Below are positions 1 through 64,000 of a stretch of DNA of 64,000 bases, piece by piece. Positions within the stretch are counted from its first letter, which is position 1, and each line of letters starts with the position of its first letter. The stretch spans positions 3,706-67,705 of the forward strand of contig JAOAET010000028.1 of the NCBI GenBank assembly GCA_026416665.1. Direction: 5' to 3'. Source of the DNA: Candidatus Omnitrophota bacterium (lineage in GTDB: Bacteria; Omnitrophota; Gorgyraeia; Gygaellales; Profunditerraquicolaceae). The translations under genes and the position numbers were made by a program. The notes under the pieces were generated by a model. The model was not told where the DNA came from, made no database searches, and saw only the letters and a program-made list of their open reading frames with translations.

Positions 1-405
1 AAATTCACCTTCCAAGATGTCACCATATACCTCGTCGGTTGAAATTTGCACAAAGCGCTCTAAAGTATTTATTTTACGACATGTATCTAAAAGAACTTGG
101 GTACCAACAACATTGGTATTGGTAAAAACCAATGGGTCTTTTATACTTCTATCCACATGAGTCTGAGCAGCAAAGTTTATAACTAATGATGGCTTTTCTT
201 TTCTAAAAATACTTTCAATTTTTGAACGATTACAGATGTCTGTCTTATAAAAACAAATTCTAGATTTTACCTGACAAATCCGTTCAAAATCTCCTGCATA
301 ATCAAGACAATCTACTACCACAATCTTAAAACCCCGTTGGACTGTCAATCGCACAAAGGCACTACCAATAAAACCACATCCACCTGTTACCAGAATCTTT
401 TTCAT
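1..405 (-). CDS. rmlB: dTDP-glucose 4,6-dehydratase, N-terminal part (gene runs off the window edge)
   Basis: Reverse-complement translation from the ATG at 405 gives [15 protein letters not shown]...STDEVYGD, the Rossmann and SDR motifs of RmlB. The ATGA start overlaps the upstream gene. Confidence 0.75.
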   Translation of the reverse strand, partial: MKKILVTGGCGFIGSAFVRLTVQRGFKIVVVDCLDYAGDFERICQVKSRICFYKTDICNRSKIESIFRKEKPSLVINFAAQTHVDRSIKDPLVFTNTNVVGTQVLLDTCRKINTLERFVQISTDEVYGDILEGEF

Positions 406-1250
406 TTGGTGTTTAAATTTTTAAAATAATTTTGCACACATTCTTCTAAAACATCTTTAATTTCTCTAACCACAAAGCCCGATTGCTCTAATTTCGCCAC
501 AGAAAGAATTAAATTTGTTCTTACCATCTTAAGAACTTCAACCTTTATAACCTCAAATTGAAAATCAGGAATAAATTTTTTATAAACAGAAAGAAGTTGA
601 GGATAATAAAGTCCGCCTTTATTACAACAATTGTAAATGCCTTTGGCGTCAATGTAAAGAAGGTGTTCCAGCATCTTAAGAAAATCAGGAATATAAGTTA
701 CGGAATTAGGCACATCAATTACCCTTTTATATTTAATTAACTTGTCCAATATGTTCTTTGGATGTGGCCTATCATCAAGTGGTATACGAATACGACAAAT
801 GAGTATATTGTATTGATTTGATAAAACTTCTAAAGCACGTTCAGCATAAATCTTGGAACGCGAATAAAATAAATCAAAAAAGTCAGGTATATCTGTTTCC
901 TTAAGCGGAGTTGATTTCTGATAATCATAATGGTAAATACAGCCGCTTGAAATATGAACTAGTTTAAGGCCGTTACGAAGCGCTGCCTCTGCTAAAATAA
1001 TTGGCACAAAGGTATTTGCTGTTAAAGTCATATCTTTATCCAACTCGCAATCATCAACGTTACGGCTACCGGTATAACCAATACAATTAACAATTACTTG
1101 AGGTTTAAAACGCTGGATTTCCTCTTCAGCGTCAGCAAGTTTAGAAATAATACGACTGGAAATATCACAGTCAAAAAAGTCTCTTAAGCGTTCTCCAATA
1201 AAACCTTTGCCAAAAATAAGAATCTTCTTATTAAACTTTTTCATCGGCAA
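402..1250 (-). CDS. Extended-SDR sugar-nucleotide reductase/epimerase, RmlD-like
   Basis: 282 aa with an N-terminal GxGxxG-like [11 protein letters not shown] and a YSRSK catalytic YxxxK. It sits between rmlA and rmlB. Confidence 0.5.
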
Positions 1251-2100
1251 TACTTTTTAAATAGTCGCCATAGGAGGTATCAAAACTATTGGCCAATTTT
1301 CTTAATTGACCTGCGGTAATATAACCCATTCTATAAGCTACCTCTTCAATACAACCAATTTTAAGACCTTGTCTTTCCTCAATGGTTTTAATAAATATAG
1401 AAGCATCAATCAAAGAATCATAAGTTCCTGTATCAAGCCAAGCATAGCCCCTACCCAAAATTTTTACACAGAGTTTATTTTTTTTCAGATACTGTTTGTT
1501 TACATCAGTAATTTCTAACTCGCCGCGATTTGATGGCTTTAACTTTTTTGCTATAGAAACAACTTCAGAGTCATAAAAATAAATCCCTGTTACCGCAAAG
1601 TTTGATTTTGGTTTCTTGGGCTTTTCTTCTATGGACAGAACCCGAAACTTCTGGTCAAACTCAATGACTCCGTAACGCTGAGGGTCTTTAACATAATAAC
1701 CGAAAACAGTTGCTCCTTTTTTAAGTTCACTTGCTTCCTGCAACATTCTTGATAATCCTGGACCACTAAAAATATTGTCCCCCAGAATTAAACAAACAGT
1801 CTCCCCACCAATAAATTGTTCGCCAATAATAAATGCTTGAGCAATACCCGCAGGTTTTTCTTGCTGGGCATAAGAAAACTTTACCCCAAGATGGCTGCCA
1901 TCCCCTAAAAGTTTTTTGAATTGTGGCAAGGCCTCAACAGTAGAGATAATCAGAATATCACGAATACCGGCAAGCATAAGCGTAGATAACGGATAATAAA
2001 CCATTGGTTTATCATAAACAGGAAGTAGTTGTTTACTTACTGCCACAGTTACTGGATAAAGACGAGTTGCCTTTCCACCAGCAAGGACAATTCCTTTCAT
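1231..2100 (-). CDS. rmlA: Glucose-1-phosphate thymidylyltransferase
   Basis: [18 protein letters not shown]...LGDNIF...EKP, the canonical RmlA/RfbA motifs. Confidence 0.9.
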
Positions 2101-3062
2101 TGTGGGCTCCTTATCTGAAATTTACGGCCTTTCTCTAATTCTTCTTTAAACCAGTCAATAGTTTTTTTAATCCCATCTGTCAAACTGGTTTTTGGTTTCC
2201 AGCCTAACAGTTTTTTGGCTAATCGTAAATCAGGTTTACGTTGTTTAGGGTCGTCACTTGGTAAAGGACAAAAAACTATCTTTGATTTTGAACCCGTAAG
2301 CGCAATAATTTTTTTGGCTAATTCTAAGACCGTGCACTCATAGGTTGCGCCTAGGTTTAAAGGGCCAGGATAATCTACTTCCATAAATCTTAAAATACCC
2401 TCTATTAAATCATCAACATAGCAAAATGAACGGGTATAGTTACCTTCACCGTAAACAGTTAGTTCTTTGCCTGTAAGAGCCTGATAAATAAAGTTTGACA
2501 TTACCCTACCGTCGTTAAAACGCATACAAGGCCCATAGGTATTAAAAATTCTTACCACACGCACATTTATTTTATGCTGTCTAAAATAAGCGAAAGTCAT
2601 TGCCTCTGCCGCTCGTTTTGCCTCATCATAACAACTACGTTCACCAATGGGATTGACATTCCCCCAATAAGTCTCAGGTTGAGGTGAAACTAACGGGTCC
2701 CCATATACCTCTGAGGTGGAAGCAAGAAAAAACCTTGCCTGATGTGCCTTAGCTATACCCAAACAATTATGCGTACCTAAAGTTCCGACTTTTATTGTTT
2801 TAATGGGGTGTTTTAAATAATCTTTGGGCGAAGCAGGTGAGGCAAAATGCATTACCCAGTCAAGCCGTTCTTCAATATAAAGCGATTTGGTTATATCGTG
2901 GTAGATAAAAGAAAAACGTTTATTTCTTTTTAATTCCTCAATATTTTTTTCTTGACCAGTAATAAAGTTATCTACACAAATAACGCGGTGACCATTACCT
3001 AAAAGCGCCCGACATAAATGTGACCCTAAAAAACCCGCACCACCAGTAATCAATATCTTCAT
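2097..3062 (-). CDS. uxs: UDP-glucuronate decarboxylase (UDP-xylose synthase)
   Basis: [19 protein letters not shown]...[19 protein letters not shown], which is a UXS-type extended SDR signature. Confidence 0.7.
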
Positions 3063-3112
3063 TTTGTCTTTTTAAAACTGCCTAACCTAATATTATCATC
3101 TTCTAAAAATTT

Positions 3113-4417
3113 CTATGTAAGCACTCTACCTATACAACGATAAGTAAAACCAAGCTTTGATATTTCTGATGGCTCCAACATATTTCGACCATCAACTATA
3201 ATGGGTTGACGCATTAATTTTTTTATTTTCTGCCAATCCAACTGCTTAAATTCTGGCCATTCTGTTACTATCAGAAGGCAGTCAGCATCTTTGACTGCCT
3301 CATAGGCATTTTTACAAAACTCTACCTGAGGAATAACTTCTTTTGCTTTCTTCATTGCCTGGGGATCATACGTCTTAATAGAGGCATTTTTTGCAAGTAA
3401 TAACTTAATAATTTCAATAGCAATAGAATTACGAATATCATCTGTTTGTGGTTTAAAACTTAATCCCAAAACAGCAATAGTTTTTTCTTTAATAATCCAA
3501 AGCAAATCTTCTATCTTTTTAACAATTAGTTTTTTCTGGTCATTATTTATCTGACGCACTGCCTTAAGCAATTGAAAATCATAACCCACGATTTCTGCCA
3601 AATGAATGAAGGCATCTAAATCCTTAGGAAAACAGTTTCCCCCAAAACCTGCACCAGCATTAAGAAACGCCCTGCCTATTCGCTTATCATAACCCATACC
3701 TTCTGCAACTTTCTCTACATCTGCGCCAACGCGTTCACAGATTTGTGCCACTGCGTTGATAAACGAAATCTTGGTGGACAAAAAGGCATTTGAGGCATGC
3801 TTAATCATTTCAGCAGTAGTGATATTGGTCACAAGAAGCGGGGCTTTTATGGGTTTGTAAACCCTTCTTAAGATTTCTTCTGCTCTTGTTGACTCTACTC
3901 CAATAACAATCCTATCTGGACGAAGGGTATCTAAAACTGCATGGCCTTCACGTAAAAATTCAGGATTTGAAGCCACATCAAAATCAACTTTTGCTTTGTT
4001 GATCATCTCTACTGTGCGCTTTATCCGTTGGTGCGTCTGAGCAGGAACAGTGCTTTTTTCTACCAAAACTTTATAACCGTTCATTGCTGAAGCAATTTCT
4101 CGGGTAACTTTTTCTACAAAAGACAAATCCGCACTCCCATCTGGCAAAGAGGGTGTATTTACACAAATAAAAATAACCTCAGAATTAATTGTTGCCTCTT
4201 TCAAACTATGAGAGAACTTAAGCCGTTTATTTTTTTTATTCTTTTGCACAATCTCTTTTAGACCCGGCTCATAAATTGGAATAATCCCTTTCTTAAGCCC
4301 TTCTAATTTCTTTTGGTCATTATCTACACAAACGACTTGATGACCTATTTCAGCAAAGCAAGCTGCACTTACTAATCCTACATAACCAGCACCAATTACC
4401 GCAATCCTTTCAGACAT
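3113..4417 (-). CDS. ugd: UDP-glucose 6-dehydrogenase
   Basis: IAVIGAGYVGLV N-terminal Rossmann fold, the GGNCFPKD catalytic-Cys motif, and a 434-aa length. Confidence 0.9.
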   Translation of the reverse strand: MSERIAVIGAGYVGLVSAACFAEIGHQVVCVDNDQKKLEGLKKGIIPIYEPGLKEIVQKNKKNKRLKFSHSLKEATINSEVIFICVNTPSLPDGSADLSFVEKVTREIASAMNGYKVLVEKSTVPAQTHQRIKRTVEMINKAKVDFDVASNPEFLREGHAVLDTLRPDRIVIGVESTRAEEILRRVYKPIKAPLLVTNITTAEMIKHASNAFLSTKISFINAVAQICERVGADVEKVAEGMGYDKRIGRAFLNAGAGFGGNCFPKDLDAFIHLAEIVGYDFQLLKAVRQINNDQKKLIVKKIEDLLWIIKEKTIAVLGLSFKPQTDDIRNSIAIEIIKLLLAKNASIKTYDPQAMKKAKEVIPQVEFCKNAYEAVKDADCLLIVTEWPEFKQLDWQKIKKLMRQPIIVDGRNMLEPSEISKLGFTYRCIGRVLT

Positions 4418-4428
4418 AAAATTCTCCT

Positions 4429-5850
4429 TTATGGCTTATTTTTACATCTGCCAAAGTTATCTTTAATACGGACAATATCATCTTCTTCCAAATACTTACC
4501 TGTCTGCACTTCAATAATTTTAAGTGGCAGAGATTTATGTGGATTTTCCAGACGATGCACACAACCACTAGGAATATAAGTGCTTTGATTGGCATAATAA
4601 AAATAATTACGTTTTCCTTTAGTAATTTTGGCAATGCCTTCTACCACAACCCAATGTTCACTCCTTTTTTTATGATACTGTAAACTCAATGAGCAACCAG
4701 GTTTTACTTCCACTGCCTTTACTTTAAAACCATCGCCTACTTCTAAAACTGTGTATGAACCCCAAGGCCGCTTAACGGTCTTATGTTCATAGTACTCATT
4801 GCGACCTTGCTTCTTTAAAGTATCTACTATTTTTTTGACTTCTTCGCTTCTGTCCTTCTTGGTAATAAGGGTTGCATCAGCAGTATCTACAATTATAACA
4901 TTATCTAAACCAATGGCGGCAATCAAACGACCTTGTCCAAAAACAGTGGTATTTTTTGAATCTATGTTAATGACGTCGGCTTTAAAAAAATTTCCTTTTT
5001 TATCTTTAGGTAAAATTTCATCCCATGACTGCCAACTGCCTAAATCCGACCAACCTAAATCTTCAGCAACAAGCACAATAACATCGGCAGTTTTCTCTAA
5101 AATACCATAATCAAAGGAAATTGGCTCAACTTCTGGCCAGATTTTCTCAATATCACTTGAATTGGATATCTTATGAAGTAAATAAAAAAGTTTTGGTAGA
5201 TTTTTTTTATATTCTCTCAGGAACACTTCACTTTTACCAATAAATATCCCGCTGTTCCAGAAAAAACAACCACTTTTTAAAAATGCCTTTGCCTTTTCAA
5301 AATCAGGCTTTTCAGTAAACCTTTTTACAAAAAAAGCCTTTTTTTGCTTATCTACTTCTTGACCAATTTGTATGTAACCATATCCTGTGGCAGCACGAGT
5401 AGGTGGTATACCCAAAATAACCAAATTTTGTTCTGTCAATTCCAAAGCGTTTCTTAGAATCTTTAAAAATCGCTTTTTGTTTTGAATACGGTGGTCACAA
5501 GGAAGTACGGCTATTTTTGCTTGAGGGTCACGACAATGTATTAGTGCTACACCAACACCTACAGAAGGGGCAGTGTTTTTACCTTCATTCTCAAAAATAA
5601 TATTACTTTGGGGTATCCCAAAATAACAGGCAAGTTCTAAAATTGAAAAACGATACAACTCTGATGTGGCAATATAAATATTTTGGGGAGAAATTACCGG
5701 TAGAACACGCTGGATAGTTTGTTCAAATAAACTCTTGTTATGGTCAAGCGTCAAAAATTGCTTAGGCTCTAAGGTGCGACTCAGTGGCCAAAAACGACTA
5801 CCTTGACCTCCTGCTAACAAAATTGCGTAGGTATGCTTAAGCATCCTCAA
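4429..5850 (-). CDS. manC: Mannose-1-phosphate guanylyltransferase / mannose-6-phosphate isomerase (type II PMI-GMP)
   Basis: [13 protein letters not shown] nucleotidyltransferase motif plus a C-terminal cupin (RPWGSY...EVQTG), 473 aa. Confidence 0.85.
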
Positions 5851-7018
5851 CTTTTTTTATTTTTAAAAAACGCCTTGTCCCGATTTTCAATATGCCAGAT
5901 GAAGAAATTTTTGCTAATATATCTTTAATCTTCTCTCCGTTAAATACTATTGCACCTTGTTGAATAAGCCGTCGAGCCTCATTTTTGCTAGTAACTAACC
6001 CTGAGTCAACACAAATATCTACCAAAAACATTTCATTATCTAAAGAAAACTCTGGTACCTGTGAAGGAAGTTTTTTCTCTCGGAAGACCTTATCAAACTC
6101 TTCGGCTGCTTGAACAGCTTCTTTTTCACCGTGGTAGTGGCTGACAATAATTTTAGCTAAACGCACTTTTGCTTCTTTAGGGTGCAACGATTTTATGAAA
6201 TTTAGGTCTTCATCGGTAAGTAACGTATAATATTTTAACATCAGTTCGTCAGAAATTGACATTATTTTACCAAACATCTCCCCAGCAGGCTCATTAATTC
6301 CAATATAATTACCCAATGATTTACTCATCTTATTTACGCCGTCAATTCCTTCAAGAAGTGGCATAGTTATGACCACCTGTGGTTGTTGAGAAAAGTCTTT
6401 TTGCATATCACGGCCAACTAAAAGATTAAAAATTTGGTCTGTGCCACCTAGCTCAATATCTGCCTCTAAATACACTGAATCATAACCTTGAAGAACTGGA
6501 TAGAGAAATTCAAGTAAAGAAACGTCTTGTTTGTTCTCCAAACGTCTTTTAAAATCTTCACGGGAAAGCATCTGAGCAACAGTTACATGCATAGTAAGAC
6601 CAAGAAATTCTGCAATAGACATTTTCTCAAACCACTGGCTGTTAAAAACAACACGAAGGTCATTTAAATTTAGAATCTTACCTACTTGTTCTTTGTAGGT
6701 TTTCGCATTAGCTAAAACCTCTTCTTTGGAGAGTGTCTTACGAAGCTGTGACCTACCTGTAGGGTCACCAATCTGCGCAGTAAAATCACCGATTAAAAAA
6801 TAAACCTCGTGGCCAAGGTCTTGAAACTGACGCATCTTACGTAGAAGAACCGTATGGCCAAGATGTAGGTCAGCAGCTGTGGGGTCAAATCCTGCTTTGA
6901 TACGCAAAGGACGTTTTTCTCGTAAAGAGCATTCTAGTTTTTTAACCAGTTCCTCTTCAGAAATAATATCTACTGCTCCGCGCTTTATAATCTCAAGTTG
7001 CTTTTCTAAATCTAACAT
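5837..7018 (-). CDS. tyrS: Tyrosyl-tRNA synthetase
   Basis: HLGH (HIGH-class motif), KMSKS and a C-terminal S4 domain. Confidence 0.9.
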
Positions 7019-7083
7019 AGATAAAATTCTTTTTGATTTTCTCAGTTTTCTATAACAGTATTTAGAATAGGTTAAACCTGTTC

Positions 7084-8622
7084 TTAAATACGAGCAGAAA
7101 GACCAATTTTCCCCTGCTCTACGTCTACTTTAATAACTTTAACATTGAGTTTATCACCTGGTTTAAGGGCTTTAAGTTTGTCTTGATCAATCTCATTAGA
7201 AAAAACCAGCCCTTCTAAATCCTCTTCCAGTTTAACAAATACCCCAAAATCAGTTATACTGACTACTTCTGTCTCAAGCTGGGTATCCAGTTTGTACTTT
7301 TCAGCAATTTTTGGCCAAGGATTTTCTTGCATCTGTTTTAAACCTAAAGCAATCCTCTGATTCTGGGTATCTACTGAAAGAACCTTAATTTCGATTTTCT
7401 GCCCTTTTTTGAGGACGTCTTGCGGATTAGATATTCTTTTTGTCCAAGACAAATCTGAGATATGAATCATCCCTTCTAAATTGGCATCTAATTCCACAAA
7501 AACACCATATTTGGTAAACCCTTTTACTTTACCTTGAACAACTGAGCCAACAGGGAACTTGGTCTCTGCTTCAAGCCAAGGATTTGTCTCAAGTTGTCTT
7601 ATAGAAAGAGATATTCGCCGATTATCTTTATCAATAGTCAAAATCTGCGCCTCTACCATATCTCCAATAGCAAATACTTCATTAGGATTATTTACCTTTT
7701 TTGTCCAAGAAAACTCCGAGATATGGATAAGCCCTTCAATACCCTTATCTAACTCTACAAACACACCATAAGGTAAGATACTTACCACTTTTCCTTTTAC
7801 TTTTGCTCCAACACTGAACTTAGATTCTACATCTTGCCAAGGATCAGGCATTCTCTGCTTTAGTCCCAACGATACCTTCCCGCTTTCCCGATCAAGATTA
7901 AGAATCATTACATCAATTTTGTCGCCTACTGCTACCACTTCTGAAGGATGGGAAACCTTTGACCAAGACATATCGGTAATGTGCAACAGACCATCAACTC
8001 CACCTAAATCAATGAATGCACCAAAATCTGTAATAGCTTTGACAGTGCCTGGAACAACTTGACCAATCTTTAATTGAGACCATAGTTTATCACGAATCTC
8101 TTCTTTTTCTTTGGTAATTGCCTCTTTTCGTGAAAGGATTATCCCATAACGGACTTTATTAACTTTTATTATTTTAAATTTAAACTTCTTTCCCAAAATA
8201 TCTTTTTCGGCCATATTCTTAAAAGCAGACAGAGAAGCAGGTAAAAATCCCTCAATCCCAAGTACATCCACCAAAAAACCACCTTTTACTTTCTTAACTG
8301 GCGTTCCTTCTACAAGAGTCCCTGCCTCAGCATGCTGAACAATCTTATCCCAACCTTGCATACAACGTGCCTTTTCACGAGAAAGAAGCATAAGCCCAGC
8401 ATCATCTTCAATAGCCTCAACAAAAAAATCTAATTCCTTTCCTATTTCTAGTTCCTCTTGTTTAAATTCGTTAATCGGCACAACCCCTTCAGACTTAAAA
8501 CCTACATCAACCAACACATCTTTAGGTTTGATTGTAACAATCTTACCCTTTACTAAACTACCTTCCTGTATTATTTTAATACTTTCATTATACAATTGTT
8601 CCATTTCTGTTCGTTCTGTCAT
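7084..8622 (-). CDS. rpsA: 30S ribosomal protein S1
   Basis: 512 aa with multiple tandem S1 RNA-binding repeats (G.V.G.V..I..FGAFV). Confidence 0.9.
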
Positions 8623-8840
8623 TTTTAATCACCCTTTCTATTAAGATTTGAATTTCTAATTTTCTTTTACCTAAAAAATAATTTCTTTTTATCTCTACAA
8701 GGAGGAATTCACCTCCTTCTGCCTTGGGATTACTCCTCGGCGTAATCTTTTTTGAAAAATAATTTTATAAGAATAAAAAAAACACCCCGTTGCCTCAACG
8801 TAATATCTGTTTCCATTTAAACAAGGATGTTTTACAGCCT

Positions 8841-9446
8841 TCATGCTAAACTCTCTATGGCGTATTTGACTACATCGGCAAAATCCTGATACGCCATCCT
8901 CCTTTCCATAACTATTTGTTTACCGAAAGTAACAGATAAAGGAACCAGACGTATTCTCCAATGGCCCTTTGGTAAGGCTTTGTATGTGCCGCTTAAATAA
9001 GCAGGAATAACTGGCACTTTAAGGCGCTGGGCTAAAAATCCGATTCCTTCTTGTAATTTCCCTACTGAGCCGTCCTCAGTTCTTTTACCTTCTGGAAAAA
9101 TCAATAAGGCTCCACCTCTACTTACCCAACTAATTGCTTTTTTTATTGCTGTTATATCCATCTTATTTCTTTTAAGTGGCACCGCGTGAACTTGTCTTAT
9201 CAACCATGCAAAAAAAGGATTTACAAATAACTGTTCTTTTGCTAAAAACAAAAGCTCTCTAGGAGATGCAACCCCTATTACAATAGGGTCAAGAAAACTA
9301 GCATGATTTACCGCTAAAATAAAACCTCCTTCTTTTGGAATATTTTCTACACCCCTTACCTTAAATTTAAAAAAAATTTTTAGAATTACCCAAAAAAAGA
9401 TTTTTCCAAGTTTATACAACATATTTAGAAATAAGCTCTTTACCAA
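8841..9446 (-). CDS. plsC: 1-acyl-sn-glycerol-3-phosphate acyltransferase
   Basis: NHASFLDP (HX4D acyltransferase motif) and FPEGKRT. The 5' end overlaps the upstream gene, so the true start may be an internal Met. Confidence 0.7.
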   Translation of the reverse strand: MVKSLFLNMLYKLGKIFFWVILKIFFKFKVRGVENIPKEGGFILAVNHASFLDPIVIGVASPRELLFLAKEQLFVNPFFAWLIRQVHAVPLKRNKMDITAIKKAISWVSRGGALLIFPEGKRTEDGSVGKLQEGIGFLAQRLKVPVIPAYLSGTYKALPKGHWRIRLVPLSVTFGKQIVMERRMAYQDFADVVKYAIESLA

Positions 9447-10812
9447 ACTCTAACATAGCAACTGTTGTATTCTTTTCTTCGGACTCTGCATAAACTCGGA
9501 TAATCGGCTCTGTGCCAGATGCCCTTAACATAAGCCAGGAACGGTCTTCTAAAATGAATTTTATTCCATCTGTGTCGTCTATGGAAGAAACTTTTTTTCC
9601 AAAAATATTTTTAATATCACGCAACATATTTAAATCTAATTGCTTTTTTAAATGCACCTCTGTGCGTAAATAATAATATCTACCAAATTCTCGCTCCATT
9701 TCTTTTAGTAAAGCAAGCATTGGCTTTTTACGAAAAGCCATCATTTCAAGTAAAAGCAGACCTGCCAAACTTCCGTCGCGCTCAGGTATATAATTTTTAA
9801 ATCCAATCCCCCCTGCCTCTTCTCCACCGATAAGGATATTTTCCTTGACCATAAGCTCAGAAATATATTTAAAACCAACTGGTGTCTGATACAGTTTAAG
9901 ATGCAAGGTATTACAAATATTGTCTATTAAATTAGAACCTACTACTGTCTTTACCACTGCACCATTCATACCTCTATCCTGAATCAAATGAAGTATCAAA
10001 AGTCCCAATATTTTTTGAGGATTAATAAATTCTCCTTTTCCACAAAAGGCAGCTATACGATCAGCGTCACCGTCTAAAACGATACCTAAATCAAAATCAC
10101 CTTTTTTCATTCTCTCATAAGAAACTCTTAAATTCTCTAATATTGGCTCAGGCCTTAAACCGCCAAATGAGGGATTAGGTTCTGTTCGCAGAAATTCAAG
10201 TTTAACAGGGGTAGCTTTAAGAACCTCAGCAAGAAAACTGTCTCCGCTACCGTGCATTGCATCTACAAGAACCCTAAACCTTGCCCGTCTAAGCTGTTTC
10301 ATATCTACATATCGGCGTAAGAAATCAATATATTCACCAGTAAGATTATCCTCAAGTACAGAAGCAGATGGTTCAATAAGAATAGGATTAGCACCTAGAA
10401 GTTTTTCCACCTGTCTTGTAAGTTCTACAGGTGCTGCCCCCCCTTCAGCTGTCTTTATTTTAATTCCATTATAAAAAGCTGGGTTATGGCTGGCAGTAAT
10501 CATTATCCCAGCAGTCATCTTTCTATTTTTTACTGCGAAACTAAGCGTAGGTGTCGGAACTGCTCTATCAGAAAGAATTACTTCAATGCCATTTGCCGAT
10601 AGAACTTCTGCCACTAAACGTGCAAAAGTATCTGACTGAAACCGCGTATCATAACCAACCGCAATTCGTATTTTTTTCTCTTTAAATGTATGTTTATAAT
10701 AATCTGCTATTGCCTGACTGACTAAACGCACATTTGCAAAAGTAAAATCATCACCTATAATCCCTCTCCAACCGTCAGTACCAAACTTTATTGTAGTTGT
10801 ATTTATCTGCAT
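9412..10812 (-). CDS. Phosphomannomutase/phosphoglucomutase (alpha-D-phosphohexomutase)
   Basis: GTDGWRG, TASHNP (active-site Ser), DGDADR metal-binding loop. Confidence 0.8.
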   Translation of the reverse strand: MQINTTTIKFGTDGWRGIIGDDFTFANVRLVSQAIADYYKHTFKEKKIRIAVGYDTRFQSDTFARLVAEVLSANGIEVILSDRAVPTPTLSFAVKNRKMTAGIMITASHNPAFYNGIKIKTAEGGAAPVELTRQVEKLLGANPILIEPSASVLEDNLTGEYIDFLRRYVDMKQLRRARFRVLVDAMHGSGDSFLAEVLKATPVKLEFLRTEPNPSFGGLRPEPILENLRVSYERMKKGDFDLGIVLDGDADRIAAFCGKGEFINPQKILGLLILHLIQDRGMNGAVVKTVVGSNLIDNICNTLHLKLYQTPVGFKYISELMVKENILIGGEEAGGIGFKNYIPERDGSLAGLLLLEMMAFRKKPMLALLKEMEREFGRYYYLRTEVHLKKQLDLNMLRDIKNIFGKKVSSIDDTDGIKFILEDRSWLMLRASGTEPIIRVYAESEEKNTTVAMLEFGKELISKYVV

Positions 10813-11444
10813 CGTAATCTCCTTATTGCCTCAGCATAATCTTTTGAGCCAAAGATATAAGAACCCGCTACTAATACATTTGCTCCTGCCTGGCAAACAA
10901 GTCCAGCAGTTTTATCATTAATTCCACCATCAACTGCAATATCTCCGCAAAAAATACGGCGTAATTGTCGAATTTTAGGAATCACTTCAGAAATAAATTT
11001 TTGTCCTCCAAACCCAGGATTCACCGACATTACTAGAATAAAATCAGCTAATTTACAAATTGGCTTAATTTTGGTAAAGGGTGTTGCTGGATTAAGTGAA
11101 AGTCCAAAAAGTAACCCCTTTGATTTTACTTTTGCTCTTAAACGCTCAAGTTGGTTGGCAGATACTGCCTCAATATGAACAGTTAGCATATCACTACCTG
11201 CACTGGCAAAGGCGTCGATGAATTTATGGGGTTCTTCTATCATTAAATGCACATCCAAAGGCATCTTAGTAGCGCGTCTTATATCCTTAACCACCACAGG
11301 ACCAATAGTAATATTGGGAACAAAATGCCCGTCCATTACATCAATATGCAAAAGGTCTGCTCCGGCGGTTTCCACTTTCCTAATCTCTTCTGCCAATCGA
11401 CTAAAATCAGCAGACAATATTGAAGGTGCAATCTTTAATTGCAT
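10803..11444 (-). CDS. rpe: Ribulose-phosphate 3-epimerase
   Basis: IAPSILSADF...HIDVMDGHFVPN, the canonical Rpe N-terminus. Confidence 0.9.
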   Translation of the reverse strand: MQLKIAPSILSADFSRLAEEIRKVETAGADLLHIDVMDGHFVPNITIGPVVVKDIRRATKMPLDVHLMIEEPHKFIDAFASAGSDMLTVHIEAVSANQLERLRAKVKSKGLLFGLSLNPATPFTKIKPICKLADFILVMSVNPGFGGQKFISEVIPKIRQLRRIFCGDIAVDGGINDKTAGLVCQAGANVLVAGSYIFGSKDYAEAIRRLRCR

Positions 11445-11498
11445 AGGTATTTAAACTTATTTTTATTCAATTAACCTACCCTAAAATAAACAGTAGAT

Positions 11499-12089
11499 TT
11501 ATTTTTTATAGAGATTCTTTTCTACAATATAATCATACACAGGCCCAGGAACAAGATAACGAAATGAACTACCTTTTTGAATACGGTTTCGTATTTCAAA
11601 GGCAGAGACATCTACTGCGCGTATAGCAACAACGGAAACTCTCTTACGCAATGAGCCAAGCTTTTGGGAAATCTTCTCTAATGGATAACCGGGTCTGGTA
11701 GCTACAATAAATTTGGCAATCTCAGTAATCTGCTTAAGGTCTTTCCACTCATCAAGGTAGTTAAATAAGTCTGAACCGATTATAAAAAATAAATTATCTT
11801 TCCTATATTGGCTGCGTAATTGCCTTAAAGTATCTATAGTATAAGAGCGACCTTGTCTCTTTACCTCAAGATCGCTTACCTCAAAATAAGGATTACCTTT
11901 TATTGCCAATCTAACCATGGCTAAGCGATGAAAAGCTTCTATTATATCGTGGTTGTCCTTGTGAGGAGGAAGATAAGTAGGAATAAAAATTATCTTATCT
12001 AACTTTTTTTTCTCACGAACTTCTTCTGCAAGAATTAAATGACCAATATGTATTGGATTAAAAGTTCCACCCACTATACCAATCAACAT
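11499..12089 (-). CDS. nadD: Nicotinate-nucleotide adenylyltransferase
   Basis: GGTFNPIHIGHL nucleotidyltransferase (H/T)xGH motif, 196 aa. Confidence 0.85.
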   Translation of the reverse strand: MLIGIVGGTFNPIHIGHLILAEEVREKKKLDKIIFIPTYLPPHKDNHDIIEAFHRLAMVRLAIKGNPYFEVSDLEVKRQGRSYTIDTLRQLRSQYRKDNLFFIIGSDLFNYLDEWKDLKQITEIAKFIVATRPGYPLEKISQKLGSLRKRVSVVAIRAVDVSAFEIRNRIQKGSSFRYLVPGPVYDYIVEKNLYKK

Positions 12090-12133
12090 TTATTCACTTC
12101 CTCAGACGTATTTAATTATTAACATTTTGACTA

Positions 12134-13399
12134 TTAACTACGCACCTGTCCTGAACCAAATACCATATACTTATAAGTAGTTAATTCCTCCAAAGCCATT
12201 GGCCCGCGAGCGTGTAATTTATCTGTAGAAATACCTATCTCTGCACCCATGCCAAACTGCCCACCGTCAGTAAAACGTGTTGAGGCATTAACATATACGC
12301 AGGCTGAATCAACAAGACGTAAAAATTCCAATGCGGAGTTATAATTTTCAGTAACAATAGTATCGGAGTGATGTGAACCAAAGGTATTAATATGTTCAAT
12401 TGCCTCCTCTAAAGACTTAACTACCTTAACTGAAATTTTTAAATCTAAATATTCTGTTCGGTAGTCCTGTTCTGTAGCCAGTTTTATGGGAATACCTTTG
12501 GCAATCTTTTGTGTCAAAGCACAGCCCCTTATCTCTACATTTGCCTCATAGAATTTTTTAAGACACAAAGGTATGAAACGAGGTGCGACATCTTGATGCA
12601 CAAGAAGTGACTCCATTGCATTACAAACCGCAGGTCTTTGTAGCTTTGCATTTAAACAAATCTTCTCTGCCATATTTAAGTCTGCCCACTCATCAACGTA
12701 GACATGACAGATACCCTTGTAATGTTTTATTACTGGTATGCGCGAGGATGATACTACTTTCTTTATTAATTCTTCTCCACCACGAGGTATCACTAAATCA
12801 ATGTAGTCATTTAACTTTAACAGTTCATCCACAACACTACGGTCTCCGGTGGTAATAAAATTAATCATTGCTGGGTCAATATTGTTCTTGACTAAAACAG
12901 ACCTTAAAATCTCATAAATAGCAATATTAGAATTGATTGCCTCGCTTCCTCCGCGCAAAATAACACTGTTTGAGGTCTTAAAACATAGTCCAATACAGTC
13001 AGAGGTAACATTGGGACGCGCTTCATAAATAATAGCAATTACTCCTATGGGCACACGCACTTTATGAATCCATAGACCATTGGGTCTACACCAGGCCTTA
13101 AGCACTTGTCCTACTGGGTCAGAAAGTGTAGCAATATCTCTTAAAGCTTGGCTCATTGACTGAATGCGTTTATCATCTAGCATCAGTCGGTCAAGCATTG
13201 CTTTACTGATTTTATTTTTTTGTGCTAAGCTTAAGTCTTTTTGATTTTCTTTAATAATGTGGGTGCGTTTCTGCCATAAAGATTCAGCCATTTCTTGCAA
13301 TACCTTATCTTTTAACTGGCTGGATAACCTCAGAGAATTTTGGGCAGCTTTTTGGGCTGCTTTCGCCATCTCAATAATAGAAAAGGTATTCTTTTTCAT
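12134..13399 (-). CDS. proA: Gamma-glutamyl phosphate reductase
   Basis: Aldehyde-dehydrogenase-family protein immediately downstream of proB, with the conserved catalytic Cys region (NASTRFTDG). Confidence 0.9.
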   Translation of the reverse strand: MKKNTFSIIEMAKAAQKAAQNSLRLSSQLKDKVLQEMAESLWQKRTHIIKENQKDLSLAQKNKISKAMLDRLMLDDKRIQSMSQALRDIATLSDPVGQVLKAWCRPNGLWIHKVRVPIGVIAIIYEARPNVTSDCIGLCFKTSNSVILRGGSEAINSNIAIYEILRSVLVKNNIDPAMINFITTGDRSVVDELLKLNDYIDLVIPRGGEELIKKVVSSSRIPVIKHYKGICHVYVDEWADLNMAEKICLNAKLQRPAVCNAMESLLVHQDVAPRFIPLCLKKFYEANVEIRGCALTQKIAKGIPIKLATEQDYRTEYLDLKISVKVVKSLEEAIEHINTFGSHHSDTIVTENYNSALEFLRLVDSACVYVNASTRFTDGGQFGMGAEIGISTDKLHARGPMALEELTTYKYMVFGSGQVRS

Positions 13400-13402
13400 A
13401 AT

Positions 13403-14461
13403 TTACTGCAGGATTACCAGATTATCACAATGAATAACTTCTCGTTCTAAACGCTTTCCTAAAGAATTCTCTAATGTCTTTGATGAGATAGCAACTTTTC
13501 CTCGTGCAAATTCCTTGCCTTCTTTGTCACAGATACTTACGACATCGCCTTCATTAAAGTTTCCACAGCAACGAAAAACACCAACTGAAAGAAGACTTTT
13601 GTTGGCAAATAGTGCCTTCTTTGCTCCATCATCAACAAAAACTGAACCTTTCGGCCGAGCACCAAAACCAATCCAACGTTGCCGTTGAGGTAACCCTTTT
13701 TGCTTGGGAACAAAATATGTGCCAATTGCAGTATTATCTTCGGCTAAACGTAGTAACACATCTGGAAACTTACCCGAAGCAATTACGCAACCAATACCTG
13801 AATCCGTAGCAATCTTAGCAGCTTTAAGCTTGGTAGCCATTCCTCCTACGGATGTTTTTTTTGTAGTGGAAGAAGCCAAAGACATTATCTCAGGTGTAAT
13901 GGTGCTTACCCGACGAATCACGGTTTTTTTGTCTTTATCAAAAAGACCATCTACATCGGAAAGAATAATCAAAAGTTCCGCGCCTATTAAAGTTGCTACT
14001 AAGCCAGAAAGCTGATCGTTGTCACCAAATTTTATTTCTTCGGTTGAAACAGTATCATTTTCATTAATAATCGGAATTATTTTAAAAGCAAGTAAGGCCT
14101 CTAAAGTATTTTTGGCATTTAAATACCTTTTACGCTGAGTAAAATCATCCCACGTTAATAAAACCTGACCGCAAAGTAGTCCAAACTTTTTAAAGGAATT
14201 CGAGTATAATGACATTAATTGATTTTGCCCAATAGCTGCGGCAGCTTGTAATTGAGAAAGTTCTTTGGGTCTTGAATGCAAACCTAAAATAGACATACCC
14301 AAGGCAATAGCACCTGAAGAAACAATTAAAAAATGATATTTTCGATTATGTAATATACTTATTTGCCTGGCAAAACTATCTAAAACCTCACCTGCGAAAT
14401 TACCTTTATCATCAAAAAATATACTAGACCCAATTTTTACTACTATACGTTTTGCCTTCAT
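13403..14461 (-). CDS. proB: Glutamate 5-kinase with C-terminal PUA domain
   Basis: An amino-acid kinase fold (VVKIGSS...) followed by a PUA domain. Confidence 0.9.
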   Translation of the reverse strand: MKAKRIVVKIGSSIFFDDKGNFAGEVLDSFARQISILHNRKYHFLIVSSGAIALGMSILGLHSRPKELSQLQAAAAIGQNQLMSLYSNSFKKFGLLCGQVLLTWDDFTQRKRYLNAKNTLEALLAFKIIPIINENDTVSTEEIKFGDNDQLSGLVATLIGAELLIILSDVDGLFDKDKKTVIRRVSTITPEIMSLASSTTKKTSVGGMATKLKAAKIATDSGIGCVIASGKFPDVLLRLAEDNTAIGTYFVPKQKGLPQRQRWIGFGARPKGSVFVDDGAKKALFANKSLLSVGVFRCCGNFNEGDVVSICDKEGKEFARGKVAISSKTLENSLGKRLEREVIHCDNLVILQ

Positions 14462-15423
14462 TGATACTGACTTAATTTTTTTCTTATCTGCACTATTAAA
14501 TCATCTAAACCCGTTTTATTTAAAGCGGAAATAGGAATAATTTTCCTTCTCACTGTTTTTTTGAAACGAGTTAAATTTTCTTCTGCTTGCTCTAAATCCA
14601 TTTTATTTGCGACAATCAATTGAGGTTTTTGAGCTACTTCTTTGCTGTAAGCAGCAAGTTCTTTATTAATAATCTTATAATCAGAGATAGGGTCACGACC
14701 TGACTGTCCTCCCATGTCAATAAGATGAACTAAAATCTTGGTGCGCTCTATATGCCGAAGAAAACGATCTCCCAAACCTTTCCCTTGTGCTGAGCCTTCT
14801 ATTAAACCTGGGATATCTGCAATAATAAAAGTTGTCTCACCTTCACCTACTACACCTAAAATCGGTGTCTTGGTTGTAAAAGGATAAGGTGCAATCTTAG
14901 GGGTAGCATTAGAAAGTGCTGCTATTAAAGTTGACTTACCGGCATTAGGAAAACCAACTACTCCTACATCAGCAATAAGTTTGAGGTCTAAAAGTATGGT
15001 TCGCGTTTCTCCCGGCTGTCCACAGGTTACCTGGCGATTTTTTTGGTTACCCCTGCCTCCTTCACCACCTCGAGCGACAACAATTTCTTGACCATCAAAC
15101 TCAAGGTCACGCAAAACACACATTGTCTGTGCATCTTTTACAACAGTTCCACAAGGTACACGAATCACTACGGCAGGTGCATCTTTTCCACGTTTATTCT
15201 TACTTGAGCCATGTCCACCATGAGCACCCACAAAATGACGGTTATATTTAAAATCAAGCAATGTTCTTAAGTTGCGGTCAGCACGAATAATGATATCTGC
15301 GCCCCGACCTCCATCTCCTCCATCGGGTATACCATACCGAGTATATTTATCGCGATAAAAACTTTGACAACCTTTTCCTCCTGAACCTGCTTGAACTTTG
15401 ATTATTGCTTGGTCTACAAACAC
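14458..15423 (-). CDS. obg: GTPase Obg
   Basis: Gly-rich Obg fold (GGDGGRGGD), GFPNAGKST P-loop, DIPGLIEGA. Confidence 0.9.
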   Translation of the reverse strand: MFVDQAIIKVQAGSGGKGCQSFYRDKYTRYGIPDGGDGGRGADIIIRADRNLRTLLDFKYNRHFVGAHGGHGSSKNKRGKDAPAVVIRVPCGTVVKDAQTMCVLRDLEFDGQEIVVARGGEGGRGNQKNRQVTCGQPGETRTILLDLKLIADVGVVGFPNAGKSTLIAALSNATPKIAPYPFTTKTPILGVVGEGETTFIIADIPGLIEGSAQGKGLGDRFLRHIERTKILVHLIDMGGQSGRDPISDYKIINKELAAYSKEVAQKPQLIVANKMDLEQAEENLTRFKKTVRRKIIPISALNKTGLDDLIVQIRKKLSQYQ

Positions 15424-15425
15424 AG

Positions 15426-15737
15426 CTAAACCTTAATTTTTTTGATTTCAAGACGTGTAAGTTGTTGACGATGACCTTTTTTTGTGTGTGATGACTTACG
15501 CCTACGGTATTTAAAAGTAATTTTCTTTGGCCCTTTCTCTTGCGCAAGGACTACTGCCTCAACAGAGACACCTTCTAAGTATGGTTTTCCTATTTTAACA
15601 TTATCACCGTCAGCAACTAAAAGAACCTTATCTAAGGTTATAGTCTCACCTGTTCCTGCATTTTGTTTTTCTACTAAAATTACCTGACCTTCTGAAATAA
15701 TCTGCTGTTTTCCTCCAACTTCAATAACTGCAAACAT
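15426..15737 (-). CDS. rplU: 50S ribosomal protein L21
   Basis: MFAVIEVGGKQQ... Confidence 0.9.
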   Translation of the reverse strand: MFAVIEVGGKQQIISEGQVILVEKQNAGTGETITLDKVLLVADGDNVKIGKPYLEGVSVEAVVLAQEKGPKKITFKYRRRKSSHTKKGHRQQLTRLEIKKIKV

Positions 15738-15834
15738 TTTTCTTCCTCCTTATATATGTTTTAATTAGTTAGAAAAATTATTATATCTCATATACTTTAT
15801 AAAATCAAGGTAAAATATAAATGGTTTAAATGAT

Positions 15835-17292
15835 TTAAGTAATAGCGATATCTTCTACTTTAAAGGAAGAATTAGAAATGAGGTCAACGCGTAAATGGTA
15901 AGTGCGCTCAATATTTTTTAATCCTTGTGGCTCCTTAATTAATTCCGCTGCAACGTCAGGATGCACTGTAACCGACACCCGACGCAACCGCTTATTTGCA
16001 CAAAACTTGCGTAATTGCTTAATTACTTGAATAGCCATAGTAAGGGCAGACTTAACTTTACCCCTACCCTGACAATATGGACAGTCTTGGTATGAGATAG
16101 TAGCCACCGTGTTGTGCACACGCTCACGAGTCATTTCTACCAGCCCAAATTTAGATATCCCCAATACATCATATTTGGCCCTGTCTGCCTTAAGTGCCTC
16201 CTTAAGCAGGCGTAGGACCTGGCGTCGGTGTTCCTCTTTTTCCATATCTATAAAATCAATTACTATAATTCCTCCTAAATCGCGCAGGCGTAACTGATGA
16301 GCAATTTCTTCAGCCGCCTCACAGTTAACTTTAAAGGCTGCTTCTTCTTGGTTTATTCTTTCTTTAAATCCACCAGTATTAACATCTATAACTACCAAAC
16401 CTTCAGTAGGTTCAATCACAATATACGCCTTGGACTTTAAATAAACCTTTTTTTCAAAAATCTTTGCTACTTGTCTTTCTACATCGTAATCACCAAAGAG
16501 ATCACTACCTTTATATAGTTCTACTTTTTTACGCAATGGTGACATAAAAGAATTAATAAATTTCAAAATACGGTAATATTCTGCCTTTGAATCTACAATT
16601 AATCTTGATACATCTTCAGTGAAGGAATCACGAATTACACGTAAGGTCAAATCATATTCTTCATAAACCAAAGAAGGTGTTCTCTGTCTTGGGATTGTCT
16701 TTTCTATTCTCCGCCACAGTTTTATAAGAAAATTAGCATCGCGTAAAAGCTCATGTTTTGTTTTTTCCATAGCTGCAGTACGCACAATAAAACCAAATTC
16801 TTTAGGAAGTTCTAACTGCTCCATTATGAGGCGCAGGCGTTTACGTTCTTCTTCATTTTCAATTCGTCTTGAAACTCCTAAACCTGGGTCAAGTGGCATT
16901 AAGACAAGATATCTTCCCGCAATACCAATTTGACACGAAAGGCGTGGTCCTTTTGTTCCAAATGACTCTTTTACTACCTGCACTAAAACCTCTTGACCTT
17001 TCTTCACTGTTTTTGGTTGATACTCAAGTAAATTATCTTCTGTCAACTTGTCAATTGTCTCATAGGCAGACTCTATTTCAGACAGATATAGAAAACCTTT
17101 CTTGGATAGACCGATATCAACGAATGCCCCATTTATTGAGGGAATAACTGCTTCAATTTTTCCTTTATAGATATTTCCAACAATAGTTTTTTCGTTGGGT
17201 CGCTCAATGTAGAACTCATCAAGTATCTTGTCTGCTAAAATTGCTACTCTTTTTTCTTGTGGTTCAACATTAATTAAAATCTCTTTTGACAT
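15835..17292 (-). CDS. rng: Ribonuclease E/G family endoribonuclease
   Basis: An N-terminal S1 domain followed by an RNase E/G catalytic core (DxNTG..., a Zn-link-like CPYCQGRG). Confidence 0.8.
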   Translation of the reverse strand: MSKEILINVEPQEKRVAILADKILDEFYIERPNEKTIVGNIYKGKIEAVIPSINGAFVDIGLSKKGFLYLSEIESAYETIDKLTEDNLLEYQPKTVKKGQEVLVQVVKESFGTKGPRLSCQIGIAGRYLVLMPLDPGLGVSRRIENEEERKRLRLIMEQLELPKEFGFIVRTAAMEKTKHELLRDANFLIKLWRRIEKTIPRQRTPSLVYEEYDLTLRVIRDSFTEDVSRLIVDSKAEYYRILKFINSFMSPLRKKVELYKGSDLFGDYDVERQVAKIFEKKVYLKSKAYIVIEPTEGLVVIDVNTGGFKERINQEEAAFKVNCEAAEEIAHQLRLRDLGGIIVIDFIDMEKEEHRRQVLRLLKEALKADRAKYDVLGISKFGLVEMTRERVHNTVATISYQDCPYCQGRGKVKSALTMAIQVIKQLRKFCANKRLRRVSVTVHPDVAAELIKEPQGLKNIERTYHLRVDLISNSSFKVEDIAIT

Positions 17293-17296
17293 ATCT

Positions 17297-17599
17297 TTAA
17301 CATATCCTTGCGGAAATTACCCGCACACCATCAGGTAAAACTGCATTTATTCTGCGTATAAATTCCTCTGCGGATAAAGGCTCTTTCAATATTACTTGCC
17401 CAATTTCGTTATCAGATTCAATTCCAAGTTTAAGGGCCCTTTTAAGACTCAGTTTCGGATGCGGATTAAAACCTTGAGTAATCATAACAGGTATCATTGC
17501 TCGTCGTAAAGCACGCATAAAAAGCCGCATCAAATCTAAATGTGAAATAAAACGCATTTTTTTACATTTACAAAACTTAAATTCAATAATAAATTTCAT
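17297..17599 (-). CDS. Short DUF2344-like (radical-SAM-linked) protein
   Basis: The RFISHLDLMR motif is typical of the DUF2344 family that is usually found beside RNase E/G genes. At 100 aa this copy is much shorter than the family norm. Confidence 0.35.
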   Translation of the reverse strand: MKFIIEFKFCKCKKMRFISHLDLMRLFMRALRRAMIPVMITQGFNPHPKLSLKRALKLGIESDNEIGQVILKEPLSAEEFIRRINAVLPDGVRVISARIC

Positions 17600-17808
17600 T
17601 GCCCTTTCAATTTTAAGTCAAAGTATTATACCAAGCTTAAAAATTTTTTTCAAAGGTTTTTTAAGTATCCTCAAAAAAGAAGTAATATATTATTTGGCGT
17701 ATCTGTTTTGCCTTTCTTTAACAGTTTAAATTTAAACTAACCGGCTATTTTTATTTTATCCTGCTTGGCCATTTTTTAATTAATGTTTTTTTAAGTTATA
17801 TTAGATAA

Positions 17809-17842
17809 ATAAAAAATAAAGGCCAGAAATCTATTTCTGGCC
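17809..17842 (-). terminator. Rho-independent terminator downstream of pilQ
   Basis: Perfect 10-bp stem GGCCAGAAAT/ATTTCTGGCC followed on the minus strand by a TTTATTTTTT run. Confidence 0.7.
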
Positions 17843-17880
17843 TTAAGGGATATTTTAGTTAGTTATATGTAACAGAAATT

Positions 17881-19590
17881 TTACTTTTTCTTTTTTGTTT
17901 TCTTATCTTTTCCTGCTGCCACAGTATTCATTCGTTGCTCTAATTTCGAAATTGTCTCTGGAGAAAATTCATTCTCTTTTACAACATGCGCAGTAATAAA
18001 AATAAGAAGATCTATTTTACCTGTATCAATGGTTTCTCTTCTAAAAAGCGCTCCTAAAAGTGGTACTTTACTTAAAAAGGGAACTCCGATAGTACTTTTT
18101 GTCTGAATATCTTTTAACAAACCGCCAATTACTACTGTTTCGCCATCTTTTAACATAATCTGTGTCTGGATTTCTCTGGCATCAATAACAGGATAATCAG
18201 TATCTGCTGAAAAAGGTTCAGCTGAAGAAGAGGTATATATTTTGTTGGTGGCGGTAACATAGTCACTTATGGTAGTAACACTGGGATGTATTATCATATT
18301 TATGTAGTTGTCTTCATTTACTTGTGGCACAACGTGTAAACGAATACCTACTTCTTGATAATACTCTTGGTTTTGAACTATGGTGGTAGTAGTTCCTCCA
18401 CTATCTTCACTAGAAGAGGTCAAAGAACTTTTTAAAATTGGTCTATACACTCCCACAAACATGGCTGCTTCCTGATTATCCAAAGTCATAATACGTGGTG
18501 CGGATAAGGTATTGGCATGCACCTGTTCTTCTAAGGCGTGAATTACTGCCTCAAACTGTGTTCCAGAAAGTTTTTCAAAGAGGATATTTAACCCTGCCTC
18601 AAATGTTTGGTACCCAGTAATACCCGATGCTTTAGGATCAAAATTAGAAGGTTTTACCTCAGAGGCAGAACCAAGGACATTAGCACCGATAGTGTTTTTC
18701 CTCACTTTTACCCCAGTAATTGTAGCAGTTGAACCCCCGCTTAAACCCGTTCCATAATCAAAACCAATATCCCGCAGTTTATCTACATTTACTTCCATTA
18801 TTCGCGCCTCAATAAGCACCTGTTTTTGCGGTTTATCTATCTTTGGTAAAACTTCGTTAATAATTTGGTCAAGTACAGAGTCAGTATCAGTAATCATTAA
18901 TGTCTTTGAACGTATAGAACGCTCTTGTTCAATTTTAGTAGTAACAAAACCTCCACTTGAAGTTCGTTCTACTGAAACAGGCTCGTTATACTTTGACTCT
19001 TCTTCTTTCTCAAGCATTCTAGCACCTGCTTCTTGTTGCCCGATTTTAAATGTACCAAATTTCCATCCTTTTTGACCACGGGAATAAAGAACAGATATCT
19101 TTCCCCTTGGTGACAGCATAGGAATAATAATTCTCTGTGCATCAAGGGCATCCAGAAATTTTAAGTTAATAATCTCTGTCCGTAATGGTTCTTCTGACTG
19201 GATTTTTGCCATATTCTCAATTTTGGTTACCAAAATGACATTACCTTGTTTTTGGTAACCATAACCATTGCTTTTTAGGATTATATCCAATGCCCTATCC
19301 CAAGGTACATCTACTAAACGTATGGTTACTGTTCCTATCACATCAGGAGTAGGTACGATATTTATCCCTGATTTCTGACCTATTATCTTTAAAACATTTC
19401 TTATATCTGCATCTTTAAAATCTAAAGTTACATTTTCTACTGAGCTTACCACCGACGTTTGTTCAACCTGCTGTGAATTCGCTTCAGAAGACGAACCTGC
19501 TTTCTCTTGCGCTTCTATTAACGCAGAAGGACTATAAAACAAAAGTAATAACATCAGTATCAACTTTCCTATCTTTTGACCCTCTTTCAT
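17881..19590 (-). CDS. pilQ: Type IV pilus secretin
   Basis: C-terminal secretin domain (GGLLKDIQTKS...VPFLSKVPLLGALF), an N-terminal signal peptide, and a position at the end of the pilMNOP genes. Confidence 0.85.
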   Translation of the reverse strand: MKEGQKIGKLILMLLLLFYSPSALIEAQEKAGSSSEANSQQVEQTSVVSSVENVTLDFKDADIRNVLKIIGQKSGINIVPTPDVIGTVTIRLVDVPWDRALDIILKSNGYGYQKQGNVILVTKIENMAKIQSEEPLRTEIINLKFLDALDAQRIIIPMLSPRGKISVLYSRGQKGWKFGTFKIGQQEAGARMLEKEEESKYNEPVSVERTSSGGFVTTKIEQERSIRSKTLMITDTDSVLDQIINEVLPKIDKPQKQVLIEARIMEVNVDKLRDIGFDYGTGLSGGSTATITGVKVRKNTIGANVLGSASEVKPSNFDPKASGITGYQTFEAGLNILFEKLSGTQFEAVIHALEEQVHANTLSAPRIMTLDNQEAAMFVGVYRPILKSSLTSSSEDSGGTTTTIVQNQEYYQEVGIRLHVVPQVNEDNYINMIIHPSVTTISDYVTATNKIYTSSSAEPFSADTDYPVIDAREIQTQIMLKDGETVVIGGLLKDIQTKSTIGVPFLSKVPLLGALFRRETIDTGKIDLLIFITAHVVKENEFSPETISKLEQRMNTVAAGKDKKTKKKK

Positions 19591-19958
19591 AATCCCTCCT
19601 CTTCTAAGATAATCTCTTGGGGCTGACCTGCTTTGATTAATACTACTTTTTTCTCTTCAATACGTAAAACACAATAGCCATCAATTACATCTGCTACTTT
19701 AACAATTTCGCCGTTTATAATAGCATAGGAAAGACCACGCTTATCATACATAATACCTTCAAGTTTAAGTCGATTTTCTGATTTATCTTGTCTTGGTTGA
19801 GCCACTAAAATCTGTAATCTTCCATCGTCTGTAACCCAAGGGATGAAAGGATCGGGTCTACCTTGTGAGTCATAAACTTCTTGGCTAAAACAATACCAAC
19901 TTACTGTGATAAATACCAAAAGTAAAAAAATTAATATTCTTATGTTTTTCTTTTTCAT
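19587..19958 (-). CDS. pilP: PilP-like pilus assembly lipoprotein
   Basis: Small protein with an N-terminal TM/signal segment, positioned between pilO and pilQ. Confidence 0.45.
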   Translation of the reverse strand: MKKKNIRILIFLLLVFITVSWYCFSQEVYDSQGRPDPFIPWVTDDGRLQILVAQPRQDKSENRLKLEGIMYDKRGLSYAIINGEIVKVADVIDGYCVLRIEEKKVVLIKAGQPQEIILEEEGL

Positions 19959-20545
19959 TGTGGTTTAATTAAGGTGCGTAAGCTCAAAGTAATCCGTAGT
20001 TTCTGAAACTCATCTTGCTTTCGCATTATCTTAAATTCATCACAAGAAAATGGCTTATCACTATTTTCCAAGGCATTAAGAAAAATTCCGAAATCATGAT
20101 AACCGCATACTAAATCTAACTTAAGTAATAACGGAGTGATCTGAGATTGAAAATCAGTGGTTTTCTTATTTGAACCCTGCTGTTTTGGCGTAGCTACAGG
20201 TTGCTTCAAATGCACTATTTGACCAACTTTTATATTATTTGTCTTTGCCATTAAAGTTATCTCTTGCAATAAAAGGGGTAACTCTGTCTCATCAATAATC
20301 CGCCTTGATGTTACTTGTTGGCCTTCATCATTAAGTCGTTTCTCGGATAACTGCTGTGCCTGTCTCTTGATGTCTGCTATTGTTCGTTTGGTTAGAATTA
20401 TTTTTGCCTTACAAGAAGCAGCGTGTTTTATTTGTGCACCCAAAACAAAAAAGATATCCAGAATAAGCATAATTCCTAATGCGATACCTAAAGCAATAAG
20501 TTTCTGTTTGTCTAACTGGTTAAGTTTCTCTAATAGAATACGCAT
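19955..20545 (-). CDS. pilO: PilO-like pilus assembly protein
   Basis: A single N-terminal TM helix followed by a coiled coil, located after pilN. Confidence 0.5.
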   Translation of the reverse strand: MRILLEKLNQLDKQKLIALGIALGIMLILDIFFVLGAQIKHAASCKAKIILTKRTIADIKRQAQQLSEKRLNDEGQQVTSRRIIDETELPLLLQEITLMAKTNNIKVGQIVHLKQPVATPKQQGSNKKTTDFQSQITPLLLKLDLVCGYHDFGIFLNALENSDKPFSCDEFKIMRKQDEFQKLRITLSLRTLIKPQ

Positions 20546-20547
20546 AA

Positions 20548-21123
20548 TCAGTTACTTTTTTGCTTTGCTTTAATAGTTATACTATAATCCTGAACAGTAA
20601 AACTTCCTTTTATTTGTGAATTTAACGGTCCTAACTCCAAAGCACTAAAATCTTTCATAAAATCTTTATCTGAACGGAGTGCTGACATAAAACGATTAAT
20701 AAGATCTATTTCATTGCCCTGACCTGATACCGAGACTACCGACCCATCAAGATAAAGCTCACTATTGGACATACTCATTTCATTTAGCCATACACCTGCA
20801 GGTAGTTGTAAAGAAATTGTGTTTAATTTCCTTGACCAAAGAATGCGATTGTTTAGGAAATCGCTAATCATTTTTCGCGCTGGATCTTGCTGCTGTTTTT
20901 GCTGTATTTCTATTTGTTTACGTTGGGGTTCTAGTGCATTCAAATTTTGCTGGACTGCCTTAAGTTGAAATATTCGGGATATCTGAATAAAGCCCAATAC
21001 AAGATGTAGGAAAATCACTAAACTCAACACAATACTTACAACAAGAACAATTCGCTCAAGATTCAGTCCAGTTGTGTCTTTTTTTGTCCGAAACTCATCT
21101 GGTAATAGATTTATCTGAAGCAT
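20548..21123 (-). CDS. pilN: Type IV pilus assembly protein PilN
   Basis: MLQINLLPDEFR (the INLLP signature), a TM helix and a coiled coil. Confidence 0.7.
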   Translation of the reverse strand: MLQINLLPDEFRTKKDTTGLNLERIVLVVSIVLSLVIFLHLVLGFIQISRIFQLKAVQQNLNALEPQRKQIEIQQKQQQDPARKMISDFLNNRILWSRKLNTISLQLPAGVWLNEMSMSNSELYLDGSVVSVSGQGNEIDLINRFMSALRSDKDFMKDFSALELGPLNSQIKGSFTVQDYSITIKAKQKSN

Positions 21124-21125
21124 AG

Positions 21126-22139
21126 TTAACTTGTCCTTAAAGCAAGCCCCACCGCTACTGCAAGTTGTCCTGAAATAAGTTTTAACTTTTCTGGGTCTAA
21201 GTTCTCTGCTATTAAAATTTTACGAAAGGGATCCCAATACTCTACAGGAAGCGATAAATAATTTTCCAGCATCTTATCAAAACCAGGATATCTGCTTGCA
21301 CCACCAGATAAAAGAACCCTCTCAACAGAAGTAATACTGCGCGATTCATAGTAATCACAAGAAGTGCGAATCTCTTGAGCAAGTTTGGTAAGTACAGGTT
21401 CTATGAGCCGTTGAATGTGCTCTTTTTTCTGGGGTTCTGCACTAATCTTTAATTCTTCAGCCTGTTTAAATTCAAGACCCAAACCATCAGCGATACGTTG
21501 AGTAATATTATTCCCACCAATGGATATGTCACGGCTAAGCGCAGGTAACCCATCATCAACAATACTTAAGTTACTGGTGGCAGAACCAATGTTAAGCAGA
21601 GCAATTGTTTTTGCTTTATAGGCAGGGTCTTGCGAATAACTGTATTCAAAGGCATTAATAAGTGCCAGAGAATCAATATCCACCACATCTACCTCTAAAC
21701 CAGCATCATGCAAAATTTTTAACCGTTGGTTAAGAAAATCTTTCTTGACCGCAGCCAAAAGAACCTTCATTTTGTTGTCCGGCAAATCTCTTAATATCAC
21801 AGCATCAATAACTACATCATTAACAGGAAAAGGTATATGTTTTTGCGCTTCAAACTTAATGGCTTGCTTTAAATCAGCTAAAGACATTTTAGGAAAATCA
21901 ATGTAACGAATAAGTGCCTGTTGACCCGAAACAGAGATATTTACACGGCGGGTATTTAACTTTTGGCTTATAGACTTTAGAACCGCATCCATTTCCAGCT
22001 GTGTTCGCTCAAGACAAAATCCAACTAACTCTGCTGTTTCTTTTGTAATTTTAAGTTTAACTGCTTTTACAGAAGAAATACCTAAATTTAGTCCAACGCT
22101 ATATTTTTCTTTTGCCAAGAACGCATCAAGTCCAAACAT
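21126..22139 (-). CDS. pilM: Type IV pilus assembly ATPase-fold protein PilM
   Basis: Actin-like fold (VGLNLGISSVKAV...) and the first position in the pilMNOPQ order. Confidence 0.85.
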   Translation of the reverse strand: MFGLDAFLAKEKYSVGLNLGISSVKAVKLKITKETAELVGFCLERTQLEMDAVLKSISQKLNTRRVNISVSGQQALIRYIDFPKMSLADLKQAIKFEAQKHIPFPVNDVVIDAVILRDLPDNKMKVLLAAVKKDFLNQRLKILHDAGLEVDVVDIDSLALINAFEYSYSQDPAYKAKTIALLNIGSATSNLSIVDDGLPALSRDISIGGNNITQRIADGLGLEFKQAEELKISAEPQKKEHIQRLIEPVLTKLAQEIRTSCDYYESRSITSVERVLLSGGASRYPGFDKMLENYLSLPVEYWDPFRKILIAENLDPEKLKLISGQLAVAVGLALRTS

Positions 22140-22260
22140 AGACTATCTTTCTTTATTTAAAAACATATTTTAAAAGCAGTTTTTAATCTTTCTCTATTTA
22201 TATTTATTATAAGTCTTCAGATAAAATAATCAATAAATTGAATTTTAATCTCTCTTTATT

Positions 22261-23217
22261 TCAGCGAACTTCTTCCCAAGAAACAATACGTGGAGAACGA
22301 AACCTGATGTTATCCAATGCCTGAGATATTTTAGTATAATTATGCTGGATATCTGCTGTTCCACTAACTGTGGTGTCTACATTGGCTGCACTTTCTACTA
22401 AAATTGAACCGTTCACAAAAGAAGTTCCCGACATATCCAATTCACCCATTACATAAATTACACCATCAAAATTTATGGTTCCAGCTATACGACAATCACC
22501 CTCTATTATTAAGATTCCCGAGCCGTAAACATTACCGGTAAACCTTGTTTTAGGTGCAATTACCCAATTTATACCGCTAAAATTTCCCGATGGAAATGTT
22601 TGATTATAAATGTTACTTAAACTTTTAATCTCCGTAGTAGAAAAACCAAAGAGGTCAGCAAAACTAAAGATGGAATTCTCTTTATAATAGTTAGGGTCTC
22701 TGGTTTTAGCTGGTGGTGGATTTGGTGTAGTATTCTCTCCCCATACTTTGGAGGAACCCTTAAAGATTATGTCCACGTTTGACTCGATACCGTATTTAAA
22801 TTTGTTTGAGTCCACATCTCTTGTACTTACCACAGCCTTTACCACTCTGGTTATGTTGCCAGCGGTTCCCTGTGAAACAACTTGATAGTAATTTGTTAAA
22901 CCAATACGATTAATTGTTGCAGTATAATTGGCATTACCAACTGTGCCACTAACTGAACTCCCATTTAGTTTATTATCCCGAACATCTTGGATACCTGCTT
23001 CTGCTGCCCACAAAGCCCGTGTTGAATTAATATAACGTCTTACAAGAAACATATGGTTTATTTGTTTATAGTAAAAAGAAGAGGCCAAGCCTGCCAATAT
23101 CAAGATAACAAAAAAACTAAGCACCAAAACCATACCTCTATTGTCTCTTACAATATCATTCATTACGAATTCTAACCTCCTCCACCATTGTAAAGTTAAG
23201 AGGTCTATTGCGTTCAT
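22261..23217 (-). CDS. PilX-like pilus assembly protein / large minor pilin
   Basis: N-terminal NRGMVLVLSFFVILILAGLASS segment, as in the PilX N-terminal domain, with an Asn/Ser-rich C-terminus. Confidence 0.45.
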   Translation of the reverse strand: MNAIDLLTLQWWRRLEFVMNDIVRDNRGMVLVLSFFVILILAGLASSFYYKQINHMFLVRRYINSTRALWAAEAGIQDVRDNKLNGSSVSGTVGNANYTATINRIGLTNYYQVVSQGTAGNITRVVKAVVSTRDVDSNKFKYGIESNVDIIFKGSSKVWGENTTPNPPPAKTRDPNYYKENSIFSFADLFGFSTTEIKSLSNIYNQTFPSGNFSGINWVIAPKTRFTGNVYGSGILIIEGDCRIAGTINFDGVIYVMGELDMSGTSFVNGSILVESAANVDTTVSGTADIQHNYTKISQALDNIRFRSPRIVSWEEVR

Positions 23218-23758
23218 TCTTACCCCTTTTTATCGCAATAATTATTTTACGGCTGGTCAATAAAGTGCTACTGTTAAAATCATTTTTTGATTCATTAGTA
23301 TAAGAAGTATAAAAAGGAGGCATTAAAACATTGGTAAAATTTATCTCGTTTATTACAGTGGTATTATTAAGTAAACGCCTAGTTAAGGTATATGTTTTGT
23401 TGTCATATTTATATTCTATATATTGACCTGTAAGTTTCTGTGTTAAATTGGTATCATTCCATACCCACAAAGGTATTTTTAAATAGTCAGTAGTAGGATT
23501 ATAAGCGTAAATTTTCTGTATCTTGCCCTGTCGGACATCGGAAGTTAACCAATCAAGAAGCATTCTTGTGTCAGAATATAAGTCAGTTTTTAGTGAACCA
23601 ATTGAATTGGAAATATCTCCTACTCTTAAGGCAGCAATTAATGAGGCGGAAATTATAGAAAAAATAAGTATCACAATTATTGCTTCAATTAAGGATAACC
23701 CCTGATGCTTTTTACAATGAAAAAAATGTGCTAAGAAGAAAACTTCTTGTTTCGCCAT
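23156..23758 (-). CDS. Minor pilin (prepilin-type N-terminus)
   Basis: QGLSLIEAIIVILIFSII, a class-III signal-peptide-like cleavage/methylation motif. Confidence 0.55.
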   Translation of the reverse strand: MAKQEVFFLAHFFHCKKHQGLSLIEAIIVILIFSIISASLIAALRVGDISNSIGSLKTDLYSDTRMLLDWLTSDVRQGKIQKIYAYNPTTDYLKIPLWVWNDTNLTQKLTGQYIEYKYDNKTYTLTRRLLNNTTVINEINFTNVLMPPFYTSYTNESKNDFNSSTLLTSRKIIIAIKRGKNERNRPLNFTMVEEVRIRNE

Positions 23759-24125
23759 TTTCTATCCAGTTTACTGTAACATTAACTATTTTTTTCTGTC
23801 CGGTTTGAGTTACTTTAACATTTATTGATTCGTTAGCCAGATTTGTAAAATTAATATCGGTACGACTTGATAAAGCATCAAAACTTTCACTTTTTAACTT
23901 TTCTAACACATATTGTGCATCTAAAGCAGCAATTGCTTTGTTAATTTCAGATTGAAGCAATCTATAAGAAGCAACAATAGAACCCAAAAGAGCAGTGATA
24001 CTAATAACTAAAATCCCTGCTACTACCATTAACTCGATTATTGTAAAACCTCGTTTTTGCTTAAGCATTTGGTTTAGTATAAATACCGGATTCATCCTCT
24101 TATTCTTGAGCATTACACGACTCAA
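23712..24125 (-). CDS. Minor pilin / pseudopilin
   Basis: KRGFTIIELMVVAGILVI, the canonical prepilin G|FTxxE motif. Confidence 0.65.
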   Translation of the reverse strand: MSRVMLKNKRMNPVFILNQMLKQKRGFTIIELMVVAGILVISITALLGSIVASYRLLQSEINKAIAALDAQYVLEKLKSESFDALSSRTDINFTNLANESINVKVTQTGQKKIVNVTVNWIENGETRSFLLSTFFSL

Positions 24126-24534
24126 TACTTAAAACCTGACCTGTGGTAACTGTAAATGCCTTCTTACCAGTTAAACCACAATGCACAGGTAAAGCAGTGC
24201 AGGTATAACCAGTGGCCTCCACCCGTGGACAACTAAACACATAACCACGCATATAATAAGGACCTAAGTATTCTTTCTTAATATAAGGTGGCTGAGCACT
24301 AGCTAATGCCTCCAAAGAAGAAGGATAAGTGTGGTTATGGTCATTAGCATAACCTTCAAGTGCAGTAGTGACTAACTTAAGAATTTCTTCTGCACCTGTC
24401 TCATTTTGGATAATAGTAAAATCTATAAAATAAGTAATTGCAATACGCAATAAAAGCGCAACAATAGCTATACTCATTAAAATAACCACAAAACTTCTTG
24501 CTTTTTCATTAATTCGCTTCATTTTTTCATTCAA
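24100..24534 (-). CDS. Membrane-anchored Cys-rich protein in the pilin gene set
   Basis: An N-terminal hydrophobic anchor and five Cys in the C-terminal half. There is no clear prepilin motif. Confidence 0.3.
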   Translation of the reverse strand: MNEKMKRINEKARSFVVILMSIAIVALLLRIAITYFIDFTIIQNETGAEEILKLVTTALEGYANDHNHTYPSSLEALASAQPPYIKKEYLGPYYMRGYVFSCPRVEATGYTCTALPVHCGLTGKKAFTVTTGQVLSIESCNAQE

Positions 24535-24554
24535 AATTTTTTAAAAGCCACTTA

Positions 24555-24594
24555 CAAAAAACCCCGCACCACAAAAAATGGCGCGGGGTTTTTT
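24555..24594 (-). terminator. Rho-independent terminator after pilA
   Basis: CCCCGCACC...GGCGCGGGG stem with a U-run on the minus strand and an A-run on the other side. Confidence 0.7.
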
Positions 24595-24610
24595 AAAGGT
24601 TGATCCAACA

Positions 24611-25033
24611 TTACTCAAGAGCAGTAAAGTTACCACCTGTAGCGTTATTCCTATACATCAATACACCTGATGTGTCCACCATAAAATCTCGGTTACCTGT
24701 AGTTCCAGGAGTAATGGGAAAAGCATAAGCCGTAAAACCAGAAGTATCCCCAGACAAGGAAAAACTGTACCCTTGTTTAGTACCACTGGCAAGTATAGCA
24801 TCAATATATGGTGGATTTCCGCTGCCTAAAACTGAAAGATTAGCAGGATAACTAGGATTGGCAGCACGATAGGTATGCGCAGAAGAAGCAATTGTCTTCA
24901 AGGCTGCAATGGCTGCTGATTCATTAGCTGCTAATCTTGCCCGCAATAGGTTAGGTATAGCAATGGCTGCCAATAAGGCAATAATGGCTACAACTATCAT
25001 AATCTCTACAAGAGTAAAACCGCGTCTGTTCAT
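24611..25033 (-). CDS. pilA: Type IV major pilin
   Basis: MNRRGFTLVEIMIVVAIIALLAAIAIPN, a textbook type IVa pilin N-terminus. The gene has a strong SD (AGGAGGAG) and its own promoter. Confidence 0.8.
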   Translation of the reverse strand: MNRRGFTLVEIMIVVAIIALLAAIAIPNLLRARLAANESAAIAALKTIASSAHTYRAANPSYPANLSVLGSGNPPYIDAILASGTKQGYSFSLSGDTSGFTAYAFPITPGTTGNRDFMVDTSGVLMYRNNATGGNFTALE

Positions 25034-25161
25034 TTGTTACTCCTCCTTTCTAAGGTAAGATTAACCACGTTGTTTCTATTACCTCCTTAGCTACAAAAAC
25101 TTAAAATAAAAGCTATCACTTTTCTAAGGAGTCCTTAAAACAAAATGGTTACCTTATTTCT

Positions 25162-25190
25162 TTTATATCACCTCCTCTCTTTTTTGTCAA
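25162..25190 (-). promoter_or_regulatory. Sigma70-like promoter for pilA
   Basis: On the minus strand: TTGACA (25190..25185), a 17-nt spacer, then TATAAA (25167..25162). Confidence 0.55.
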
Positions 25191-25228
25191 TAATTATTTA
25201 AGGCAACCTGTTTATTTTAAGCAACATC

Positions 25229-25262
25229 TAAAAACAAAAAACCTTGAGGCAAACCTCAAGGT
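25229..25262 (-). terminator. Rho-independent terminator (minus strand)
   Basis: ACCTTGAGG-CAAA-CCTCAAGGT hairpin followed on the minus strand by TTTTTTGTTTTT. Confidence 0.65.
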
Positions 25263-25373
25263 TTATTAAACTTGAAGTTACCCCTTTGGCAGCACGGCTG
25301 TCCAGTGTATTGCTGGACCCTTTGGCTTTGCGTCCCAAGATTACTCTTGGTTTGCCTTTTCAGTAGGTATCTT
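25229..25373 (-). ncRNA. Candidate ~140-nt small RNA or pilA upstream leader, defined by the promoter and terminator above
   Basis: No ORF. The region is bounded by a perfect -35/-10 and an intrinsic terminator, and contains several internal hairpins (GTCCAG...CTGGAC, CCAAG...CTTGG). Confidence 0.3.
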
Positions 25374-25380
25374 TATTTAA

Positions 25381-25409
25381 ATTATACCCTATAGAACCAT
25401 ATTTGTCAA
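25381..25409 (-). promoter_or_regulatory. Consensus sigma70 promoter (minus strand)
   Basis: TTGACA (25409..25404), an exact 17-nt spacer, then TATAAT (25386..25381). Both hexamers match consensus perfectly. Confidence 0.55.
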
Positions 25410-25625
25410 AGAGCAAAATAAAAACGTAAGGTATTATTTACCCCGCACCTCTAATAAAAGTATAACCTATATACATTGATTTTTCAATAAAATTTTGAAT
25501 ATAGCTCACCCTAAAGGTGAAAACAAAATGCTTTCAACTCTTTAACCCCAAATTTGTTTTAATTTTTAAAAAGGGGTTAAGTAATTGGTCAATTATTTGA
25601 GTTTTATCTTAAACTCTTAGGGTAT

Positions 25626-27818
25626 TTATTTAGTCTGCGGGCCTGACTGCGGGCTATTAAATCCCTGACGAAAGTCAACCCCTATTTCTGGAAATGCCTT
25701 TAATTTGAAAACACACCAGATAGCATCACCTTTGGTTTTCTCATGAGAATAAGTAAGCTCCCAAAGCCAACAATGTAAGTCTCTGGTAAAACCATATTCC
25801 TGAACTACAAACCCTTTTCTTAGGTCTGCTTTATCTGCAGTTTGTATCCGCTCATAGAGATGAAATTTCCATTTAGGAGTAAGGCGCCATTCTGAAGAAA
25901 CAGTTATTTCATTACTGCCATCATATTGATAACGCTGTCCTAAACCTATTTGTTTTTCATTACCAAAGTTAAACATAAAGTCGTAGTTAATTGTAGAAAA
26001 CTGTCTTTTCTCTGCAACATAGTTTGCATCGGAATAAAACTGAAGCCAATTATAAGGAAACACCTTTAATTTTAAAATAATATCTGATAACTCATCGTGA
26101 ACAGTTATTCCAGAAGTAGGGATACGCCGATAAAGATAATAGATACTGTCTACTTTAAAATCCACAAAATCAATAGTTTCATTATTGCGTTTGGTCTGCA
26201 GTTTATTTGATACGCCCAGTGTGAACGCATTACTGTGCCCAATGGCATCAATTGCGTCCATTTGATAAAGTTTTGTGCTGGGAATAGATGGCTGATTATT
26301 GTAAGCATAACCGATGGTTGGGCTAATTATGTGTCGCAAACGATTAATCTCAATATTTAAAAAATTACTAGTTAAATCATAGATACGGTAAAACTTTGTA
26401 GATACATCTATCCCTGAATAAAATACACTGCGCACTCCTATGGAATCACCCGAGTTATCTTTCGAATAATAAGTAAAACGCTCAGCCACATAAGGTGTAA
26501 ATTCAAAAATTGAGAAGTTTGTTGGTAGAGATATTTTGTTTAATGTATCCAGACGATTAACACTTTCGTCTTTCCAAGATGGACTAGGACTGGCCTCTTT
26601 TTTATTAAAAACAGTGGCTTTAGTAGTATCCTCAAAATAAAAAGGAGTTGAAAATATAGGCAGACTAGGTAAGGAATAAGTAATCTCAGGAAGTTTCTCT
26701 ATCTGGTCATACCAACGATTAATACGTTTTTCTAAATAAAAGCTTAACTGCGAATGTGTAAAATTATGATTAAGCAAGGCATAACTAATAGGTTTTGGGT
26801 CTCTTTCGTAATTTCGTGGAAAGTAATCTTTTAAAATATTATAAACTGAACCAAATTTGCGTCGTTTGTCATCTACAATACGATGAACTTCACCAGTAAA
26901 ATAAGTCTGTTCATCTATCTGCCAATGGTGGCGTAAGCGTGCAAAGTATCTTTGAAAATCACCAGATTCTTTGGGTAATCCTTCCTTAGGCCTTTCCGTA
27001 GTGTAATAGAATTTAAAATCACCACTTCCAAAACCTGTATTTTTGTAGTTTGCGCTTATACCTTCAGCAAAACCTAATTTGTTGCGATAATCAAAATATA
27101 TCTTGCCCTGAACTGATTCTGAAAGATAATAACGCGTAGCAGTTAAAAGATAGGCACCCCATTGGTCACTGTACCCAGGAGTTAACTGAATATGCGTGGC
27201 ATTGTCTTTTAAACTGTGCCGGTAATATGGCACATAAGCTACAGGAAGCGCCCCAAAATAAAGGACATTTTCCCAGCTTTTAATCTTATCTTGAGAATAA
27301 AAACTTAACTTCCTGCTTTTTAAGTGGTAATGTGGTTGATTGAAATTACAAGTAGAAAGCCTGCCATTATAGACATCAAATTGTTTATCAGAAACAAGCT
27401 CAATTTTTTCTGCTTTTCCAAAATAGGGTTGTGAGTAAAATTTTGCGTTTTCTATTGTACCTTGTTTGGTCTTAAAATTGTAAAGTATGCGTTCTCCATA
27501 CATTAAACCATGAACATCACGGATAGTGACATTTCCTTCAGCAATAGCTTGCTTTGTCTGTGTGTTTACCGTAAGTTTTTCGCAAGTTAAGATGGTTCCT
27601 TGATAATTGACAGAGACATTACCTTTGGCAACTATTTCATTTTTTTCAGTTAAATATTCTACAGTATCTCCATTAACTACCAGAGACTCACCCGGAACCT
27701 GAGCAAGGCAAACTTTTCTAGAAAATACAAGGACAAAAAAGAAAACAAACGAAAAAAACAGAATGATAAGATTTTTTTTCTTAGGAAAGTGTTTAGAAAA
27801 AACAGAAATCTTATTCAT
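25626..27818 (-). CDS. lptD: LPS-assembly outer-membrane protein LptD (OstA family)
   Basis: A signal peptide, then an N-terminal OstA-like domain (VVNGDTVEY...AKGNVSV...AEGNVTI) and a large C-terminal beta-barrel-like region rich in aromatic residues. Confidence 0.75.
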   Translation of the reverse strand: MNKISVFSKHFPKKKNLIILFFSFVFFFVLVFSRKVCLAQVPGESLVVNGDTVEYLTEKNEIVAKGNVSVNYQGTILTCEKLTVNTQTKQAIAEGNVTIRDVHGLMYGERILYNFKTKQGTIENAKFYSQPYFGKAEKIELVSDKQFDVYNGRLSTCNFNQPHYHLKSRKLSFYSQDKIKSWENVLYFGALPVAYVPYYRHSLKDNATHIQLTPGYSDQWGAYLLTATRYYLSESVQGKIYFDYRNKLGFAEGISANYKNTGFGSGDFKFYYTTERPKEGLPKESGDFQRYFARLRHHWQIDEQTYFTGEVHRIVDDKRRKFGSVYNILKDYFPRNYERDPKPISYALLNHNFTHSQLSFYLEKRINRWYDQIEKLPEITYSLPSLPIFSTPFYFEDTTKATVFNKKEASPSPSWKDESVNRLDTLNKISLPTNFSIFEFTPYVAERFTYYSKDNSGDSIGVRSVFYSGIDVSTKFYRIYDLTSNFLNIEINRLRHIISPTIGYAYNNQPSIPSTKLYQMDAIDAIGHSNAFTLGVSNKLQTKRNNETIDFVDFKVDSIYYLYRRIPTSGITVHDELSDIILKLKVFPYNWLQFYSDANYVAEKRQFSTINYDFMFNFGNEKQIGLGQRYQYDGSNEITVSSEWRLTPKWKFHLYERIQTADKADLRKGFVVQEYGFTRDLHCWLWELTYSHEKTKGDAIWCVFKLKAFPEIGVDFRQGFNSPQSGPQTK

Positions 27819-27821
27819 TAC

Positions 27822-28469
27822 TTATTGGGAAGGTATTTTTTTATAATCTTCTAAGAACCTCTGAATTCCTATATCCGTAAGTGGATGCTTAATTAGCTGT
27901 TCAATTACTGAAAACGGAACAGTAGCAATATCTGCTCCAATAAGCGCTGCCTCAACTACATGCATAGGATTACGCACTGAGGCAACAATAATCTCTGTTT
28001 TGAATTGGTAGTTTGAATATATTTTTTTTATGTCTTTTATAATTTGCATTCCTTCTTGGCTTATATCATCTAATCTACCAATAAATGGAGAAACATAAGT
28101 TGCCCCTGCTTTAGCCGCCAAAAGGGCCTGTGAAGGTGAAAAACACAAAGTAACATTAGTTTTTATATTCTCTTTTGACAATAATTGCACTGCCTTTAGT
28201 CCTTCTTTTATAAGAGGGATCTTTATTACGATATTATTGGCAATTTTGGCAAGCTCTCTTGCCTCTTTAACCATTTCAAGTGAAGTTTGTGAAATAACTT
28301 CAGCACTGACAGGCCCTGAGACAATTTTACATATCTGCTCTAAAATTTCATAAGCAGGACGTTTTTCTTTGGCAATTAAAGTAGGGTTAGTAGTCACACC
28401 ATCAATTAAGCCCAGCTGTTGTGCCTGTTTTATCTCTTCTATATTTGCAGTATCAATAAAAATTTTCAT
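27822..28469 (-). CDS. tal: Transaldolase (short Tal/FSA type)
   Basis: [13 protein letters not shown]...GVTTNPTL, 215 aa. Confidence 0.85.
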
Positions 28470-28484
28470 TTTTTCTACTCCTTA

Positions 28485-29420
28485 TTAAATCTCTCTTCTT
28501 TGCAATTGCTCCTTTACCAAAAAAGCCGCACCAATCATTCCTGCATTTCGCCCTAATTTTGCCTTAAGGATTCTTAAGTCTTTTACCTGAACAGGCATTG
28601 CCCTTTCTTGAATAGTCTTATACACTGCATCAAAAAGAATCTGACCTGCATTAGCCACTCCACCTCCTACAACTACACAATCGGGATTAAGGACATTAAC
28701 AATCCCAACTAAAGCCACACCCAATTTCTTTCCTACATCTTTCCAGATAGCAATAGCCCTTTCATCACCTTTTCGTGCTAAACGGCTTACTTCTTCTAAA
28801 GGGATATCTTTTTTAAAAACCTTACGCACATTTTGGGCAATCCGCCGATTTCCAATATACGCCTCAAGACAGGCAATACCCCCACAGTTACAGTTTGGTC
28901 CTTTTTCATTAATTGGCACATGTCCTACCTCACCGGCTGCGAATGAAGAACCGCGATAAAGGCGTTTCTCAATAATTAAACCTGCTCCCACGCCTGTTCC
29001 CAAAGTAAGACAAACTGCATTGGTTGAACCTTTGGCTGCACCAGCACGAAATTCTGCAAGACACATAAGATTAGCGTCATTATCAATAAAAACAGGTATC
29101 CCCAATTTTTCCTCTAAAATACTGCGTAAAGGCACCTCTTTCCAGCCAGGAATATTCGGAAAAAAATGCACAATCCCCCGCACTACATCTACAGGACCAG
29201 GTAACCCAATTCCTATGCCTAGAATAAAGCTACGACTAAGATGATACTTAGCCGTTAAAGAATTTACTGAAGAGACAATAGCAGTCATTAATGCCTTAGG
29301 CTGGGCAAATACCTCTGTAGGCAAAATTTGACGTTCTTTGATAACACAGGATGAATCACAAAGCGCTATTTTAAGATTAGTTCCACCTAAATCTATTCCA
29401 ATAAAAAACTTATCTTTCAT
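28485..29420 (-). CDS. glk: ROK-family glucokinase
   Basis: GIDLGGTNLK ATP-binding motif and a CNCGGIAC zinc motif (ROK signature). Confidence 0.8.
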   Translation of the reverse strand: MKDKFFIGIDLGGTNLKIALCDSSCVIKERQILPTEVFAQPKALMTAIVSSVNSLTAKYHLSRSFILGIGIGLPGPVDVVRGIVHFFPNIPGWKEVPLRSILEEKLGIPVFIDNDANLMCLAEFRAGAAKGSTNAVCLTLGTGVGAGLIIEKRLYRGSSFAAGEVGHVPINEKGPNCNCGGIACLEAYIGNRRIAQNVRKVFKKDIPLEEVSRLARKGDERAIAIWKDVGKKLGVALVGIVNVLNPDCVVVGGGVANAGQILFDAVYKTIQERAMPVQVKDLRILKAKLGRNAGMIGAAFLVKEQLQRREI

Positions 29421-29607
29421 AGTGTAAAGTATTGTAACCTACCAAAACAATTATTGCAAGTATTATGTATAGTTCTTTGCCATATATACCAACGCTATTT
29501 TTCTCTTGCTGATTTGCCTGAAAAAACCCTTAATGGAAACCTCCCAGGTATGTGAATTGGAGTAATTAATAGAAAGAAATTTAATCAGGGAAAAATGAAA
29601 GGAAAGA

Positions 29608-30711
29608 TTATACAATTGTCTTTTCTGTATCCTTATCAAAAAAATGAACTTTGCTCATATCAAAGACCATATCAATATCAGCATTTACTTTCGGGCGGTC
29701 ATGGGCACCAACACGTGCGATAAAGGTGTGTTTACCGGTATTTAGATACAAATAGACCTCACTTCCCATTGGTTCAACTACTTCACAGGTAACTCGCACT
29801 GTGTTCTCCGGATGGGAATACGAAACAAAAAGTTTATCGTAGATATCCTCGGAACGAATTCCAAAAATTACCTCTCTATCTACATAAGGCATTAACTTAG
29901 AAAACATCTCTTCTACAATCTTTACCTGAATTTTTCCTTCATAGAAATAAAGCTTACCATTCTTTTTTATGATTTTACCATTCATAAAATTCATCGGTGG
30001 TGAACCCATAAAGCCTGCAACAAATTTATTAGCGGGTTTATCATAAATAGTAATAGGGTCAGCTACCTGCTGCAGTACTCCTTTGTTCATTACCGCTACC
30101 CGGTCACCCATAGTCATTGCTTCTACTTGGTCATGGGTTACGTAAATAATAGTGGTCTGTAAACGAATATGAAGTTTATGAATCTCCGTGCGCATCTGAA
30201 CGCGCATTTTTGCATCCAAATTAGAGAGCGGTTCATCAAAAAGAAAAACTTTGGGTTTACGCACAATGGCCCTTCCTACTGCAACTCTCTGACGCTCTCC
30301 ACCTGATAATTCTCTGGGTTTACGTTCAAGTAAGTGAGTAATGCCCAAAATCTCAGCTGCTTCTTTTACCCTCTGCATAATTTCTGACTTAGGATAGCGT
30401 CTGAGACGAAGACCAAACGCCATATTCTCAAAGGCAGTCATATGGGGGTAAAGCGCATAATTCTGAAAGACCATCGCAATGTCTCTATCTCTTGCAGGCA
30501 CGTCATTGACAAGTTTGTCACCAATAAAAATCTTTCCGGAAGTTACCTGTTCAAGTCCAGCAATCATCCTAAGAGTTGTAGACTTACCACACCCCGAAGG
30601 TCCAACCAAAACCATAAACTCTTTATTTTCAATGCCCAGACTTAAATTGTCTACAACCTTGGTTCCGTTTGTGTATTCTTTAGTTACATTTTGGAGGGAA
30701 ACTTGAGCCAT
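29608..30711 (-). CDS. Sugar ABC transporter ATP-binding protein (MalK/UgpC type)
   Basis: Walker A (GPSGCGKST), LSGGERQRVA signature, Walker B (FLFDEPLSNLD) and a C-terminal TOBE-like regulatory domain. Confidence 0.85.
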   Translation of the reverse strand: MAQVSLQNVTKEYTNGTKVVDNLSLGIENKEFMVLVGPSGCGKSTTLRMIAGLEQVTSGKIFIGDKLVNDVPARDRDIAMVFQNYALYPHMTAFENMAFGLRLRRYPKSEIMQRVKEAAEILGITHLLERKPRELSGGERQRVAVGRAIVRKPKVFLFDEPLSNLDAKMRVQMRTEIHKLHIRLQTTIIYVTHDQVEAMTMGDRVAVMNKGVLQQVADPITIYDKPANKFVAGFMGSPPMNFMNGKIIKKNGKLYFYEGKIQVKIVEEMFSKLMPYVDREVIFGIRSEDIYDKLFVSYSHPENTVRVTCEVVEPMGSEVYLYLNTGKHTFIARVGAHDRPKVNADIDMVFDMSKVHFFDKDTEKTIV

Positions 30712-30766
30712 CTTTTTTATACCAATTCTCAGAGTTTAAAAATTATAACAATTATTTTTAAAAAAA

Positions 30767-31606
30767 TCAACTTAAATAATCAAGCAACCGTGCAGTTGTT
30801 TGTTTCAGTTCTTTTCTCCCAACTATCATGTCAATTAAACCGTGCTCAAGCATAAACTCAGAACGTTGAAACTTTGGTGGTAACTTCTGTCTTATTGTCT
30901 GTTCAATAACCCGTGGTCCAGCAAAACCGATAAGTGCATTTGGTTCAGCAATAATAATATCCCCAAGACCAGCAAAGGAAGCCATCACTCCACCCATTGT
31001 AGGATTAGTTAAAATCGAAATATAGGGCAAATGTGCTTCTTTGTGGTATTTTAAAGCAGCAGAAGTCTTTGCCATCTGCATTAAAGATAACATCCCCTCA
31101 TACATACGCGCTCCACCACCTGAACCAGAAACAATAACAAGTGGCATACGATTTTTAGTAGCAAACTCAGTTGCCCGCGTAATTTTCTCACCTACCACTG
31201 ACCCCATTGAACCCATAATAAAACGCGAATCAGTCACTGCAACTACTGCTTTTTTGCCTTCTATTAAACCCCTTCCCCAAATTACTGCCTCCTTCAAACC
31301 CGTTGTTTGCTGATCTTGAGCAAGTTTTTCTTTATAGGTCTTTGGCCCTTTAAATTCTAAAGGGTCAACAGAAACCATATCTTTATCAAACTCTTCGAAA
31401 GTGTCTTTATCCAACAAATAAGTAATGCGCTGGTATGCACCAATAGCAAAATGAAAATTACACTTTGGACAAACAAATAGGTTCTCTTCTAAAACCTTGT
31501 TAAAAAGCACCTCAGAACAATTCTCGCATTTGGTCCATAAGCCGTCAGGAATTTCTTTTTTCTTGACCCGAACAATTGTGTATTTAGGTTTACCAAAAAG
31601 TGCCAT
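30767..31606 (-). CDS. accD: Acetyl-CoA carboxylase carboxyltransferase beta subunit
   Basis: N-terminal Zn ribbon (CENCSEV...CPKCNFH) and a crotonase-fold carboxyltransferase domain. Confidence 0.9.
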   Translation of the reverse strand: MALFGKPKYTIVRVKKKEIPDGLWTKCENCSEVLFNKVLEENLFVCPKCNFHFAIGAYQRITYLLDKDTFEEFDKDMVSVDPLEFKGPKTYKEKLAQDQQTTGLKEAVIWGRGLIEGKKAVVAVTDSRFIMGSMGSVVGEKITRATEFATKNRMPLVIVSGSGGGARMYEGMLSLMQMAKTSAALKYHKEAHLPYISILTNPTMGGVMASFAGLGDIIIAEPNALIGFAGPRVIEQTIRQKLPPKFQRSEFMLEHGLIDMIVGRKELKQTTARLLDYLS

Positions 31607-31616
31607 AGACAGTCCT

Positions 31617-32897
31617 TTAATCTAATAGATGAATCACCAGCCCCGAGGCAACCTTAGGATAGAAATAGGTTGACTTTGGAGGCATCTTCTCCTGTTTAGA
31701 AGCAATACTAATTATCTGCTCTATCTTTGTAGGGTTAAGAAAAAAAGCAATTTTTGTGGGGTTTTTCTTTATCTCTTGAAGTAGCTCATCTGTCTGAGCA
31801 CTAAAAATAATGTGCTCTTTGTCAGTTAAGTTAAGTTTAAATAACCTCTCTAACACCAACGCATTCAAAATAGAGACATCTAAGGAACGATATTCTGCAA
31901 TTCTATCAGGCATAAACGAATTCAATACTTTGATATTTCTCAAACGTAATAACCAAAAACGACCGTTGGTGTGCATACCAATAACATGCTCACTTACTCC
32001 TGCCTTTGCTAGAAGAAAGAAAAATCTATTCTGGTCTTTTATCTCTTCTACTGAAAAGTGTTCTGAAAGTTTACTTAAAAGCTCGTCTAAGTTCGGTCGT
32101 TGCTCTAAAGTAACTAAACGATGAATAGGCAGTACAGTTAAACCTTGAGAATCAATATTAGTAAAATAGGCAAGTATATAATTAAAACCTTCATTTCCGT
32201 TAATGTTACCTTGGGATTTCTTCATCTCATCACGAAATGCGCAGGCTACTTCGTAGCGATGATGGCCATCTGCGATGAAGATATTTTCTTTCAGCATCTT
32301 CTGTTCAACTTTTTGGAGAACCTCCGGAATATCAATTCGCCAAACTTGATGTAAAACCTGTTCATCGTCAACTGCACAAATAAAAGGTTGCTGTTTGTTA
32401 ACAAGTGGCAGAAGTGTCTGGGCAATAACTTTTTTCTTATCAGGGAAAATAACAAAGATAGGACTTAAGTTCGCCCTCACACTGCGTAAAAGTCGCAAAC
32501 GGTCTTCCTTAGGAGCAATATGGGTATGTTCATGACCGAAAACTGAGTTTTTTGAAGAATCATCCAGACCTAAAAGGGCAAGGAAACCAACACGAACACG
32601 TTTACTACCTTTTAACGTATATTGCTGTTTATAAACATAAATCGCTGGGTTTTGGTCAGAGATAAGAATTTTGTCCTTAAGCCATGAACGCATAATTAAA
32701 GCTGCTTGGGTATATTTATCTTGACCGGGGATGTCTTCTGAAAGTTCAAGTCTTATAAGATTATAAGGGCTGTTACGTAAAAGTCGTTGTTGAGAATCTA
32801 AGCAGATAACATCATAAGGTGGACAGATAACTTTAGAAATATCCCCAACCACTTGAGGGTTATAAATTGTGGCTTTAAACCCTTTTACTACTGCCAT
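31617..32897 (-). CDS. DUF1015-family conserved protein
   Basis: An N-terminus FK..IYNP...PPYDVI consistent with DUF1015. Function unknown. Confidence 0.45.
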   Translation of the reverse strand: MAVVKGFKATIYNPQVVGDISKVICPPYDVICLDSQQRLLRNSPYNLIRLELSEDIPGQDKYTQAALIMRSWLKDKILISDQNPAIYVYKQQYTLKGSKRVRVGFLALLGLDDSSKNSVFGHEHTHIAPKEDRLRLLRSVRANLSPIFVIFPDKKKVIAQTLLPLVNKQQPFICAVDDEQVLHQVWRIDIPEVLQKVEQKMLKENIFIADGHHRYEVACAFRDEMKKSQGNINGNEGFNYILAYFTNIDSQGLTVLPIHRLVTLEQRPNLDELLSKLSEHFSVEEIKDQNRFFFLLAKAGVSEHVIGMHTNGRFWLLRLRNIKVLNSFMPDRIAEYRSLDVSILNALVLERLFKLNLTDKEHIIFSAQTDELLQEIKKNPTKIAFFLNPTKIEQIISIASKQEKMPPKSTYFYPKVASGLVIHLLD

Positions 32898-33414
32898 AGT
32901 AATCTACCCTGGCTAAAATTACTCCAATATATGAAGCTACAGAATCAATAATTAAATCTTCTAAACTTGCCGTTCGTGCTGGCACAAACATTTGATGAAT
33001 CTCATCGGTTATACCAAAGATAATGGAACAAATAACCGCAATTACCAATAACTCAGTTTTAGAAAGTTTTAAGAAAGTCAGTTTTAATGCGCGATAAAAG
33101 AGTAATCCCAGTATAGCATAGATTAAAGCATGATACAAGATATCTTGATAGGGAAATAAAAGCGGGATATTCTTGCCTGGAATACTTGAAGATAAAAATA
33201 TAAAAACCATCCAGCAACCTAACAAGACCCAACTAATCAGTTTCTTACTTTGGTAACTATACTGCTTGGCTGCACCCATCGCATTTTTTCTCTGCTTTTT
33301 GGGCGCAGGTGTTGTCCTTTTTTGTTGTGGATTCATTAGTGGGTTTTGCAGATCGTTTGTAATCGGTAACAAAAAACCCTGGGCCCTTAAAGATAATTCC
33401 TGCTCCACAGCCAA
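32875..33414 (-). CDS. VanZ-like membrane protein (5' end probably over-extended; likely start near 33279 or 33210)
   Basis: TM helices plus the DEIHQxFVPxR VanZ-like motif. The annotated 5' end overlaps the FmdB gene. Confidence 0.45.
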   Translation of the reverse strand: MAVEQELSLRAQGFLLPITNDLQNPLMNPQQKRTTPAPKKQRKNAMGAAKQYSYQSKKLISWVLLGCWMVFIFLSSSIPGKNIPLLFPYQDILYHALIYAILGLLFYRALKLTFLKLSKTELLVIAVICSIIFGITDEIHQMFVPARTASLEDLIIDSVASYIGVILARVDYYGSSKRV

Positions 33415-33532
33415 TTAACCTCTTTACTGTCCCTCCACAAGTAGGACACTTATTTATTGGCTGATCAGTCATACTTTGGAAAATCTCAAACTTTTTTGTG
33501 CAGTTTTGGCATTCATACTCGTAAGTTGGCAT
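33257..33532 (-). CDS. FmdB-family zinc-ribbon protein
   Basis: MPTYEYECQNC...CPTCGG, a CxxC...CxxC FmdB-type zinc ribbon. Confidence 0.6.
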   Translation of the reverse strand: MPTYEYECQNCTKKFEIFQSMTDQPINKCPTCGGTVKRLIGCGAGIIFKGPGFFVTDYKRSAKPTNESTTKKDNTCAQKAEKKCDGCSQAV

Positions 33533-33577
33533 ATCCCCTCACCTCTCTTCCTTTTCCTATTTGATAATAAGTTTTAT

Positions 33578-34687
33578 TCACCTTTCTCCAGAAACACGAG
33601 CGAATTCTTCCATTAATCTCCGTTGTTCTGGAGAAAGTCTCGTTGGTATTTCTACGTTTATTTTTACCAACTGGTCACCTACACCACGACCATGCACATC
33701 AGGAATCCCTTTACCGCGTAAGCGAAAAACTTTGCCACTTTGGGTTCCGGCGGGAATTTTCATCGTTACGGAGCCAGTCATAGTTGGCACATGAATTTCT
33801 CCACCTAATACTGCTTTACTTAAAGAGATAGTCTGTTCTACTAACAAATCATTACCGTGGCGCTGAAAAACAGGATGGGGTTGAACTTCAATGACTACAT
33901 ATAAATCTCCTCTACCCGCAGTTCCTGCTTCTCCCTCACCCCGAACCCTTAGGTTAGAACCAGTATCTACCCCAGGAGGAATTTTTACTTTTAATCGGTG
34001 TTCCTGACGAACACGTCCCTGCCCATGACAAACCGAACAAGGAGTTTGAATCAACTGCCCTTCACCACGACAATTGGGACAAGTCTGGGCTAACTGAAAA
34101 AAACCACTAGAAACCACAATTCTTCCTTGTCCTTTACATTGCGGACAATTAACCCGCTTTGAACCAGGTTTAGCACCACTACCTGAACAGGTAGAACATA
34201 TCTCATAGCGAGGAACAGTAATGGTTTTTTCTGTTCCTTTAGCAGCTTCTTCTAAAGTAATCTGCGTAGTTATCTCTAGGTCCCGACCGCGGGTACGTGC
34301 ACGGCTGGCTCGGCTACGTGAAGAACCACCAAATATATCAAATCCCAAGTCCGCAAATAAATCTTCAAATATACTTCCACTGAACCCACCTAAATCTTGA
34401 AACACTGAACTAAAATCTGCACCGCGGAAAATATCTTCATAGGCGTATTTCTGGTCAATACCTGCGTGGCCGTATTGGTCATATAACTGTCTTTTCTGCG
34501 GGTCAGATAAAACTGCATAAGCCTCAGAAATTTCTTTAAACTTCTCTTCAGCTTCTTTTTTCTGTTCCGCAGGAACACGGTCCGGATGATATTTTAAAGC
34601 AAGGTTACGATATGCCTTCTTTATCTCTTCAACGGTAGCGTTTTTAGAAACTCCCAATATTTCATAATAATCGCGTTTGGCAGTCAT
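33578..34687 (-). CDS. dnaJ: Chaperone DnaJ
   Basis: J-domain with HPD, G/F-rich region, four CxxCxGxG zinc-finger repeats. Confidence 0.92.
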
Positions 34688-34733
34688 TTCTTATAAGGTT
34701 TAATAAATTAAAAGTCCTTTCAACTTCTTACCC

Positions 34734-34766
34734 TTGCGCCGGCAGTTATCCTACTGCCAGCGCAAA
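34734..34766 (-). other. dnaK-dnaJ intercistronic stem-loop
   Basis: 12-bp stem (TTGCGCCGGCAG / CTGCCAGCGCAA, one mismatch) with a 9-nt loop, 27 nt downstream of the dnaK stop. Confidence 0.5.
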
Positions 34767-34792
34767 GATTTATTTTGCCTTACAGGTATACT

Positions 34793-36679
34793 TTATTTCT
34801 CCTCTTTAAAATCCGCGTCTATTACATCATCTTTTGCTTTTCCTGAAGAACCACCCTCCTGTGTATTGGCAGATGTATGTTGTTGCTGAGCACCTCCTGT
34901 ATTTGCATCAGTAGCCTGCTGTTTTTGAGCTGTCTGCTTATAAACTTCTTCAGCCAATTTATGTGAAGCCTTGGTTAACTCATCCATAGCCCGTTTAATA
35001 CGCTCCATGTTCTTATCTTTAATGGCAGTTTTTAGGTCATTAAGCTTTGCCTCAATCTCAGCTCTTTCAGACTGCGAGACTTTATCTCCATATTCTTTTA
35101 GAGCCTTTTCTGTAGAATAAGCTAAAGTATCGGCTTGATTAATTAACTCTGCCTCCTGTTTTCTACGAGCATCCTCAGCAGCATACTTTTCTGCGTCCTT
35201 AACCATCTTCTCTATTTCTTCTTTGGAGAGTTTTTTGGGCGCAGTTATACGAATAGACTGCTCTTTTCCTGTTCCGCGGTCTTTTGCTGAGACATGCACA
35301 ATACCATTTGCATCAATATCAAAAGTAACTTCTATCTGTGGTATCCCACGCGGAGCTGGTGGAATCCCTACTAAATCAAAACGTCCTAACTCTACATTGT
35401 CATCTGCCATAGGACGCTCACCTTGTAACACACGGATAGTTACCGCTGTCTGGTTATCCTCTGCGGTTGAGAATATCTGGCTCTTACGGGTAGGAATAGT
35501 AGTGTTTCGCTCAATAAGTTTTGTAAATACCCCTCCTAATGTCTCAATTCCCAAAGACAGCGGAGTTACATCCAAAAGCAGAACATCCTTCATCTCTCCT
35601 TTAATAATTGCTGCCTGTATTGCCGCACCCATTGCTACACATTCCATTGGGTCAATTCCTCTCTCAATCTTTTTGCCAACAAAGTCTTCCACAAACCTTT
35701 GAACAATAGGCATACGAGTAGGACCACCGACCATAATAATTCGGTCGATATCGCTTGGTGATAATTTTGCATCCTTAAGTGCTTGCTCCATTGGATGACG
35801 GCAACGCTCAATAATTGGTGTAACTAACTCTTCTAATTTTGCGCGGGTAATTGACATTGTAAGATGCTTTGGACCTGTAGCATCAGCGGTTATAAACGGC
35901 AAGTTAATATCTGTGGTTACACTTGAAGATAACTCAATCTTTGCTTTTTCTGCTGCCTCTTTAAGACGCATCATTGCCATTTTATCATTACGCAGGTCAA
36001 TACCCGTTTCTCTTTTAAACTGTTCAGCAATATATTCAATAAGCACATTATCCATATCAGTTCCACCAAGTTGTGTATCACCAGAAGTGGATTTTACTTC
36101 AAATACGCCTTGCGCCATTTCCATAATAGTAACATCAAGTGTGCCTCCACCTAAGTCAAAAACCATAATCTTCTGCTCTTTTTGTGATTTCTCCAGTCCA
36201 TAAGCAAGACAAGCAGCGGTTGGTTCATTGATGATTCTTAAAACCTTTAAACCCGCTATTTCTCCAGCGTCTTTGGTGGCTTGGCGCTGGTTGTCATCAA
36301 AATAGGCAGGACAGGTAATTACTGCCTCTTCTACTTTATCACCAAGATACGCCTCAGCATCCTGCTTTATTTTCTGTAAAATAAAGGCAGATATTTGTTG
36401 TGGCGTAAACTCTTTACCATATACCTTAAATTTATAATCTTGACCCATCTTACGTTTTGCTGCAAAAATTGTTCCTTCAGGATTAATTGCTGCTTGCCGA
36501 CGGGCAGGTTCGCCAACTAAACGTTGACCATCTTTGGTAAAGGCAACATAAGAAGGAAATGCCTTACCTGAGGCTACACCTGCACCTTCTGCTGAAGGAA
36601 TAATTACTGGACGACCACCTTCCATTACCGCTGCTGCTGAGTTTGACGTGCCTAAATCAATACCAATTACTCTAGCCAT
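34793..36679 (-). CDS. dnaK: Chaperone DnaK (Hsp70)
   Basis: [18 protein letters not shown], and the rest of the full Hsp70 architecture. Confidence 0.95.
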
Positions 36680-36745
36680 ATCACACCTCCTATTTAGAAG
36701 AAATTTTTTTGTTTGAAGAAAACTTAATATTCCTTAACATATTTT

Positions 36746-37396
36746 TTACTCAGTTTTATGCCCGTTCTTATTGCTGTCAAATTGGTTTACTGTTGAATCA
36801 GAATAACTAGTTTGATTTAAATTATCCTCATCTTTTTTCTTTTTTCGTGAAACCTGCACTTTGGCTGTCCGAATCACCTTTCCATTTAAGGTATAACCTT
36901 TCTGGAATTCCTCTACTACAGTATTTTCAGGCAAACTATCATCTTCTATTTGCATAAGTGCCTCATGGCAGTTGGCATCAAAACACTTACCTTTTGCCTC
37001 AATACAACTTACTCCATGTCTTTTAAGAAGCTCATGCAGATGAGCAAGAATCATCTCCACACCTTTTAAAAAAGCTGTATAATCCTCATGTTTTTGCTGA
37101 GACAATTCTACACTTTTTTCTAACTCATCAACAATAGTCAAAATTTCACAGATAATTTCCTCTTTAGCATAACGAACAAAATCTGCCCGCTCTCTCTCCC
37201 AACGTTTACGCGCATTCTCAAAATCTGCCTGTAACCGCAGTAATCTTTCCCAATACTGCTTTGCCTTAGCAGCCTCATCTTTTAACAAATCATACTCTTC
37301 TTTAGAGACAGTAATCACTGATGAAGAAGACTGAACGTCTTTTTCTTGGGACTGCTGATTATTTTTATTTTCATGCGAATTTTTCTTCTGTTCCAT
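36746..37396 (-). CDS. grpE: Nucleotide exchange factor GrpE
   Basis: A coiled-coil region (RLQADFENARKR) and a C-terminal GrpE beta domain. Confidence 0.9.
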   Translation of the reverse strand: MEQKKNSHENKNNQQSQEKDVQSSSSVITVSKEEYDLLKDEAAKAKQYWERLLRLQADFENARKRWERERADFVRYAKEEIICEILTIVDELEKSVELSQQKHEDYTAFLKGVEMILAHLHELLKRHGVSCIEAKGKCFDANCHEALMQIEDDSLPENTVVEEFQKGYTLNGKVIRTAKVQVSRKKKKDEDNLNQTSYSDSTVNQFDSNKNGHKTE

Positions 37397-37408
37397 TTCG
37401 AAAATTTT

Positions 37409-38134
37409 TTATAAGTCTTCCAGAATAGAATCGAGTATTTCTGAGATATATTCTAAGGTTGAAACTGTCAACCCATAACACATTCGCCGTGGACCAAGCA
37501 CAGCAATACTACCTGCACGATAAGGCGAAACAACTAAGGAGCAAACATCACTTATTCCTGGACAGGCAATTTCTTCACCAATATAAACCTTGCAGACATC
37601 TTGAGCATGCTGTCTGAGTAACTCAAGAAGCTTTTTCTTCTCCTCTAATAATTGAACCAAGATCGCTAATTTTTCTACATTGTGAAATTCTGGATGGGCA
37701 AATATATTACTTAATCCATGATAAAAAATCTTATCCTCCCATTCAGAAAAAGAAACTACTGCGGTATAATGAGTAAGGTTTGCCACAATATCAGAGGTCT
37801 TATCCAAAACCTCCTCCAATGATAACTTATTTCCACGATAAAACTCTTCAATAGCCTGTTGTTGTTGAGGAGCTAAGGTCTGAGCGCCCATTAAAAAATC
37901 TACATAGTAGCGGTAACCCTTATCTGTAGGAACTCTACCAGAAGAGGTATGCAGACTCATTAAATAACCTTCCTCTTCCAGCTCAGCTAAAATATTTCTT
38001 AAAGTAGCTGAACTAAGATTAAACTTAAGCGCAAGCTCCTGAGAACTAACCGGTTCACCCGTTGCAATATAAGAAGTTACCGCCTCCGCTAAAACCCTAT
38101 TTTTCCTTTCTGTGTGGTCAACGGTTCTAACCAT
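37409..38134 (-). CDS. hrcA: Heat-inducible transcription repressor HrcA (short form)
   Basis: N-terminal winged helix (RKNRVLAEAVTSYIATGEPVSSQELA...), 241 aa. Confidence 0.75.
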   Translation of the reverse strand: MVRTVDHTERKNRVLAEAVTSYIATGEPVSSQELALKFNLSSATLRNILAELEEEGYLMSLHTSSGRVPTDKGYRYYVDFLMGAQTLAPQQQQAIEEFYRGNKLSLEEVLDKTSDIVANLTHYTAVVSFSEWEDKIFYHGLSNIFAHPEFHNVEKLAILVQLLEEKKKLLELLRQHAQDVCKVYIGEEIACPGISDVCSLVVSPYRAGSIAVLGPRRMCYGLTVSTLEYISEILDSILEDL

Positions 38135-38166
38135 AGCTTGTTATTGTAACATACACATAAATACTG

Positions 38167-40746
38167 TCAATTATTCTCCATTACTATTTCTTTATCTTTA
38201 ACTGTTAAAGTTATTTTATCACCTTGTTTAATTTTTCCTTCAAGCACCATACGCGCAAGATAATCTATTACTTTCCTTTGAATTAGTCGTTTTAACGGAC
38301 GAGCACCAAATACTGGGTCAAAACCTTCTTCAGCAAGAAACCTTATTGCTTTCTGATCTACTTTTAGCTCAATTGAATTATTTGCACGCAGCCTTTCAGC
38401 AACCTGCCGTAATTGAATCTGCACAATCTGCTCCATATCTCTTTGAGTAAGATAATTAAAAATTACAATCTCATCTACTCGGTTTAGAAACTCTGGACGA
38501 AAATGTCTACGGAATTCCTCATTGATTATTGCCTTTACTTTCTCCGGAGAATCTTCTTTTGAGAGACGATGTGTTCCTAGGTTAGAGGTCATAATTACTA
38601 CTGTATTGGTAAAATTAACTAATCTTCCCTGACCATCAGTTAATCTTCCATCATCAAACAATTGTAGTAATACATTAAATACCTCGGGATGCGCCTTTTC
38701 AATTTCATCAAATAAGATTACTGCATAAGGTCTACGACGGACCGCCTCAGTCAGTTGTCCACCTTCTTCATAACCCACATAACCAGGCGGAGCTCCGATA
38801 AGACGAGCAACAGAGTGTTTCTCCATATACTCAGACATATCTATTCTAACTAAAGCCCTCTCATCATCAAATAAGAAACGTGCCAACGCTTTAGCTAATT
38901 CTGTTTTACCAACTCCCGTTGGACCAACAAAAATAAAAACACCTACTGGCCTATGAGGGTCAGCCAAACCACTACGGGAACGCCTAATTGCAGAACTTAC
39001 TAAACTAACTGCTTCTTCTTGCCCAACTACTTCTTGTCTGAGACGTTCTTCCATTTTAAGTAACTTCTCAGTTTCAGCCTCAAGTAAGCGTGTTACGGGT
39101 ATCCCTGTCCATTTTGAAACTACTGCTGCAATATCATCTTCATCAACCTCTTCCTTCAAAAGTGAACCTTTCTTCTGCATCTGAGCAAGCTGATTACTTG
39201 CCTCTGATAGTTTCTGTTGTAATTCGCGCAAATGGCCGTAACGAATCTGAGCAACACGGTCAAGGTCACCTTTTTTCTCTGCTTCTTTTTCTTCAAGGCG
39301 TGCTTTTTCTATTTCTTCCTTTATTGAACGGACTTCTAAAATAAGCTTTTTCTCCTCTTGCCATTTTTTTGTTAAGTTAATACTTCTATCCTCTAATTCT
39401 TTTAACTCCTTTTCTAAGGCCTGTTTTCTTTGCAGTGCAGAAGGCTCTGTCTCTTTTTTAAGTGCTTGAAGCTCAATCTGAAGTTGAAAGATTTTGCGGT
39501 CAATCTCATCAAGTGCTTGTGGCTTAGAATCAATTTCCATACGCAGACGGCTGGCTGCCTCATCTATTAAATCAATCGCCTTATCTGGCAAAAAGCGTTC
39601 AGTGATATACCGATTAGAAAGAACTGCTGCTGCAATAAGTGCAGAGTCCTTAATACGAACACCATGATATAACTCATACCGCTCTTTTAAGCCACGTAAA
39701 ATTGCTATAGTGTCCTCTACTGATGGCTGGTCTACATAAATTGGCTGAAATCTTCGTTCAAGGGCAGCATCTTTTTCAATGTATTTACGATACTCATCAA
39801 GGGTAGTTGCACCAATACAACGAAGTTGTCCGCGGGCAAGGGCAGGTTTTAACATATTAGAGGCATCTACTGCGCCTTCTGCACCACCTGCACCAACTAA
39901 TGTATGTAATTCATCAATGAACAAAATTATCTCACCATTTCGGGATTCTATTTCTTTAAGAACTGCCTTTAACCTATCTTCAAACTCACCACGAAACTTT
40001 GTTCCTGCAACTAAGCTACCTAAATCTAAAGCAATTATTCTTTTATTCTTTAGTCCCTCAGGAACATCTTTAGCCACAATTCGTTGAGCAAGCCCCTCAA
40101 CAAGGGCTGTCTTTCCCACTCCTGCCTCACCGATTAATACTGGATTATTTTTTGTCCGACGCAACAATACTTGGATAAGCCGTCTAATCTCATCATCTCT
40201 ACCAATCACAGGATCTAACTTCCCTCTGTTTGCTAAATCCGTAAGGTCTCTACCGAATTTTTCCAAAGGTTTGAATTTCTCTTCTGGATTTTCATCAGTA
40301 ATCCTCTGATTTCCCCTTACCTGAGCAAGGGCTTTTAAAACTACTTCAGGCGTAAGATTTGCTCTTTTGAATTCTTGAAACAAAGCTCCCGTTGTATCAT
40401 TAAAACTAGCTAATAAAATATGTTCAGCAGAGATATAATCGTCTTTGAGAAGACTTGCCTCTTTTTCAGCTTGTTTTAATAAGTTTTCTGTTCGCCTTGA
40501 AATATAAACTTGGCTATGCCCACTTATCTTAGGTAAACCTTTTAAATACTCTTCCATTACCTTAATAATACTAAAAGTTGATAGTCCTAGTTTGTCCAAA
40601 ATAGATAAAAGAATTTCATTCTCTTGGCGAAGAAGAGATAGAAAAAGATGTTCGGGCTCAACCTGCTGATGTTGGCTTTTTTGCGCAAGTAAAATTGCCT
40701 GCTCTAATGCCTGACGTAAACTTTGGGTAAAACGCTCTATATTCAT
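38167..40746 (-). CDS. clpB: Chaperone ClpB (Hsp104-class disaggregase)
   Basis: Two AAA+ modules ([16 protein letters not shown]), a long middle coiled-coil domain, 859 aa. Confidence 0.95.
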
Positions 40747-40832
40747 TTTTCACCTCATTTGCTTCTGTTGTTTAATTCGATTCACCTTTCTATAATTAGA
40801 AGTTATATTTGGTTATTGTTATATTATCACAA

Positions 40833-40859
40833 TTAGCAGTCTTTTCATTTGACTGCTAA
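40833..40859 (-). promoter_or_regulatory. CIRCE-like HrcA operator upstream of clpB
   Basis: TTAGCAGTC-N9-GACTGCTAA, a perfect 9-bp inverted repeat with a 9-nt spacer, against the CIRCE consensus TTAGCACTC-N9-GAGTGCTAA. It lies about 90 nt upstream of the clpB start. Confidence 0.75.
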
Positions 40860-40876
40860 ATAGTGATTAAAAAAAA

Positions 40877-41137
40877 TTAAATTCCTTCTTTTTCTAGAAT
40901 TAGTTTTATACCACTTACATTTACACCCTTTTCTTGCATAAGATAATGCACATATTCTAATTTTTTTACATCATTAAGAGAATAAAATCGGCTTTTCTTC
41001 CCCACCCGTTTTGGCTTAACAATACCTGCCTTATCCAATTGACGTAGAGTCCATATAGGCAGGCCAGAAAGCCTACTTGCCACACTGATTACATAAACCG
41101 GGTCATCTGGGCTAATATGTATGTCAAATTGCGGCAT
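40877..41137 (-). CDS. MerR-family transcriptional regulator, HspR-like
   Basis: 86 aa MerR-type HTH (YVISVASRLSGLPIWTLRQLDKAGIVKPKR) directly downstream of a TTGACA-17-TATAAA promoter and directly upstream of clpB. Confidence 0.5.
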   Translation of the reverse strand: MPQFDIHISPDDPVYVISVASRLSGLPIWTLRQLDKAGIVKPKRVGKKSRFYSLNDVKKLEYVHYLMQEKGVNVSGIKLILEKEGI

Positions 41138-41165
41138 ACAACCCCCGTTATTTTACCTCAACAAA

Positions 41166-41194
41166 TTTATAGCATATTCTTTTCATTTTGTCAA
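41166..41194 (-). promoter_or_regulatory. Sigma70-like promoter for the MerR/HspR-like gene
   Basis: On the minus strand: TTGACA (41194..41189), 17 nt, then TATAAA (41171..41166). Confidence 0.5.
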
Positions 41195-41259
41195 GAAAAA
41201 ATTATAAAAAAATTTAGATTTTCTAACAAAATTTTTTAGATTAAATTAAAGAAAGATAC

Positions 41260-42522
41260 TTAGCTATTTAACCATTTAATATCTTTATGATGTTGCAATT
41301 TCTGAAATAACCTTTGTGATATAGCCAGTCTCATCCTTATAGAAGTTGATAGGTAACAAATTTCCAAGACCTTTCCTTCTTGATAAAACCGATGCACTAA
41401 ATCCATCCGGTAATTTGGTATACTGACTTCAGCAATCAATGTGCGTTGGCTAAAAAAATCTGCCAATCGCTGTATAAGTTTATCCAGGTTTTCTTTTGTG
41501 CTTGCGCTAATAAAAACAGGATTAGTGTATTCTTGCGCTAAAACAGCAAACCAGCTTCGGTCCTCTATTAAATCAATTTTGTTTAAAGCGCAGACCACTG
41601 GCTTTTTTTCACAGGCAAGTTGTAACAATACAGTATTAACAGATTGACTAAGTTTTGTAGCGTTAGGACGGCTGATGTCCACTACATGAATAAGTAAATC
41701 TGCTTCTATGACTTCTTCTAGGGTTGCCTTAAATGCCTCTATTAAATGGTGGGGTAGATCATGTAAGAAACCTACAGTATCGGTTAAGACAATTGTCTGA
41801 CCATTAGGTAGCTTTAAACTGCGGGATACTGGGTCAAGGGTAGTAAATAAACCATCTTTTACTTCCTGCTGCGCTTCTGTTAAAGCATTAAGCAGAGTTG
41901 ATTTTCCTGCATTGGTATAACCGACCAAAGCTACCAACGGTAAGCTGTTTTCTTTCCTTTTATTTCTTATAAGTAACCGATGTTGGCTAACTTTTTTTAG
42001 TTGGTCTTTTAACTTGGTAATCCTTTGACGAATACGCCGGCGGTCTACCTCTAACTTTTGCTCTCCCGGTCCACGTGTTCCGATGCCACCTCCTAAACGA
42101 GAAAGAAGTATGCCTTTTCCTGTAAGACGCGGCAGTAGATACTCAAGCTGTGCCAGCTCTACCTGCATCTTTCCTTCTGGACTTTTAGCACGTCTGGCAA
42201 AGATATCTAAAATAAGTTGTGTTCGGTCTATGGTCTTTTTTTCAATAACTGATTCCAAATTTCTCTGTTGTGTTCCAGAAAGATTTGCACTAAAGATTAC
42301 TGTATCGGCTTTTAACTCCTGCGATAATAAAGCAATCTCCTGTGTTTTACCACGACCAATGAAGAAATTTGGTGTGGGCCTTTCAATTACTACCTGAATA
42401 TTATCTAAAACCACTGTGCCTGTAGAACGAACTAATTCTTCAAGTTCCTCTGCCTGCTCTGCTATAGTCCAATTCTGCTTCTGCCAAAGGCAGTGGATAG
42501 TAACCAAAAGTGCCTTTTCCAT
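41260..42522 (-). CDS. hflX: GTPase HflX
   Basis: HflX N-terminal domain followed by a GTPase domain ([10 protein letters not shown]...DTVGF). Confidence 0.85.
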
Positions 42523-43440
42523 TTATAGACGTGTCTGTGTATAAATATAAACTAATTTTTCTAATAAATCAGGTGTCTCTTTATCCACCCAAATTATTCT
42601 CTTATCTTTCCTAAACCACGTCAATTGTCTACGCGAATACTGGCGGGTATTTTTTTTAATTAACTCTTTTGCTTCTTCTAAACTTAATTTACCATTAAGA
42701 TAATCTTCTATTTCTTTAATTCCAATTGCCTTACGCGCAGTTAAACTAAGTGATCCAGAAAGAAGTTTTCTTACCTCTGAGACTACACCTTTATTGAACA
42801 TCTCTTCTACCCGCTCATTAATGTTTTTATAAAGCTTTATTCGTTCTAAAGTTAAGCCGACAATGCGAATGTCATACTCCATACTTAATCCTTTACGTTG
42901 TTTCTGAAGTTTTGAGATAGGAATACCTGTAGTCTCATAAACTTCTAATGCACGAATAATCCGCCTTAAGTCATTTGGATGAATCTTGTCTGCTGCCTCA
43001 GGGTCTATTATTTTTAGTCGTTCATAAAGTTGACCTATCCCGGACTCTTTTGCTTGCTCTAAAAGTTGGTTACGCAGTAGTTTACTATCTATATTTAACT
43101 CAAAAATTCCATCGACTACTGTTGACATATATAACCCGCTTCCTCCAACAAACAAGGGAACCTTATTTCTTTTTAAAATCTCTTGCACTTTAATAAGTGC
43201 TAACCTACGATATTCTGAAACATTGAATTCTTTTTCTACTGGAATGATACTAAATAAATGATGTTTAACAGAATGCCTTTGCTTTAAATCAGGTTTTGAG
43301 GTAAGTATATCCATACCTTTATAAATTTGCATTGAGTCGCAACAGATAATTTCTGCATTAAGCCTCTGGGCTAAAGAAATAGATAACGTGGTCTTACCCA
43401 CAGCCGTAGGACCAACTAGAAAAAAAAGTGTAGGTTTCAT
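42523..43440 (-). CDS. miaA: tRNA dimethylallyltransferase
   Basis: LVGPTAVGKT P-loop, 305 aa. Confidence 0.9.
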   Translation of the reverse strand: MKPTLFFLVGPTAVGKTTLSISLAQRLNAEIICCDSMQIYKGMDILTSKPDLKQRHSVKHHLFSIIPVEKEFNVSEYRRLALIKVQEILKRNKVPLFVGGSGLYMSTVVDGIFELNIDSKLLRNQLLEQAKESGIGQLYERLKIIDPEAADKIHPNDLRRIIRALEVYETTGIPISKLQKQRKGLSMEYDIRIVGLTLERIKLYKNINERVEEMFNKGVVSEVRKLLSGSLSLTARKAIGIKEIEDYLNGKLSLEEAKELIKKNTRQYSRRQLTWFRKDKRIIWVDKETPDLLEKLVYIYTQTRL

Positions 43441-43441
43441 T

Positions 43442-44449
43442 TTATGGATTAAGTTTGGTAGGATATCCTAAGCGCTCTAATTGTCTTTGTGCTTCTTTTG
43501 CTTGCTGAATTGTGGCATACATACCTACGCGGACTTTAAAAAGCTGTTTATTATTTTCTTTTGTATCTAAAACAAAGACAGGAAAATTTTGCCTTGCTAA
43601 TTTATTTTTTAGCCGTTCGGCATTTTCTCTTTTAGAAAACGCTCCTACTTGGATTATATAACCACCTTCGGGTTTAAAAATGACATCGTATTCTTTATGA
43701 TTTAAATATGTGGAATCTAAGCTGCCCAGCTGATTTGTTGAAGGCGGGGAAACTACGATAGTAGTAGATGTTCCTGAAGAAAATTCTTCATTTTTTTTTG
43801 ACGACGTTTGCAAAGCAATATCATTCAAATCTGAGGAGACATTTTGCTTATCTTTTTGGTGCTCATTATTTTGGAGGAATTGCGCTTTATTGGTCTGTAG
43901 AGTACTTACTAACTGCTTCTGTTTAGGTAGTAATTCACCAATAGCATTAGCCTCAAAACTACGCGGATACCGAGTAATTAATTTTTGCCGAAAATACTTT
44001 TGTTTATTATAATCGTTTAAACATTCATACGTTTTACTTAAACGGTAATAGATACCCGCCTTAAGTTTTGTGTTTGGTTCTTTTTCAAGAAGTGATTGAT
44101 AAATACTTGCTGCTTTGCTAAAGTCTCCTTTAAGATATGCAATATCTCCTAAACCAATAATTGCCTCTTCAGAAAATTTACTACCTTTGAACTCACTACA
44201 AATAATCTGAAATACATCTTCGGCACGTAAATAATTTGCGCTTTTAAGGTAACTTAACCCTAAAAAATAATAGACTTCATCAAGACCATTTCTTGTTTGC
44301 GCCCGTGCCAAAATAGCTTCTGCCTCCTTGATTGTCTGCTGATAATCGCCTGCTAGAAAATATTGTCTCAGCATTTGAGTATCTATTGCAAAAACAAAAG
44401 ATAACCTCAACAGAATTAACAAACTTATACTAAGTAGCTTTTTTTTCAT
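43442..44449 (-). CDS. TPR-repeat protein with C-terminal SPOR (septal peptidoglycan-binding) domain
   Basis: Signal/TM N-terminus, TPR motifs, and a C-terminal YIIQVGAFSKRENAERL...FKVRVGMY SPOR fold signature. Confidence 0.65.
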   Translation of the reverse strand: MKKKLLSISLLILLRLSFVFAIDTQMLRQYFLAGDYQQTIKEAEAILARAQTRNGLDEVYYFLGLSYLKSANYLRAEDVFQIICSEFKGSKFSEEAIIGLGDIAYLKGDFSKAASIYQSLLEKEPNTKLKAGIYYRLSKTYECLNDYNKQKYFRQKLITRYPRSFEANAIGELLPKQKQLVSTLQTNKAQFLQNNEHQKDKQNVSSDLNDIALQTSSKKNEEFSSGTSTTIVVSPPSTNQLGSLDSTYLNHKEYDVIFKPEGGYIIQVGAFSKRENAERLKNKLARQNFPVFVLDTKENNKQLFKVRVGMYATIQQAKEAQRQLERLGYPTKLNP

Positions 44450-44510
44450 TGGTTGTCTTTCTCTTACTTCGAAAACGGCCTATTAATTTAAATAATAACT
44501 TCCCAAAATC

Positions 44511-45740
44511 TTATCTATTCTCCCTTTGCCCTTGCTTTTTAGCAAGTGAAATTTTTTTCTGCAAAGCTAGTATCTTTGTATGGCGACGTTTTTTTTCATC
44601 TTCCGGCACATCATCTATAAAAGTAGCTGCCTGCGTGTAGGGACGTGGAGAATATTTAAATATATAGGCGGCATCAAAACGAACCTGTTTAACTAACTGG
44701 TAAGTTTCATCAAAATCTCTTTCCGTTTCACCAGGAAAACCTACAATAATATCGGTGGTCAAAACACCTTCAGGTAGAATATCCCGATATTTTTTAACTA
44801 ACTCTAAATAAAACTCTTTTGTATATCCGCGGTTCATCCGTTCAAGAATTTTATTTGAACCTGATTGTACGGGTAAATGCAAATATTTTTTTACTTTCTG
44901 ACACTTGCGCATTGTTTCAAATAAAGAAACAGTTGTGTCACCAGGATGAGAAGTAATAAAACTTATTTCGTCTAAACCTTCCAGCCCATTCACTATCTCT
45001 AATAAATCTGTGAAAGTTACGCATTTATCCGGTGAGAAACTATTTAAATAAACATAAGAACTCACGTTCTGTCCTAAAAGCGTTAATCTCTTAAGCCCTA
45101 TATCAATTGCCTGTTTTATCTCTCTTAGAATATCTCTATAATCCCTATGGCGTAATGGCCCTCTAGTATAAGGGACAACACAATAAGAACAAAATTTAGA
45201 ACAGCCTTCTGAGATTACTACATAAAAATGAGATTTGTCATTATACCATTTTGTATGATAGATTGACGGGGAACGCTTGTTTCCTTCGGTATACCAAATC
45301 TTATAGGTATAAAGTTGGCTTCCTGTCGTAGTTTTCTCTGAAGAAAAAAACCTTTCCAGTAGCGCTGGTATTTTTTCAATGTCAGATGGCCCCACTACAA
45401 AATCTACTAAGGGAGAACGTTCAAAAATTTTTTCTTTATATAACTGTGCCATACAACCTACTACGCCAATGTAGGGTTTTTTATGTATATATGTGTCTGA
45501 CTTAGCTAATGGTAAATTTTTTTTAGAGTATCTTGTCTGTTTTACTACGCGTCCAATCTCACTAAATACTTTGTCTTCAGCATGCTTGCGCACTGAGCAG
45601 GTGTTAAAGATAACTACATCCGCTTCAGTAGGCGCATCAACAAAAACAAATCCCTTGTTACGTAACAAACCCATTAACACCTCGGAATCCCGTTCGTTCA
45701 TTTGACAGCCAAATGTTAATATACAAATCTTTTTTCCCAT
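44511..45740 (-). CDS. miaB: tRNA-i6A37 methylthiotransferase
   Basis: N-terminal MTTase domain (FGCQMN), radical-SAM CxxxCxxC (EGCSKFCSYC), TRAM C-terminus. It carries two insertions relative to the typical MiaB. Confidence 0.85.
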   Translation of the reverse strand: MGKKICILTFGCQMNERDSEVLMGLLRNKGFVFVDAPTEADVVIFNTCSVRKHAEDKVFSEIGRVVKQTRYSKKNLPLAKSDTYIHKKPYIGVVGCMAQLYKEKIFERSPLVDFVVGPSDIEKIPALLERFFSSEKTTTGSQLYTYKIWYTEGNKRSPSIYHTKWYNDKSHFYVVISEGCSKFCSYCVVPYTRGPLRHRDYRDILREIKQAIDIGLKRLTLLGQNVSSYVYLNSFSPDKCVTFTDLLEIVNGLEGLDEISFITSHPGDTTVSLFETMRKCQKVKKYLHLPVQSGSNKILERMNRGYTKEFYLELVKKYRDILPEGVLTTDIIVGFPGETERDFDETYQLVKQVRFDAAYIFKYSPRPYTQAATFIDDVPEDEKKRRHTKILALQKKISLAKKQGQRENR

Positions 45741-45802
45741 TTTTTAAATATTTTTTATCTAAAATTTTTTTACTTTAACTTCGTTTCTAAATTTTTTTAT
45801 TT

Positions 45803-46174
45803 TTAGATGTTTTGAGTGTTTTTTAAATGCCCTTTTTGCACAGAAAGGTCTTCCTTTGAGAAATTCAAAAATTTTATTCCTACTTCAAAGGGGTAACGCG
45901 AATCATCAATACGTTTACTCCAGACTACTTTTCCTTTAGTTCTAATAATTTTGTCGCTGTTAGAAATTTTTATTTCTAAATCAAGGATAGTCTCTGGTTC
46001 AAGTTTATGAAGAACAGGTAAAGCAATTCCAAGTTCTGAAATATTTTTTGTTCGAGAACCGCTTTTCAACAAACTATTGGCAAGAGAATATTTTGTCTCA
46101 AGATTTTTTGTTATCCTCACAGTGATCCTGCGTTCTTGCATAACCGTTCTCTCATTAAAATACATTACAAACAA
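45803..46174 (-). CDS. PilZ-domain c-di-GMP-binding protein
   Basis: RRITVR (RxxxR) and NISELG (D/NxSxxG), the two PilZ motifs. Confidence 0.55.
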   Translation of the reverse strand: MFVMYFNERTVMQERRITVRITKNLETKYSLANSLLKSGSRTKNISELGIALPVLHKLEPETILDLEIKISNSDKIIRTKGKVVWSKRIDDSRYPFEVGIKFLNFSKEDLSVQKGHLKNTQNI

Positions 46175-46450
46175 TATTATAACATCGATATTTTTTTTAT
46201 CAATTTTCTAGTTCTTACGACTTTTTTAAATTTTATTTAAAAATTAAAAATACAAAAATAAGCTGTTTTCTTCAATGGTCAAATCTCAATAAAACTTTGT
46301 AGCCTTTTGTTTATTCTAGTTTTTAAAATAACCTTAGAAAAACAAAGATTTTAGTTCTTATGAAAAGGTAAGAGAATTTAACTAAGTCGGTTAGAATATA
46401 TTTTAGGGAATAGTTACTTTAAGAATTTTATTGTTACTCTTGTATTTATT

Positions 46451-47185
46451 TTACTTAATCTTAGCTTCCTCGATTGCCTCAAGGACTGCATTTATTTCAA
46501 AGGGTTTAACCAAACAGGCGCGTAATTTTAGTTTCTCAACTTCTTTTTGCATCTCTTCAATATAGCCAGTCATCAGAATTATTTTAAGGTTAGGGTTAAT
46601 ATCTAATAGTTTACGATACAGTTCTAGACCATTAATGTCACTTAAACGAATGTCCAAAAATATTATTGTAAAATTTTTTTTCTGCACTTGTTCCAAAGCT
46701 TTTTGCCCCGTATCCACTGCTGTAACATTACACTTTGCTGTTTTTAGAATCCGTTCAAAAAGCTGACGTATATCTGCATCGTCATCAATTACTAAGACAT
46801 CTAATAATTGGTTGTCCATACCTAAAAACTCTTGTTCTATAAACTGGGAAAGTTCTTGAAGGTCAAAGGGTTTACGAATAGTTGTAAAAATACCAATCTT
46901 TTTTGCTTCAGCTAATTTGTCTTCTACAGAATAACCTGTCATCATTACAAACTTTGCTTTTGGGTTAATCTGCTTCATTTTTTTTAATATCTCTATTCCA
47001 TCCATTCCCGGCATACGCACGTCTAAAAAAACCCAATCGAAATTTCCTTTTTTTAATTCTTCTAAAGCTTGCTGTCCATCAGAGGCAACAGTTACTCCCA
47101 AACCCTTTAGCTCAAATAACTGCTTTAAAAGACCCCGCACACACGCCTCATCATCAACAACAAGCACTTTCACTGGTGGTTTCAT
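46451..47185 (-). CDS. Response regulator with two tandem receiver domains
   Basis: Two REC modules (VLVVDDE...DVRMPGMDG and VLVIDDD...DIRLSDINGLE), no output domain. Confidence 0.8.
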   Translation of the reverse strand: MKPPVKVLVVDDEACVRGLLKQLFELKGLGVTVASDGQQALEELKKGNFDWVFLDVRMPGMDGIEILKKMKQINPKAKFVMMTGYSVEDKLAEAKKIGIFTTIRKPFDLQELSQFIEQEFLGMDNQLLDVLVIDDDADIRQLFERILKTAKCNVTAVDTGQKALEQVQKKNFTIIFLDIRLSDINGLELYRKLLDINPNLKIILMTGYIEEMQKEVEKLKLRACLVKPFEINAVLEAIEEAKIK

Positions 47186-47595
47186 AATTCATCACCCCTT
47201 GTTTTATTTAGGGTTGCAATTTTACTTAGCAAACTCAACTCCAAGTAACTTAAATTAAAAGGTTTAGTAATATAATCGTATGCCCCTTCTTTTAAAGCCT
47301 CTTCCGCAATTTCTCTCTCTGCATAGGCAGTAATCATAATTACCGAAGTCTCGGGATATTTTGCCTTTATCTTGCGCAAAATCTTTATTCCGTTTACTCC
47401 TGGCATTTTAATGTCCAAAAACACTACATCCCGTTTTTCCTGCTCTAAGAAAAGAAGTGCCTCCTCGCCATTTTGAGCACAAGATACATTCGTAAAACCT
47501 TTTTGTCGCAAAAACCGTTCTAAAAATTCTCTAACTGCCTTCTCGTCATCCACGATAAGAATTTTCTCTTTTTTAGCTTCTGTGTTTATATCCAT
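47182..47595 (-). CDS. Single-domain (CheY-like) response regulator
   Basis: REC domain (ILIVDDE...DIKMPGVNG...KP). Confidence 0.85.
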   Translation of the reverse strand: MDINTEAKKEKILIVDDEKAVREFLERFLRQKGFTNVSCAQNGEEALLFLEQEKRDVVFLDIKMPGVNGIKILRKIKAKYPETSVIMITAYAEREIAEEALKEGAYDYITKPFNLSYLELSLLSKIATLNKTRGDEL

Positions 47596-47613
47596 AGCCT
47601 AATCTCCTTCTTT

Positions 47614-49698
47614 CTAACCACTGGTAGTCAAAACATTATTACCTTGCTCTATAACCGGTAGTCTTATTCTAAAACAAGTGCCTTCTCCTACGTTGCTTGA
47701 AACACTAATGTCTCCTCCGAGATCTTTTATAATACTGTAAACCAAAGACAGTCCTAAACCCGTTCCTTCTCCTATTTCTTTAGTAGTAAAAAATGGCTCA
47801 AATATTCTTTCTATATTCTCTGCAGGTATCCCAATTCCTGTGTCAGATATTTCCCAGATAATTTCTTTTTTTTGCCTATCATAACTAGTTTTTATTTTGA
47901 TAGTTCCATTACCCGTATTTTTTTTCTTAATTGCCCAACGCGCATTTGAGAGTATATCAAACAGTACCTGCTGGATGAGCTGTTCATCTCCAAGGAGCGC
48001 AGGCACATCTAAGGCAAGTTCTTTTTCAATAATTATATTTTCCAAGCGAAGGTCATGGGCGATAATTGCCACAACTTTTTCAACCTGCTCATTAATGTTA
48101 ACAGGTATCTTTCTTCCTTTAGATGCATGGGAAAAATCAAGCAGTGCCCGAGTAATTTTGACACAACGTTGGGCAGATTCTTCAATAATTGCAAGTAATT
48201 CTTTAAATTCATTGATATTAAAATCCTTTTTTTCTTGGGCAAGCATCTTGATAAGTTGAACATTGTTAAGAACACCGGTTAAAGGATTATTAATTTCATG
48301 AGCTACGCCTCCTGCTAAAGTACCTAATGAAGCCATTTTTGCTGCCTGAATTAACTGATTCTGGACTCGTTTCAACTCCTCATATGCCTTCTTAAGTGCC
48401 TCTTCAGTATTCTTAATAGCAGTAATGTCTCGCACCGTCTCAATAGCACCGACAATAGTGCCATCTAAGTCATATAATGGCGAAGCAATCGCCCAAACAT
48501 ACGCGCCATGGTTGTTATTTAGTTTGGGAACAAATACCTCTACAGTAAGCTTATTTTCTATGGCAGTTAGTCGCGGATAAAAATTTTCTGCCTCTATAGT
48601 CGGGTCAAGTAGCAAATCTACAAGAATCGGTCTTCTTTCACCATAAAACGGTAGCGCATATTCGTAATCACCTTTTCCTATAATATCTTTTGCAAGAATA
48701 CCTGTAAACTGTTCCATAGCTTTATTCCAAAAAATAACTTTTCTGTTAGAATCAATAACAAAAGTAGGGTCAGGCAAGAAATCAATTATATTAGCAATAT
48801 CCTGCTTTGACTTCATTAATTCTTTCTCAATACGTCTTCGCTCTTCTATTTCAAGCTGTAAAAGAAAGTTATACCTCTCTAATTCCTCTTTACGCTGTTT
48901 TTCCTTTTGGAGTAAATTCTTAAGTTCTTCAGTCATAGTATTGAAATACTCAGTAGCCAGCCCAATTTCATCATAATGAACAATCTTTAATCTTCCTGAA
49001 AAATCCCCACTTTTTACTCTCCGCATTCCATCAATAAGCCTGTCTATGGGGTATAAAATAATGCGTTTGAAAAATATCAAGATAGAAAAAGAAAGGATAA
49101 ATACTCCTAACGTAGACAAAATAATGTTTATATTTCTACTTTGTTTTACTTGCTTTAAAACTGACTCCCAATCTAATCCTATTCTTACTACTCCCAGAAC
49201 CTTGTCTTCTCTTCCATGACAGGGATAGCAGGATTTTTCATTAAAAATTGGGATGTGCTCAATAATTGTCCATCTCCCTGTTCTTTTTCTCTTCTCTATC
49301 TTCAAATAGGGTTTTCCTGTTAAGGAATCTTTTAGAGTATCAGAAATAGGTATTTGCCCAATTAAACTTAAGTCGGTGCTCCGACGAATAAATCCATTTT
49401 TATCAGTTAAATGAATCATGGCAACCGCTGGCAGTTTACTGTATTCGTTAAACTGCTTTTGAATAATATCTTGATCACCATTTAACATAGGATTGCGCAT
49501 AGCAGTTAAGATAACCTGTCCCAGTTGTGCGGCATAATTAAAGGCTAATTTTTCTAATAATGAACGTTGATAATAAATATTTATAGCGCTGATTAGTGCC
49601 AAAATAAATAAAACCGCGGAACAAAAAACAAATATAGCTTTTAACCATAATGAATTTCTTAAGATAATTTTTCCTATTTTTTTATCCCATAACTTCAT
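47614..49698 (-). CDS. Membrane sensor histidine kinase: periplasmic CXXCH sensor, HAMP, PAS, HisKA, HATPase
   Basis: Two TM helices flank a ~145-aa periplasmic domain ending in SCYPCHG. The cytoplasmic part has a HAMP, then a PAS, then a HisKA (HEINNPLTGV) and an HATPase (GTGLGLS). Confidence 0.85.
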   Translation of the reverse strand: MKLWDKKIGKIILRNSLWLKAIFVFCSAVLFILALISAINIYYQRSLLEKLAFNYAAQLGQVILTAMRNPMLNGDQDIIQKQFNEYSKLPAVAMIHLTDKNGFIRRSTDLSLIGQIPISDTLKDSLTGKPYLKIEKRKRTGRWTIIEHIPIFNEKSCYPCHGREDKVLGVVRIGLDWESVLKQVKQSRNINIILSTLGVFILSFSILIFFKRIILYPIDRLIDGMRRVKSGDFSGRLKIVHYDEIGLATEYFNTMTEELKNLLQKEKQRKEELERYNFLLQLEIEERRRIEKELMKSKQDIANIIDFLPDPTFVIDSNRKVIFWNKAMEQFTGILAKDIIGKGDYEYALPFYGERRPILVDLLLDPTIEAENFYPRLTAIENKLTVEVFVPKLNNNHGAYVWAIASPLYDLDGTIVGAIETVRDITAIKNTEEALKKAYEELKRVQNQLIQAAKMASLGTLAGGVAHEINNPLTGVLNNVQLIKMLAQEKKDFNINEFKELLAIIEESAQRCVKITRALLDFSHASKGRKIPVNINEQVEKVVAIIAHDLRLENIIIEKELALDVPALLGDEQLIQQVLFDILSNARWAIKKKNTGNGTIKIKTSYDRQKKEIIWEISDTGIGIPAENIERIFEPFFTTKEIGEGTGLGLSLVYSIIKDLGGDISVSSNVGEGTCFRIRLPVIEQGNNVLTTSG

Positions 49699-50093
49699 TG
49701 CTTTGAATTCCTCACAGCTAAAATGCGGTTTATAATTTCTGTCAAATTAAAAGGCTTATGCAATAGCTCAAAGTTGTGTCTGTTAATTTCTTCAATTAAT
49801 CTATCTTCACCATAGGCAGTAATAATATAAATTTTGGCATTGGGTTTTTTTTGGTGTATCTTTAAAGCTGTATCACAACCATTTAAACCCTGCATACGCA
49901 AATCTATAAAATATAAATCACAGCAAATTTTATCAGTTAGCTCTAAAGCCTTTTGCCCATTCTCTGCTTCATAAAGTTTTACATCAGTTAACTCGGCAAT
50001 ACGCCGGAATAATTGCCGAATTACCAAAGCATCATCAACAACCATAACTTTAAAAGGTGTTGAACTGTTATGTTGCTGTCCGTAGCTTTCCAT
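49695..50093 (-). CDS. Single-domain response regulator
   Basis: REC domain (VMVVDDALVIRQL...DLRMQGLNG). Confidence 0.8.
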   Translation of the reverse strand: MESYGQQHNSSTPFKVMVVDDALVIRQLFRRIAELTDVKLYEAENGQKALELTDKICCDLYFIDLRMQGLNGCDTALKIHQKKPNAKIYIITAYGEDRLIEEINRHNFELLHKPFNLTEIINRILAVRNSKQ

Positions 50094-50106
50094 ATTTTTG
50101 TGCGAT

Positions 50107-50301
50107 TTACTCTTTTTTTACTGAATTTATAATCTGCTCAAGGTCAGTTTTTCTAAAACGACGATGACCTCCCAAGGTTCTAAATGGTCTTAACAATCCT
50201 TTTTTTTCCCAGTTACGTAAAGTAAGCGGTAAAACTCCTAATAACTTGGCAGCCTCAGAAATCGTCAGTATTTCTTTAACAGAATCTTCCTTCTTTCTCA
50301 T
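50107..50301 (-). CDS. Stand-alone excisionase/MerR-type HTH DNA-binding protein
   Basis: 64 aa: ILTISEAAKLLGVLPLTLRNWEKKGLL...GGHRRF, an HTH_17-like domain. Confidence 0.5.
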   Translation of the reverse strand: MRKKEDSVKEILTISEAAKLLGVLPLTLRNWEKKGLLRPFRTLGGHRRFRKTDLEQIINSVKKE

Positions 50302-50317
50302 CTTCTAACCCTAATTA

Positions 50318-50689
50318 TTAACCAGTTAATTCCCGAATCATTCGCACTAACTCTTGCAATTTTACTGGCTTAGAAAGATATAACCAGCCACCGATAATAT
50401 TCTTTTTTTGATTAACCTCTTCTTCTTCTACAATGGCAGTCAGAAATACAACTGGTATATTGCGCGTCTCTACATCTGATTTTAGCTCTTGTGCAATGTC
50501 TGGACCAGATTTTCCAGGCATCATGACATCAAGAAAAATAATATCTGGTTTAGTTGACTTTACCTTTGCTACTGCTTCTAGGGCATTGGAAACAGTAACT
50601 ACTGAAAATTCTTTTGTGTCTTCTAAGTTTTGTTTTAAAAAGAAACAAAAGTCCGTTTCATCATCAATAATCATTACTGTTTTTTTCAT
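50318..50689 (-). CDS. Single-domain response regulator
   Basis: REC domain (VMIIDDETDF...DVMMPGKSG). Confidence 0.85.
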   Translation of the reverse strand: MKKTVMIIDDETDFCFFLKQNLEDTKEFSVVTVSNALEAVAKVKSTKPDIIFLDVMMPGKSGPDIAQELKSDVETRNIPVVFLTAIVEEEEVNQKKNIIGGWLYLSKPVKLQELVRMIRELTG

Positions 50690-52385
50690 TTTCCTTCCTT
50701 TCTTTTAACGGTAAAACCACACTTACACGCGTTCCTTTTCCAAGTTCACTTTCTATTAAAATTTTTCCATTGTGGTTTTCTATAATCATCTTGGCCATAG
50801 AAAGACCCAGACCTGTTCCACGCCTGTCGCGTTTAGTGGTAAAAAATGGTTCAAAGAGTTTAGACAAATTTTCAGGTGATATACCTTCTCCGGTATCAGT
50901 GACTTCCATAACACAGGCAGGTTTATCACCCAAAGCAGAATGTCTCGGATCAAAAAATGTGCGGATAAGCAAACTTCCACCATTGGGCATAGCATCCGTG
51001 GCATTAGAGAAGAGATTAAACAATACCTGCTGTATTTGATTACGGTCAACATATACGGTAGCATTATCATCAGCAAACTCGGTCTCAATACGAATATTCC
51101 TATTGGGAACGCGGTATTGAAATAATGCTAAGGCCTCAGTTACCAAATCATGACAAGTCACATATTCCAACACTGAGTTAGAAGGTCTAGCAAAGCGAAG
51201 TAGGTTAAGGATAATGGCGTTTGCCCGAAGAGTTGCTTCTTTCATTTTTTGTAAAGCTATAACAATGTTTTCTTCAGCAGCACTTAAACGAGCCTCTAGA
51301 TACTCCACACCACCTAAAACTATGGCTAAGGGGTTTTTAACCTCATGAGCAATACCTGCAGAAAATCTTCCTAATGCGGCTAATTTCTCGGACTGAATCA
51401 ACTGTGCCTGCGCTTGATTGAGTTTATCAATAGTCACATTCAAATCATAAATTTTTCTCTGTAACTGTTCATAAAGAGACGCATTTTCTAAAGCAATTGC
51501 TGCCTCATCAGCTAAAATACCAAGCAGTGTCTGTTCACGAGCAGTAAATCTTTCACCATCTGCTTTGTCTGATACATTAAGCACACCAAAGAGTTTATCT
51601 TGTGAAGCAATTGCAATGCTAACAAAAGTTGGTTCAGAATCCTTTTTGCTTTCATATCCATTTTCTGAATGAGAACGAAGATATAAAAAATTTTTTATAT
51701 TGCCACAGATTGATCTTCTTTCTAAAGCAACTTTTCCTGAGATACCTTCACCTAAAGGGATACGGGTGTTTTTAATAACTTCTTCTGGTAGACCTCTTGC
51801 TGCTTTTATAGAAAGGGTCTGGCTCTGTTCGTCTAATAAAAGTAGAGAACCACAGGTAGCGCCAGTTATTTCTAAAGCTGCTTGAAGAACTTTATTTAAA
51901 AGCTCACCTTTATCAATACTATTGGCAATAGAACGGCTTACTTCAAACATAGAAGCCAATTCACTTATTGCTACTTTATTTATATTTTTTCTCTGGCGTT
52001 CAAGACATCTCTCAACAATTGATAACAACTCAAACAAATTAAAAGGCTTGGTGATATAATCATAAGCACCTATTTTAAGCGCCTGAACTGCTGTTTCTAC
52101 GGTAGGATAACCCGTTAAGACAATCACCTCAACAAAGGGATTATGGCGTTTTACCTCCTTAAGTAAATCTAATCCACCTACCTTAGGCATCTTAAGGTCA
52201 GTAATCAATAAATTAATAAAATTATCTTGGGAAAGTAAAGATAAGGCGGCCTCCCCATTTTCCGCAGTAAAACAAGCAAAATCTTTTTGCTCAAGGAACA
52301 TTCGCAATGAATCACGAATAGCCGGCTCATCATCAACTACTAAAATTCGTGGCTTTTCATTACTCCGCACTTCCGTTTCATTCAT
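50664..52385 (-). CDS. Hybrid REC-GAF-histidine kinase
   Basis: N-terminal REC (ILVVDDEPAIRD...DLKMPKVGG), a central GAF, HisKA (HEVKNPLAIV), HATPase (GTGLGLSMAK). No TM segment. Confidence 0.85.
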   Translation of the reverse strand: MNETEVRSNEKPRILVVDDEPAIRDSLRMFLEQKDFACFTAENGEAALSLLSQDNFINLLITDLKMPKVGGLDLLKEVKRHNPFVEVIVLTGYPTVETAVQALKIGAYDYITKPFNLFELLSIVERCLERQRKNINKVAISELASMFEVSRSIANSIDKGELLNKVLQAALEITGATCGSLLLLDEQSQTLSIKAARGLPEEVIKNTRIPLGEGISGKVALERRSICGNIKNFLYLRSHSENGYESKKDSEPTFVSIAIASQDKLFGVLNVSDKADGERFTAREQTLLGILADEAAIALENASLYEQLQRKIYDLNVTIDKLNQAQAQLIQSEKLAALGRFSAGIAHEVKNPLAIVLGGVEYLEARLSAAEENIVIALQKMKEATLRANAIILNLLRFARPSNSVLEYVTCHDLVTEALALFQYRVPNRNIRIETEFADDNATVYVDRNQIQQVLFNLFSNATDAMPNGGSLLIRTFFDPRHSALGDKPACVMEVTDTGEGISPENLSKLFEPFFTTKRDRRGTGLGLSMAKMIIENHNGKILIESELGKGTRVSVVLPLKERKENEKNSNDY

Positions 52386-52415
52386 GAGAAAACCTCTTCT
52401 TTAGTTATCTTTTGT

Positions 52416-52787
52416 TTATTGTCTCAAAATACCCAGAACAGCACTCTTTAATTCATTTATATCTAAAGGCTTAGTAAAAATCTTTAGTATATTATATGGC
52501 TGTAACCGATAATCAACTTCCTTACTTAACCAACCTGTTATCACTATAACTGGGGGCGGCATTTTTAATTGATTTAACTTCTGTAATAATTGTTCTCCCG
52601 ACATAACAGGCATAACTAAGTCAAGCAAAATTAAATCTACTTTCCTATGTTGTATAAATTTCCAGGCATCTAGTCCATTTTGATAAACAAAAATGTTAAT
52701 TTTTTCTTTCGCTAAAATACGTTTAGTAAATTCCAAAATAATTTCTTCGTCATCAACTATGAGTAAATTTTTATATATTTTATCCAT
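52416..52787 (-). CDS. Single-domain response regulator
   Basis: REC domain (LLIVDDEEIILE...DLVMPVMSG). Confidence 0.8.
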   Translation of the reverse strand: MDKIYKNLLIVDDEEIILEFTKRILAKEKINIFVYQNGLDAWKFIQHRKVDLILLDLVMPVMSGEQLLQKLNQLKMPPPVIVITGWLSKEVDYRLQPYNILKIFTKPLDINELKSAVLGILRQ

Positions 52788-52850
52788 TTTAATTAAGTTT
52801 TAGCTCAATAATATAATAGCATATACTTTGTATAAATTCAAGGTAAATTT

Positions 52851-52877
52851 TATTATATTTTATTATATTTTATTATA
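52851..52877. repeat. AT-rich 10-bp tandem direct repeat (TATTATATTT x2.7) in a promoter region
   Basis: tattatattt tattatattt tattata, read directly, 65-90 nt upstream of the REC gene start at 52787. Confidence 0.5.
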
Positions 52878-52893
52878 ACAATTTTATCAAACT

Positions 52894-54606
52894 TTAGTTA
52901 ATGGAAAAAGTTAAGGTAACGGTAGTGCCTATTTGGGGAGTGCTTTGGAAATCAATACTGGCATTAAACTGGGAAAGTATTCTCTTTACCACAGAAATTC
53001 CTAAACCTAAACCCCTACCAGGTTGTTTAGTTGTAAAAAACGGTGTACCTATCTGTTTTAGATATTCCGGTAATATTCCCATTCCTGTGTCTGTAATACT
53101 TACTACTAAAGATTTCTTTGGTTTATCATAAATAGCTTTAACTGTAATTTTCCTTTCTTTTTCAGGTGGATTAGATTCTAAGGCATCCTTGGCATTAGCT
53201 AAGAGATTAAGAAATACCTGTTGTAATTGATTCTCATCTCCAAACAACTTAGGTAGTACCGATTCAAAATATGTCTGTGTCTTTATTGAAAGATTATTAA
53301 ACTCCACACTCATCAAATCTATTGACTTAAAGATTACTTTCTCCAAATCAATTGTTTTTCGTTCCTGGGTAGTTTTACGAGAAAATTGGCAAATACTTCC
53401 AATAATCTCCTTCATTCGGTCGGCTTGTTCTATAATCTTATCTAAATCCTTTCGTAAAGGATTATCGGGCTGTAAATCATAATATGCTGCCTGGGCAAAA
53501 CCTTTTATTCCTGTAAGAGGCTGATTTAATTCATGAGAAATACTTGCGGCAATCTGTCCCATAAAAGCAAGTTTTGAAGCATGTAGAAGCTCTTCCTGAG
53601 TCTTTTTTAATTCTGTTAAATCACGAATTGATTCTATTGCTCCAATTAAATTTCCCTTACTATCGTATAAAGGGCTAGCAACACCTGATAAATACGCCCC
53701 TTTATTATTATAAACACAAGGCACAAAAGTCTCTGCGTATAATATCCCATTATTTTCTTTTATATTTATGTATTTTTCTCTTACTTGCGGAGTATTTTTT
53801 AAAACAAGGTCAATCAAAATAGGTCTACGTTCACCGTAAAAAGGCAAGGCATATTCGTAGTTGCCTTTACCAATTATCTGCGCTGCTTTTATACCGGTCA
53901 TCTTCTCAATTGCCTTATTCCACGCAGTAACTCTGCCATTTTTATCAATTACAAAAGTAGCATCAGGCAAAAAATTGAGGATATTAAATAATTGGTTACG
54001 AGCCTCTTCAATTTCTGCTAATACCTTTTCTTTTTCAGTTATGTCCAGAAAAACACCAATTATTTTTTTTACTTTTCCTCTCTCAGTTACGGCATAACCG
54101 ATAGCCCTAAGGAATAACTGCTCTTTATTAGTATTATCCATCAACTCTATCTCTATATCAAAAGGTAAACCCTGCTTCACAGAGAAAAAGAACGCTTTTC
54201 TTAAGACATCCATAGACTCTAATGTGTAACTAAACCTATTAAGTTTAAAATGTTGAACAATGTTTTTCTGAAGAGAAACTTTTTGAGAAAAAAACATCTT
54301 TGGACAAGGTACAATTGCCTGTTTCTGTAGATTAAACTCCCAACCTCCTAGGTGTTCTAAACGTATGCTCTGTTCTAAGAATCTATCTGCTAGAATAAGG
54401 CATTCTTGGTCCTTTAACTGTTCTTTGTTTCTTTTATGTCCTGTATGAGATATCTTAAAACTTTCCGCTTTTTTTAGGGAAGACAGTTTCAATAAATTTG
54501 CTTGAATGTTAGATGCCCGTGAAACCTTAGATACCTGTTTTCTAAATTGCTTAAGTAATCTTTTTTCCCTTAAGGTATTTCTCTTTTTCTTATTGGTTTT
54601 AGCCAT
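52894..54606 (-). CDS. Cytoplasmic PAS-PAS histidine kinase
   Basis: Basic N-terminus, two PAS-like modules, HisKA ([10 protein letters not shown]), HATPase (GRGLGLGIS). The second PAS is a close paralog of the PAS in the 47614..49698 kinase. Confidence 0.85.
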   Translation of the reverse strand: [570 protein letters not shown]

Positions 54607-54730
54607 GCTTATCCTTTCTTAGATTTTCCCATTTATTTTTTTATGCTATTCCTGTTATTTTCTTCATAAAAACTCAACGGACTTTCAGGAGAATTACCTT
54701 ATAAAATAACCTGCATATTATTTAAAAATA

Positions 54731-54768
54731 AAAAAGCTATTTTACTGTTTTGGTAAAATAGCTTTTAA
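54731..54768 (-). terminator. Rho-independent terminator after the HTH-REC gene
   Basis: 11-bp perfect stem AGCTATTTTAC / GTAAAATAGCT flanked by A- and T-runs. Confidence 0.65.
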
Positions 54769-54814
54769 AGAAAGCATCTTTTTCCTCCTTACCCTCCAAA
54801 AAGGAGTAAAAAAA

Positions 54815-55378
54815 CTATTTTTGTCTTGCAGCCTCTAGAACTTTTTTCATCTCCTCCAAATCAAAAGGTTTGGCTATAGAAGTAAAAGCACCTAATCGTG
54901 CTGCCTCAATACTAGTCTCTAAATCTGCAAATGCACTTAAGATAATAACCGGTATAGATTTATCAAATGCCTTTATTCTTTTTAAGGTATCTATACCACT
55001 TAAACCGGGCATCCGCAGATCTAAGAGCACCACATCTGGCCTAGTTTTTTCTATTAATGCAAGACCTTCTTCCCCCGAAGAAGCAGTTAAAACCTGATAA
55101 TCAGCAAGTGCCTTTACGAAGTATTCACGGATAGCTTTTTCATCATCAATTATCAAAATTGTAGGTTTTGGTTTTGCCGTTTTATAATGCTGGGATAAAA
55201 TTGTTTTATCTTTTACCTGCGACATAAGCCATTGGTCAATAAGCTCTTTCTTAAAACGCCATTCACTGGAAATCTTGAAGGCAGGAATTTTACCTTCCCG
55301 TGCAAGCTTATACACAGTCATTTTGTTCATTTTAAGGTACTTAGCGGTCTGCTTTATATCCATTAAACTATCTTCCAT
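54815..55378 (-). CDS. Response regulator with N-terminal excisionase/MerR-type HTH and C-terminal receiver
   Basis: N-terminus IKQTAKYLKMNKMTVYKLAREGKIPAFKI (HTH_17-like); C-terminus ILIIDDEKAIRE...DLRMPGLSG (REC). Confidence 0.75.
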   Translation of the reverse strand: MEDSLMDIKQTAKYLKMNKMTVYKLAREGKIPAFKISSEWRFKKELIDQWLMSQVKDKTILSQHYKTAKPKPTILIIDDEKAIREYFVKALADYQVLTASSGEEGLALIEKTRPDVVLLDLRMPGLSGIDTLKRIKAFDKSIPVIILSAFADLETSIEAARLGAFTSIAKPFDLEEMKKVLEAARQK

Positions 55379-55428
55379 TTCTTTTTGTCCTCTCTTAAGT
55401 TAGAATATCCTTATTTATTATAAATAAA

Positions 55429-55812
55429 TTAATATTGTATCATATTATTTTTGATAAAATTTATCAGCTGAGCCACAGTTACAGGTTTAGCAATAAAAGG
55501 CCTGCCGGCAATAGTGTCTCCTTGAGGAGTTACTTCATAGTCTCTTATCAAGGCTGTCAGAAAACCCACTGGAATATTCTTTAACTCTGCATCTTCACTT
55601 AACTGATGGGCAATCTCACCACCGTCCATATCAGGCATTACAATATCCAAAAGTATAAAATCGGGTTTAAACTCTCTTGCCGCAGGAAGGGCGCGAATTC
55701 CTTTTGTTTCAGTTCGCACTTCAAACTCACCTGTTTGTTCAAGATTTAGCTTTACTAAACGACAGAAACTTTCTTCATCATCAACTATTAGAATCTTTTT
55801 TCTGCCCTTCAT
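55429..55812 (-). CDS. Single-domain response regulator
   Basis: REC domain (ILIVDDEESF...DIVMPDMDG). Confidence 0.8.
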   Translation of the reverse strand: MKGRKKILIVDDEESFCRLVKLNLEQTGEFEVRTETKGIRALPAAREFKPDFILLDIVMPDMDGGEIAHQLSEDAELKNIPVGFLTALIRDYEVTPQGDTIAGRPFIAKPVTVAQLINFIKNNMIQY

Positions 55813-57130
55813 CGTAAACCTCCTTCTGGTGAACTTTTAATGCAATCTCAACAATGACTCCTTTTCCTTGTTCAATTGGTTTATTGCGGATACTAATTAA
55901 TCCTTTATGGGAGGCAATAATGTTATTTACTACTGCCAATCCTAAGCCTGTTCCGCCTTGATTACGTTTGGTAGTAAAAAAAGGGTCAAAAACTTTAGAA
56001 AGATTTTGCTCGGGAATGCCACAACCACTGTCTTCTACAGTAATAACTAATACCTCATCTTGAGGCCGAAAATAGTCTTGTCTTCTTAAACCAATTAGAT
56101 GACTTGTGAGTTTTTCTGCCTTTATTAATCTCACCTTTATTTCTAATCTTCCACCTTCTGGCATTGCATGAATAGAATTTTCAAATAAGTTTATAAACAC
56201 TTGGGTCATTTTATTTACATCAATCAATGTTAATGGCAGATCAATAGGAATATCCTTCTCTACATTAATGTGAAATTTGTCCAATTGATGTTTTAATAGT
56301 AAGAGTGCCTTATCAATAGGTTGGTTTATCTGAACTGGTTGATTATCTAATTTTGAGATACTGGAAAAATCTAAAACACCCTTTATGATTGCGTCTGCGC
56401 GCATTGTTGCTTCTTTAAGGTCATTAAGAACAACAGTAATATCCTTCTCATAGATAGGAATTTTTTTTTCTAAATATTCAGTTGCCTGTAAAATAATTGC
56501 AAGAGGGTTTTTTACTTCATGAGCTATTCCAGAAGCAAGGCGTCCAATAGTTTCCATCTTTTCTGCTTGAATAAGTTGGGATTGTGTAGTTTTAAGCTCT
56601 TCGATAACTTTGCGTAATTGTTGTTCGGTGGCGTTCCTTTTGTTAATTTCAATTTCTAACTGACTTATTGTCTGTTGAAGTTGTTCTGTCCTCTGATTAA
56701 CCTGTTGTTCTAATTTCTCAGCGTAAAGTCGTAATTGCTCAAGCAATCGTTTACGTTCAATAGCATAACGTATAGAACGTTTAAGGGTCTGCGCATCAAC
56801 TGCTCCCTTAACAAGATAATCTTGAGCACCTGCATCTAAGGCCTCTAAAGCTAAATTCTCATCTGCAACACGTGTTAAAACTACAATGGGAATAAGCGGT
56901 TGTGCTTTCTGAACTTTCAGAAAAGTATCTAGACCTATGCCGTCGGGAAGAGTCAAATCCAAAAGAATTAATTGGCAAGTCTGTTGCTTTAAAAAAGAAA
57001 AAGCCTCAGAGAGATTTGGAACCTGAAATAATATAAAGTCTTTTAGTGCTGGCTCATTAAAAATATCCTTAACTATCCGTGCATCAAAGGCACTATCTTC
57101 CACCAATAAGATTTTTGTTTTAGTATCCAT
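55781..57130 (-). CDS. Hybrid REC-histidine kinase
   Basis: N-terminal REC (ILLVEDSAFD...DLTLPDGIG), coiled coil, HisKA (HEVKNPLAII), HATPase (GTGLGLAVV). Confidence 0.85.
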   Translation of the reverse strand: MDTKTKILLVEDSAFDARIVKDIFNEPALKDFILFQVPNLSEAFSFLKQQTCQLILLDLTLPDGIGLDTFLKVQKAQPLIPIVVLTRVADENLALEALDAGAQDYLVKGAVDAQTLKRSIRYAIERKRLLEQLRLYAEKLEQQVNQRTEQLQQTISQLEIEINKRNATEQQLRKVIEELKTTQSQLIQAEKMETIGRLASGIAHEVKNPLAIILQATEYLEKKIPIYEKDITVVLNDLKEATMRADAIIKGVLDFSSISKLDNQPVQINQPIDKALLLLKHQLDKFHINVEKDIPIDLPLTLIDVNKMTQVFINLFENSIHAMPEGGRLEIKVRLIKAEKLTSHLIGLRRQDYFRPQDEVLVITVEDSGCGIPEQNLSKVFDPFFTTKRNQGGTGLGLAVVNNIIASHKGLISIRNKPIEQGKGVIVEIALKVHQKEVYDEGQKKDSNS

Positions 57131-57431
57131 AAACTGGATTTGTTTTCGACTTTCTCGTAATTAATAAAATTTATTACGGTTAGGTAAAATTTCTTGCTGC
57201 TAATATCAATTTACTATGACTAACTCTTTAATTTTAAATCAATAATTTCTTAATTTATATATTTTACCATTTTTTAATATTTGCGCATCAGATTTTAATC
57301 ATTTTAAAAATATTTTTTGCAAAATTTAGTTTGTCTAAAAATATCTTAAATTTTTTTAGTTTTATCATTAACAAAAATTTATACCTCAACTAGCTAATGT
57401 CAACTATAATCTACACTACACACTTTGATAC

Positions 57432-57755
57432 TCAAATAGAATTATTCTGTAATATAGACTCTAGCTTAATACCTATTCTAAACTGTGCAGGGGCTATCTT
57501 TTTTTGCCAAACAATTGTCCCTTGCCTATAGATTGGCTGTTGGTTTTCCTGTAACATAACCCAAATATCTACGATTGCTTTTCTTACCATCACTCTTTTG
57601 GTAATAACTCCGAGGCCGTTTGCACTTATATCACAACATACACCTCTACGTAGAGCAATTCTTTTAGTATCAATAAGACGAAGCGGTAAATTACAATTAA
57701 GACGCCTAAATGTTCTTCTTTCTTTTCTATCTACAATATCCATATTATTAAACAC
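57432..57755 (-). CDS. PilZ-domain c-di-GMP-binding protein
   Basis: RRTFRR (RxxxR) and DISANGLG (DxSxxG). The start codon overlaps the stop region of the giant ORF by 8 nt. Confidence 0.6.
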   Translation of the reverse strand: MFNNMDIVDRKERRTFRRLNCNLPLRLIDTKRIALRRGVCCDISANGLGVITKRVMVRKAIVDIWVMLQENQQPIYRQGTIVWQKKIAPAQFRIGIKLESILQNNSI

Positions 57756-60700
57756 TCCCAGTAAATTCAGACAATTGTAAAAGTTGTTTCTCTATTCGCC
57801 AGCTTATTTTCTGTGCCTCTACTTTAATCTCATCAAGAATCCGAAAATCCACATAGTTTACCAATTCCATAATAAAGAATATTTTGTTTTGGTAACGTAA
57901 AAACCATTCAAGAGGTAATCCCTTTGCGGTAGTGTCATAACTATTCATATTTTTGTTGAATTCGTTGCTTAATGGATTTATTTCTTCTTGTAAATTTGTA
58001 AGTAATATCGTATTCTTTCCTGCTCCCTTTTTCCTTCCCAGCTTAATACATACCAAAGCCCCCACTTTTTCTGTATCTTTTTTAAAATAAATTAATTTAT
58101 AACCCACAAAGTGGTATGGGGGTATGTAACATTCTAAAATATCTGAAATATCTGACTTGTAATTTTGTTTCTGAGGTACTGGTCTGCTGTGTCTTTCCTT
58201 ACAAGGAAGAACTAGATTGCCTCCATCTTTGTCCCTAAAGGTTTTTGGGGATTCTGGCATTTTCCTAGTATCATTGTCCGATTTAATCTTGCATATTCTG
58301 ATTAAAGTAGTCGGACCTATGTCTTTAGCTGTATAACCAGCTAATTCGGAAGTTCTCAATAATTCATCAAACTGGAATCGATTGTTTGAAAAGTAATCAA
58401 AAAAGAAGAGTCCTTTGTCTTTTAAAACTCGCACTATTTCTTTTAATACAGGTAGAGAAATATCTTCAAGGGCAGTAGAGGTATAAACAATATCTATAGA
58501 ACTATTCTTTATAAATGGCAACCAAGCTGCATCTGCTGTCCTTAACAATAAATTTTTAGGCAAAGTAGATACACCATTTATACCTTTCTTCTTTAACTTA
58601 TAAACCTCTTCTATCTTCCAAGAAATCCCCTCATCAAAATCAACCAAAAAGCGATAAGCAGAAATCTCCTTGGCTAAACGAATAGTATCGGTCTGCCTAT
58701 CTATAGCAATAACTTCTTTAAAATTACCTTTAGTAGCAGCAATTAATGCAAAACCACCCCAACCGCAACCTAACTCCAGTAATCGTTTTTTTTCTGGAGA
58801 TTCTACATATCTTAAAACAATATCCAATTGTTCAGCCGGAGTCAAATCGCCCCAACAGCGGTATCTAACTAACTGTTTAAATTCTTGGGCAGTAAGTTTT
58901 CCTAACCAACCGCCGTCATGTTTATTTACTTCTTTATCTAATCCTTCTTTTTTCTCTCCAAATCTACTACTATCTGTGATATTAAATTTTTGTGAATTAA
59001 GAGACATTCCTTTTTTACGTAAATAAAAAGTATGGCGAGATTTTTTGTATCTTACTGGTTCAAAATTCATTTTTATTTGGTCATCTATTTCCTGAGGAAA
59101 TTTATAGATGAGTAAATCTGCTTTTATGCGTTCAGCTAAATCAATTAAATGCTGAGTAAGTTCTGGATATGGTCTGATGGCATAAATAAGGTTGGCATTA
59201 TCATATATATCATTGCAAGGTTTTGTTACATCATCTCTTACAACTTGCACATCAATTGCATATTTTTCTAAGGCAGTGGACGTCTCTTTAAGTAATAAAG
59301 GATTAACATCTGTAGCAATTACTTCTAAGTTAGCAGGTCCGCGTTTTTTAATGTATGCACAAACCCACCATACCGCCCCTACTCCTATCTCTACTATTTT
59401 TCTTGCTTTTGAATAATTTTGAAGAATATAGTAAGCTATTGCCCTTCCGATCTCATCGCGTCTAAGGTGTTCTTGAATCGAGAAACTATTGTTTTCTCCT
59501 CCATCTTTTTGCCACCAAGAAACAAGTTCTCCATATGTTGAGCTATAAAATTGTCCTTCATAATTAAATTTAATATCATCATCCTCAGAAATTTTGCATT
59601 GACCTTTCTTTCTATGTGTGCCTTTTAATTCCATCAACTTTTGGTATTCCTCTAAGGGACTACTTATATAAGGTCCATAAGGAAAGTCCTGTGGTAGAGA
59701 AAACCACTCTCTTTTTCTAGTTTGTTTACGTTGTTCCCAAGTAAGCTCATAATATATATTATAAAAAACAGCTATTCCCTTTGGTCGCAGAATGTCGTTT
59801 GTGGCCTTCCAAGTATTCTTGGAACCTTCTATCCCAAGTATTTCAGTTCCTGTGCTTAAACTACCGTATATAAAATCTATACTTTTCTCTTTGAAAACAT
59901 ATTTTAAGTCAAGACAAGACATATAGTAAACAGAGCATTTTTCTTTTAGGTTGTCTTTCCCTTTAATCTGCCTTGCTAAGTCTTCTACGTTTTCCTTTAA
60001 TACTTCTACAAGATATATAGCTTCTGGTTTTATTCGTTCTGCCAAATACTCAGCTTCAGTAAGCCATTTTCCAGGACCAAGAATCATTACTACTTCATAT
60101 GTAGAAATATCATGTTGTTTTAAACATCGTAAACTCTCTTTTATTCTTTGTTCTGCATCTAAATACATCTTATGGTCACGGCCTTGATAAGTGGCATCTT
60201 CAGCAATTACTTCTTCAGCTAAACTAATATGTCCTGGTTGCGCTGGGATGTCTTTTTTTGTGCATTGTTGGTTTTTAAAAGATAGAACAACAGGCTTATA
60301 CCTATCAATATCACCTCCATCACAGCCTTCAATAAGACTATTCCAGAACCTTGCATAGCGCTGGTTCGGTAATAAAGTTTCTTTCACCCATTGCATTAAC
60401 CAGTTTTTACTCCAAATTTTTCCATAACGGCTTCTAAAATCTCTAGCAGTATTGGGATCAATATAAAGCTGGTAACTATTTTGTGTCTTTCTTTTACTCT
60501 TCCAAACATCGGGATGGAAAATATCACTCCATGAAATTAGACACAATTCTTGTGGCTTAAGAACCTTGTTCCAGACAAGCGCAGCTATCTCAAGAAGTAA
60601 GAATACATCAAGGTAATTTTTATTGGTTTTAGGATTTTTCTGGAATTTAGAAAAAGGATAAGGTGAAAGGTAAAAACTTACTTTAGCGCCTTCTGCACAC

Positions 60701-63700
60701 TTCTCTAAAAACTTGCCATCTATTATAAATCTTACATTTCCTTTTTCCAGCCAGGAAAATTTTTCTTGGAACTTTTTAGGAATAACTCCTGATAATCTAG
60801 AAACCCAGAATTTTATCTGTCCAAAATTAGTAAATTTGTCAAAAGTCTTAATAATAATAATTCCATCATAATTGTAAGGTTTAGTATATGTAGGATTAAT
60901 TGTCTGCACAGCCACTATCTCAGCAATTTTTTTATTAAATAAGTTTAATACTTCTGCTTTTACTTTATAAACACCTTGCTGGTTATCTTCTGGTGAATAA
61001 ATTCGTATAGTTGCCCTAATAAGAAATGGAAAAGAAGTTAACTTAACCTCTCCACCATCTTTGTAGGTGTTTAAAGAATAATTTTTGTGTAAGTAACTTT
61101 GAATTACTATCTTTAGCTTTTTAATCTCTGGCAAAAACCCTAATGGGGCTTTTCTATAACCTACTCCAAAACAGTTCCAGAATTTCTCCGCTTTTTTATC
61201 TAAAGGTAAAATTTGTATTTCTTTAAAATTATGTTTTTCAAAGTAATTACAAATAGATAAAACAAGCCGAGAACCAATTTTTTGCCGTCTTAAAAATGGG
61301 TGCAAGTGAATAGAACTAAGTTCAATACAAAATTCGTCAATTTTGCTTATTTCAAGCCACACTAAATACTCAAGCCCAATGCTGATAACTATCCTAAATC
61401 TTTCTTCTAAATAAGAATTCTCTACTTTTATTTTAATATTATCTGTTTCGTTTGCTTCTTCAAACCCTTTGCTTCTTTGTATTTCTCTTGCTCTTTTTAT
61501 TATCTCTTTAATTAAATCTCTCCCAATTAGTTCTAGCGCATCCTTATCAGAAATCCAAAACTCCTCACCCCCGTCTCTTGCAAGACAATTACGGTTATAT
61601 ATCTTTCCAGATTCATTATTCTTATTTATTTTAAGGGATACTTTTTTGTCATCTGCTTCTATTAATTTTATGTCTTTTAATTTAATAAAGTTTTTCTTAA
61701 AAGATATAATTATTTCATCCCAGTTTTTGCGGTCACGAGTAAACTCAACTACGCCTTTTTTATTGGGGGTGTAGATGGTTGCAGGAAGCTTCTTTATATC
61801 CAAAAGCATTGCGGCTAAAACACGGTGATGTCCATCTACAACATATCTATAATATTGAATTATACCTTTCTTAGCTTTTTGATAGTCAATATCTTCCCAG
61901 ATAATAAGTGGTTGCTTGATATTATTTGCCAAAAAGTAAATCTGTAATATTAACTTTTCAAATTGACAAATATGGCAAGTAGGTAATAACTCACTTATTG
62001 ATACATAACTTTTTTCTTGAGTAACACTGTTTAGCCCTGTGTTTTTATCTTGGTGAATAGCAAGGATATCATTTATGATATCGGAAGGATGGATAAACTT
62101 TTGCCTGCTGAATATCTCATTAATGTATTCTCTACTAAAAGTTAAATAAGAAACGTCTTTTTTATCTTTCCCGCCATCATAATTTCTCTCTTCTAAGTTT
62201 TTCTGATAATTTTTCCAAAAATTAAGATAAGCGGAGAGTTCTATTCCGTCATAGAACTCATTTATCGTCCAAATTGGTTGTCCTTTTTTAAAATGTCTTT
62301 GCTTAATACTATTTAGAACAACAATACTTACCATTCGTAGCTTACTGCTAGTATGTCTATTAAGATAATACAAACATGCAGGCAAGGCTTTTAAATCCAT
62401 AAGCGCCAATGCTTCAAAATAATGTCTGCAAACAGACAAGTTAAAATCATTAGCCATTGCTTTTAATAAGGCCGGTGTACTTTCCCTGCCTTGTAAGGCC
62501 AAAGCTGCTACAACAAGAAAGGAAAGTAACTCATTATCACTTATTCGTAATGTCTCAATTAAGAACTCTGTTGCTTTTGACCCAAGATGCCCTAATGCCT
62601 CCAAAGCAACAACTGTCAATTCCTGTTGCGCCATAGCATTAATAATGGGCTCAACTGCTTGGGTAGAACGACTGTATCCTAAAATAGCCACTGCTAAAGC
62701 CTTTGCCTCTGTATTCTCACTTTTTTCTAAAAACTTAATAAGTTCTTTAACGGCATGCTCTCCATATTTCAGAAGTGCATCCATAGCAACTAATTTTATC
62801 TGTTCATCTTCGTCTTCTAATAAACTTACAAAAATCTTAATTGACCTTTCATCTTTTAAAGAAAGTAAAACTTTGGCAGCAACCATTCGTTTCTTTTTGT
62901 CGTCCTCCTTACTTAATTGTTTTCTAAAGTAAGATAAATTTAGAATCTTTTTATTCTTCTTTCTCTGGAATTTTATTTTGTCTTTTTGGTCACCGCCGTC
63001 GAGGTTATTTTTCTCCTGTTCAAAACGATATATTTCTGCAAAACAAAGCCCGCCCTTGACAATAAATAATTGTTTTACTTTATCATAAAATATCCTTATA
63101 GGTAGTGCCTCTTCTTCAATATACGCTAACTTTAGTGCTTCAAGATGGCGTTTGGAAATACTAATTCTTCCTTCTGCTATATTCTCATAAATGTCTTCTT
63201 TATCCAGAAAATCTGTTTCATCTACCAGCTCAACTACCTGGGGTTCACCATCGCATGAAGTAGTTAAACGCAAGATTTTTCCTTTTGCAACAACTTCAAA
63301 TGCTTCATCCTCTAAGAATACCAAACCTGCATAAGGGCTGTTTACAAAAAGTTGATGCCAAAATACTTCATCATTAGTTTTTGTTCGTTTTTGACGAGGA
63401 TAACGTTGGATAAAGCGATGTTCTTGTTTCGTAACTGGTTTCTTAAGTAACGCAAGTGCCTTTTCTGGCTGGTCAATATAATCATAAAAGAAGTCAATAG
63501 CTTTTTTATGGGCTGTAATTTTTTCAGAACGCCAGCATTCATACAGTTTACCTAATATTAATTCCGCTATCACAAAATAGTAAATTCCATTTGTATCTTG
63601 AGCTAAAACCTGATAATATTCTGTACCACTTATTTCTCTAAGTAAAATTACACGAAAGCGTTCTTTACCCTCTAAAAACTCATGGTTGTCTATATTAGTT

Positions 63701-63981
63701 CCACAGCCTCCGTCTTGTTTCTTCTCTCTTTTTTTCTGTAAAAGGCGTATTTTTGTAAGTATAAAATCCTCTAAAATTTCTTCATCTTCTCTATTACGTG
63801 CAACAACTACCCATTCTTTTATAAAAGGATAATGGTTATATGTTCCGTTTAAATCCCCATATTCTTTTATGAAATCTGTGGTTAGAAACAATAATTTTAG
63901 CGTATCTTCCCAAGCAGGTTTTCCAGATATTCGAGAGGTAAAGGAAATGGTAAAGATATGGTCCAAAGTAACAGGGGACAT
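57748..63981 (-). CDS. Giant 2077-aa multidomain protein: HEAT/PBS-lyase repeats, ParB-like (DGHHR), GNAT acetyltransferase, three class-I SAM-methyltransferase domains
   Basis: One uninterrupted 6.2-kb ORF. It carries HEAT_2-like repeats (~aa 370-520), YVVDGHHRVLAA (ParB/Srx fold), HPFLRRQKIGSRL (GNAT motif A), and three MTase cores: VMILGPG...IDFIY...LRPKGIAVF; IVEIGVGAV...VIATD; LLELGCGWGG...IAIDRQ...SIDIVY...LKDKGLFFF. Confidence 0.8.
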   Translation of the reverse strand: MSPVTLDHIFTISFTSRISGKPAWEDTLKLLFLTTDFIKEYGDLNGTYNHYPFIKEWVVVARNREDEEILEDFILTKIRLLQKKREKKQDGGCGTNIDNHEFLEGKERFRVILLREISGTEYYQVLAQDTNGIYYFVIAELILGKLYECWRSEKITAHKKAIDFFYDYIDQPEKALALLKKPVTKQEHRFIQRYPRQKRTKTNDEVFWHQLFVNSPYAGLVFLEDEAFEVVAKGKILRLTTSCDGEPQVVELVDETDFLDKEDIYENIAEGRISISKRHLEALKLAYIEEEALPIRIFYDKVKQLFIVKGGLCFAEIYRFEQEKNNLDGGDQKDKIKFQRKKNKKILNLSYFRKQLSKEDDKKKRMVAAKVLLSLKDERSIKIFVSLLEDEDEQIKLVAMDALLKYGEHAVKELIKFLEKSENTEAKALAVAILGYSRSTQAVEPIINAMAQQELTVVALEALGHLGSKATEFLIETLRISDNELLSFLVVAALALQGRESTPALLKAMANDFNLSVCRHYFEALALMDLKALPACLYYLNRHTSSKLRMVSIVVLNSIKQRHFKKGQPIWTINEFYDGIELSAYLNFWKNYQKNLEERNYDGGKDKKDVSYLTFSREYINEIFSRQKFIHPSDIINDILAIHQDKNTGLNSVTQEKSYVSISELLPTCHICQFEKLILQIYFLANNIKQPLIIWEDIDYQKAKKGIIQYYRYVVDGHHRVLAAMLLDIKKLPATIYTPNKKGVVEFTRDRKNWDEIIISFKKNFIKLKDIKLIEADDKKVSLKINKNNESGKIYNRNCLARDGGEEFWISDKDALELIGRDLIKEIIKRAREIQRSKGFEEANETDNIKIKVENSYLEERFRIVISIGLEYLVWLEISKIDEFCIELSSIHLHPFLRRQKIGSRLVLSICNYFEKHNFKEIQILPLDKKAEKFWNCFGVGYRKAPLGFLPEIKKLKIVIQSYLHKNYSLNTYKDGGEVKLTSFPFLIRATIRIYSPEDNQQGVYKVKAEVLNLFNKKIAEIVAVQTINPTYTKPYNYDGIIIIKTFDKFTNFGQIKFWVSRLSGVIPKKFQEKFSWLEKGNVRFIIDGKFLEKCAEGAKVSFYLSPYPFSKFQKNPKTNKNYLDVFLLLEIAALVWNKVLKPQELCLISWSDIFHPDVWKSKRKTQNSYQLYIDPNTARDFRSRYGKIWSKNWLMQWVKETLLPNQRYARFWNSLIEGCDGGDIDRYKPVVLSFKNQQCTKKDIPAQPGHISLAEEVIAEDATYQGRDHKMYLDAEQRIKESLRCLKQHDISTYEVVMILGPGKWLTEAEYLAERIKPEAIYLVEVLKENVEDLARQIKGKDNLKEKCSVYYMSCLDLKYVFKEKSIDFIYGSLSTGTEILGIEGSKNTWKATNDILRPKGIAVFYNIYYELTWEQRKQTRKREWFSLPQDFPYGPYISSPLEEYQKLMELKGTHRKKGQCKISEDDDIKFNYEGQFYSSTYGELVSWWQKDGGENNSFSIQEHLRRDEIGRAIAYYILQNYSKARKIVEIGVGAVWWVCAYIKKRGPANLEVIATDVNPLLLKETSTALEKYAIDVQVVRDDVTKPCNDIYDNANLIYAIRPYPELTQHLIDLAERIKADLLIYKFPQEIDDQIKMNFEPVRYKKSRHTFYLRKKGMSLNSQKFNITDSSRFGEKKEGLDKEVNKHDGGWLGKLTAQEFKQLVRYRCWGDLTPAEQLDIVLRYVESPEKKRLLELGCGWGGFALIAATKGNFKEVIAIDRQTDTIRLAKEISAYRFLVDFDEGISWKIEEVYKLKKKGINGVSTLPKNLLLRTADAAWLPFIKNSSIDIVYTSTALEDISLPVLKEIVRVLKDKGLFFFDYFSNNRFQFDELLRTSELAGYTAKDIGPTTLIRICKIKSDNDTRKMPESPKTFRDKDGGNLVLPCKERHSRPVPQKQNYKSDISDILECYIPPYHFVGYKLIYFKKDTEKVGALVCIKLGRKKGAGKNTILLTNLQEEINPLSNEFNKNMNSYDTTAKGLPLEWFLRYQNKIFFIMELVNYVDFRILDEIKVEAQKISWRIEKQLLQLSEFTGSV

Positions 63982-64000
63982 AAAAATCTCAAAAAACCAG

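What the first reader, a model, noticed from the sequence alone, without database searches (positions are those of the whole stretch)
45803..57755. Dense phosphorelay island: 4 histidine kinases, 8 receiver proteins and 2 HTH units in 11 kb, bracketed by two PilZ genes
Gene order. Reading the minus strand from high to low coordinates: PilZ, REC-HK, REC, HTH-REC, terminator, PAS-PAS-HK, REC, REC-GAF-HK, REC, HTH, REC, TM-HK with CXXCH sensor, REC, REC-REC, then ~280 bp of AT-rich spacer, then PilZ.

Output domains. None of the eight receiver proteins carries a classical output domain (no OmpR/NarL/NtrC DNA-binding, GGDEF/EAL or CheB/CheW domain). The only DNA-binding modules are two small excisionase/MerR-like HTHs.

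Missing components. No Hpt protein, CheA or MCP is present.

Interpretation. Each kinase is followed by one to three CheY-like single-domain regulators, and two kinases themselves start with a receiver. This suggests a branched, multi-input phosphorelay or phosphate-sink network rather than four independent two-component pairs.

Suggested outputs. The nearby type IV pilus locus and the c-di-GMP (PilZ) bracketing point to control of pilus function, motility or surface behaviour. The adjacent giant enzyme is another possible output.
Basis: partly seen in the sequence, partly recalled or inferred. Interest (0 to 1): 0.7.

Follow-up and report, generated by a model that had tools for sequence, protein, structure and literature searches.

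The report
Multi-kinase sensory island in Omnitrophota
An uncultivated Omnitrophota bacterium packs four sensor kinases and ten phospho-receiver domains into 11 kb. The only classical transcription-factor output is a little-known regulator that probably switches the island's own genes through a TATAAT-like repeat, and nothing links the island to the pilus genes.

Summary
There are 4 HisKA kinases and 10 intact receiver domains: 8 in 7 non-kinase proteins, 2 at the N-termini of kinases. There are also an HTH_17-REC regulator, a 64-aa BldC-like HTH, a hairpin terminator and two flanking PilZ genes.

The source is a Candidatus Omnitrophica MAG. The island core recurs, in the same or a rearranged order, in at least five other Omnitrophota lineages. 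The PilZ bracket does not recur.

The membrane kinase carries a periplasmic heme-c Cache sensor with an invariant CxxCH, so nitric oxide or redox is the likely signal. No Hpt domain is present, so this is not a classical phosphorelay. It looks like a two-tier multi-kinase network: two sensor kinases, then two receiver-gated kinases, each coupled to a CheY-like protein.

New here: the HTH_17-REC regulator belongs to a widespread, uncharacterised family (57-68% identical across phyla). Its genes are preceded by a conserved AT-rich TATAAT-type repeat. The best copy in the 64-kb window is a perfect 3x TATAATAAAA over the island's internal promoter. This points to feedback control of the island.

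The proposed pilus, PilZ and giant-enzyme outputs are not supported. The pilus locus has its own c-di-GMP riboswitch.

The parts
55781..57130 (-). REC-HK: kinase gated by an N-terminal receiver (REC-coiled coil-HisKA-HATPase_c). First gene of operon unit 1.
   Evidence: Pfam. Orthologues 59% (L005) and 49% (L001) identical. Its receiver keeps D57/K109, with E at position 12.
55429..55812 (-). REC_a: single-domain receiver. Its start overlaps the REC-HK stop by 32 nt.
   Evidence: Pfam. Orthologues 85% (L005) and 77% (L001) identical. 41% identical to its paralogue REC_c.
54815..55378 (-). HTH_17-REC response regulator: winged-HTH residues 1-57, disordered linker, REC 73-186. The only receiver protein in the island with a DNA-binding domain.
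   Evidence: Pfam. Family alignment. AF2 model. The public annotation starts at M52 and loses the HTH.
55396..55423 (-). Weak copy of the AT-rich repeat element, directly upstream of HTH-REC.
   Evidence: 11.0 bits and rank 8 in the 64-kb window with a leave-one-out PWM. 15.8 bits with the full PWM, but that PWM included this site in training, so the value is circular.
54732..54766 (-). Intrinsic-terminator-like hairpin ending operon unit 1.
   Evidence: 14-bp stem followed by a T-run.
52894..54606 (-). Cytoplasmic (PAS)-PAS-HisKA-HATPase_c kinase. First gene of operon unit 2.
   Evidence: Pfam. 37% identical to the TM-HK over PAS plus kinase core.
52847..52890 (-). Internal promoter with predicted operator: TTGATA-17-TATAAT, with a perfect 3x TATAATAAAA tandem repeat. 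The TATAAT cores lie at 52877-52872, 52867-52862 and 52857-52852.
   Evidence: Top-ranked promoter-like site listed in the region, 11 of 12. Highest TRF score in the window, 62. Unique exact match to the pattern. The only site above 13 bits in the 64-kb window with a PWM trained on other loci, 22.3 bits. A triple repeat sits at the same position in L098.
52416..52787 (-). REC_b: single-domain receiver.
   Evidence: Pfam. Orthologue 43% identical in L005.
50664..52385 (-). REC-GAF-HK: second receiver-gated kinase.
   Evidence: Pfam. Orthologues 69% (L005), 57% (L001) and 45% (L011) identical.
50318..50689 (-). REC_c: single-domain receiver. Its start overlaps the REC-GAF-HK stop by 26 nt.
   Evidence: Pfam. 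Orthologues 58% (L001) and 49% (L011) identical.
50107..50301 (-). 64-aa stand-alone MerR/HTH_17 winged-HTH protein (BldC-like).
   Evidence: Pfam. Best NCBIfam match is BldC at 51 bits, below the 77-bit cut-off. Orthologue 58% identical in L001.
49695..50093 (-). REC_d: single-domain receiver specific to this lineage. Its stop overlaps the TM-HK start by 4 nt.
   Evidence: Pfam. No reciprocal best hit in relatives.
47614..49698 (-). Membrane kinase: TM1, periplasmic sCache_heme sensor (C157-x-x-C160-H161), TM2, HAMP, PAS, HisKA, HATPase_c.
   Evidence: Pfam. CxxCH and M71 invariant in 14 orthologues. Sensor profile hits PDB 3b42/3b47 at E = 3e-5. AF2 pLDDT 91 with the CxxCH in a short helix between two strands. 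Foldseek hits WalK, GSU0935 and CitA.
47182..47595 (-). REC_e: single-domain receiver of the NtrC/AtoC-like type.
   Evidence: Pfam. Orthologue 58% identical in L001. 48% identical to the receiver of REC-GAF-HK and 42% to that of HTH-REC.
46451..47185 (-). REC-REC: dual-receiver protein. Last gene of unit 2; its start overlaps the REC_e stop by 4 nt.
   Evidence: Pfam (two stretches). Orthologue 45% identical in L001. A 251-aa REC-REC occupies the same terminal position in L098.
57432..57755 (-). Flanking PilZ (RxxxR and DxSxxG present). Probably belongs with the giant gene, not the island.
   Evidence: Pfam. Its start overlaps the giant ORF's stop by 8 nt. A 300-nt gap separates it from REC-HK. 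Not conserved next to relatives' islands.
45803..46174 (-). Flanking PilZ (RxxxR and NxSxxG present). A separate transcription unit.
   Evidence: Pfam. It follows a 276-nt gap and has its own promoter-like site at 46203-46176. Not conserved next to relatives' islands.

Best explanation
The region is a two-operon, multi-kinase two-component network that a clade of Omnitrophota carries as a unit.

Shown:
- Four catalytically intact HisKA kinases and ten receivers with intact phospho-acceptor pockets.
- No Hpt domain anywhere in the island.
- One membrane kinase senses through a periplasmic covalent heme-c Cache domain. The other sensing modules are cytoplasmic PAS and GAF domains.
- The kinases fall into two paralogue pairs. 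TM-HK and PAS-HK share a PAS subtype and an HE(I/L)N(N/Q)PLTG H-box. REC-HK and REC-GAF-HK share an HEVKNPLAI H-box, and each is translationally coupled to a paralogous CheY-like protein.

Inferred:
- The two sensor kinases form tier 1. They phosphorylate free receivers and the N-terminal receivers of the tier-2 kinases.
- The tier-2 kinases then act on their coupled single-domain receivers and on the co-operonic HTH_17-REC.
- The surplus single-domain and dual receivers act as competing acceptors (sinks or connectors), or work through protein contacts.
- HTH_17-REC is the transcriptional output. It binds an AT-rich, TATAAT-type tandem repeat found in front of its own gene in many phyla.
- In this window that repeat lies across the -35/-10 of the promoter of the seven genes from REC_b to REC-REC, downstream of PAS-HK. 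Phosphorylation would therefore feed back on expression of most of the island, most simply by promoter occlusion.
For: - Domains.
- Receiver residues: D13, D57 and K109 (CheY numbering) are present in all 10 receivers, D12 in 9 and T87 in 9.
- Kinase motifs: the H, N, G1, F and G2 boxes can be read in the translations of all four kinases.
- Heme sensor. The family is described in PMC12889525, where members fused to signalling modules behave as NO sensors.
- Operon structure: gene overlaps and short gaps, the terminator and the internal promoter.
- Conservation of the unit: L098 and L005 keep the window's order; L001/L033, L097 and L011 are rearranged.
- Paralogue pairs and receiver classes.
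- HTH_17-REC family: 726 proteins at E <= 1e-10. All 119 full-length proteins among the top 120 carry PF12728 plus PF00072; the remaining entry is the window's own copy, truncated in the public annotation. They are 57-68% identical and come from Omnitrophota, Thermodesulfovibrionia, Elusimicrobiota and Deltaproteobacteria MAGs, plus MAGs labelled Planctomycetia or PVC group.
- Cis-element, training set: with a leave-one-locus-out PWM, the best site of the whole locus lies within 170 nt upstream of HTH-REC in 13 of 25 loci, and ranks 5 or better in 20 of 25.
- Cis-element, independent metagenome set: rank 1 in 14 of 34 loci and rank 3 or better in 25 of 34. Of 48 sites of at least 18 bits in 427 kb, 29 lie upstream of HTH-REC (p = 3e-16) and 9 upstream of other kinase or receiver genes (p = 9e-5).
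- Cis-element, this window: the single site above 13 bits in 64 kb is the 3x TATAATAAAA at 52847-52877.
- Cis-element, L098: the orthologous gap holds 3x AGATATAATTAAC.
- Precedent: BldC, a small MerR-like winged-HTH protein, oligomerises head-to-tail on AT-rich direct repeats (PMC5859096).
Against: - No phosphotransfer data exist. The tier assignment rests only on architecture, gene coupling and 34-48% receiver similarity.
- The link between the repeat element and HTH-REC is by association (a motif in front of the regulator's own gene). Binding is untested.
- The element contains TATAAT and could partly reflect an unusual promoter architecture.
- It is quasi-palindromic: the 14-mer core ATATTATATAATAT is a perfect palindrome, and sites occur on both strands. 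Direct-repeat and inverted-repeat binding therefore cannot be told apart.
- The copy directly upstream of the window's own HTH-REC is weak (11 bits leave-one-out).
- The promoter of unit 1 (57131-57431) has no site above 9 bits.
- Some training loci are close relatives of one another, which inflates the counts.
- In distant relatives (L003/L004) the heme kinase stands without any receiver nearby, so it does not strictly need the island.
Confidence: 0.55

Rival explanations
1. The island is a pile-up of independent, insulated two-component pairs produced by local duplication. Each kinase talks only to the receiver next to it. Each CheY-like protein has its own separate protein target. Co-location has no network meaning.
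For: - Every kinase has a receiver gene immediately downstream, and three junctions are translationally coupled.
- The kinases and their neighbouring receivers form paralogue pairs that look like duplicated modules.
- Helix-1 residues of the receivers fall into at least three distinct classes (read from the alignment), as expected for insulated pathways.
- Island composition varies between relatives, and REC_d has no orthologue.
Against: - Ten receivers face four kinases, and only one receiver protein binds DNA.
- The two N-terminal receivers on kinases keep intact acceptor sites and need a donor kinase.
- The set of modules stays together over 45-69% sequence divergence, and in two different chromosomal contexts.
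- A shared cis-element places most of the island under one regulator.
Confidence: 0.25
2. One reading: the island controls type IV pilus function or surface behaviour through the flanking PilZ proteins and c-di-GMP, or it regulates the adjacent giant multi-domain enzyme.
For: - Both PilZ proteins keep the RxxxR and (D/N)xSxxG c-di-GMP-binding motifs.
- The window does use c-di-GMP to control pili: a c-di-GMP-I riboswitch (62 bits) sits directly upstream of the pilin gene.
- One unrelated lineage (L070/L071) has two PilZ genes about 6 kb from its HTH-REC.
Against: - No GGDEF, EAL or HD-GYP domain was hit in any of the 42 window ORFs scanned with Pfam, including all island genes. Seven long ORFs at 402-9446 were not scanned.
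- No PilZ lies beside the island in L001, L005, L011, L097 or L098.
- The upstream PilZ is coupled to the giant gene, and 276-300-nt gaps isolate both PilZ genes from the island.
- The pilus locus starts about 21 kb away, behind roughly twenty unrelated genes.
- In the whole window, the predicted operator scores above 11 bits only inside the island.
Confidence: 0.1
3. The AT-rich repeat is not an operator. It is a lineage-independent strong-promoter or DNA-curvature feature, for example stacked -10 hexamers or an UP-like element. HTH_17-REC would then bind elsewhere, or act as an architectural or recombination-type protein like other Xis-family HTHs.
For: - The element contains consensus TATAAT hexamers and overlaps predicted -10 boxes.
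- TA steps recur every 5 bp.
- HTH_17 is the excisionase family, and its best sub-threshold NCBIfam match is a defence-system HTH, MAD1.
Against: - Sites are about five times enriched upstream of HTH-REC, and also enriched upstream of neighbouring kinase and receiver genes, relative to all other non-coding DNA, which holds all the other promoters of those loci.
- The element persists in loci with 47-51% GC.
- The HTH is nearly invariant across phyla, as expected for a conserved DNA target.
- No integrase or mobile-element genes accompany it.
Confidence: 0.15

Closest known systems
Myxococcus xanthus RedCDEF 'four-component' system (PMC2755868)
   Same: Several two-component proteins encoded together work as one pathway without an Hpt. 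[quoted passage not shown] From my own recollection (the paper was not opened), the first kinase is membrane-bound, and the regulators are a dual-receiver protein without output domain plus a single-domain receiver. TM-HK, REC_e and REC-REC here resemble that layout.
   Different: The island has four full kinases, two of them receiver-gated, ten receivers and a DNA-binding regulator. Sequence orthology to the Red proteins was not tested.
Geobacter GSU0582/GSU0935 and the sCache_heme (DUF3365/Tll0287-like) sensor family (PDB 3b42, 3b47; PMC12889525)
   Same: A periplasmic single-Cache fold with CxxCH on a short helix inserted between two strands. The sensor profile matches at E = 3e-5 with the motif aligned. 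The domain is fused through HAMP to a signalling output.
   Different: The output here is HAMP-PAS-HisKA kinase rather than a chemoreceptor. Pfam PF21563 is only a sub-threshold hit (22 bits against a cut-off of 27). Heme binding and the ligand are untested.
BldC family of small MerR-like winged-HTH regulators (PMC5859096)
   Same: The 64-aa HTH protein is a bare MerR/HTH_17 winged helix, and its best NCBIfam match is BldC. BldC's cooperative head-to-tail binding to AT-rich direct repeats is the best mechanistic precedent for the tandem-repeat element proposed for HTH_17-REC.
   Different: The BldC model score (51 bits) is below the curated cut-off (77). BldC has no receiver domain. Its repeat consensus (AATTxxxxC) differs from the TATAAT-type unit seen here.
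Classical response-regulator transcription factors (OmpR, NarL, NtrC, LytTR classes)
   Same: A phosphorylatable receiver is joined to a DNA-binding domain by a flexible linker. Autoregulation from a site upstream of the regulator's own gene is common.
   Different: The domain order is reversed (HTH N-terminal, receiver C-terminal) and the HTH is of the excisionase/MerR type. No curated NCBIfam model reaches its cut-off, and no solved structure covers both domains.
Phosphate-sink and connector single-domain receivers (for example the CheY sink of Sinorhizobium chemotaxis, or LovR and MrrA in alphaproteobacterial stress signalling).
   Same: Output-less CheY-like proteins encoded beside kinases. 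They compete for phosphoryl groups or connect pathways.
   Different: No Che machinery, HWE kinases or PhyR-type partners are present. The role of each receiver here is only inferred.

Membership tests
Two-component system, HisKA-type kinases | H-box histidine in the DHp domain plus the N, G1, F and G2 boxes of the HATPase_c domain | tested here: met
   HisKA and HATPase_c score above the Pfam cut-offs in all four kinases. The motifs HE(V/I/L)xNPL, N-box, DxGxG, FxPFFTTK and GxGLGL can be read in the translations.
Two-component system, receiver domains | Acidic pocket (D12, D13), phospho-acceptor D57, T/S87 and K109 (CheY numbering) | tested here: met
   Alignment with CheY: D13, D57 and K109 in 10 of 10 receivers. 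D12 in 9 of 10 (E in REC-HK). T87 in 9 of 10 (S in HTH-REC).
Multistep His-Asp-His-Asp phosphorelay | An Hpt domain or a Spo0B-like histidine phosphotransferase between two receivers | tested here: not met
   No Hpt (PF01627) or Spo0B hit at E <= 0.01 in any island protein. No unassigned minus-strand ORF of 60 aa or more lies in the island, apart from two nested within kinase genes.
Multistep His-Asp-His-Asp phosphorelay | A hybrid kinase with a C-terminal receiver that accepts from its own His | tested here: not met
   Both receivers fused to kinases are N-terminal: residues 7-118 of REC-HK and 14-124 of REC-GAF-HK.
Chemosensory (Che/Chp/Wsp-type) pathway | CheA, CheW, MCP, CheB or CheR encoded with the CheY-like proteins | tested here: not met
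   None of these domains is hit in the island or in the other window ORFs scanned. Seven long ORFs at 402-9446 were not scanned.
sCache_heme (DUF3365/Tll0287-like) sensor domain | Conserved CxxCH on a short helix inserted between beta-3 and beta-4 of a single-Cache fold | tested here: met
   C157, C160 and H161 are invariant in 14 orthologues. In the AF2 model the motif lies in helix 112-118 between strands 100-109 and 124-133. Foldseek hits WalK, GSU0935 and CitA. The sensor profile hits 3b42/3b47 with the CxxCH aligned.
sCache_heme (DUF3365/Tll0287-like) sensor domain | Extracytoplasmic location and covalent heme c attachment | not testable with these tools
   The domain lies between two hydrophobic segments (about residues 20-42 and 190-212, read). 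Heme attachment needs a cytochrome c maturation system and spectroscopy. No ccm genes were looked for.
BldC family (NF033787) | A small winged-HTH protein of about 60-70 aa without effector or dimerisation domain, scoring above the curated model cut-off | tested here: inconclusive
   The 64-aa protein consists of the HTH only, and BldC is its best NCBIfam match, but at 51.4 bits against a cut-off of 77.
PilZ c-di-GMP receptors | PilZ fold with the RxxxR and (D/N)xSxxG motifs | tested here: met
   PF07238 scores 42.9 and 40.6 bits against a cut-off of 22.5. RRTFR with DISANG, and RITVR with NISELG, can be read. c-di-GMP binding itself is untested.
OmpR/NarL/NtrC/LytTR response-regulator transcription factors | N-terminal receiver followed by a Trans_reg_C, GerE, Sigma54_activat plus Fis, or LytTR domain | tested here: not met
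   No such domain occurs in any island protein. All NCBIfam matches are receiver-only and far below their cut-offs.
RedCDEF-like four-component system | Orthology to RedC/D/E/F, and phosphotransfer from RedC to RedD and from RedF to RedE | not tested
   Only the resemblance in architecture was noted (membrane kinase, single receiver, dual receiver).

The most novel reading that the evidence does not exclude
HTH_17-REC is the founding example of an unrecognised, cross-phylum class of response regulators with reversed domain order (excisionase/MerR-type winged HTH first, receiver second). These regulators bind tandem TATAAT-like repeats laid over core promoters. In Omnitrophota they act as the autoregulated master switch of expandable multi-kinase islands that integrate periplasmic NO or redox sensing through heme-c Cache domains with cytoplasmic PAS and GAF inputs. 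Public annotation hides the family because gene callers truncate the HTH, as happened for this MAG.
Probability: 0.45. Interest if true: 0.65.

Novelty: new variant of a known kind. Interest (0 to 1): 0.5.

Why it matters
Omnitrophota are uncultivated, widespread and often ultra-small bacteria, and almost nothing is known about how they sense their surroundings.

This island gives a concrete and testable wiring diagram: a heme-c Cache sensor, receiver-gated kinases, and a single DNA-binding regulator with a predicted operator.

The HTH_17-REC family is 57-68% identical across several phyla. It has no curated model, no solved structure covering both domains, and no paper that I could find. A defined operator makes it directly approachable by EMSA or DAP-seq with synthetic genes, so cultivation is not needed.

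The case also shows that the island's DNA-binding output was invisible in the public annotation, because the gene start was called 51 codons too late.

Tried and rejected
- Exact-sequence look-up of the window's TM-HK returned nothing, although the identical protein P0001 is in the homologue database. The source was identified instead.
- NCBIfam gave only sub-threshold, receiver-level matches for every receiver protein. No named equivalog applies.
- Foldseek of the HTH-REC model against the PDB returned only receiver domains and no two-domain match.
- Rfam found no RNA family in the island, so the AT-rich repeat is not a known riboswitch or leader.
- Literature searches for HTH_17 or excisionase-type response regulators, and for Omnitrophota two-component systems, found no characterisation. 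The library is incomplete, so this is absence of evidence only.
- A magnetochrome-type reading of the CxxCH was considered and dropped. The motif is single and sits in a Cache fold homologous to GSU0582/GSU0935.
- A chemotaxis-like pathway, a classical phosphorelay and a mobile-element origin were rejected. No Che, Hpt, integrase or transposase domains were found, and GC content and skew in the island match the rest of the window.
- The custom PilZ HMM was built from only two sequences and is insensitive. For L001-L004, L097 and L098, absence of PilZ rests on the precomputed Pfam tables.

Full report

All substantial ORFs in the 64-kb window lie on the minus strand.

| Coordinates | Content |
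|---|---|
| 57432-57755 | PilZ |
| 55781-57130 | REC-HisKA-HATPase_c |
| 55429-55812 | REC |
| 54815-55378 | HTH_17-REC |
| 52894-54606 | PAS-HisKA-HATPase_c |
| 52416-52787 | REC |
| 50664-52385 | REC-GAF-HisKA-HATPase_c |
| 50318-50689 | REC |
| 50107-50301 | 64-aa MerR/HTH_17 protein |
| 49695-50093 | REC |
| 47614-49698 | TM kinase: HAMP, PAS, HisKA, HATPase_c |
| 47182-47595 | REC |
| 46451-47185 | REC-REC |
| 45803-46174 | PilZ |

- A 14-bp hairpin followed by a T-run lies at 54766-54732, just after HTH-REC.
- No Hpt, CheA/W, MCP, GGDEF/EAL or classical output domain is hit.
- Three corrections apply. There are seven non-kinase receiver proteins with eight domains, giving ten receiver domains in all. 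The first 'PAS' of the PAS-PAS kinase is only a weak partial hit. The pilus genes are not close (see section 8).
- HMMs built from the island's own domains find no other kinase or receiver in the remaining 52 kb.
- In a survey of 44,008 two-component genes, only 5.2% sat in triads and 1.7% in tetrads (PMC3018481). The density is therefore far from chance.

**2. Source and surroundings**

- The TM kinase is 100% identical to a protein of a Candidatus Omnitrophica MAG on a 69.9-kb contig.
- Downstream of the island lie a MiaB-like enzyme, a SPOR/TPR protein, MiaA, HflX, ClpB, HrcA, GrpE, DnaK and DnaJ.
- Upstream lies a 2077-aa ORF with HEAT, GNAT, UPF0146 and methyltransferase domains.
- GC content and skew in the island match the rest of the window. 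No integrase or transposase domain was hit in the scanned genes.

**3. State of the parts**

- *Receivers.* All ten keep D13, D57 and K109 (CheY numbering). Nine keep D12 and nine keep T87, with conservative E and S in the other cases. None looks like a pseudo-receiver.
- *Kinases.* All four show the H, N, G1, F and G2 boxes.
- *Gene spacing* defines two units. Unit 1 is REC-HK, REC_a (32-nt overlap), HTH-REC, then the terminator. Unit 2 has nine genes from PAS-HK to REC-REC, with gaps of 106 nt or less. It has overlaps at REC-GAF-HK/REC_c (26 nt), REC_d/TM-HK (4 nt) and REC_e/REC-REC (4 nt).
- *Upstream PilZ.* It overlaps the giant gene's stop by 8 nt and is 300 nt from REC-HK.
- *Downstream PilZ.* It follows a 276-nt gap and has its own promoter-like site.

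**4. The sensor of the membrane kinase**

- C157, C160, H161 and M71 are invariant in fourteen orthologues of 38-58% identity.
- A profile of the periplasmic domain hits PDB 3b42 and 3b47 at E = 3e-5 with the CxxCH aligned. These are the heme-c sensor domains of the Geobacter chemoreceptors GSU0935 and GSU0582.
- The AF2 model (pLDDT 91) places the motif in a short helix (112-118) between two strands.
- Foldseek returns the WalK, CitA and DcuS single-Cache sensors together with GSU0935 and GSU0582.
- This matches the definition of the sCache_heme family in a 2026 preprint. There, members fused to signalling modules behaved as NO rather than O2 sensors (PMC12889525).
The signal, NO or redox, remains an inference.

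**5. Is the island a unit?**

The contexts of homologues are listed below.

- **L098** (51% GC): GAF-PAS-HK, REC, REC, HTH-REC, PAS-HK, REC, REC-GAF-HK, REC, TM-HAMP-PAS-HK, REC-REC. This is the window's order.
- **L005**: REC-HK (59% identical), REC_a (85%), HTH-REC (65%), a kinase (34%), REC_b (43%), REC-GAF-HK (69%), in the same order, until the contig ends.
- **L001/L033 and L097**: the same modules rearranged behind QueH. They run HTH-REC, REC-GAF-HK, REC, HK, then small HTH (L001) or REC (L097), then the heme TM-HK. In L001 there follow a dCache-HK, REC, REC-REC, two unrelated genes, REC-HK and REC.
- **L011**: HTH-REC, HK, heme TM-HK, REC-GAF-GAF-HK, REC, REC.
- **L003/L004**: more distant relatives with the L001 chromosomal backbone, but only the heme kinase and no receivers.

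Eleven of the twelve signalling genes have reciprocal best hits in L001 and/or L005; only REC_d does not. The island is thus conserved within a clade, expandable, and has moved between chromosomal contexts. No PilZ lies beside it in any of these loci.

**6. The DNA-binding regulator**

- HTH_17-REC has 726 homologues at E <= 1e-10. The 119 full-length proteins among the top 120 all carry PF12728 plus PF00072 and are 178-221 aa long and 57-68% identical. The one remaining entry is the window's own copy in its truncated public form.
- They come from Omnitrophota, Thermodesulfovibrionia, Elusimicrobiota and Deltaproteobacteria MAGs, plus MAGs labelled PVC group or Planctomycetia.
- The HTH is nearly invariant.
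- The AF2 model shows a winged HTH (residues 1-57), a disordered linker and a receiver.
- No NCBIfam model reaches its cut-off. No solved structure covers both domains. I found no paper on the family.
- The public annotation of this MAG starts the protein at M52 and so loses the HTH.
- Of 80 non-redundant family members, 51 have another two-component gene within 3 kb and 18 have three or more in the fetched flanks.

**7. A conserved cis-element**

- *Discovery.* Upstream regions of HTH-REC genes share an AT-rich element. The 28-nt consensus is about ATATAATATTATATAATATTTTATAATA. TA steps recur every 5 bp, and it reads as roughly three 10-bp units. The 14-mer core ATATTATATAATAT is a perfect palindrome.
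- *Training set.* With a leave-one-locus-out matrix, the best site of the whole locus (both strands) lies within 170 nt upstream of HTH-REC in 13 of 25 loci. It ranks fifth or better in 20 of 25.
- *Independent test.* The matrix was frozen and applied to 34 non-redundant metagenome loci averaging 23,000 scored positions. It gave rank 1 in 14 and rank 3 or better in 25, typically at -55 to -90 from the start codon.
- *Enrichment.* Of 48 sites of at least 18 bits in 427 kb, 29 lie upstream of HTH-REC, a region holding 11.5% of the non-coding bases (p = 3e-16). Nine lie upstream of other kinase or receiver genes, a region holding 12% (p = 9e-5). Nine lie in other non-coding DNA and one in coding DNA.
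- *In this window.* The only site above 13 bits in 64 kb is at 52846-52873 (22.3 bits). It is a perfect 3x TATAATAAAA at 52847-52877. That repeat has the highest tandem-repeat score in the window and is the unique exact match to TATAAT-N4 x3.
- *Position.* It lies in the 106-nt gap between PAS-HK and REC_b. Its middle TATAAT is the -10 of the top-listed promoter-like site in the region, TTGATA-17-TATAAT.
- *In relatives.* The orthologous gap in L098 holds 3x AGATATAATTAAC and two matrix hits of 24.5 and 20.5 bits. L005 has a 17-bit site in the same gap.
- *Weak copy.* A weak copy precedes the window's own HTH-REC (11 bits leave-one-out).

The simplest reading is an operator for HTH-REC that autoregulates and, in this window, controls the seven genes from REC_b to REC-REC, downstream of PAS-HK. 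Because it overlaps the core promoter, occlusion (repression) is the default guess. BldC, a bare MerR-like winged HTH that oligomerises head-to-tail on AT-rich direct repeats, is the closest mechanistic precedent (PMC5859096). Binding has not been shown, and a special promoter architecture remains a rival.

**8. How it most likely works**

Pairwise comparisons give two kinase paralogue pairs:
- TM-HK and PAS-HK are 37% identical, share a PAS subtype and have the H-box HE(I/L)N(N/Q)PLTG.
- REC-HK and REC-GAF-HK are 38% identical, have the H-box HEVKNPLAI, and each is followed by an overlapping gene for a paralogous CheY-like protein. REC_a and REC_c are 41% identical.

The receivers most like one another are REC_e, the receiver of REC-GAF-HK (48% to REC_e) and the receiver of HTH-REC (42% to REC_e).

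From this I infer a two-tier network. The sensor kinases phosphorylate free receivers and the gating receivers of the second-tier kinases. Those kinases act on their coupled CheY-like proteins and on HTH-REC, which is co-operonic with REC-HK and REC_a. A (REC-)HK, REC, HTH-REC order recurs in 7 of 47 loci with enough upstream sequence.

The surplus receivers would be sinks, connectors or protein-binding outputs. Without an Hpt domain this is not a classical phosphorelay. All transfer steps are inferred.

**9. The proposed outputs**

- The type IV pilus genes start with a pilin gene at 24611-25033, followed by pilin-like ORFs, PilM, PilN, an unassigned ORF in the PilO position, and a secretin, extending down to 17881.
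- A c-di-GMP-I riboswitch (62 bits against a gathering score of 35) sits directly upstream of the pilin gene at 25285-25366. c-di-GMP control of the pilus is thus explained locally.
- The operator matrix scores above 11 bits only inside the island; its next-best sites in the window reach at most 10.9 bits.
- The PilZ bracket is not conserved in relatives.
- I therefore find no support for pilus, PilZ or giant-enzyme outputs, though protein-level contacts cannot be excluded.

**10. Comparison, novelty and verdict**

- *Known kinds.* Multi-kinase and multi-receiver two-component networks such as RedCDEF (PMC2755868), heme-c Cache sensors and BldC-like HTH proteins are all known.
- *What is new.* The particular assembly is new, and so is its conservation as an expandable island in Omnitrophota. 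The reversed-order HTH_17-REC family with its predicted TATAAT-type repeat operator also appears uncharacterised.
- *Verdict.* I rate it a new variant of a known kind, with interest 0.5.

Noticed in passing
window 25285-25366 (-), with genes 24611-25033, 24100-24534, 23712-24125, 23156-23758, 22261-23217 and 17881-22139: A c-di-GMP-I riboswitch (Rfam RF01051, 62.3 bits, gathering score 35) lies directly upstream of a type IV pilin gene with the N-terminus MNRRGFTLVEIM. Pilin-like ORFs and PilM, PilN, an unassigned ORF in the PilO position, and a secretin follow. The pilus operon is therefore probably switched by c-di-GMP at the RNA level.
   Followed up: partly
window 57748-63981 (-), 2077-aa ORF: The tripeptide DGG occurs 9 times at fairly regular spacing (residues 90, 328, 602, 803, 975, 1221, 1493, 1689, 1919; 172-274 aa apart). 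Composition predicts 0.29 occurrences, and none of 2000 shuffles reached 9. It looks like a linker or processing motif between the HEAT, GNAT, UPF0146 and methyltransferase modules, possibly a polyprotein.
   Followed up: no
window 54815-55378 (-): The public (NCBI) annotation of this MAG calls the HTH_17-REC gene as a 136-aa 'response regulator' starting at M52. This drops the whole DNA-binding domain, which is conserved at full length in hundreds of homologues.
   Followed up: yes
window 47614-49698 and 52894-54606 (PAS domains); proteins P0009-P0120: The PAS domain shared by TM-HK and PAS-HK carries the motif GKG(D/N)YEYALPFYGERRPIL. It is about 45-52% identical to PAS repeats in multi-PAS SpoIIE phosphatases and regulators of Methanotrichaceae, Methanoregula and Syntrophales. 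This is a widespread anaerobe PAS subtype; I know of no ligand for it, and none was looked for.
   Followed up: no
L098 6028-6138; L001 6457-6484; L011 13179-13206; L022 11290-11317; L065 10694 and 18861-18925; L068 1267 and 3878; L073 10733; L035 10824: Secondary copies of the AT-rich repeat element lie in front of kinase or receiver genes next to HTH-REC in many relatives. These include a 3x AGATATAATTAAC array (13-bp period) in L098, at the same gap as the window's 3x TATAATAAAA (10-bp period). The change of period with a conserved TATAAT core is unexplained.
   Followed up: partly
L003/L004 10001-13354 compared with L001 5848-19198: The same chromosomal backbone (PEPCK, SAICAR synthase, QueH ... 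HI0933-like flavoprotein, FeoAB) holds only the heme kinase plus a CHASE4-PAS protein in one lineage. In another it holds an 11-gene two-component island. The island grows and shrinks in place.
   Followed up: partly
L070/L071 3535-4458: Two adjacent PilZ genes lie about 6 kb upstream of an HTH-REC gene and near a kinase-receiver pair, in a different lineage. This is the only other PilZ co-occurrence seen among roughly 60 loci, and the HMM used was insensitive.
   Followed up: no

Follow-up and report, generated by a model that had tools for sequence, protein, structure and literature searches.

Asp-Gly-Gly punctuation of a long multi-enzyme open reading frame in a Candidatus Omnitrophota chromosome: a possible bacterial polyprotein

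Here we show that the window (the whole 64,000-nucleotide stretch of DNA analysed) contains the 3' part of a long multi-enzyme open reading frame (ORF) of a Candidatus Omnitrophota chromosome, and that nine Asp-Gly-Gly (DGG) sites, conserved at module junctions at the peptide and not the nucleotide level, divide the visible protein into 10 protein-sized segments. This punctuation suggests a string of separate proteins, not one multidomain enzyme. Our preferred reading, to which we give a probability of roughly 45%, is that the ORF encodes a bacterial polyprotein cut after Gly-Gly. As a set of candidate protease sites, DGG would make the question of whether these giant proteins are cut or stay intact directly testable.

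Extent and modules of the open reading frame

57748..63999, minus strand: giant ORF, at least 2,083 codons, open to the window edge
63706..63999, minus strand: segment 1 (aa 1-92 from the ATG), no family match, DGG at its end
62992..63705, minus strand: segment 2 (aa 93-330, 238 aa), without family match or homologue
62170..62991, minus strand: segment 3 (aa 331-604), HEAT/PBS-lyase-type repeat module
61567..62169, minus strand: segment 4 (aa 605-805), probable ParB/sulfiredoxin-like module, motif YVVDGHHRVLAA
61051..61566, minus strand: segment 5 (aa 806-977), GNAT acetyltransferase module
60313..61050, minus strand: segment 6 (aa 978-1223), module common to Omnitrophota fragments P0016 and P0080
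59497..60312, minus strand: segment 7 (aa 1224-1495), degenerate class I methyltransferase-like module
58909..59496, minus strand: segment 8 (aa 1496-1691), UPF0146 module, SAM-methyltransferase fold
58219..58908, minus strand: segment 9 (aa 1692-1921), class I SAM methyltransferase module
57751..58218, minus strand: segment 10 (aa 1922-2077), C-terminal module without family match

The giant ORF stops at TAA 57748-57750, followed by a second TAA, and translation from its first in-window ATG (63981) gives the 2,077-aa product described in an initial annotation of this DNA. The uninterrupted minus-strand frame stands; the length is a lower bound, because the frame continues without a stop from ATG 63981 to the window end at 63999. 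Given this open frame, the lack of a Shine-Dalgarno-like sequence before ATG 63981, and a segment 1 of only 92 aa (vs 156-274 aa for the other segments), the N-terminus of the protein probably lies outside the window; segment 1 is probably what is left, at the C-terminal end, of a module that the window edge interrupts. For the same sequence GenBank annotates no more than the final 628 aa, beginning at internal Met1450 (MCX7927153.1, Candidatus Omnitrophica; 100% identical to aa 1450-2077). In the visible part no 19-residue window has a mean Kyte-Doolittle value as high as 1.6; it therefore has no transmembrane segment, in agreement with the initial annotation, and no secretion signal was seen in it.

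The multi-enzyme character first proposed holds for the HEAT, GNAT, and two methyltransferase-fold modules, all of which have Pfam matches above the curated cut-offs: HEAT_2 in segment 3 (63 bits, cut-off 27.7, E = 3.3e-17), a segment that also matches alphaRep and HEAT chains of the PDB; Acetyltransf_1 (PF00583) in segment 5 (29.7 bits, cut-off 20.7); UPF0146 in segment 8 (86.5 bits, cut-off 26); and Methyltransf_31 and Methyltransf_11 in segment 9 (43 and 42 bits). The third of the three proposed methyltransferase cores, segment 7, is tentative: it has no Pfam match, and hhalign aligns it with methyltransferase modules over motifs IV-V at a probability of 66% (E = 5.5e-5). The proposed ParB/sulfiredoxin motif is likewise tentative: its DGHHR region matches three ParB-like families of PHROG (the best being phrog_1033, E = 6.6e-6; phrog_26387, E = 1.6e-4), with no Pfam ParB match at E <= 1 in the giant protein. 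Neither the visible segments nor the other annotated genes of the window gave a match to a peptidase family.

The architecture, at first taken for a one-off, fits a published class of Omnitrophota long or giant ORFs, in which HEAT scaffolding, methyltransferases, and GNATs stand among many unrelated enzymes tiled along one polypeptide (10.1101/2023.11.21.568195; 10.64898/2026.06.07.730766). The closest are the 'class 1 multi-enzyme metabolic clusters' (10.64898/2026.06.07.730766) and the giants rich in methyltransferases, NUDIX, and peptidases that West-Roberts et al. 2023 described (10.1101/2023.11.21.568195). PF08241 methyltransferase, PF00583 GNAT, and HEAT are among their families, most are unique in sequence, and C39 and S8 domains occur, with Peptidase C39 domains reported near N-termini. 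The ORF described here shares with them the phylum, the tiling of unrelated Pfam domains, HEAT, PF08241-type methyltransferases, GNAT, and a unique sequence with almost no homologues; it differs in its visible length (at least 2,083 codons vs 10,000 to 147,000 aa) and in that its visible part lacks transmembrane helices and SecA-like or peptidase domains. Protease processing of the published giants is suspected, the authors of one of the two bioRxiv papers calling the cleavage points unknown; neither paper (10.1101/2023.11.21.568195; 10.64898/2026.06.07.730766) has the words DGG, linker, polyprotein, inter-domain, or any form of punctuate.

Asp-Gly-Gly at the module junctions

63706..63714, minus strand: DGG site 1, GAC GGA GGC
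62992..63000, minus strand: DGG site 2, GAC GGC GGT
62170..62178, minus strand: DGG site 3, GAT GGC GGG
61567..61575, minus strand: DGG site 4, GAC GGG GGT
61051..61059, minus strand: DGG site 5, GAT GGT GGA
60313..60321, minus strand: DGG site 6, GAT GGA GGT, aligning with P0016 DGG 921 and P0080 DGG 90
59497..59505, minus strand: DGG site 7, GAT GGA GGA
58909..58917, minus strand: DGG site 8, GAC GGC GGT
58219..58227, minus strand: DGG site 9, GAT GGA GGC

DGG is the most over-represented tripeptide of the giant protein, occurring nine times vs 0.29 expected (Poisson p = 2.9e-11, before correction for the ~8,000 possible tripeptides), while three or more copies arose in only 54 of 20,000 shuffles. 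Of 22 ORFs of at least 900 aa in the window and the comparison loci, a tripeptide this extreme occurs in no more than four, namely the three Omnitrophota giants and one repeat protein. The other proteins of the window (16,081 aa) hold two DGG vs 3.2 expected; as DGG is not avoided there, a protease that recognises DGG would have to rely on further context, for instance a linker that is exposed. The initial annotation does not mention the DGG pattern.

All Pfam envelopes lie inside segments and none crosses a DGG. Stand-alone UPF0146 proteins (~140 aa) align from ~13 aa past one DGG to ~33 aa before the next, and the AlphaFold model gives the UPF0146 module a pLDDT above 90 and the tail leading to DGG, which closes segment 8 with ~30 low-confidence residues, a pLDDT below 50. 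The DGG sites sit in hydrophilic, low-confidence linkers, and no sequence common to the junctions was found beyond DGG itself. Both Asp codons and all four Gly codons are in use, and the nine sites have no nucleotides in common beyond those that D-G-G dictates. There are no stop codons at the junctions, and in seven of the nine the 37 codons past DGG include no ATG, GTG, or TTG in frame; the modules therefore cannot be produced separately.

Cleavage and its alternatives

Under the polyprotein reading, translation would yield the whole string as a single chain, and cuts following the Gly-Gly of every DGG would free the individual enzymes in fixed proportion, much as in a viral polyprotein or a protein-level operon. 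The likeliest cutter would be a papain-fold cysteine peptidase with Gly-Gly specificity, encoded either by the portion of the ORF that the window leaves out or by another locus of the genome. The small PilZ gene, on the same transcript at its 3' end, would supply the set with a c-di-GMP receptor. Cutting after Gly-Gly is known both from C39 peptidases and from papain-like proteases of viruses, and viral polyproteins are processed in this way by papain-fold enzymes such as coronavirus PLpro (LXGG), the adenovirus protease, and the protease acting on African swine fever virus pp220/pp62 (Gly-Gly-X). Like these, the giant ORF encodes a long product of protein-sized units, whose junctions carry a short motif that does not vary and ends in Gly-Gly, with little conservation around it; unlike them, it lies in a cellular chromosome, has an invariant Asp at P3, and has putative sites without an embedded protease in the visible part.

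PCATs, ABC transporters whose Peptidase C39 domain processes double-glycine leaders, offer a second parallel: a clan CA cysteine peptidase cuts after Gly-Gly, and giant proteins of Omnitrophota are reported to include C39 domains. PCAT substrates, however, are short N-terminal leaders cut once during export, whereas here nine internal sites lie between folded modules. As a point counter to cutting after Gly-Gly, such leaders have conserved hydrophobic positions upstream, a pattern not seen at the junctions, which share only DGG. A third parallel is found in the polyvalent proteins of phages and conjugative elements, reportedly described by Iyer, Burroughs and Aravind in 2017, and in MARTX multi-effector toxins: these are likewise large and combine ParB-like, methyltransferase, and other unrelated modules, and their processing into separate effectors has been either proposed or shown. 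They differ in lying in mobile elements or toxin loci and in carrying processing peptidases or a cysteine protease domain, whereas the giant ORF lies in a housekeeping region, and comparison with PHROGs and PADLOC detected no homology to them.

Similar punctuation occurs in other Omnitrophota, in a small comparative sample of three DGG-type and two SSSP-type sequences. P0016 (2,580 aa, 53% GC) holds 8 DGG vs 0.64 expected; its DGG 921 aligns with window DGG 1221 (site 6) where a shared module, 28% identical, ends, and DGG 90 of P0080 aligns with the same site. The TIM barrel of P0016 is circularly permuted yet complete between two DGG. In P0054 (5,552 aa) and P0036 the motif is instead SSP, mostly in the form SSSP[V/I], with 18 and 11 copies similarly spaced and each detected Pfam domain inside an SSP-bounded segment; P0036 carries a Peptidase_S8 (subtilase) module. 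In P0022, another long fragment, no punctuation was seen.

It is possible, although we consider it rather unlikely, that the chain stays intact as a beads-on-a-string enzyme, with DGG as a hinge, cap, or docking motif in flexible tethers, or, in a variant included in this judgement, as a motif recognised by, for example, a partner or the HEAT module. The lack of a peptidase in the visible sequence and the natural flexibility of Gly-Gly in linkers of this kind are consistent with an intact chain, and published work takes such ORFs as possibly single membrane-anchored products. A plain linker, however, needs no invariant tripeptide amid unconserved surroundings; DGG is kept at the same module end despite 28% identity and a shift from 34% to 53% GC, the other lineage has a quite different but equally strict motif, and the modules correspond to full stand-alone proteins.

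We attach a low probability to DGG and SSSP[V/I] being scars of module-cassette shuffling at the DNA level, with a peptide of little function. In L092, nine of the 18 SSSP sites have exactly the same AGCTCGCCG, where codon usage predicts ~0.15, which hints that junctions may also reflect DNA-level module assembly, and homologous modules occur in differently punctuated giants (segment 7 and the SSSP-delimited module at P0036 aa 578-829; phmmer E = 5e-9). Against this stands the synonymous variation at the window's DGG sites, which implies that the peptide was kept after any nucleotide signal had decayed, and hence selection on the protein.

The PilZ gene and its chromosomal surroundings

57432..57755, minus strand: PilZ-domain gene, 107-codon ORF (Pfam 42.9 bits, cut-off 22.5)
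54815..57130, minus strand: downstream two-component cluster (receiver-histidine kinase, receiver, HTH-receiver)

The PilZ gene, with RRTFRR (RxxxR) and DISANG (DxSxxG) both intact, is as first annotated. The 8-nt overlap with the giant ORF applies only to a start at GTG 57755; ATG 57743, 1 nt past the double stop TAATAA and 11 nt past GGGAG, is at least as plausible. With either start the gene abuts the giant ORF, a spacing that supports the close coupling proposed. Between PilZ and the two-component cluster lie 301 nt, among them a promoter-like site. Omnitrophota contig L001 is syntenic with this cluster, and the neighbouring kinase shares 59% identity with its counterpart in an Omnitrophota MAG in which the next three genes have the same order. 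Together with the 100%-identical GenBank fragment, these closest relatives assign the locus to a Candidatus Omnitrophota chromosome. The suggested PilZ partnership does not appear conserved: relatives with a 49-51% identical kinase have a flavoprotein gene, and no PilZ plus giant ORF, upstream, although in one of them a PilZ gene follows the kinase-receiver pair.

These surroundings bear on the role envisaged in the initial annotation, a dedicated multidomain enzyme acting on a nucleic acid or small molecule, a defence protein, or an injected effector, made stoichiometrically with PilZ, which we likewise regard as improbable. ParB-like, GNAT, and methyltransferase modules do coexist, a methyltransferase module matches PADLOC mad2, and PilZ adjoins the stop codon. 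The PADLOC matches (mad2, HEAT), however, are generic fold similarities, the chromosome around is of housekeeping type (ClpB, DnaK/J, HflX, RNase G, S1, ProA) and not a defence island or mobile element, the visible part has neither secretion signal nor transmembrane segment, relatives do not keep the PilZ neighbourhood, and such mixtures of unrelated enzymes are typical of Omnitrophota long ORFs. An assembly chimera, or genes fused by sequencing errors, is scarcely credible: GenBank's truncated call and the three short gene calls on the 689-bp contig of the homologue P0080 might point that way, but 6.25 kb free of stops is impossible by chance in 34% GC DNA, the junctions have neither stops nor usable start codons, and other Omnitrophota contigs are single ORFs end to end with a like organisation.

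Extent and domain content of the giant open reading frame

The giant ORF is a stop-free minus-strand frame running from the window edge at 63999 to a TAA at 57748-57750. The initial annotation took it for a single protein of 2,077 aa. The frame is indeed uninterrupted, but 2,077 aa does not hold as the full length, which was counted from the first in-window ATG (63981). This ATG is preceded by six further stop-free codons and by nothing resembling a Shine-Dalgarno sequence, and only 92 aa lie ahead of the first DGG junction (see below); the true start is therefore probably outside the window. The GenBank entry MCX7927153.1 ('UPF0146 family protein [Candidatus Omnitrophica bacterium]'; 628 aa) is 100% identical to residues 1450-2077 and lies on a contig of 69,894 bp, so that at most ~2,000 further codons of the ORF can be found on that contig.

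57748-59634, minus strand: coding stretch of MCX7927153.1, starting at the internal Met1450 of the open frame

Because this entry begins at residue 1450, the public annotation starts at an internal methionine and omits most of the ORF, and as the frame has no stop, the at least 1,450 codons upstream cannot be ordinary separate genes there. At loci of this kind, public gene calls can be severely shortened; in the present case 628 aa are called of at least 2,083.

The ORF is tiled by HEAT_2, GNAT, UPF0146, and Methyltransf_11/31 domains together with five or six modules without a family (numbered below as segments 1-10), and all Pfam matches lie above curated cut-offs. The HEAT repeats (HEAT_2, E = 3.3e-17) and the GNAT domain (segment 5; PF00583, 29.7 bits against a cut-off of 20.7, E = 8.6e-7, spanning segment residues 70-133, acetyl-CoA motif region included) reported in the initial annotation were borne out, as was the absence of transmembrane segments from the visible part of the protein. 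Two of the three methyltransferase cores proposed there also stand: segment 9 is a class I methyltransferase (Methyltransf_11/31, E = 4.5e-11), and segment 8 is a UPF0146 domain (E = 1.8e-24) whose AlphaFold model, built with an alignment of stand-alone UPF0146 proteins (pLDDT >90), has MTH_1000 (2K4M) as its best PDB match in Foldseek (target TM-score 0.73), followed by SAM methyltransferases. The third, segment 7 (residues 1224-1495), has no Pfam match, a degenerate glycine motif (GPGKW), and an hhalign probability of 66% to methyltransferase modules over motifs IV-V only; it is homologous to a module of P0036, another Omnitrophota giant fragment (phmmer E = 5e-9). The DGHHR region of segment 4, proposed as a ParB-like motif, is matched by three PHROG ParB-like families (best E = 6.6e-6), but the segment has no Pfam or NCBIfam match to a ParB/sulfiredoxin-like domain. 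Segments 4-7 modelled without an alignment reached a pLDDT of 33, so this model was left out of the fold search. Segments 1, 2, 6, and 10 gave no match in profile searches, while homologue searches returned only unrelated HEAT proteins for the full-length protein and nothing for its N-terminal 336 aa. As a whole, the initial annotation of this protein is partly confirmed.

Earlier studies have already described long Omnitrophota ORFs in which unrelated enzymes are strung together with HEAT repeats, methyltransferases, and GNATs (10.1101/2023.11.21.568195; 10.64898/2026.06.07.730766); most of these are unique in sequence, and some have C39 or S8 peptidase domains. The giant protein therefore belongs to a known class. 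Like the class 1 multi-enzyme ORFs (10.64898/2026.06.07.730766), it is found in an Omnitrophota genome and combines many Pfam families, none dominating, with HEAT scaffolding; the threshold of that study was at least 10,000 aa, whereas the present ORF has at least 2,083 codons and runs off the window. The giants (>30,000 aa) of West-Roberts et al. 2023 are characterized by N-terminal C39/S8 domains, many transmembrane helices, and SecA-like regions, none of which occurs in the visible C-terminal 2,083 aa.

Junction motifs in Omnitrophota long ORFs

The tripeptide DGG occurs nine times in the giant protein (residues 90, 328, 602, 803, 975, 1221, 1493, 1689, and 1919), against 0.29 expected from composition, and is its most over-represented tripeptide (p = 2.9e-11); of 20,000 shuffles, just 54 contain three or more DGG. 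The other proteins of the window contain 2 DGG against 3.2 expected. The nine sites draw on both codons for Asp and all four for Gly and have no flanking residues or nucleotides in common; it is therefore the peptide that is conserved. A DNA repeat was rejected for lack of nucleotide conservation, as was an in-frame Shine-Dalgarno sequence (GGAGG) for internal initiation, given that GGAGG is present at only four of nine sites, codons vary, and seven sites lack a start codon within 37 codons.

DGG marks all nine junctions of the protein, dividing it into pieces of 92, 238, 274, 201, 172, 246, 272, 196, 230, and 156 aa. That these are real units follows from (i) every Pfam envelope falling within one piece, (ii) the alignment of stand-alone UPF0146 proteins (~140 aa) beginning ~13 aa past one DGG and stopping 33 aa short of the following one, the segment spanning the full length of these homologues, (iii) pLDDT values <50 for the 28 residues up to the DGG that follows the UPF0146 module, (iv) the location of DGG sites in hydrophilic stretches, and (v) the absence of stop codons at the junctions and of ATG, GTG, or TTG within 37 codons of seven of them. 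Given (v), the modules can be made only as part of a long chain. The initial annotation had missed this punctuation.

Residues 978-2077, searched exhaustively with phmmer against 1.84 billion representative proteins, returned almost only small UPF0146 proteins and a few long fragments. P0016, a Candidatus Omnitrophica fragment of 2,580 aa (53% GC) encoded by a single ORF that fills its 7.7-kb contig (L011:2-7741), contains eight DGG against 0.64 expected, with DGG again the top tripeptide. Its module ending at DGG 921 aligns at 28% identity (BLASTP) with segment 6, which ends at DGG 1221, and the alignment of a short fragment, P0080, also matches the segment-6 DGG position; used as a query in a homologue search, P0016 returned only itself. 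Across the 17 full DGG contexts (nine here, eight in P0016) nothing is common beyond DGG, P4 being often basic. The triosephosphate isomerase module of P0016 (residues 377-637) is circularly permuted, with the first ~50 barrel residues moved to the C-terminal end. With the permutation undone, the Pfam match covers profile positions 2-242 at 137.5 bits, up from 53-242 at 115 bits, and the complete permuted barrel lies exactly between two DGG.

DGG is absent from two further fragments, P0054 (MBU4312050.1; 5,552 aa, filling a 16.7-kb Candidatus Omnitrophica contig, L092:2-16657) and P0036 (TRZ94487.1; 1,796 aa). These carry 18 and 11 SSP motifs, respectively (1.1 and 0.6 expected), mostly as SSSP[V/I] and spaced ~100-530 aa apart with a few closer pairs, which is similar to the DGG spacing. 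All Pfam domains detected in both fragments fall inside motif-bounded pieces: PAS-GGDEF, TPR, receiver, HPr, UPF0146, LOG-like, both alanine dehydrogenase halves, and methyltransferases in P0054, and sugar transferase, subtilase, and methyltransferases in P0036. As segment 7 is homologous to an SSSP-bounded module of P0036, modules are common to both punctuation types. At nine of the 18 SSSP sites of P0054 the nucleotide sequence is the same, AGCTCGCCG; it is in frame in every case and does not occur on the opposite strand, and the codon usage of this 39.5% GC gene predicts ~0.15 such sites. Nucleotide identity of this kind points to a DNA-level contribution to the origin of the junctions and might stem from recently added cassettes, a recombination site, or a signal in the RNA.

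In a control set of 22 ORFs of at least 900 aa from the window and other loci, a tripeptide as extreme as this was found only in the three Omnitrophota giants and one WDG-repeat protein.

L086:3-8444, minus strand: 2,814-aa ORF on an unrelated metagenome contig, with WDG nine times against 0.47 expected

The WDG of this ORF is probably a beta-propeller-type repeat rather than a punctuation motif. P0022, another long Omnitrophota fragment, has no punctuation motif.

Proposed polyprotein processing and its alternatives

The longest known bacterial genes are those of Omnitrophota, and their products may act as single giants or be cut up. Cleavage has been suspected, with the cleavage points described by the authors as unknown; according to West-Roberts et al. 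(10.1101/2023.11.21.568195), the lack of known points blocked domain-by-domain structure prediction. A term search of the text of that study and of 10.64898/2026.06.07.730766 found no mention of DGG, linkers, punctuation, or polyproteins; in the literature searched, no paper contained both Omnitrophota and polyprotein, and none of the best 10 of 1,246 matches combined Omnitrophota with Gly-Gly. As far as could be checked, a strict junction motif is an undescribed property of Omnitrophota long ORFs.

An invariant tripeptide in an otherwise free context is the mark of an enzyme recognition site. Despite deep divergence, DGG has been retained at the same end of the module, another lineage has a different strict motif instead, and both DGG and SSSP[V/I] are candidate processing sites. 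Since Gly-Gly is an established cutting site of papain-fold peptidases, C39 among them, polyprotein processing by cutting after DGG is the most economical mechanism, and we infer that the giant protein may be processed in this way. As in processed polyproteins, it consists of several units the size of complete proteins (156-274 aa), the AlaDH, HPr, and receiver modules of P0054 likewise being of full protein size, and a short motif is found at every junction, its position being kept in P0016 and P0080; as in C39 double-glycine substrates, the junctions have Gly-Gly at P2-P1.

In the chief alternative, the modules would stay tethered in one uncleaved multi-enzyme, with DGG as a hinge or docking motif. 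Four points count against cleavage: (i) processed polyproteins have a cognate protease embedded or nearby, whereas profile searches of the visible ORF and the other annotated genes of the window found no peptidase family; (ii) C39 substrates have conserved leader hydrophobics upstream of the double glycine, and the 17 DGG contexts are without such leader-like features; (iii) the remaining proteins of the window show no avoidance of DGG; and (iv) the nucleotide identity at half of the SSSP sites of P0054 points to a DNA-level part in the making of junctions. A peptidase hidden in the familyless segments was considered and rejected, these having no profile match and segment 6 sharing no conserved Cys or His with P0016. 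For the SSSP type, a Peptidase_S8 (subtilase) domain embedded in P0036 as one SSSP-bounded piece (residues 279-577) is a candidate processing enzyme.

With a probability that we place at roughly one in three, Omnitrophota giants in general would be cellular polyproteins whose lineage-specific motifs are cleavage sites matched to their own peptidase (C39-like for DGG, S8 for SSSP[V/I]), releasing dozens of enzymes at fixed stoichiometry. Each released module might in addition end in a free Gly-Gly, as ubiquitin-like modifiers do at their C-terminus. If confirmed, polyprotein processing would give viral polyprotein expression its first counterpart in cells and would provide a new protease-substrate pair. 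For annotation and structure prediction, the junction motif offers a concrete and cheap means of dividing giant ORFs into their modules, and it predicts peptides ending in DGG in existing proteomes.

The PilZ gene and the genomic neighbourhood

The gene that follows the giant ORF encodes a predicted c-di-GMP receptor (PilZ, PF07238, E = 6.3e-11), in which the RxxxR and D/NxSxxG motifs reported in the initial annotation are intact (RRTFRR and DISANG). The 8-nt overlap with the giant ORF described there holds for a GTG start; an ATG start would instead lie 1 nt after a double stop. Neither start leaves space for a separate PilZ promoter, whereas 301 nt and a promoter-like site lie between the PilZ gene and the downstream kinase cluster; co-transcription with the giant ORF is therefore likely. 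The proposed coupling is to this extent upheld, but not as a conserved arrangement. The receiver-histidine kinase downstream of PilZ is 59% identical to that of an Omnitrophota MAG (L001), where the next genes follow in the same order and the syntenic contig starts at the kinase. Three relatives (L012-L014) with kinases 49-51% identical carry a flavoprotein gene upstream, and the giant ORF is absent from these loci.

L012:11685-12044: PilZ gene of a relative, overlapping the end of a kinase-receiver pair (kinase 51% identical)

Owing to this overlap, PilZ may belong with the two-component cluster rather than with the giant ORF, although identity between the two PilZ proteins is just 19%. A link of giants to c-di-GMP is plausible, since GGDEF modules are found inside other Omnitrophota giants (10.1101/2023.11.21.568195), P0054 included.

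The window has ~35% GC, with all long ORFs on one strand, and encodes ClpB, DnaK, DnaJ, GrpE, HrcA, HflX, MiaA, RNase G, and ribosomal protein S1, as well as ProA, ProB, Obg, TyrRS, sugar-nucleotide enzymes, PilM, PilQ, and an LptD-like protein. The region belongs to the chromosome rather than to a mobile element. This setting lends no support to the earlier suggestion of nucleic-acid or small-molecule modification, defence, or an effector role, and a polyvalent protein of a mobile element is disfavoured by the flanking 57 kb of housekeeping region, the only PHROG matches of note being ParB-like.

44514-57130, minus strand: dense run of signalling genes with four histidine kinases (receiver, PAS, GAF, or HAMP domains)
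17884-22142, minus strand: PilQ secretin and PilM, with ORFs without assignment between them

The signalling run also contains three single-domain or HTH receivers and a double-receiver protein. On the basis of PilQ and PilM, the second region is probably a type IV pilus assembly cluster; type IV pili have been discussed as symbiosis or predation factors in Omnitrophota.

Follow-up and report, generated by a model that had tools for sequence, protein, structure and literature searches.

Giant ORFs are a hallmark of the Omnitrophota, and it is explicitly an open question whether their products act whole or are cut into pieces. West-Roberts et al. (10.1101/2023.11.21.568195) stated that the cleavage points of these giants were unknown, and for this reason the giants were left unsplit for structure prediction. 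The stretch of DNA analyzed here (64,000 nucleotides; the window) contains a giant ORF in which the tripeptide DGG recurs. The C-terminal 628 aa of this ORF are identical to MCX7927153.1, an NCBI entry from Candidatus Omnitrophota. Since the frame has no stop codon up to the window edge at position 63999, the true N-terminus possibly lies beyond the window, and the protein may exceed 2077 aa. What does DGG mark in this protein, and could it be the place where such a protein is cut?

Excess of DGG in the giant ORF

Nine DGG tripeptides were found in the translation (Table 1), whereas 0.29 were expected from the composition (Poisson p = 3e-11). In 20,000 shuffles, the count never rose above four. 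DGG tops the over-represented tripeptides of the protein by a wide margin and makes up nine of its 11 GG dipeptides; EGG, NGG, DGA and DGS do not occur in it at all. The remaining ORFs of the window (16.5k aa) contain four DGG against 3.3 expected. Thus, a genome-wide bias is excluded.

The first-pass annotation had counted nine DGG between 58219 and 63714, with fewer than 0.5 expected by chance. The count, all nine quoted contexts, the expectation and the coordinates, which are those of the last and first DGG codons, were confirmed. Its residue numbers were right at 90, 328, 975, 1689 and 1919, whereas 605, 815, 1237 and 1496 are actually 602, 803, 1221 and 1493. The intervals between sites are 172-274 aa in this protein. 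The regular spacing described earlier only mirrors the size of single-domain modules, and the intervals in related proteins range from 29 to 856 aa.

The codons at the window sites vary (GAY GGN GGN) and are close to gene-wide usage. No DNA repeat or tandem repeat spanning the DGG sites was found, and no similarity was detected between any two modules of the protein. The earlier proposal of selection at the protein level, with no DNA repeat, is supported.

DGG sites separate ten unrelated modules

The nine DGG divide the giant protein into ten unrelated modules (Table 1). Every Pfam envelope falls between DGG sites. This agrees with the first-pass placement of DGG between domains, including those of GNAT and HEAT; the "MTase core" that it put after aa 1237 has no Pfam match (aa 1224-1492). 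By eye only, that module appears Rossmann/methyltransferase-like. Also by eye only, a VDGHHR motif similar to ParB/sulfiredoxin was noticed in module 4, and Pfam gave no ParB match. If the ORF extends upstream, module 1 may be the tail of a larger one.

Table 1. Coordinates of the giant ORF, its modules and its DGG sites in the window
Feature	Position	Strand	Residues (aa)	Context	Codons	Remarks
Giant ORF	57748..63981	-				2077 aa counted from ATG at 63981
Module 1	63715..63981	-	1-89			no family match
DGG site 1	63706..63714	-	90-92	KKQ-DGG-C	GAC GGA GGC	
Module 2	63001..63705	-	93-327			no family match
DGG site 2	62992..63000	-	328-330	NNL-DGG-D	GAC GGC GGT	
Module 3	62179..62991	-	331-601			HEAT repeats, PF13646 (E 3e-17); alphaRep structures match
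DGG site 3	62170..62178	-	602-604	RNY-DGG-K	GAT GGC GGG	
Module 4	61576..62169	-	605-802			no Pfam match
DGG site 4	61567..61575	-	803-805	LAR-DGG-E	GAC GGG GGT	
Module 5	61060..61566	-	806-974			GNAT acetyltransferase, PF00583 (E 8e-7)
DGG site 5	61051..61059	-	975-977	TYK-DGG-E		N-terminal boundary of module X
Module 6 (module X)	60322..61050	-	978-1220			relatives only in Omnitrophota giant ORFs
DGG site 6	60313..60321	-	1221-1223	EGC-DGG-D		C-terminal boundary of module X
Module 7	59506..60312	-	1224-1492			no Pfam match
DGG site 7	59497..59505	-	1493-1495	WQK-DGG-E		AlphaFold coil, pLDDT <50
Module 8	58918..59496	-	1496-1688			complete UPF0146 domain, PF03686 (E 2e-24); PDB 2k4m
DGG site 8	58909..58917	-	1689-1691	NKH-DGG-W		AlphaFold coil, pLDDT <50 (model residues 209-222)
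Module 9	58228..58908	-	1692-1918			class I SAM methyltransferase, PF08241/PF13847
DGG site 9	58219..58227	-	1919-1921	RDK-DGG-N		
Module 10	57751..58218	-	1922-2077			no family match; runs to stop codon

Module 8 has the length of one stand-alone UPF0146 protein (~142 aa) plus spacers of ~10 aa. Such stand-alone proteins cover aa ~1507-1680 in the alignment, bracketed by DGG1493 and DGG1689. In the AlphaFold model, which covers these two of the nine sites, both DGG are in low-confidence coil outside a flanking core with pLDDT >90. The local hydropathy at DGG site 1 is within the lowest 1% of the protein. These results support the conclusion that DGG is selected at the protein level and marks module boundaries.

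The motif recurs in other Omnitrophota giant ORFs

No orthologues of the exact giant protein were found, so the positional conservation of DGG could be assessed for one module only. Module X is common to three proteins: the window protein, L003, and a protein represented by L004, L005 and P0017, which are one gene. All four records are from Candidatus Omnitrophota. The relatives of module X share 27-33% identity and are solely modules of DGG-punctuated giant ORFs of this phylum. DGG is aligned at both ends of the module, and the adjoining modules differ between the three proteins. DGG site 5 aligns with a DGG of the P0017/L004 protein and of L003, and site 6 with a DGG of P0017, L003 and P0078. 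Thus, for this module, conservation of DGG in homologues was observed.

The two relatives are themselves rich in DGG. The L003 ORF is open for 6903 aa and has 18 DGG against 1.78 expected (p 1e-12); the L004 gene is open for 6868 aa and has 17 against 1.9 expected. These two unrelated ORFs of >6,800 aa both encode sugar-metabolism enzymes (glycolytic, glycogen). Modules are shuffled between L003 and L004, and the breakpoints coincide with DGG. One KDGG of L003 is immediately followed by a full-length iPGM with its own Met (E 5e-161), PDB residue 2 aligning to aa 2807; in the same protein, the P-loop N-terminus of CoaE begins 2 aa past a DGG. There is one counter-example: the L004 DGG at aa 2986 is within a region homologous to triosephosphate isomerase, where it occupies the loop that precedes beta-3. 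In this protein, ~1.9 DGG are expected by chance.

A fourth giant protein, P0052, carries a different motif, SSSP[V/I], 18 times (p 3e-16). All of its Pfam domains are between these sites, with profile position 1 ~10 aa after the motif. At one site, the module opens 8 aa behind SSSP[V/I] with a Tat signal (PF10518, E 9e-5). A Tat signal ordinarily requires a free N-terminus. Over the four proteins, 0 of 62 sites hit a Pfam envelope (product probability 9e-7).

Site preference and the proposed cleavage

The 44 DGG sites of the three proteins were pooled in a site logo, in which D, G and G are invariant because the sites were selected by the motif. D is preceded by K in 19 of the 44 (p 5e-11), with R and Q also found; K, R or Q stands there in 31 sites. 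The residue that follows GG varies, and the flank upstream of the motif is hydrophilic; none of 2000 random sets was equally low. The logo has the shape of a protease site.

We conclude that DGG is an inter-module junction motif, and the reading that we place first, at about an even chance, is that it most likely serves as a post-Gly-Gly cleavage site in a bacterial polyprotein. In this reading, the ORF is a string of unrelated, complete, enzyme-sized units joined by DGG, in the favored form [K/R/Q]-D-G-G. A Gly-Gly-directed endopeptidase would recognize each junction and cut behind the second Gly. The gene would then be expressed as a polyprotein and yield some ten individual products, each with a mass of roughly 10-30 kDa and a ...DGG end. 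The excess of DGG, its conservation at the protein level, its place at module boundaries and its presence in further Omnitrophota giants are shown here; the cleavage, its scissile bond and the protease are inferred. The native N-termini after DGG, together with the P0052 motif and its Tat signal, make polyprotein processing more plausible. The search for a cognate Gly-Gly-specific peptidase, which the first-pass annotation had suggested, was negative: no peptidase domain was found in the giant ORF, the scanned window ORFs, the visible 20 kb of L003/L004 or the visible part of P0052. The gene for such a protease would lie in another part of the genome, or the ORF itself would encode it beyond the window.

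For the phylum as a whole, we suggest with somewhat less confidence that the enzyme batteries of Omnitrophota are true polyproteins, cut at lineage-specific motifs (KDGG; SSSP[V/I]) by dedicated proteases. Such polyprotein enzymes would include the methyltransferases and acetyltransferase found here and, in the relatives, phosphoglycerate mutase, dephospho-CoA kinase, glycogen enzymes and Tat-exported proteins.

A second possibility, which we regard as unlikely though worth weighing, is that DGG is an uncleaved hinge: an inter-domain turn (Asp cap, two flexible Gly) in a single beads-on-a-string polypeptide, which would prevent misfolding of adjoining modules or allow their movement. HEAT modules of the "scaffolding" kind among the enzymes suit this idea, and they are also described in 10.64898/2026.06.07.730766. 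It is further consistent with the hydrophilic, low-confidence coil in which DGG lies between domains, and with the lack of a protease in the sequences scanned. Gly-Gly is inherently flexible; natural flexible linkers, however, have a biased composition and not an invariant sequence. One exact tripeptide at 44 sites in three proteins with unrelated modules, and a very different exact motif in the same role in P0052, argue against a hinge. The hinge also leaves the Tat signal and the native start Met directly after the motif unexplained.

Comparison with known Gly-Gly systems

Cutting after Gly-Gly is known in viral polyproteins: coronavirus PLpro (LXGG), ASFV pp220/pp62 by pS273R (GG-X) and adenovirus adenain, the proteases being papain-like or adenain-like. 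The Omnitrophota giants resemble them in that a single ORF holds several functional proteins that are unrelated to one another, separated by a short recurrent motif with Gly-Gly at its end; the residue that follows varies, and lineages differ in motif type. They differ in the cellular chromosome, the lack of a recognizable cis protease, the housekeeping modules of the relatives and the putative status of the cleavage.

In the double-glycine leaders that C39 peptidases process in bacteriocin and ABC-transporter systems, GG precedes the cut, hydrophobic residues stand 4, 7 and 12 before it, and the leader forms a helix. Here too, Gly-Gly is directly ahead of the putative scissile bond. In contrast, K/R/Q and not a hydrophobic residue stands four before it (31/44), which is evidence against a classical C39 site. 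No hydrophobic periodicity upstream of the 44 sites and no leader-type helix were detected, and the giants have multiple internal DGG sites instead of a single N-terminal leader. C39 domains are reported to be frequent in Omnitrophota giant proteins (10.1101/2023.11.21.568195; 10.64898/2026.06.07.730766). PF03412 (Peptidase_C39) gave no match in any sequence scanned. Polyubiquitin and ubiquitin-fusion precursors consist of head-to-tail units ending in Gly-Gly, freed by Gly-Gly-specific hydrolases. Each module here, if released, would likewise end in -GG, but the units there are beta-grasp repeats and here unrelated enzymes; no deubiquitinase-like domain was found.

Among Omnitrophota giants, we place the giant ORF in the multi-enzyme metabolic cluster class, as a member that is either small or truncated at its N-terminus. 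The length cut-off for this class is at least 10,000 aa (10.64898/2026.06.07.730766), against 2077 aa visible here in a frame open to the window edge. As in that class, many Pfam families tile the polypeptide and none dominates by copy number. Its methyltransferase, GNAT and HEAT content corresponds to "module 1" and "scaffolding" in the same report, as do the sugar-metabolism enzymes of L003/L004. Neither this report nor 10.1101/2023.11.21.568195 mentions a junction motif, linker or cleavage points, and DGG-type junction motifs are undescribed in the Omnitrophota literature that could be searched.

Since the same DGG seams occur in other Omnitrophota giants, they offer for the first time concrete candidate sites at which these proteins, long suspected of being cleaved, would be cut. 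A boundary motif readable from sequence alone provides testable cut sites and allows rational splitting of the giants for annotation and structure prediction. Matching the motif type to the peptidase content would give a handle on the candidate protease. If the cleavage is true, housekeeping enzymes would be expressed as polyproteins in a cellular organism, a counterpart of viral polyprotein expression, and the giants of the phylum would be largely precursors. Internal signal-peptide calls, dropped as artefacts in 10.64898/2026.06.07.730766, would then be re-read as real, and the gene and protein counts of these reduced genomes would change.

Codon usage at the sites

The first-pass statement that different codons are used at each site is right for the window, but the relatives strongly prefer GAC GGC: the Asp codon of DGG is GAC at 16 of 18 sites in L003 and 16 of 17 in L004. 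The octamer GACGGCGG has 12 and 14 coding-strand copies in L003 and L004, all in frame, against 0-1 on the opposite strand. Many SSSP[V/I] sites of P0052, mostly in the C-terminal half, share one near-identical 15-mer. The codon preference and the 15-mers hint at a nucleotide-level or historical component in the relatives.

These features, with the module shuffling at DGG breakpoints, could be explained if modules were accreted or exchanged at a short nucleotide signal (approximately GACGGCGG; for the other type, TCCAGCTCGCCGGTG). The tripeptide would then be mainly the translated footprint of this signal. We consider this improbable. Third codon positions all vary in the window while the amino acids are invariant, and a neutral scar would decay at non-synonymous positions too. 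Since the serine codons at the P0052 sites alternate between the TCN and AGY families, protein-level selection is required there. To our knowledge, a signal of 8-15 nt is also short for known recombination systems. Accretion can coexist with cleavage, the junctions being copied along with the modules.

Still less probable is recognition by something other than a protease. The motif might be read by an enzyme that modifies the protein or by a chaperone or docking partner, or it might make translation pause and so aid stepwise folding. The motif is exposed immediately past the end of each module, and the codon preference of the relatives could mirror control of translation speed or accuracy; the window sites, however, have no codon consistency. 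The preferred GGC and GAC are common, not rare, in L003/L004, so a rare-codon pause is unsupported. We know of no modification or docking system with DGG or SSSP[V/I] at domain boundaries.

Chromosomal context

Polyvalent proteins are large polypeptides that join 2-15 unrelated enzymatic domains, as the giant ORF does, with proposed proteolytic release through embedded zincin-like peptidases (Iyer et al. 2017, PMC5512222). We regard it as very improbable that the giant ORF is an effector of this kind, injected together with the DNA of a phage or conjugative element and then processed through its own embedded peptidase. It shares the mix of methyltransferases, GNAT and a ParB-like motif (by eye), but Pfam gave no match in it to the typical hub domains (zincin-like metallopeptidase, ArdC-N, ParB) or to another peptidase, none of 50,697 phage records matched, mobile-element context is lacking and the relatives carry glycolytic and glycogen enzymes.

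The surroundings are an ordinary chromosome with housekeeping and signalling genes: PilZ, two-component systems, HflX, ClpB, DnaK/DnaJ/GrpE, type IV pilus and a tRNA synthetase. The stop of the giant ORF overlaps the start of the PilZ gene (57432-57755).

DGG excess in the giant ORF

The giant ORF lies on the minus strand at window positions 57748-63981 and encodes 2077 aa from the ATG at 63981. The DGG tripeptide was found nine times (aa 90, 328, 602, 803, 975, 1221, 1493, 1689 and 1919), whereas 0.29 occurrences are expected from the composition of the protein (Poisson p 3e-11). The maximum count in 20,000 shuffles was four. No other tripeptide comes within seven orders of magnitude of this over-representation. 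DGG accounts for nine of the eleven GG dipeptides, and the near-variants EGG, NGG, DGA and DGS do not occur in the giant ORF. Thus, the excess claimed in the first-pass annotation is real and highly non-random. Four of the nine positions listed there were off by 3-16 residues; the others were right, and the sequence contexts and outer coordinates agreed with the translation. Local hydropathy is below average at all nine sites, three of which fall in the lowest 1-4% of the protein.

The remaining window ORFs (16.5k aa) contain four DGG against 3.3 expected, which rules out a bias across the genome. At the nine sites, GAY GGN GGN appears with different third bases, and the codon usage there is close to that of the whole gene. 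No tandem or dispersed DNA repeat over the DGG sites was detected in the giant ORF, and its modules show no similarity to each other at E below 1e-3. Therefore, a DNA repeat or tandem duplication is ruled out as the source of the motif, the pattern is confirmed as no repeat artefact, and the earlier remark that codons vary without a DNA repeat holds for the window sites. Three nucleic acid-level candidates were also rejected. For a Shine-Dalgarno sequence with an internal translation start, GGAGG is present in four of the nine sites and an in-frame start codon does not follow consistently. A structured RNA or ribozyme is ruled out by the lack of any Rfam match in the giant gene at E up to 0.1, and a rare-codon pause by the finding that the preferred site codons are common.

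Modules between the DGG sites

The DGG sites divide the giant ORF into ten modules. Every Pfam envelope in the giant ORF lies between DGG sites. Stand-alone UPF0146 proteins (n=71, median 142 aa) align to aa ~1507-1680, starting ~12 residues past DGG1493 and stopping ~9 residues short of DGG1689. In an AlphaFold model of aa 1470-1720, made with the UPF0146 alignment, the core at ~aa 1510-1659 has a pLDDT above 90. DGG1493-1495 (model residues 24-26) is coil with a pLDDT below 50, and DGG1689-1691 lies within a coil stretch (model residues 209-222) that is also below 50. The proposal that DGG marks module boundaries is supported by the Pfam envelopes and by these two modelled sites. The methyltransferase core that had been placed after aa 1237, in module 7, has no Pfam support.

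Modules of the giant ORF and positions of module X in three giant proteins
Feature	Amino acids	Locus position	Assignment
Module 1	1-89		without family match
Module 2	93-327		without family match
Module 3	331-601		HEAT repeats, E 3e-17
Module 4	605-802		without family match; VDGHHR motif by eye only
Module 5	806-974		GNAT acetyltransferase, E 8e-7
Module 6 (module X)	978-1220	window 60322-61050	without family match
Module 7	1224-1492		without family match
Module 8	1496-1688		UPF0146, E 2e-24; PDB 2k4m
Module 9	1692-1918		class I SAM methyltransferase, E about 1e-10
Module 10	1922-2077		without family match
Module X, L003		10001-10813	
Module X, L004		~9740-10600	

N-terminus, public annotation and database searches

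No in-frame stop was found from the ATG at 63981 to the window edge (63982-64000, minus strand), and this stretch translates as WFFEIF-M. Since the frame is open up to the window edge, the giant protein may be longer. The 19 bases upstream of the ATG are ctggttttttgagattttt and could be either coding or intergenic; alternatively, the T-run ctggtttttt in front of the ATG could be the end of a terminator lying further upstream.

When aa 595-1701 were searched exhaustively with HMMER against 1.84 billion representative proteins, no orthologue of the giant ORF was recovered. There was one identical fragment, P0005, which is the last 628 aa of the giant ORF and is named 'UPF0146 family protein [Candidatus Omnitrophota bacterium]' at NCBI, which identifies the source as an Omnitrophota bacterium. 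This public record (MCX7927153.1) spans window 57748-59634 and starts at Met1450, 43 residues before DGG1493. The public annotation thus represents the last 30% of the giant ORF, and 1449 upstream codons in the same frame appear to be unannotated. In addition, HMMER matched single modules of two further Omnitrophota proteins of great length, P0017 among them.

A word-index search with the whole giant protein returned HEAT-repeat proteins alone, exact-match queries with the giant protein and with P0005 gave no hit, and the first scan of species genomes yielded no relative. Word-index searches with the module X alignment, and with a chimera of the unassigned window modules and P0017, were empty; even P0017, which is in the collection, was missed. 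Because it was missed even as part of the query, negative word-index results for giant proteins do not mean absence.

DGG in other giant proteins of Omnitrophota

P0017 matches module X, and the metagenome contigs L004 and L005 carry the same gene. This gene is open across all 20.6 kb examined (6868 aa, no stop) and contains 17 DGG where 1.9 would be expected (p 3e-11). With only seven residues different between them, L004 and L005 are uninformative on conservation. Scanning genomes with the module X alignment led to L003, an unrelated ORF in another Omnitrophota MAG; its 20.7 kb are open throughout (6903 aa) and have 18 DGG where chance predicts 1.78 (p 1e-12). The modules common to L003 and L004 are arranged in a different order. 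Thus, DGG punctuation characterizes a group of Omnitrophota giant proteins and, because other proteins show the same pattern, the observation has stronger support than the first-pass annotation could give it.

In L003, two enzymes have native termini next to DGG sites. Directly after DGG2802-2804 (KDGG|MIRPVALI) comes the native Met of a complete cofactor-independent phosphoglycerate mutase (E 5e-161, PDB 2ify residues 2-507), which ends 14 residues before the next DGG, and a dephospho-CoA kinase starts two residues past DGG2598 (QDGG|IKIIGLAG). The SIS, HAD, alpha-amylase, glycogen-synthase-type and GT4 domains of L003 are all located between DGG sites. In the pooled logo of 44 DGG sites, the residue before Asp is Lys in 19 (p 5e-11), Arg in seven and Gln in five, and the residue after Gly-Gly is variable. 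The eight residues upstream of DGG are markedly hydrophilic (none of 2000 random site sets was as low).

Over four proteins, none of 62 motif sites lies inside a Pfam envelope (product probability 9e-7). The exception to the boundary pattern is L004 DGG2986, which is inside a triosephosphate-isomerase homology region, at the loop before beta-3, with the alignment reaching back another ~35 residues; in a protein as large as L004, about two DGG would arise by chance. This TIM-like module (L004 aa 2957-3183, locus ~8870-9550) seems to be without the catalytic GNWK motif of the N-terminus, and WIVELA replaces WAIGTG; judging from these residues, the module may be diverged or inactive.

Mini-modules of 29-76 aa between two junction motifs were also observed in L003 (aa 160-189, 1333-1378 and 5242-5282), L004 (aa 5474-5509 and 3533-3609, the latter with two hydrophobic segments) and P0052 (aa 725-770). 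These might be spacer peptides or small proteins.

Module X

Module X has a DGG at its start and end in the giant ORF, L003 and P0017/L004; the flanks align, with 27-33% identity. In P0078, a fragment with a module X relative, the C-terminal DGG is kept. The modules neighbouring module X differ among the three proteins. Its relatives among the 1.84 billion representative proteins are only modules of DGG-punctuated Omnitrophota giant ORFs, and a profile search detected no relative in the PDB. W..I..P..W.SK, DF..RY and LLLEI are conserved, and an invariant Ser-Lys pair is present. Module X is ruled out as a Cys/His protease, as it has zero invariant Cys or His. The AlphaFold model from the three-sequence alignment (pLDDT 41) was unusable.

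A second junction motif in P0052

P0052 (locus L002), a different Omnitrophota giant ORF, has at least 5552 aa, its contig lying wholly within the gene, and has a UPF0146 module in common with the giant ORF. Its punctuation is SSSP[V/I]: the protein has 18 SSP, whereas 1.1 would be expected (p 3e-16). The PAS plus GGDEF, TPR, receiver, HPr, UPF0146, LOG, alanine dehydrogenase and methyltransferase domains all lie between successive sites, and profile matches starting at position 1-3 begin ~10-13 residues after the motif. Thus, at least one further junction motif type exists. One module starts, 8 residues after an SSSP motif, with a consensus Tat signal (TRRHFLKFGAVV...; PF10518, E 9e-5, 22.6 bits, just below the cut-off of 22.7), in which TRRHFLK... 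(aa 1102) stands 13 residues past the junction, and a second module, at aa 3491, carries TRRSFL and a hydrophobic stretch 21 residues past the motif. The codon after Pro is start-capable in table 11 (GTG or ATH) in 14 of the 18 sites.

Codon usage at the junctions

In P0052, many sites, mostly in the C-terminal half, share the 15-mer TCC AGC TCG CCG GTG, and at other sites the serines are encoded by the other codon family. In L003 and L004, Asp is encoded by GAC at 16/18 and 16/17 sites, respectively, against 38-41% gene-wide (p about 1e-5), and the first Gly by GGC at 13/18 and 15/17. The octamer GACGGCGG occurs 12 times in L003 and 14 times in L004, in frame each time, and is almost absent on the other strand. 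AAA GAC GGC GGN is preferred at the L003 and L004 junctions, and the window sites are without significant preference. Selection for the amino acids is clear from the variable third positions in the window and from the switch between serine codon families in P0052. Even so, the junctions also show a preference at the nucleotide level or share a recent common origin.

Meaning of the junctions

Based on these results, we conclude that DGG is conserved at the protein level as a junction between modules that are complete and unrelated to one another. That the junction is a cleaved processing site is plausible but unproven, and we give it an even chance. The junction would be cut, most simply after Gly-Gly; such a cut would regenerate the native N-termini of the phosphoglycerate mutase and the dephospho-CoA kinase. 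Many papain-like, ubiquitin-type and C39 peptidases cleave after Gly-Gly. A protease-substrate pair fits because the motif is lineage-specific, the residue after it is variable, and a Tat signal follows one site. The search for a cognate Gly-Gly peptidase suggested in the first-pass annotation came out empty: no peptidase domain was found in the giant ORF, the scanned window ORFs or the visible parts of the relatives.

The same three features fit poorly with a passive hinge, and an uncleaved hinge at the junctions is unlikely. Less probable again is that DGG is a junction signal of module accretion, which may coexist with cleavage. Other recognition functions of the motif seem improbable. The giant ORF lacks the defining features of both C39 leaders and mobile-element polyvalent proteins; a classical C39 leader is thereby ruled out, and a mobile-element polyvalent protein is scarcely credible.

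The giant ORF matches the class of Omnitrophota giant proteins described as 'multi-enzyme metabolic cluster', with only 2077 aa visible, and its methyltransferase, GNAT and HEAT content corresponds to 'module 1' and 'scaffolding' of that class (10.64898/2026.06.07.730766). In that 2026 preprint, 'motif', 'linker', 'cleav' and 'polyprotein' are all absent, and internal signal peptides are handled as artefacts. West-Roberts et al. suspect cleavage from C39 and S8 domains and state that the cleavage points are unknown (10.1101/2023.11.21.568195). Cleavage is absent from the discussion of Seymour et al. 2023. The pairing of Omnitrophota and polyprotein does not appear in the literature searchable here and, as far as that literature shows, the DGG junction motif is undescribed so far. 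The motif makes the open question of giant-protein cleavage directly testable.

Gene neighbourhood

The window is an ordinary bacterial chromosome. Its genes include HflX, ClpB, HrcA-GrpE-DnaK-DnaJ, RNase G, S1, TyrRS, Obg and sugar-nucleotide enzymes, together with type IV pilus genes with a secretin, and histidine kinases and response regulators in a dense run. There was no match among 50,697 phage records and, given also the housekeeping context, a phage or polyvalent-protein origin was rejected. Every annotated gene is on the minus strand. The GC skew is negative in each 2-kb bin of window 1-64000, and the co-orientation is unusually strict. Three ORFs without Pfam match (730, 318 and 196 aa, at 25626-27818, 22261-23217 and 19955-20545) are interspersed with the type IV pilus genes (pilins, PilM, PilN and secretin).

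A PilZ gene overlaps the stop of the giant ORF by 8 nt, which suggests that the giant ORF and this first PilZ gene are co-transcribed. The signalling cluster directly downstream of the giant ORF (45803-57755) contains two PilZ proteins, seven receiver-domain proteins and four histidine kinases, three of which are hybrid or PAS/GAF/HAMP types.
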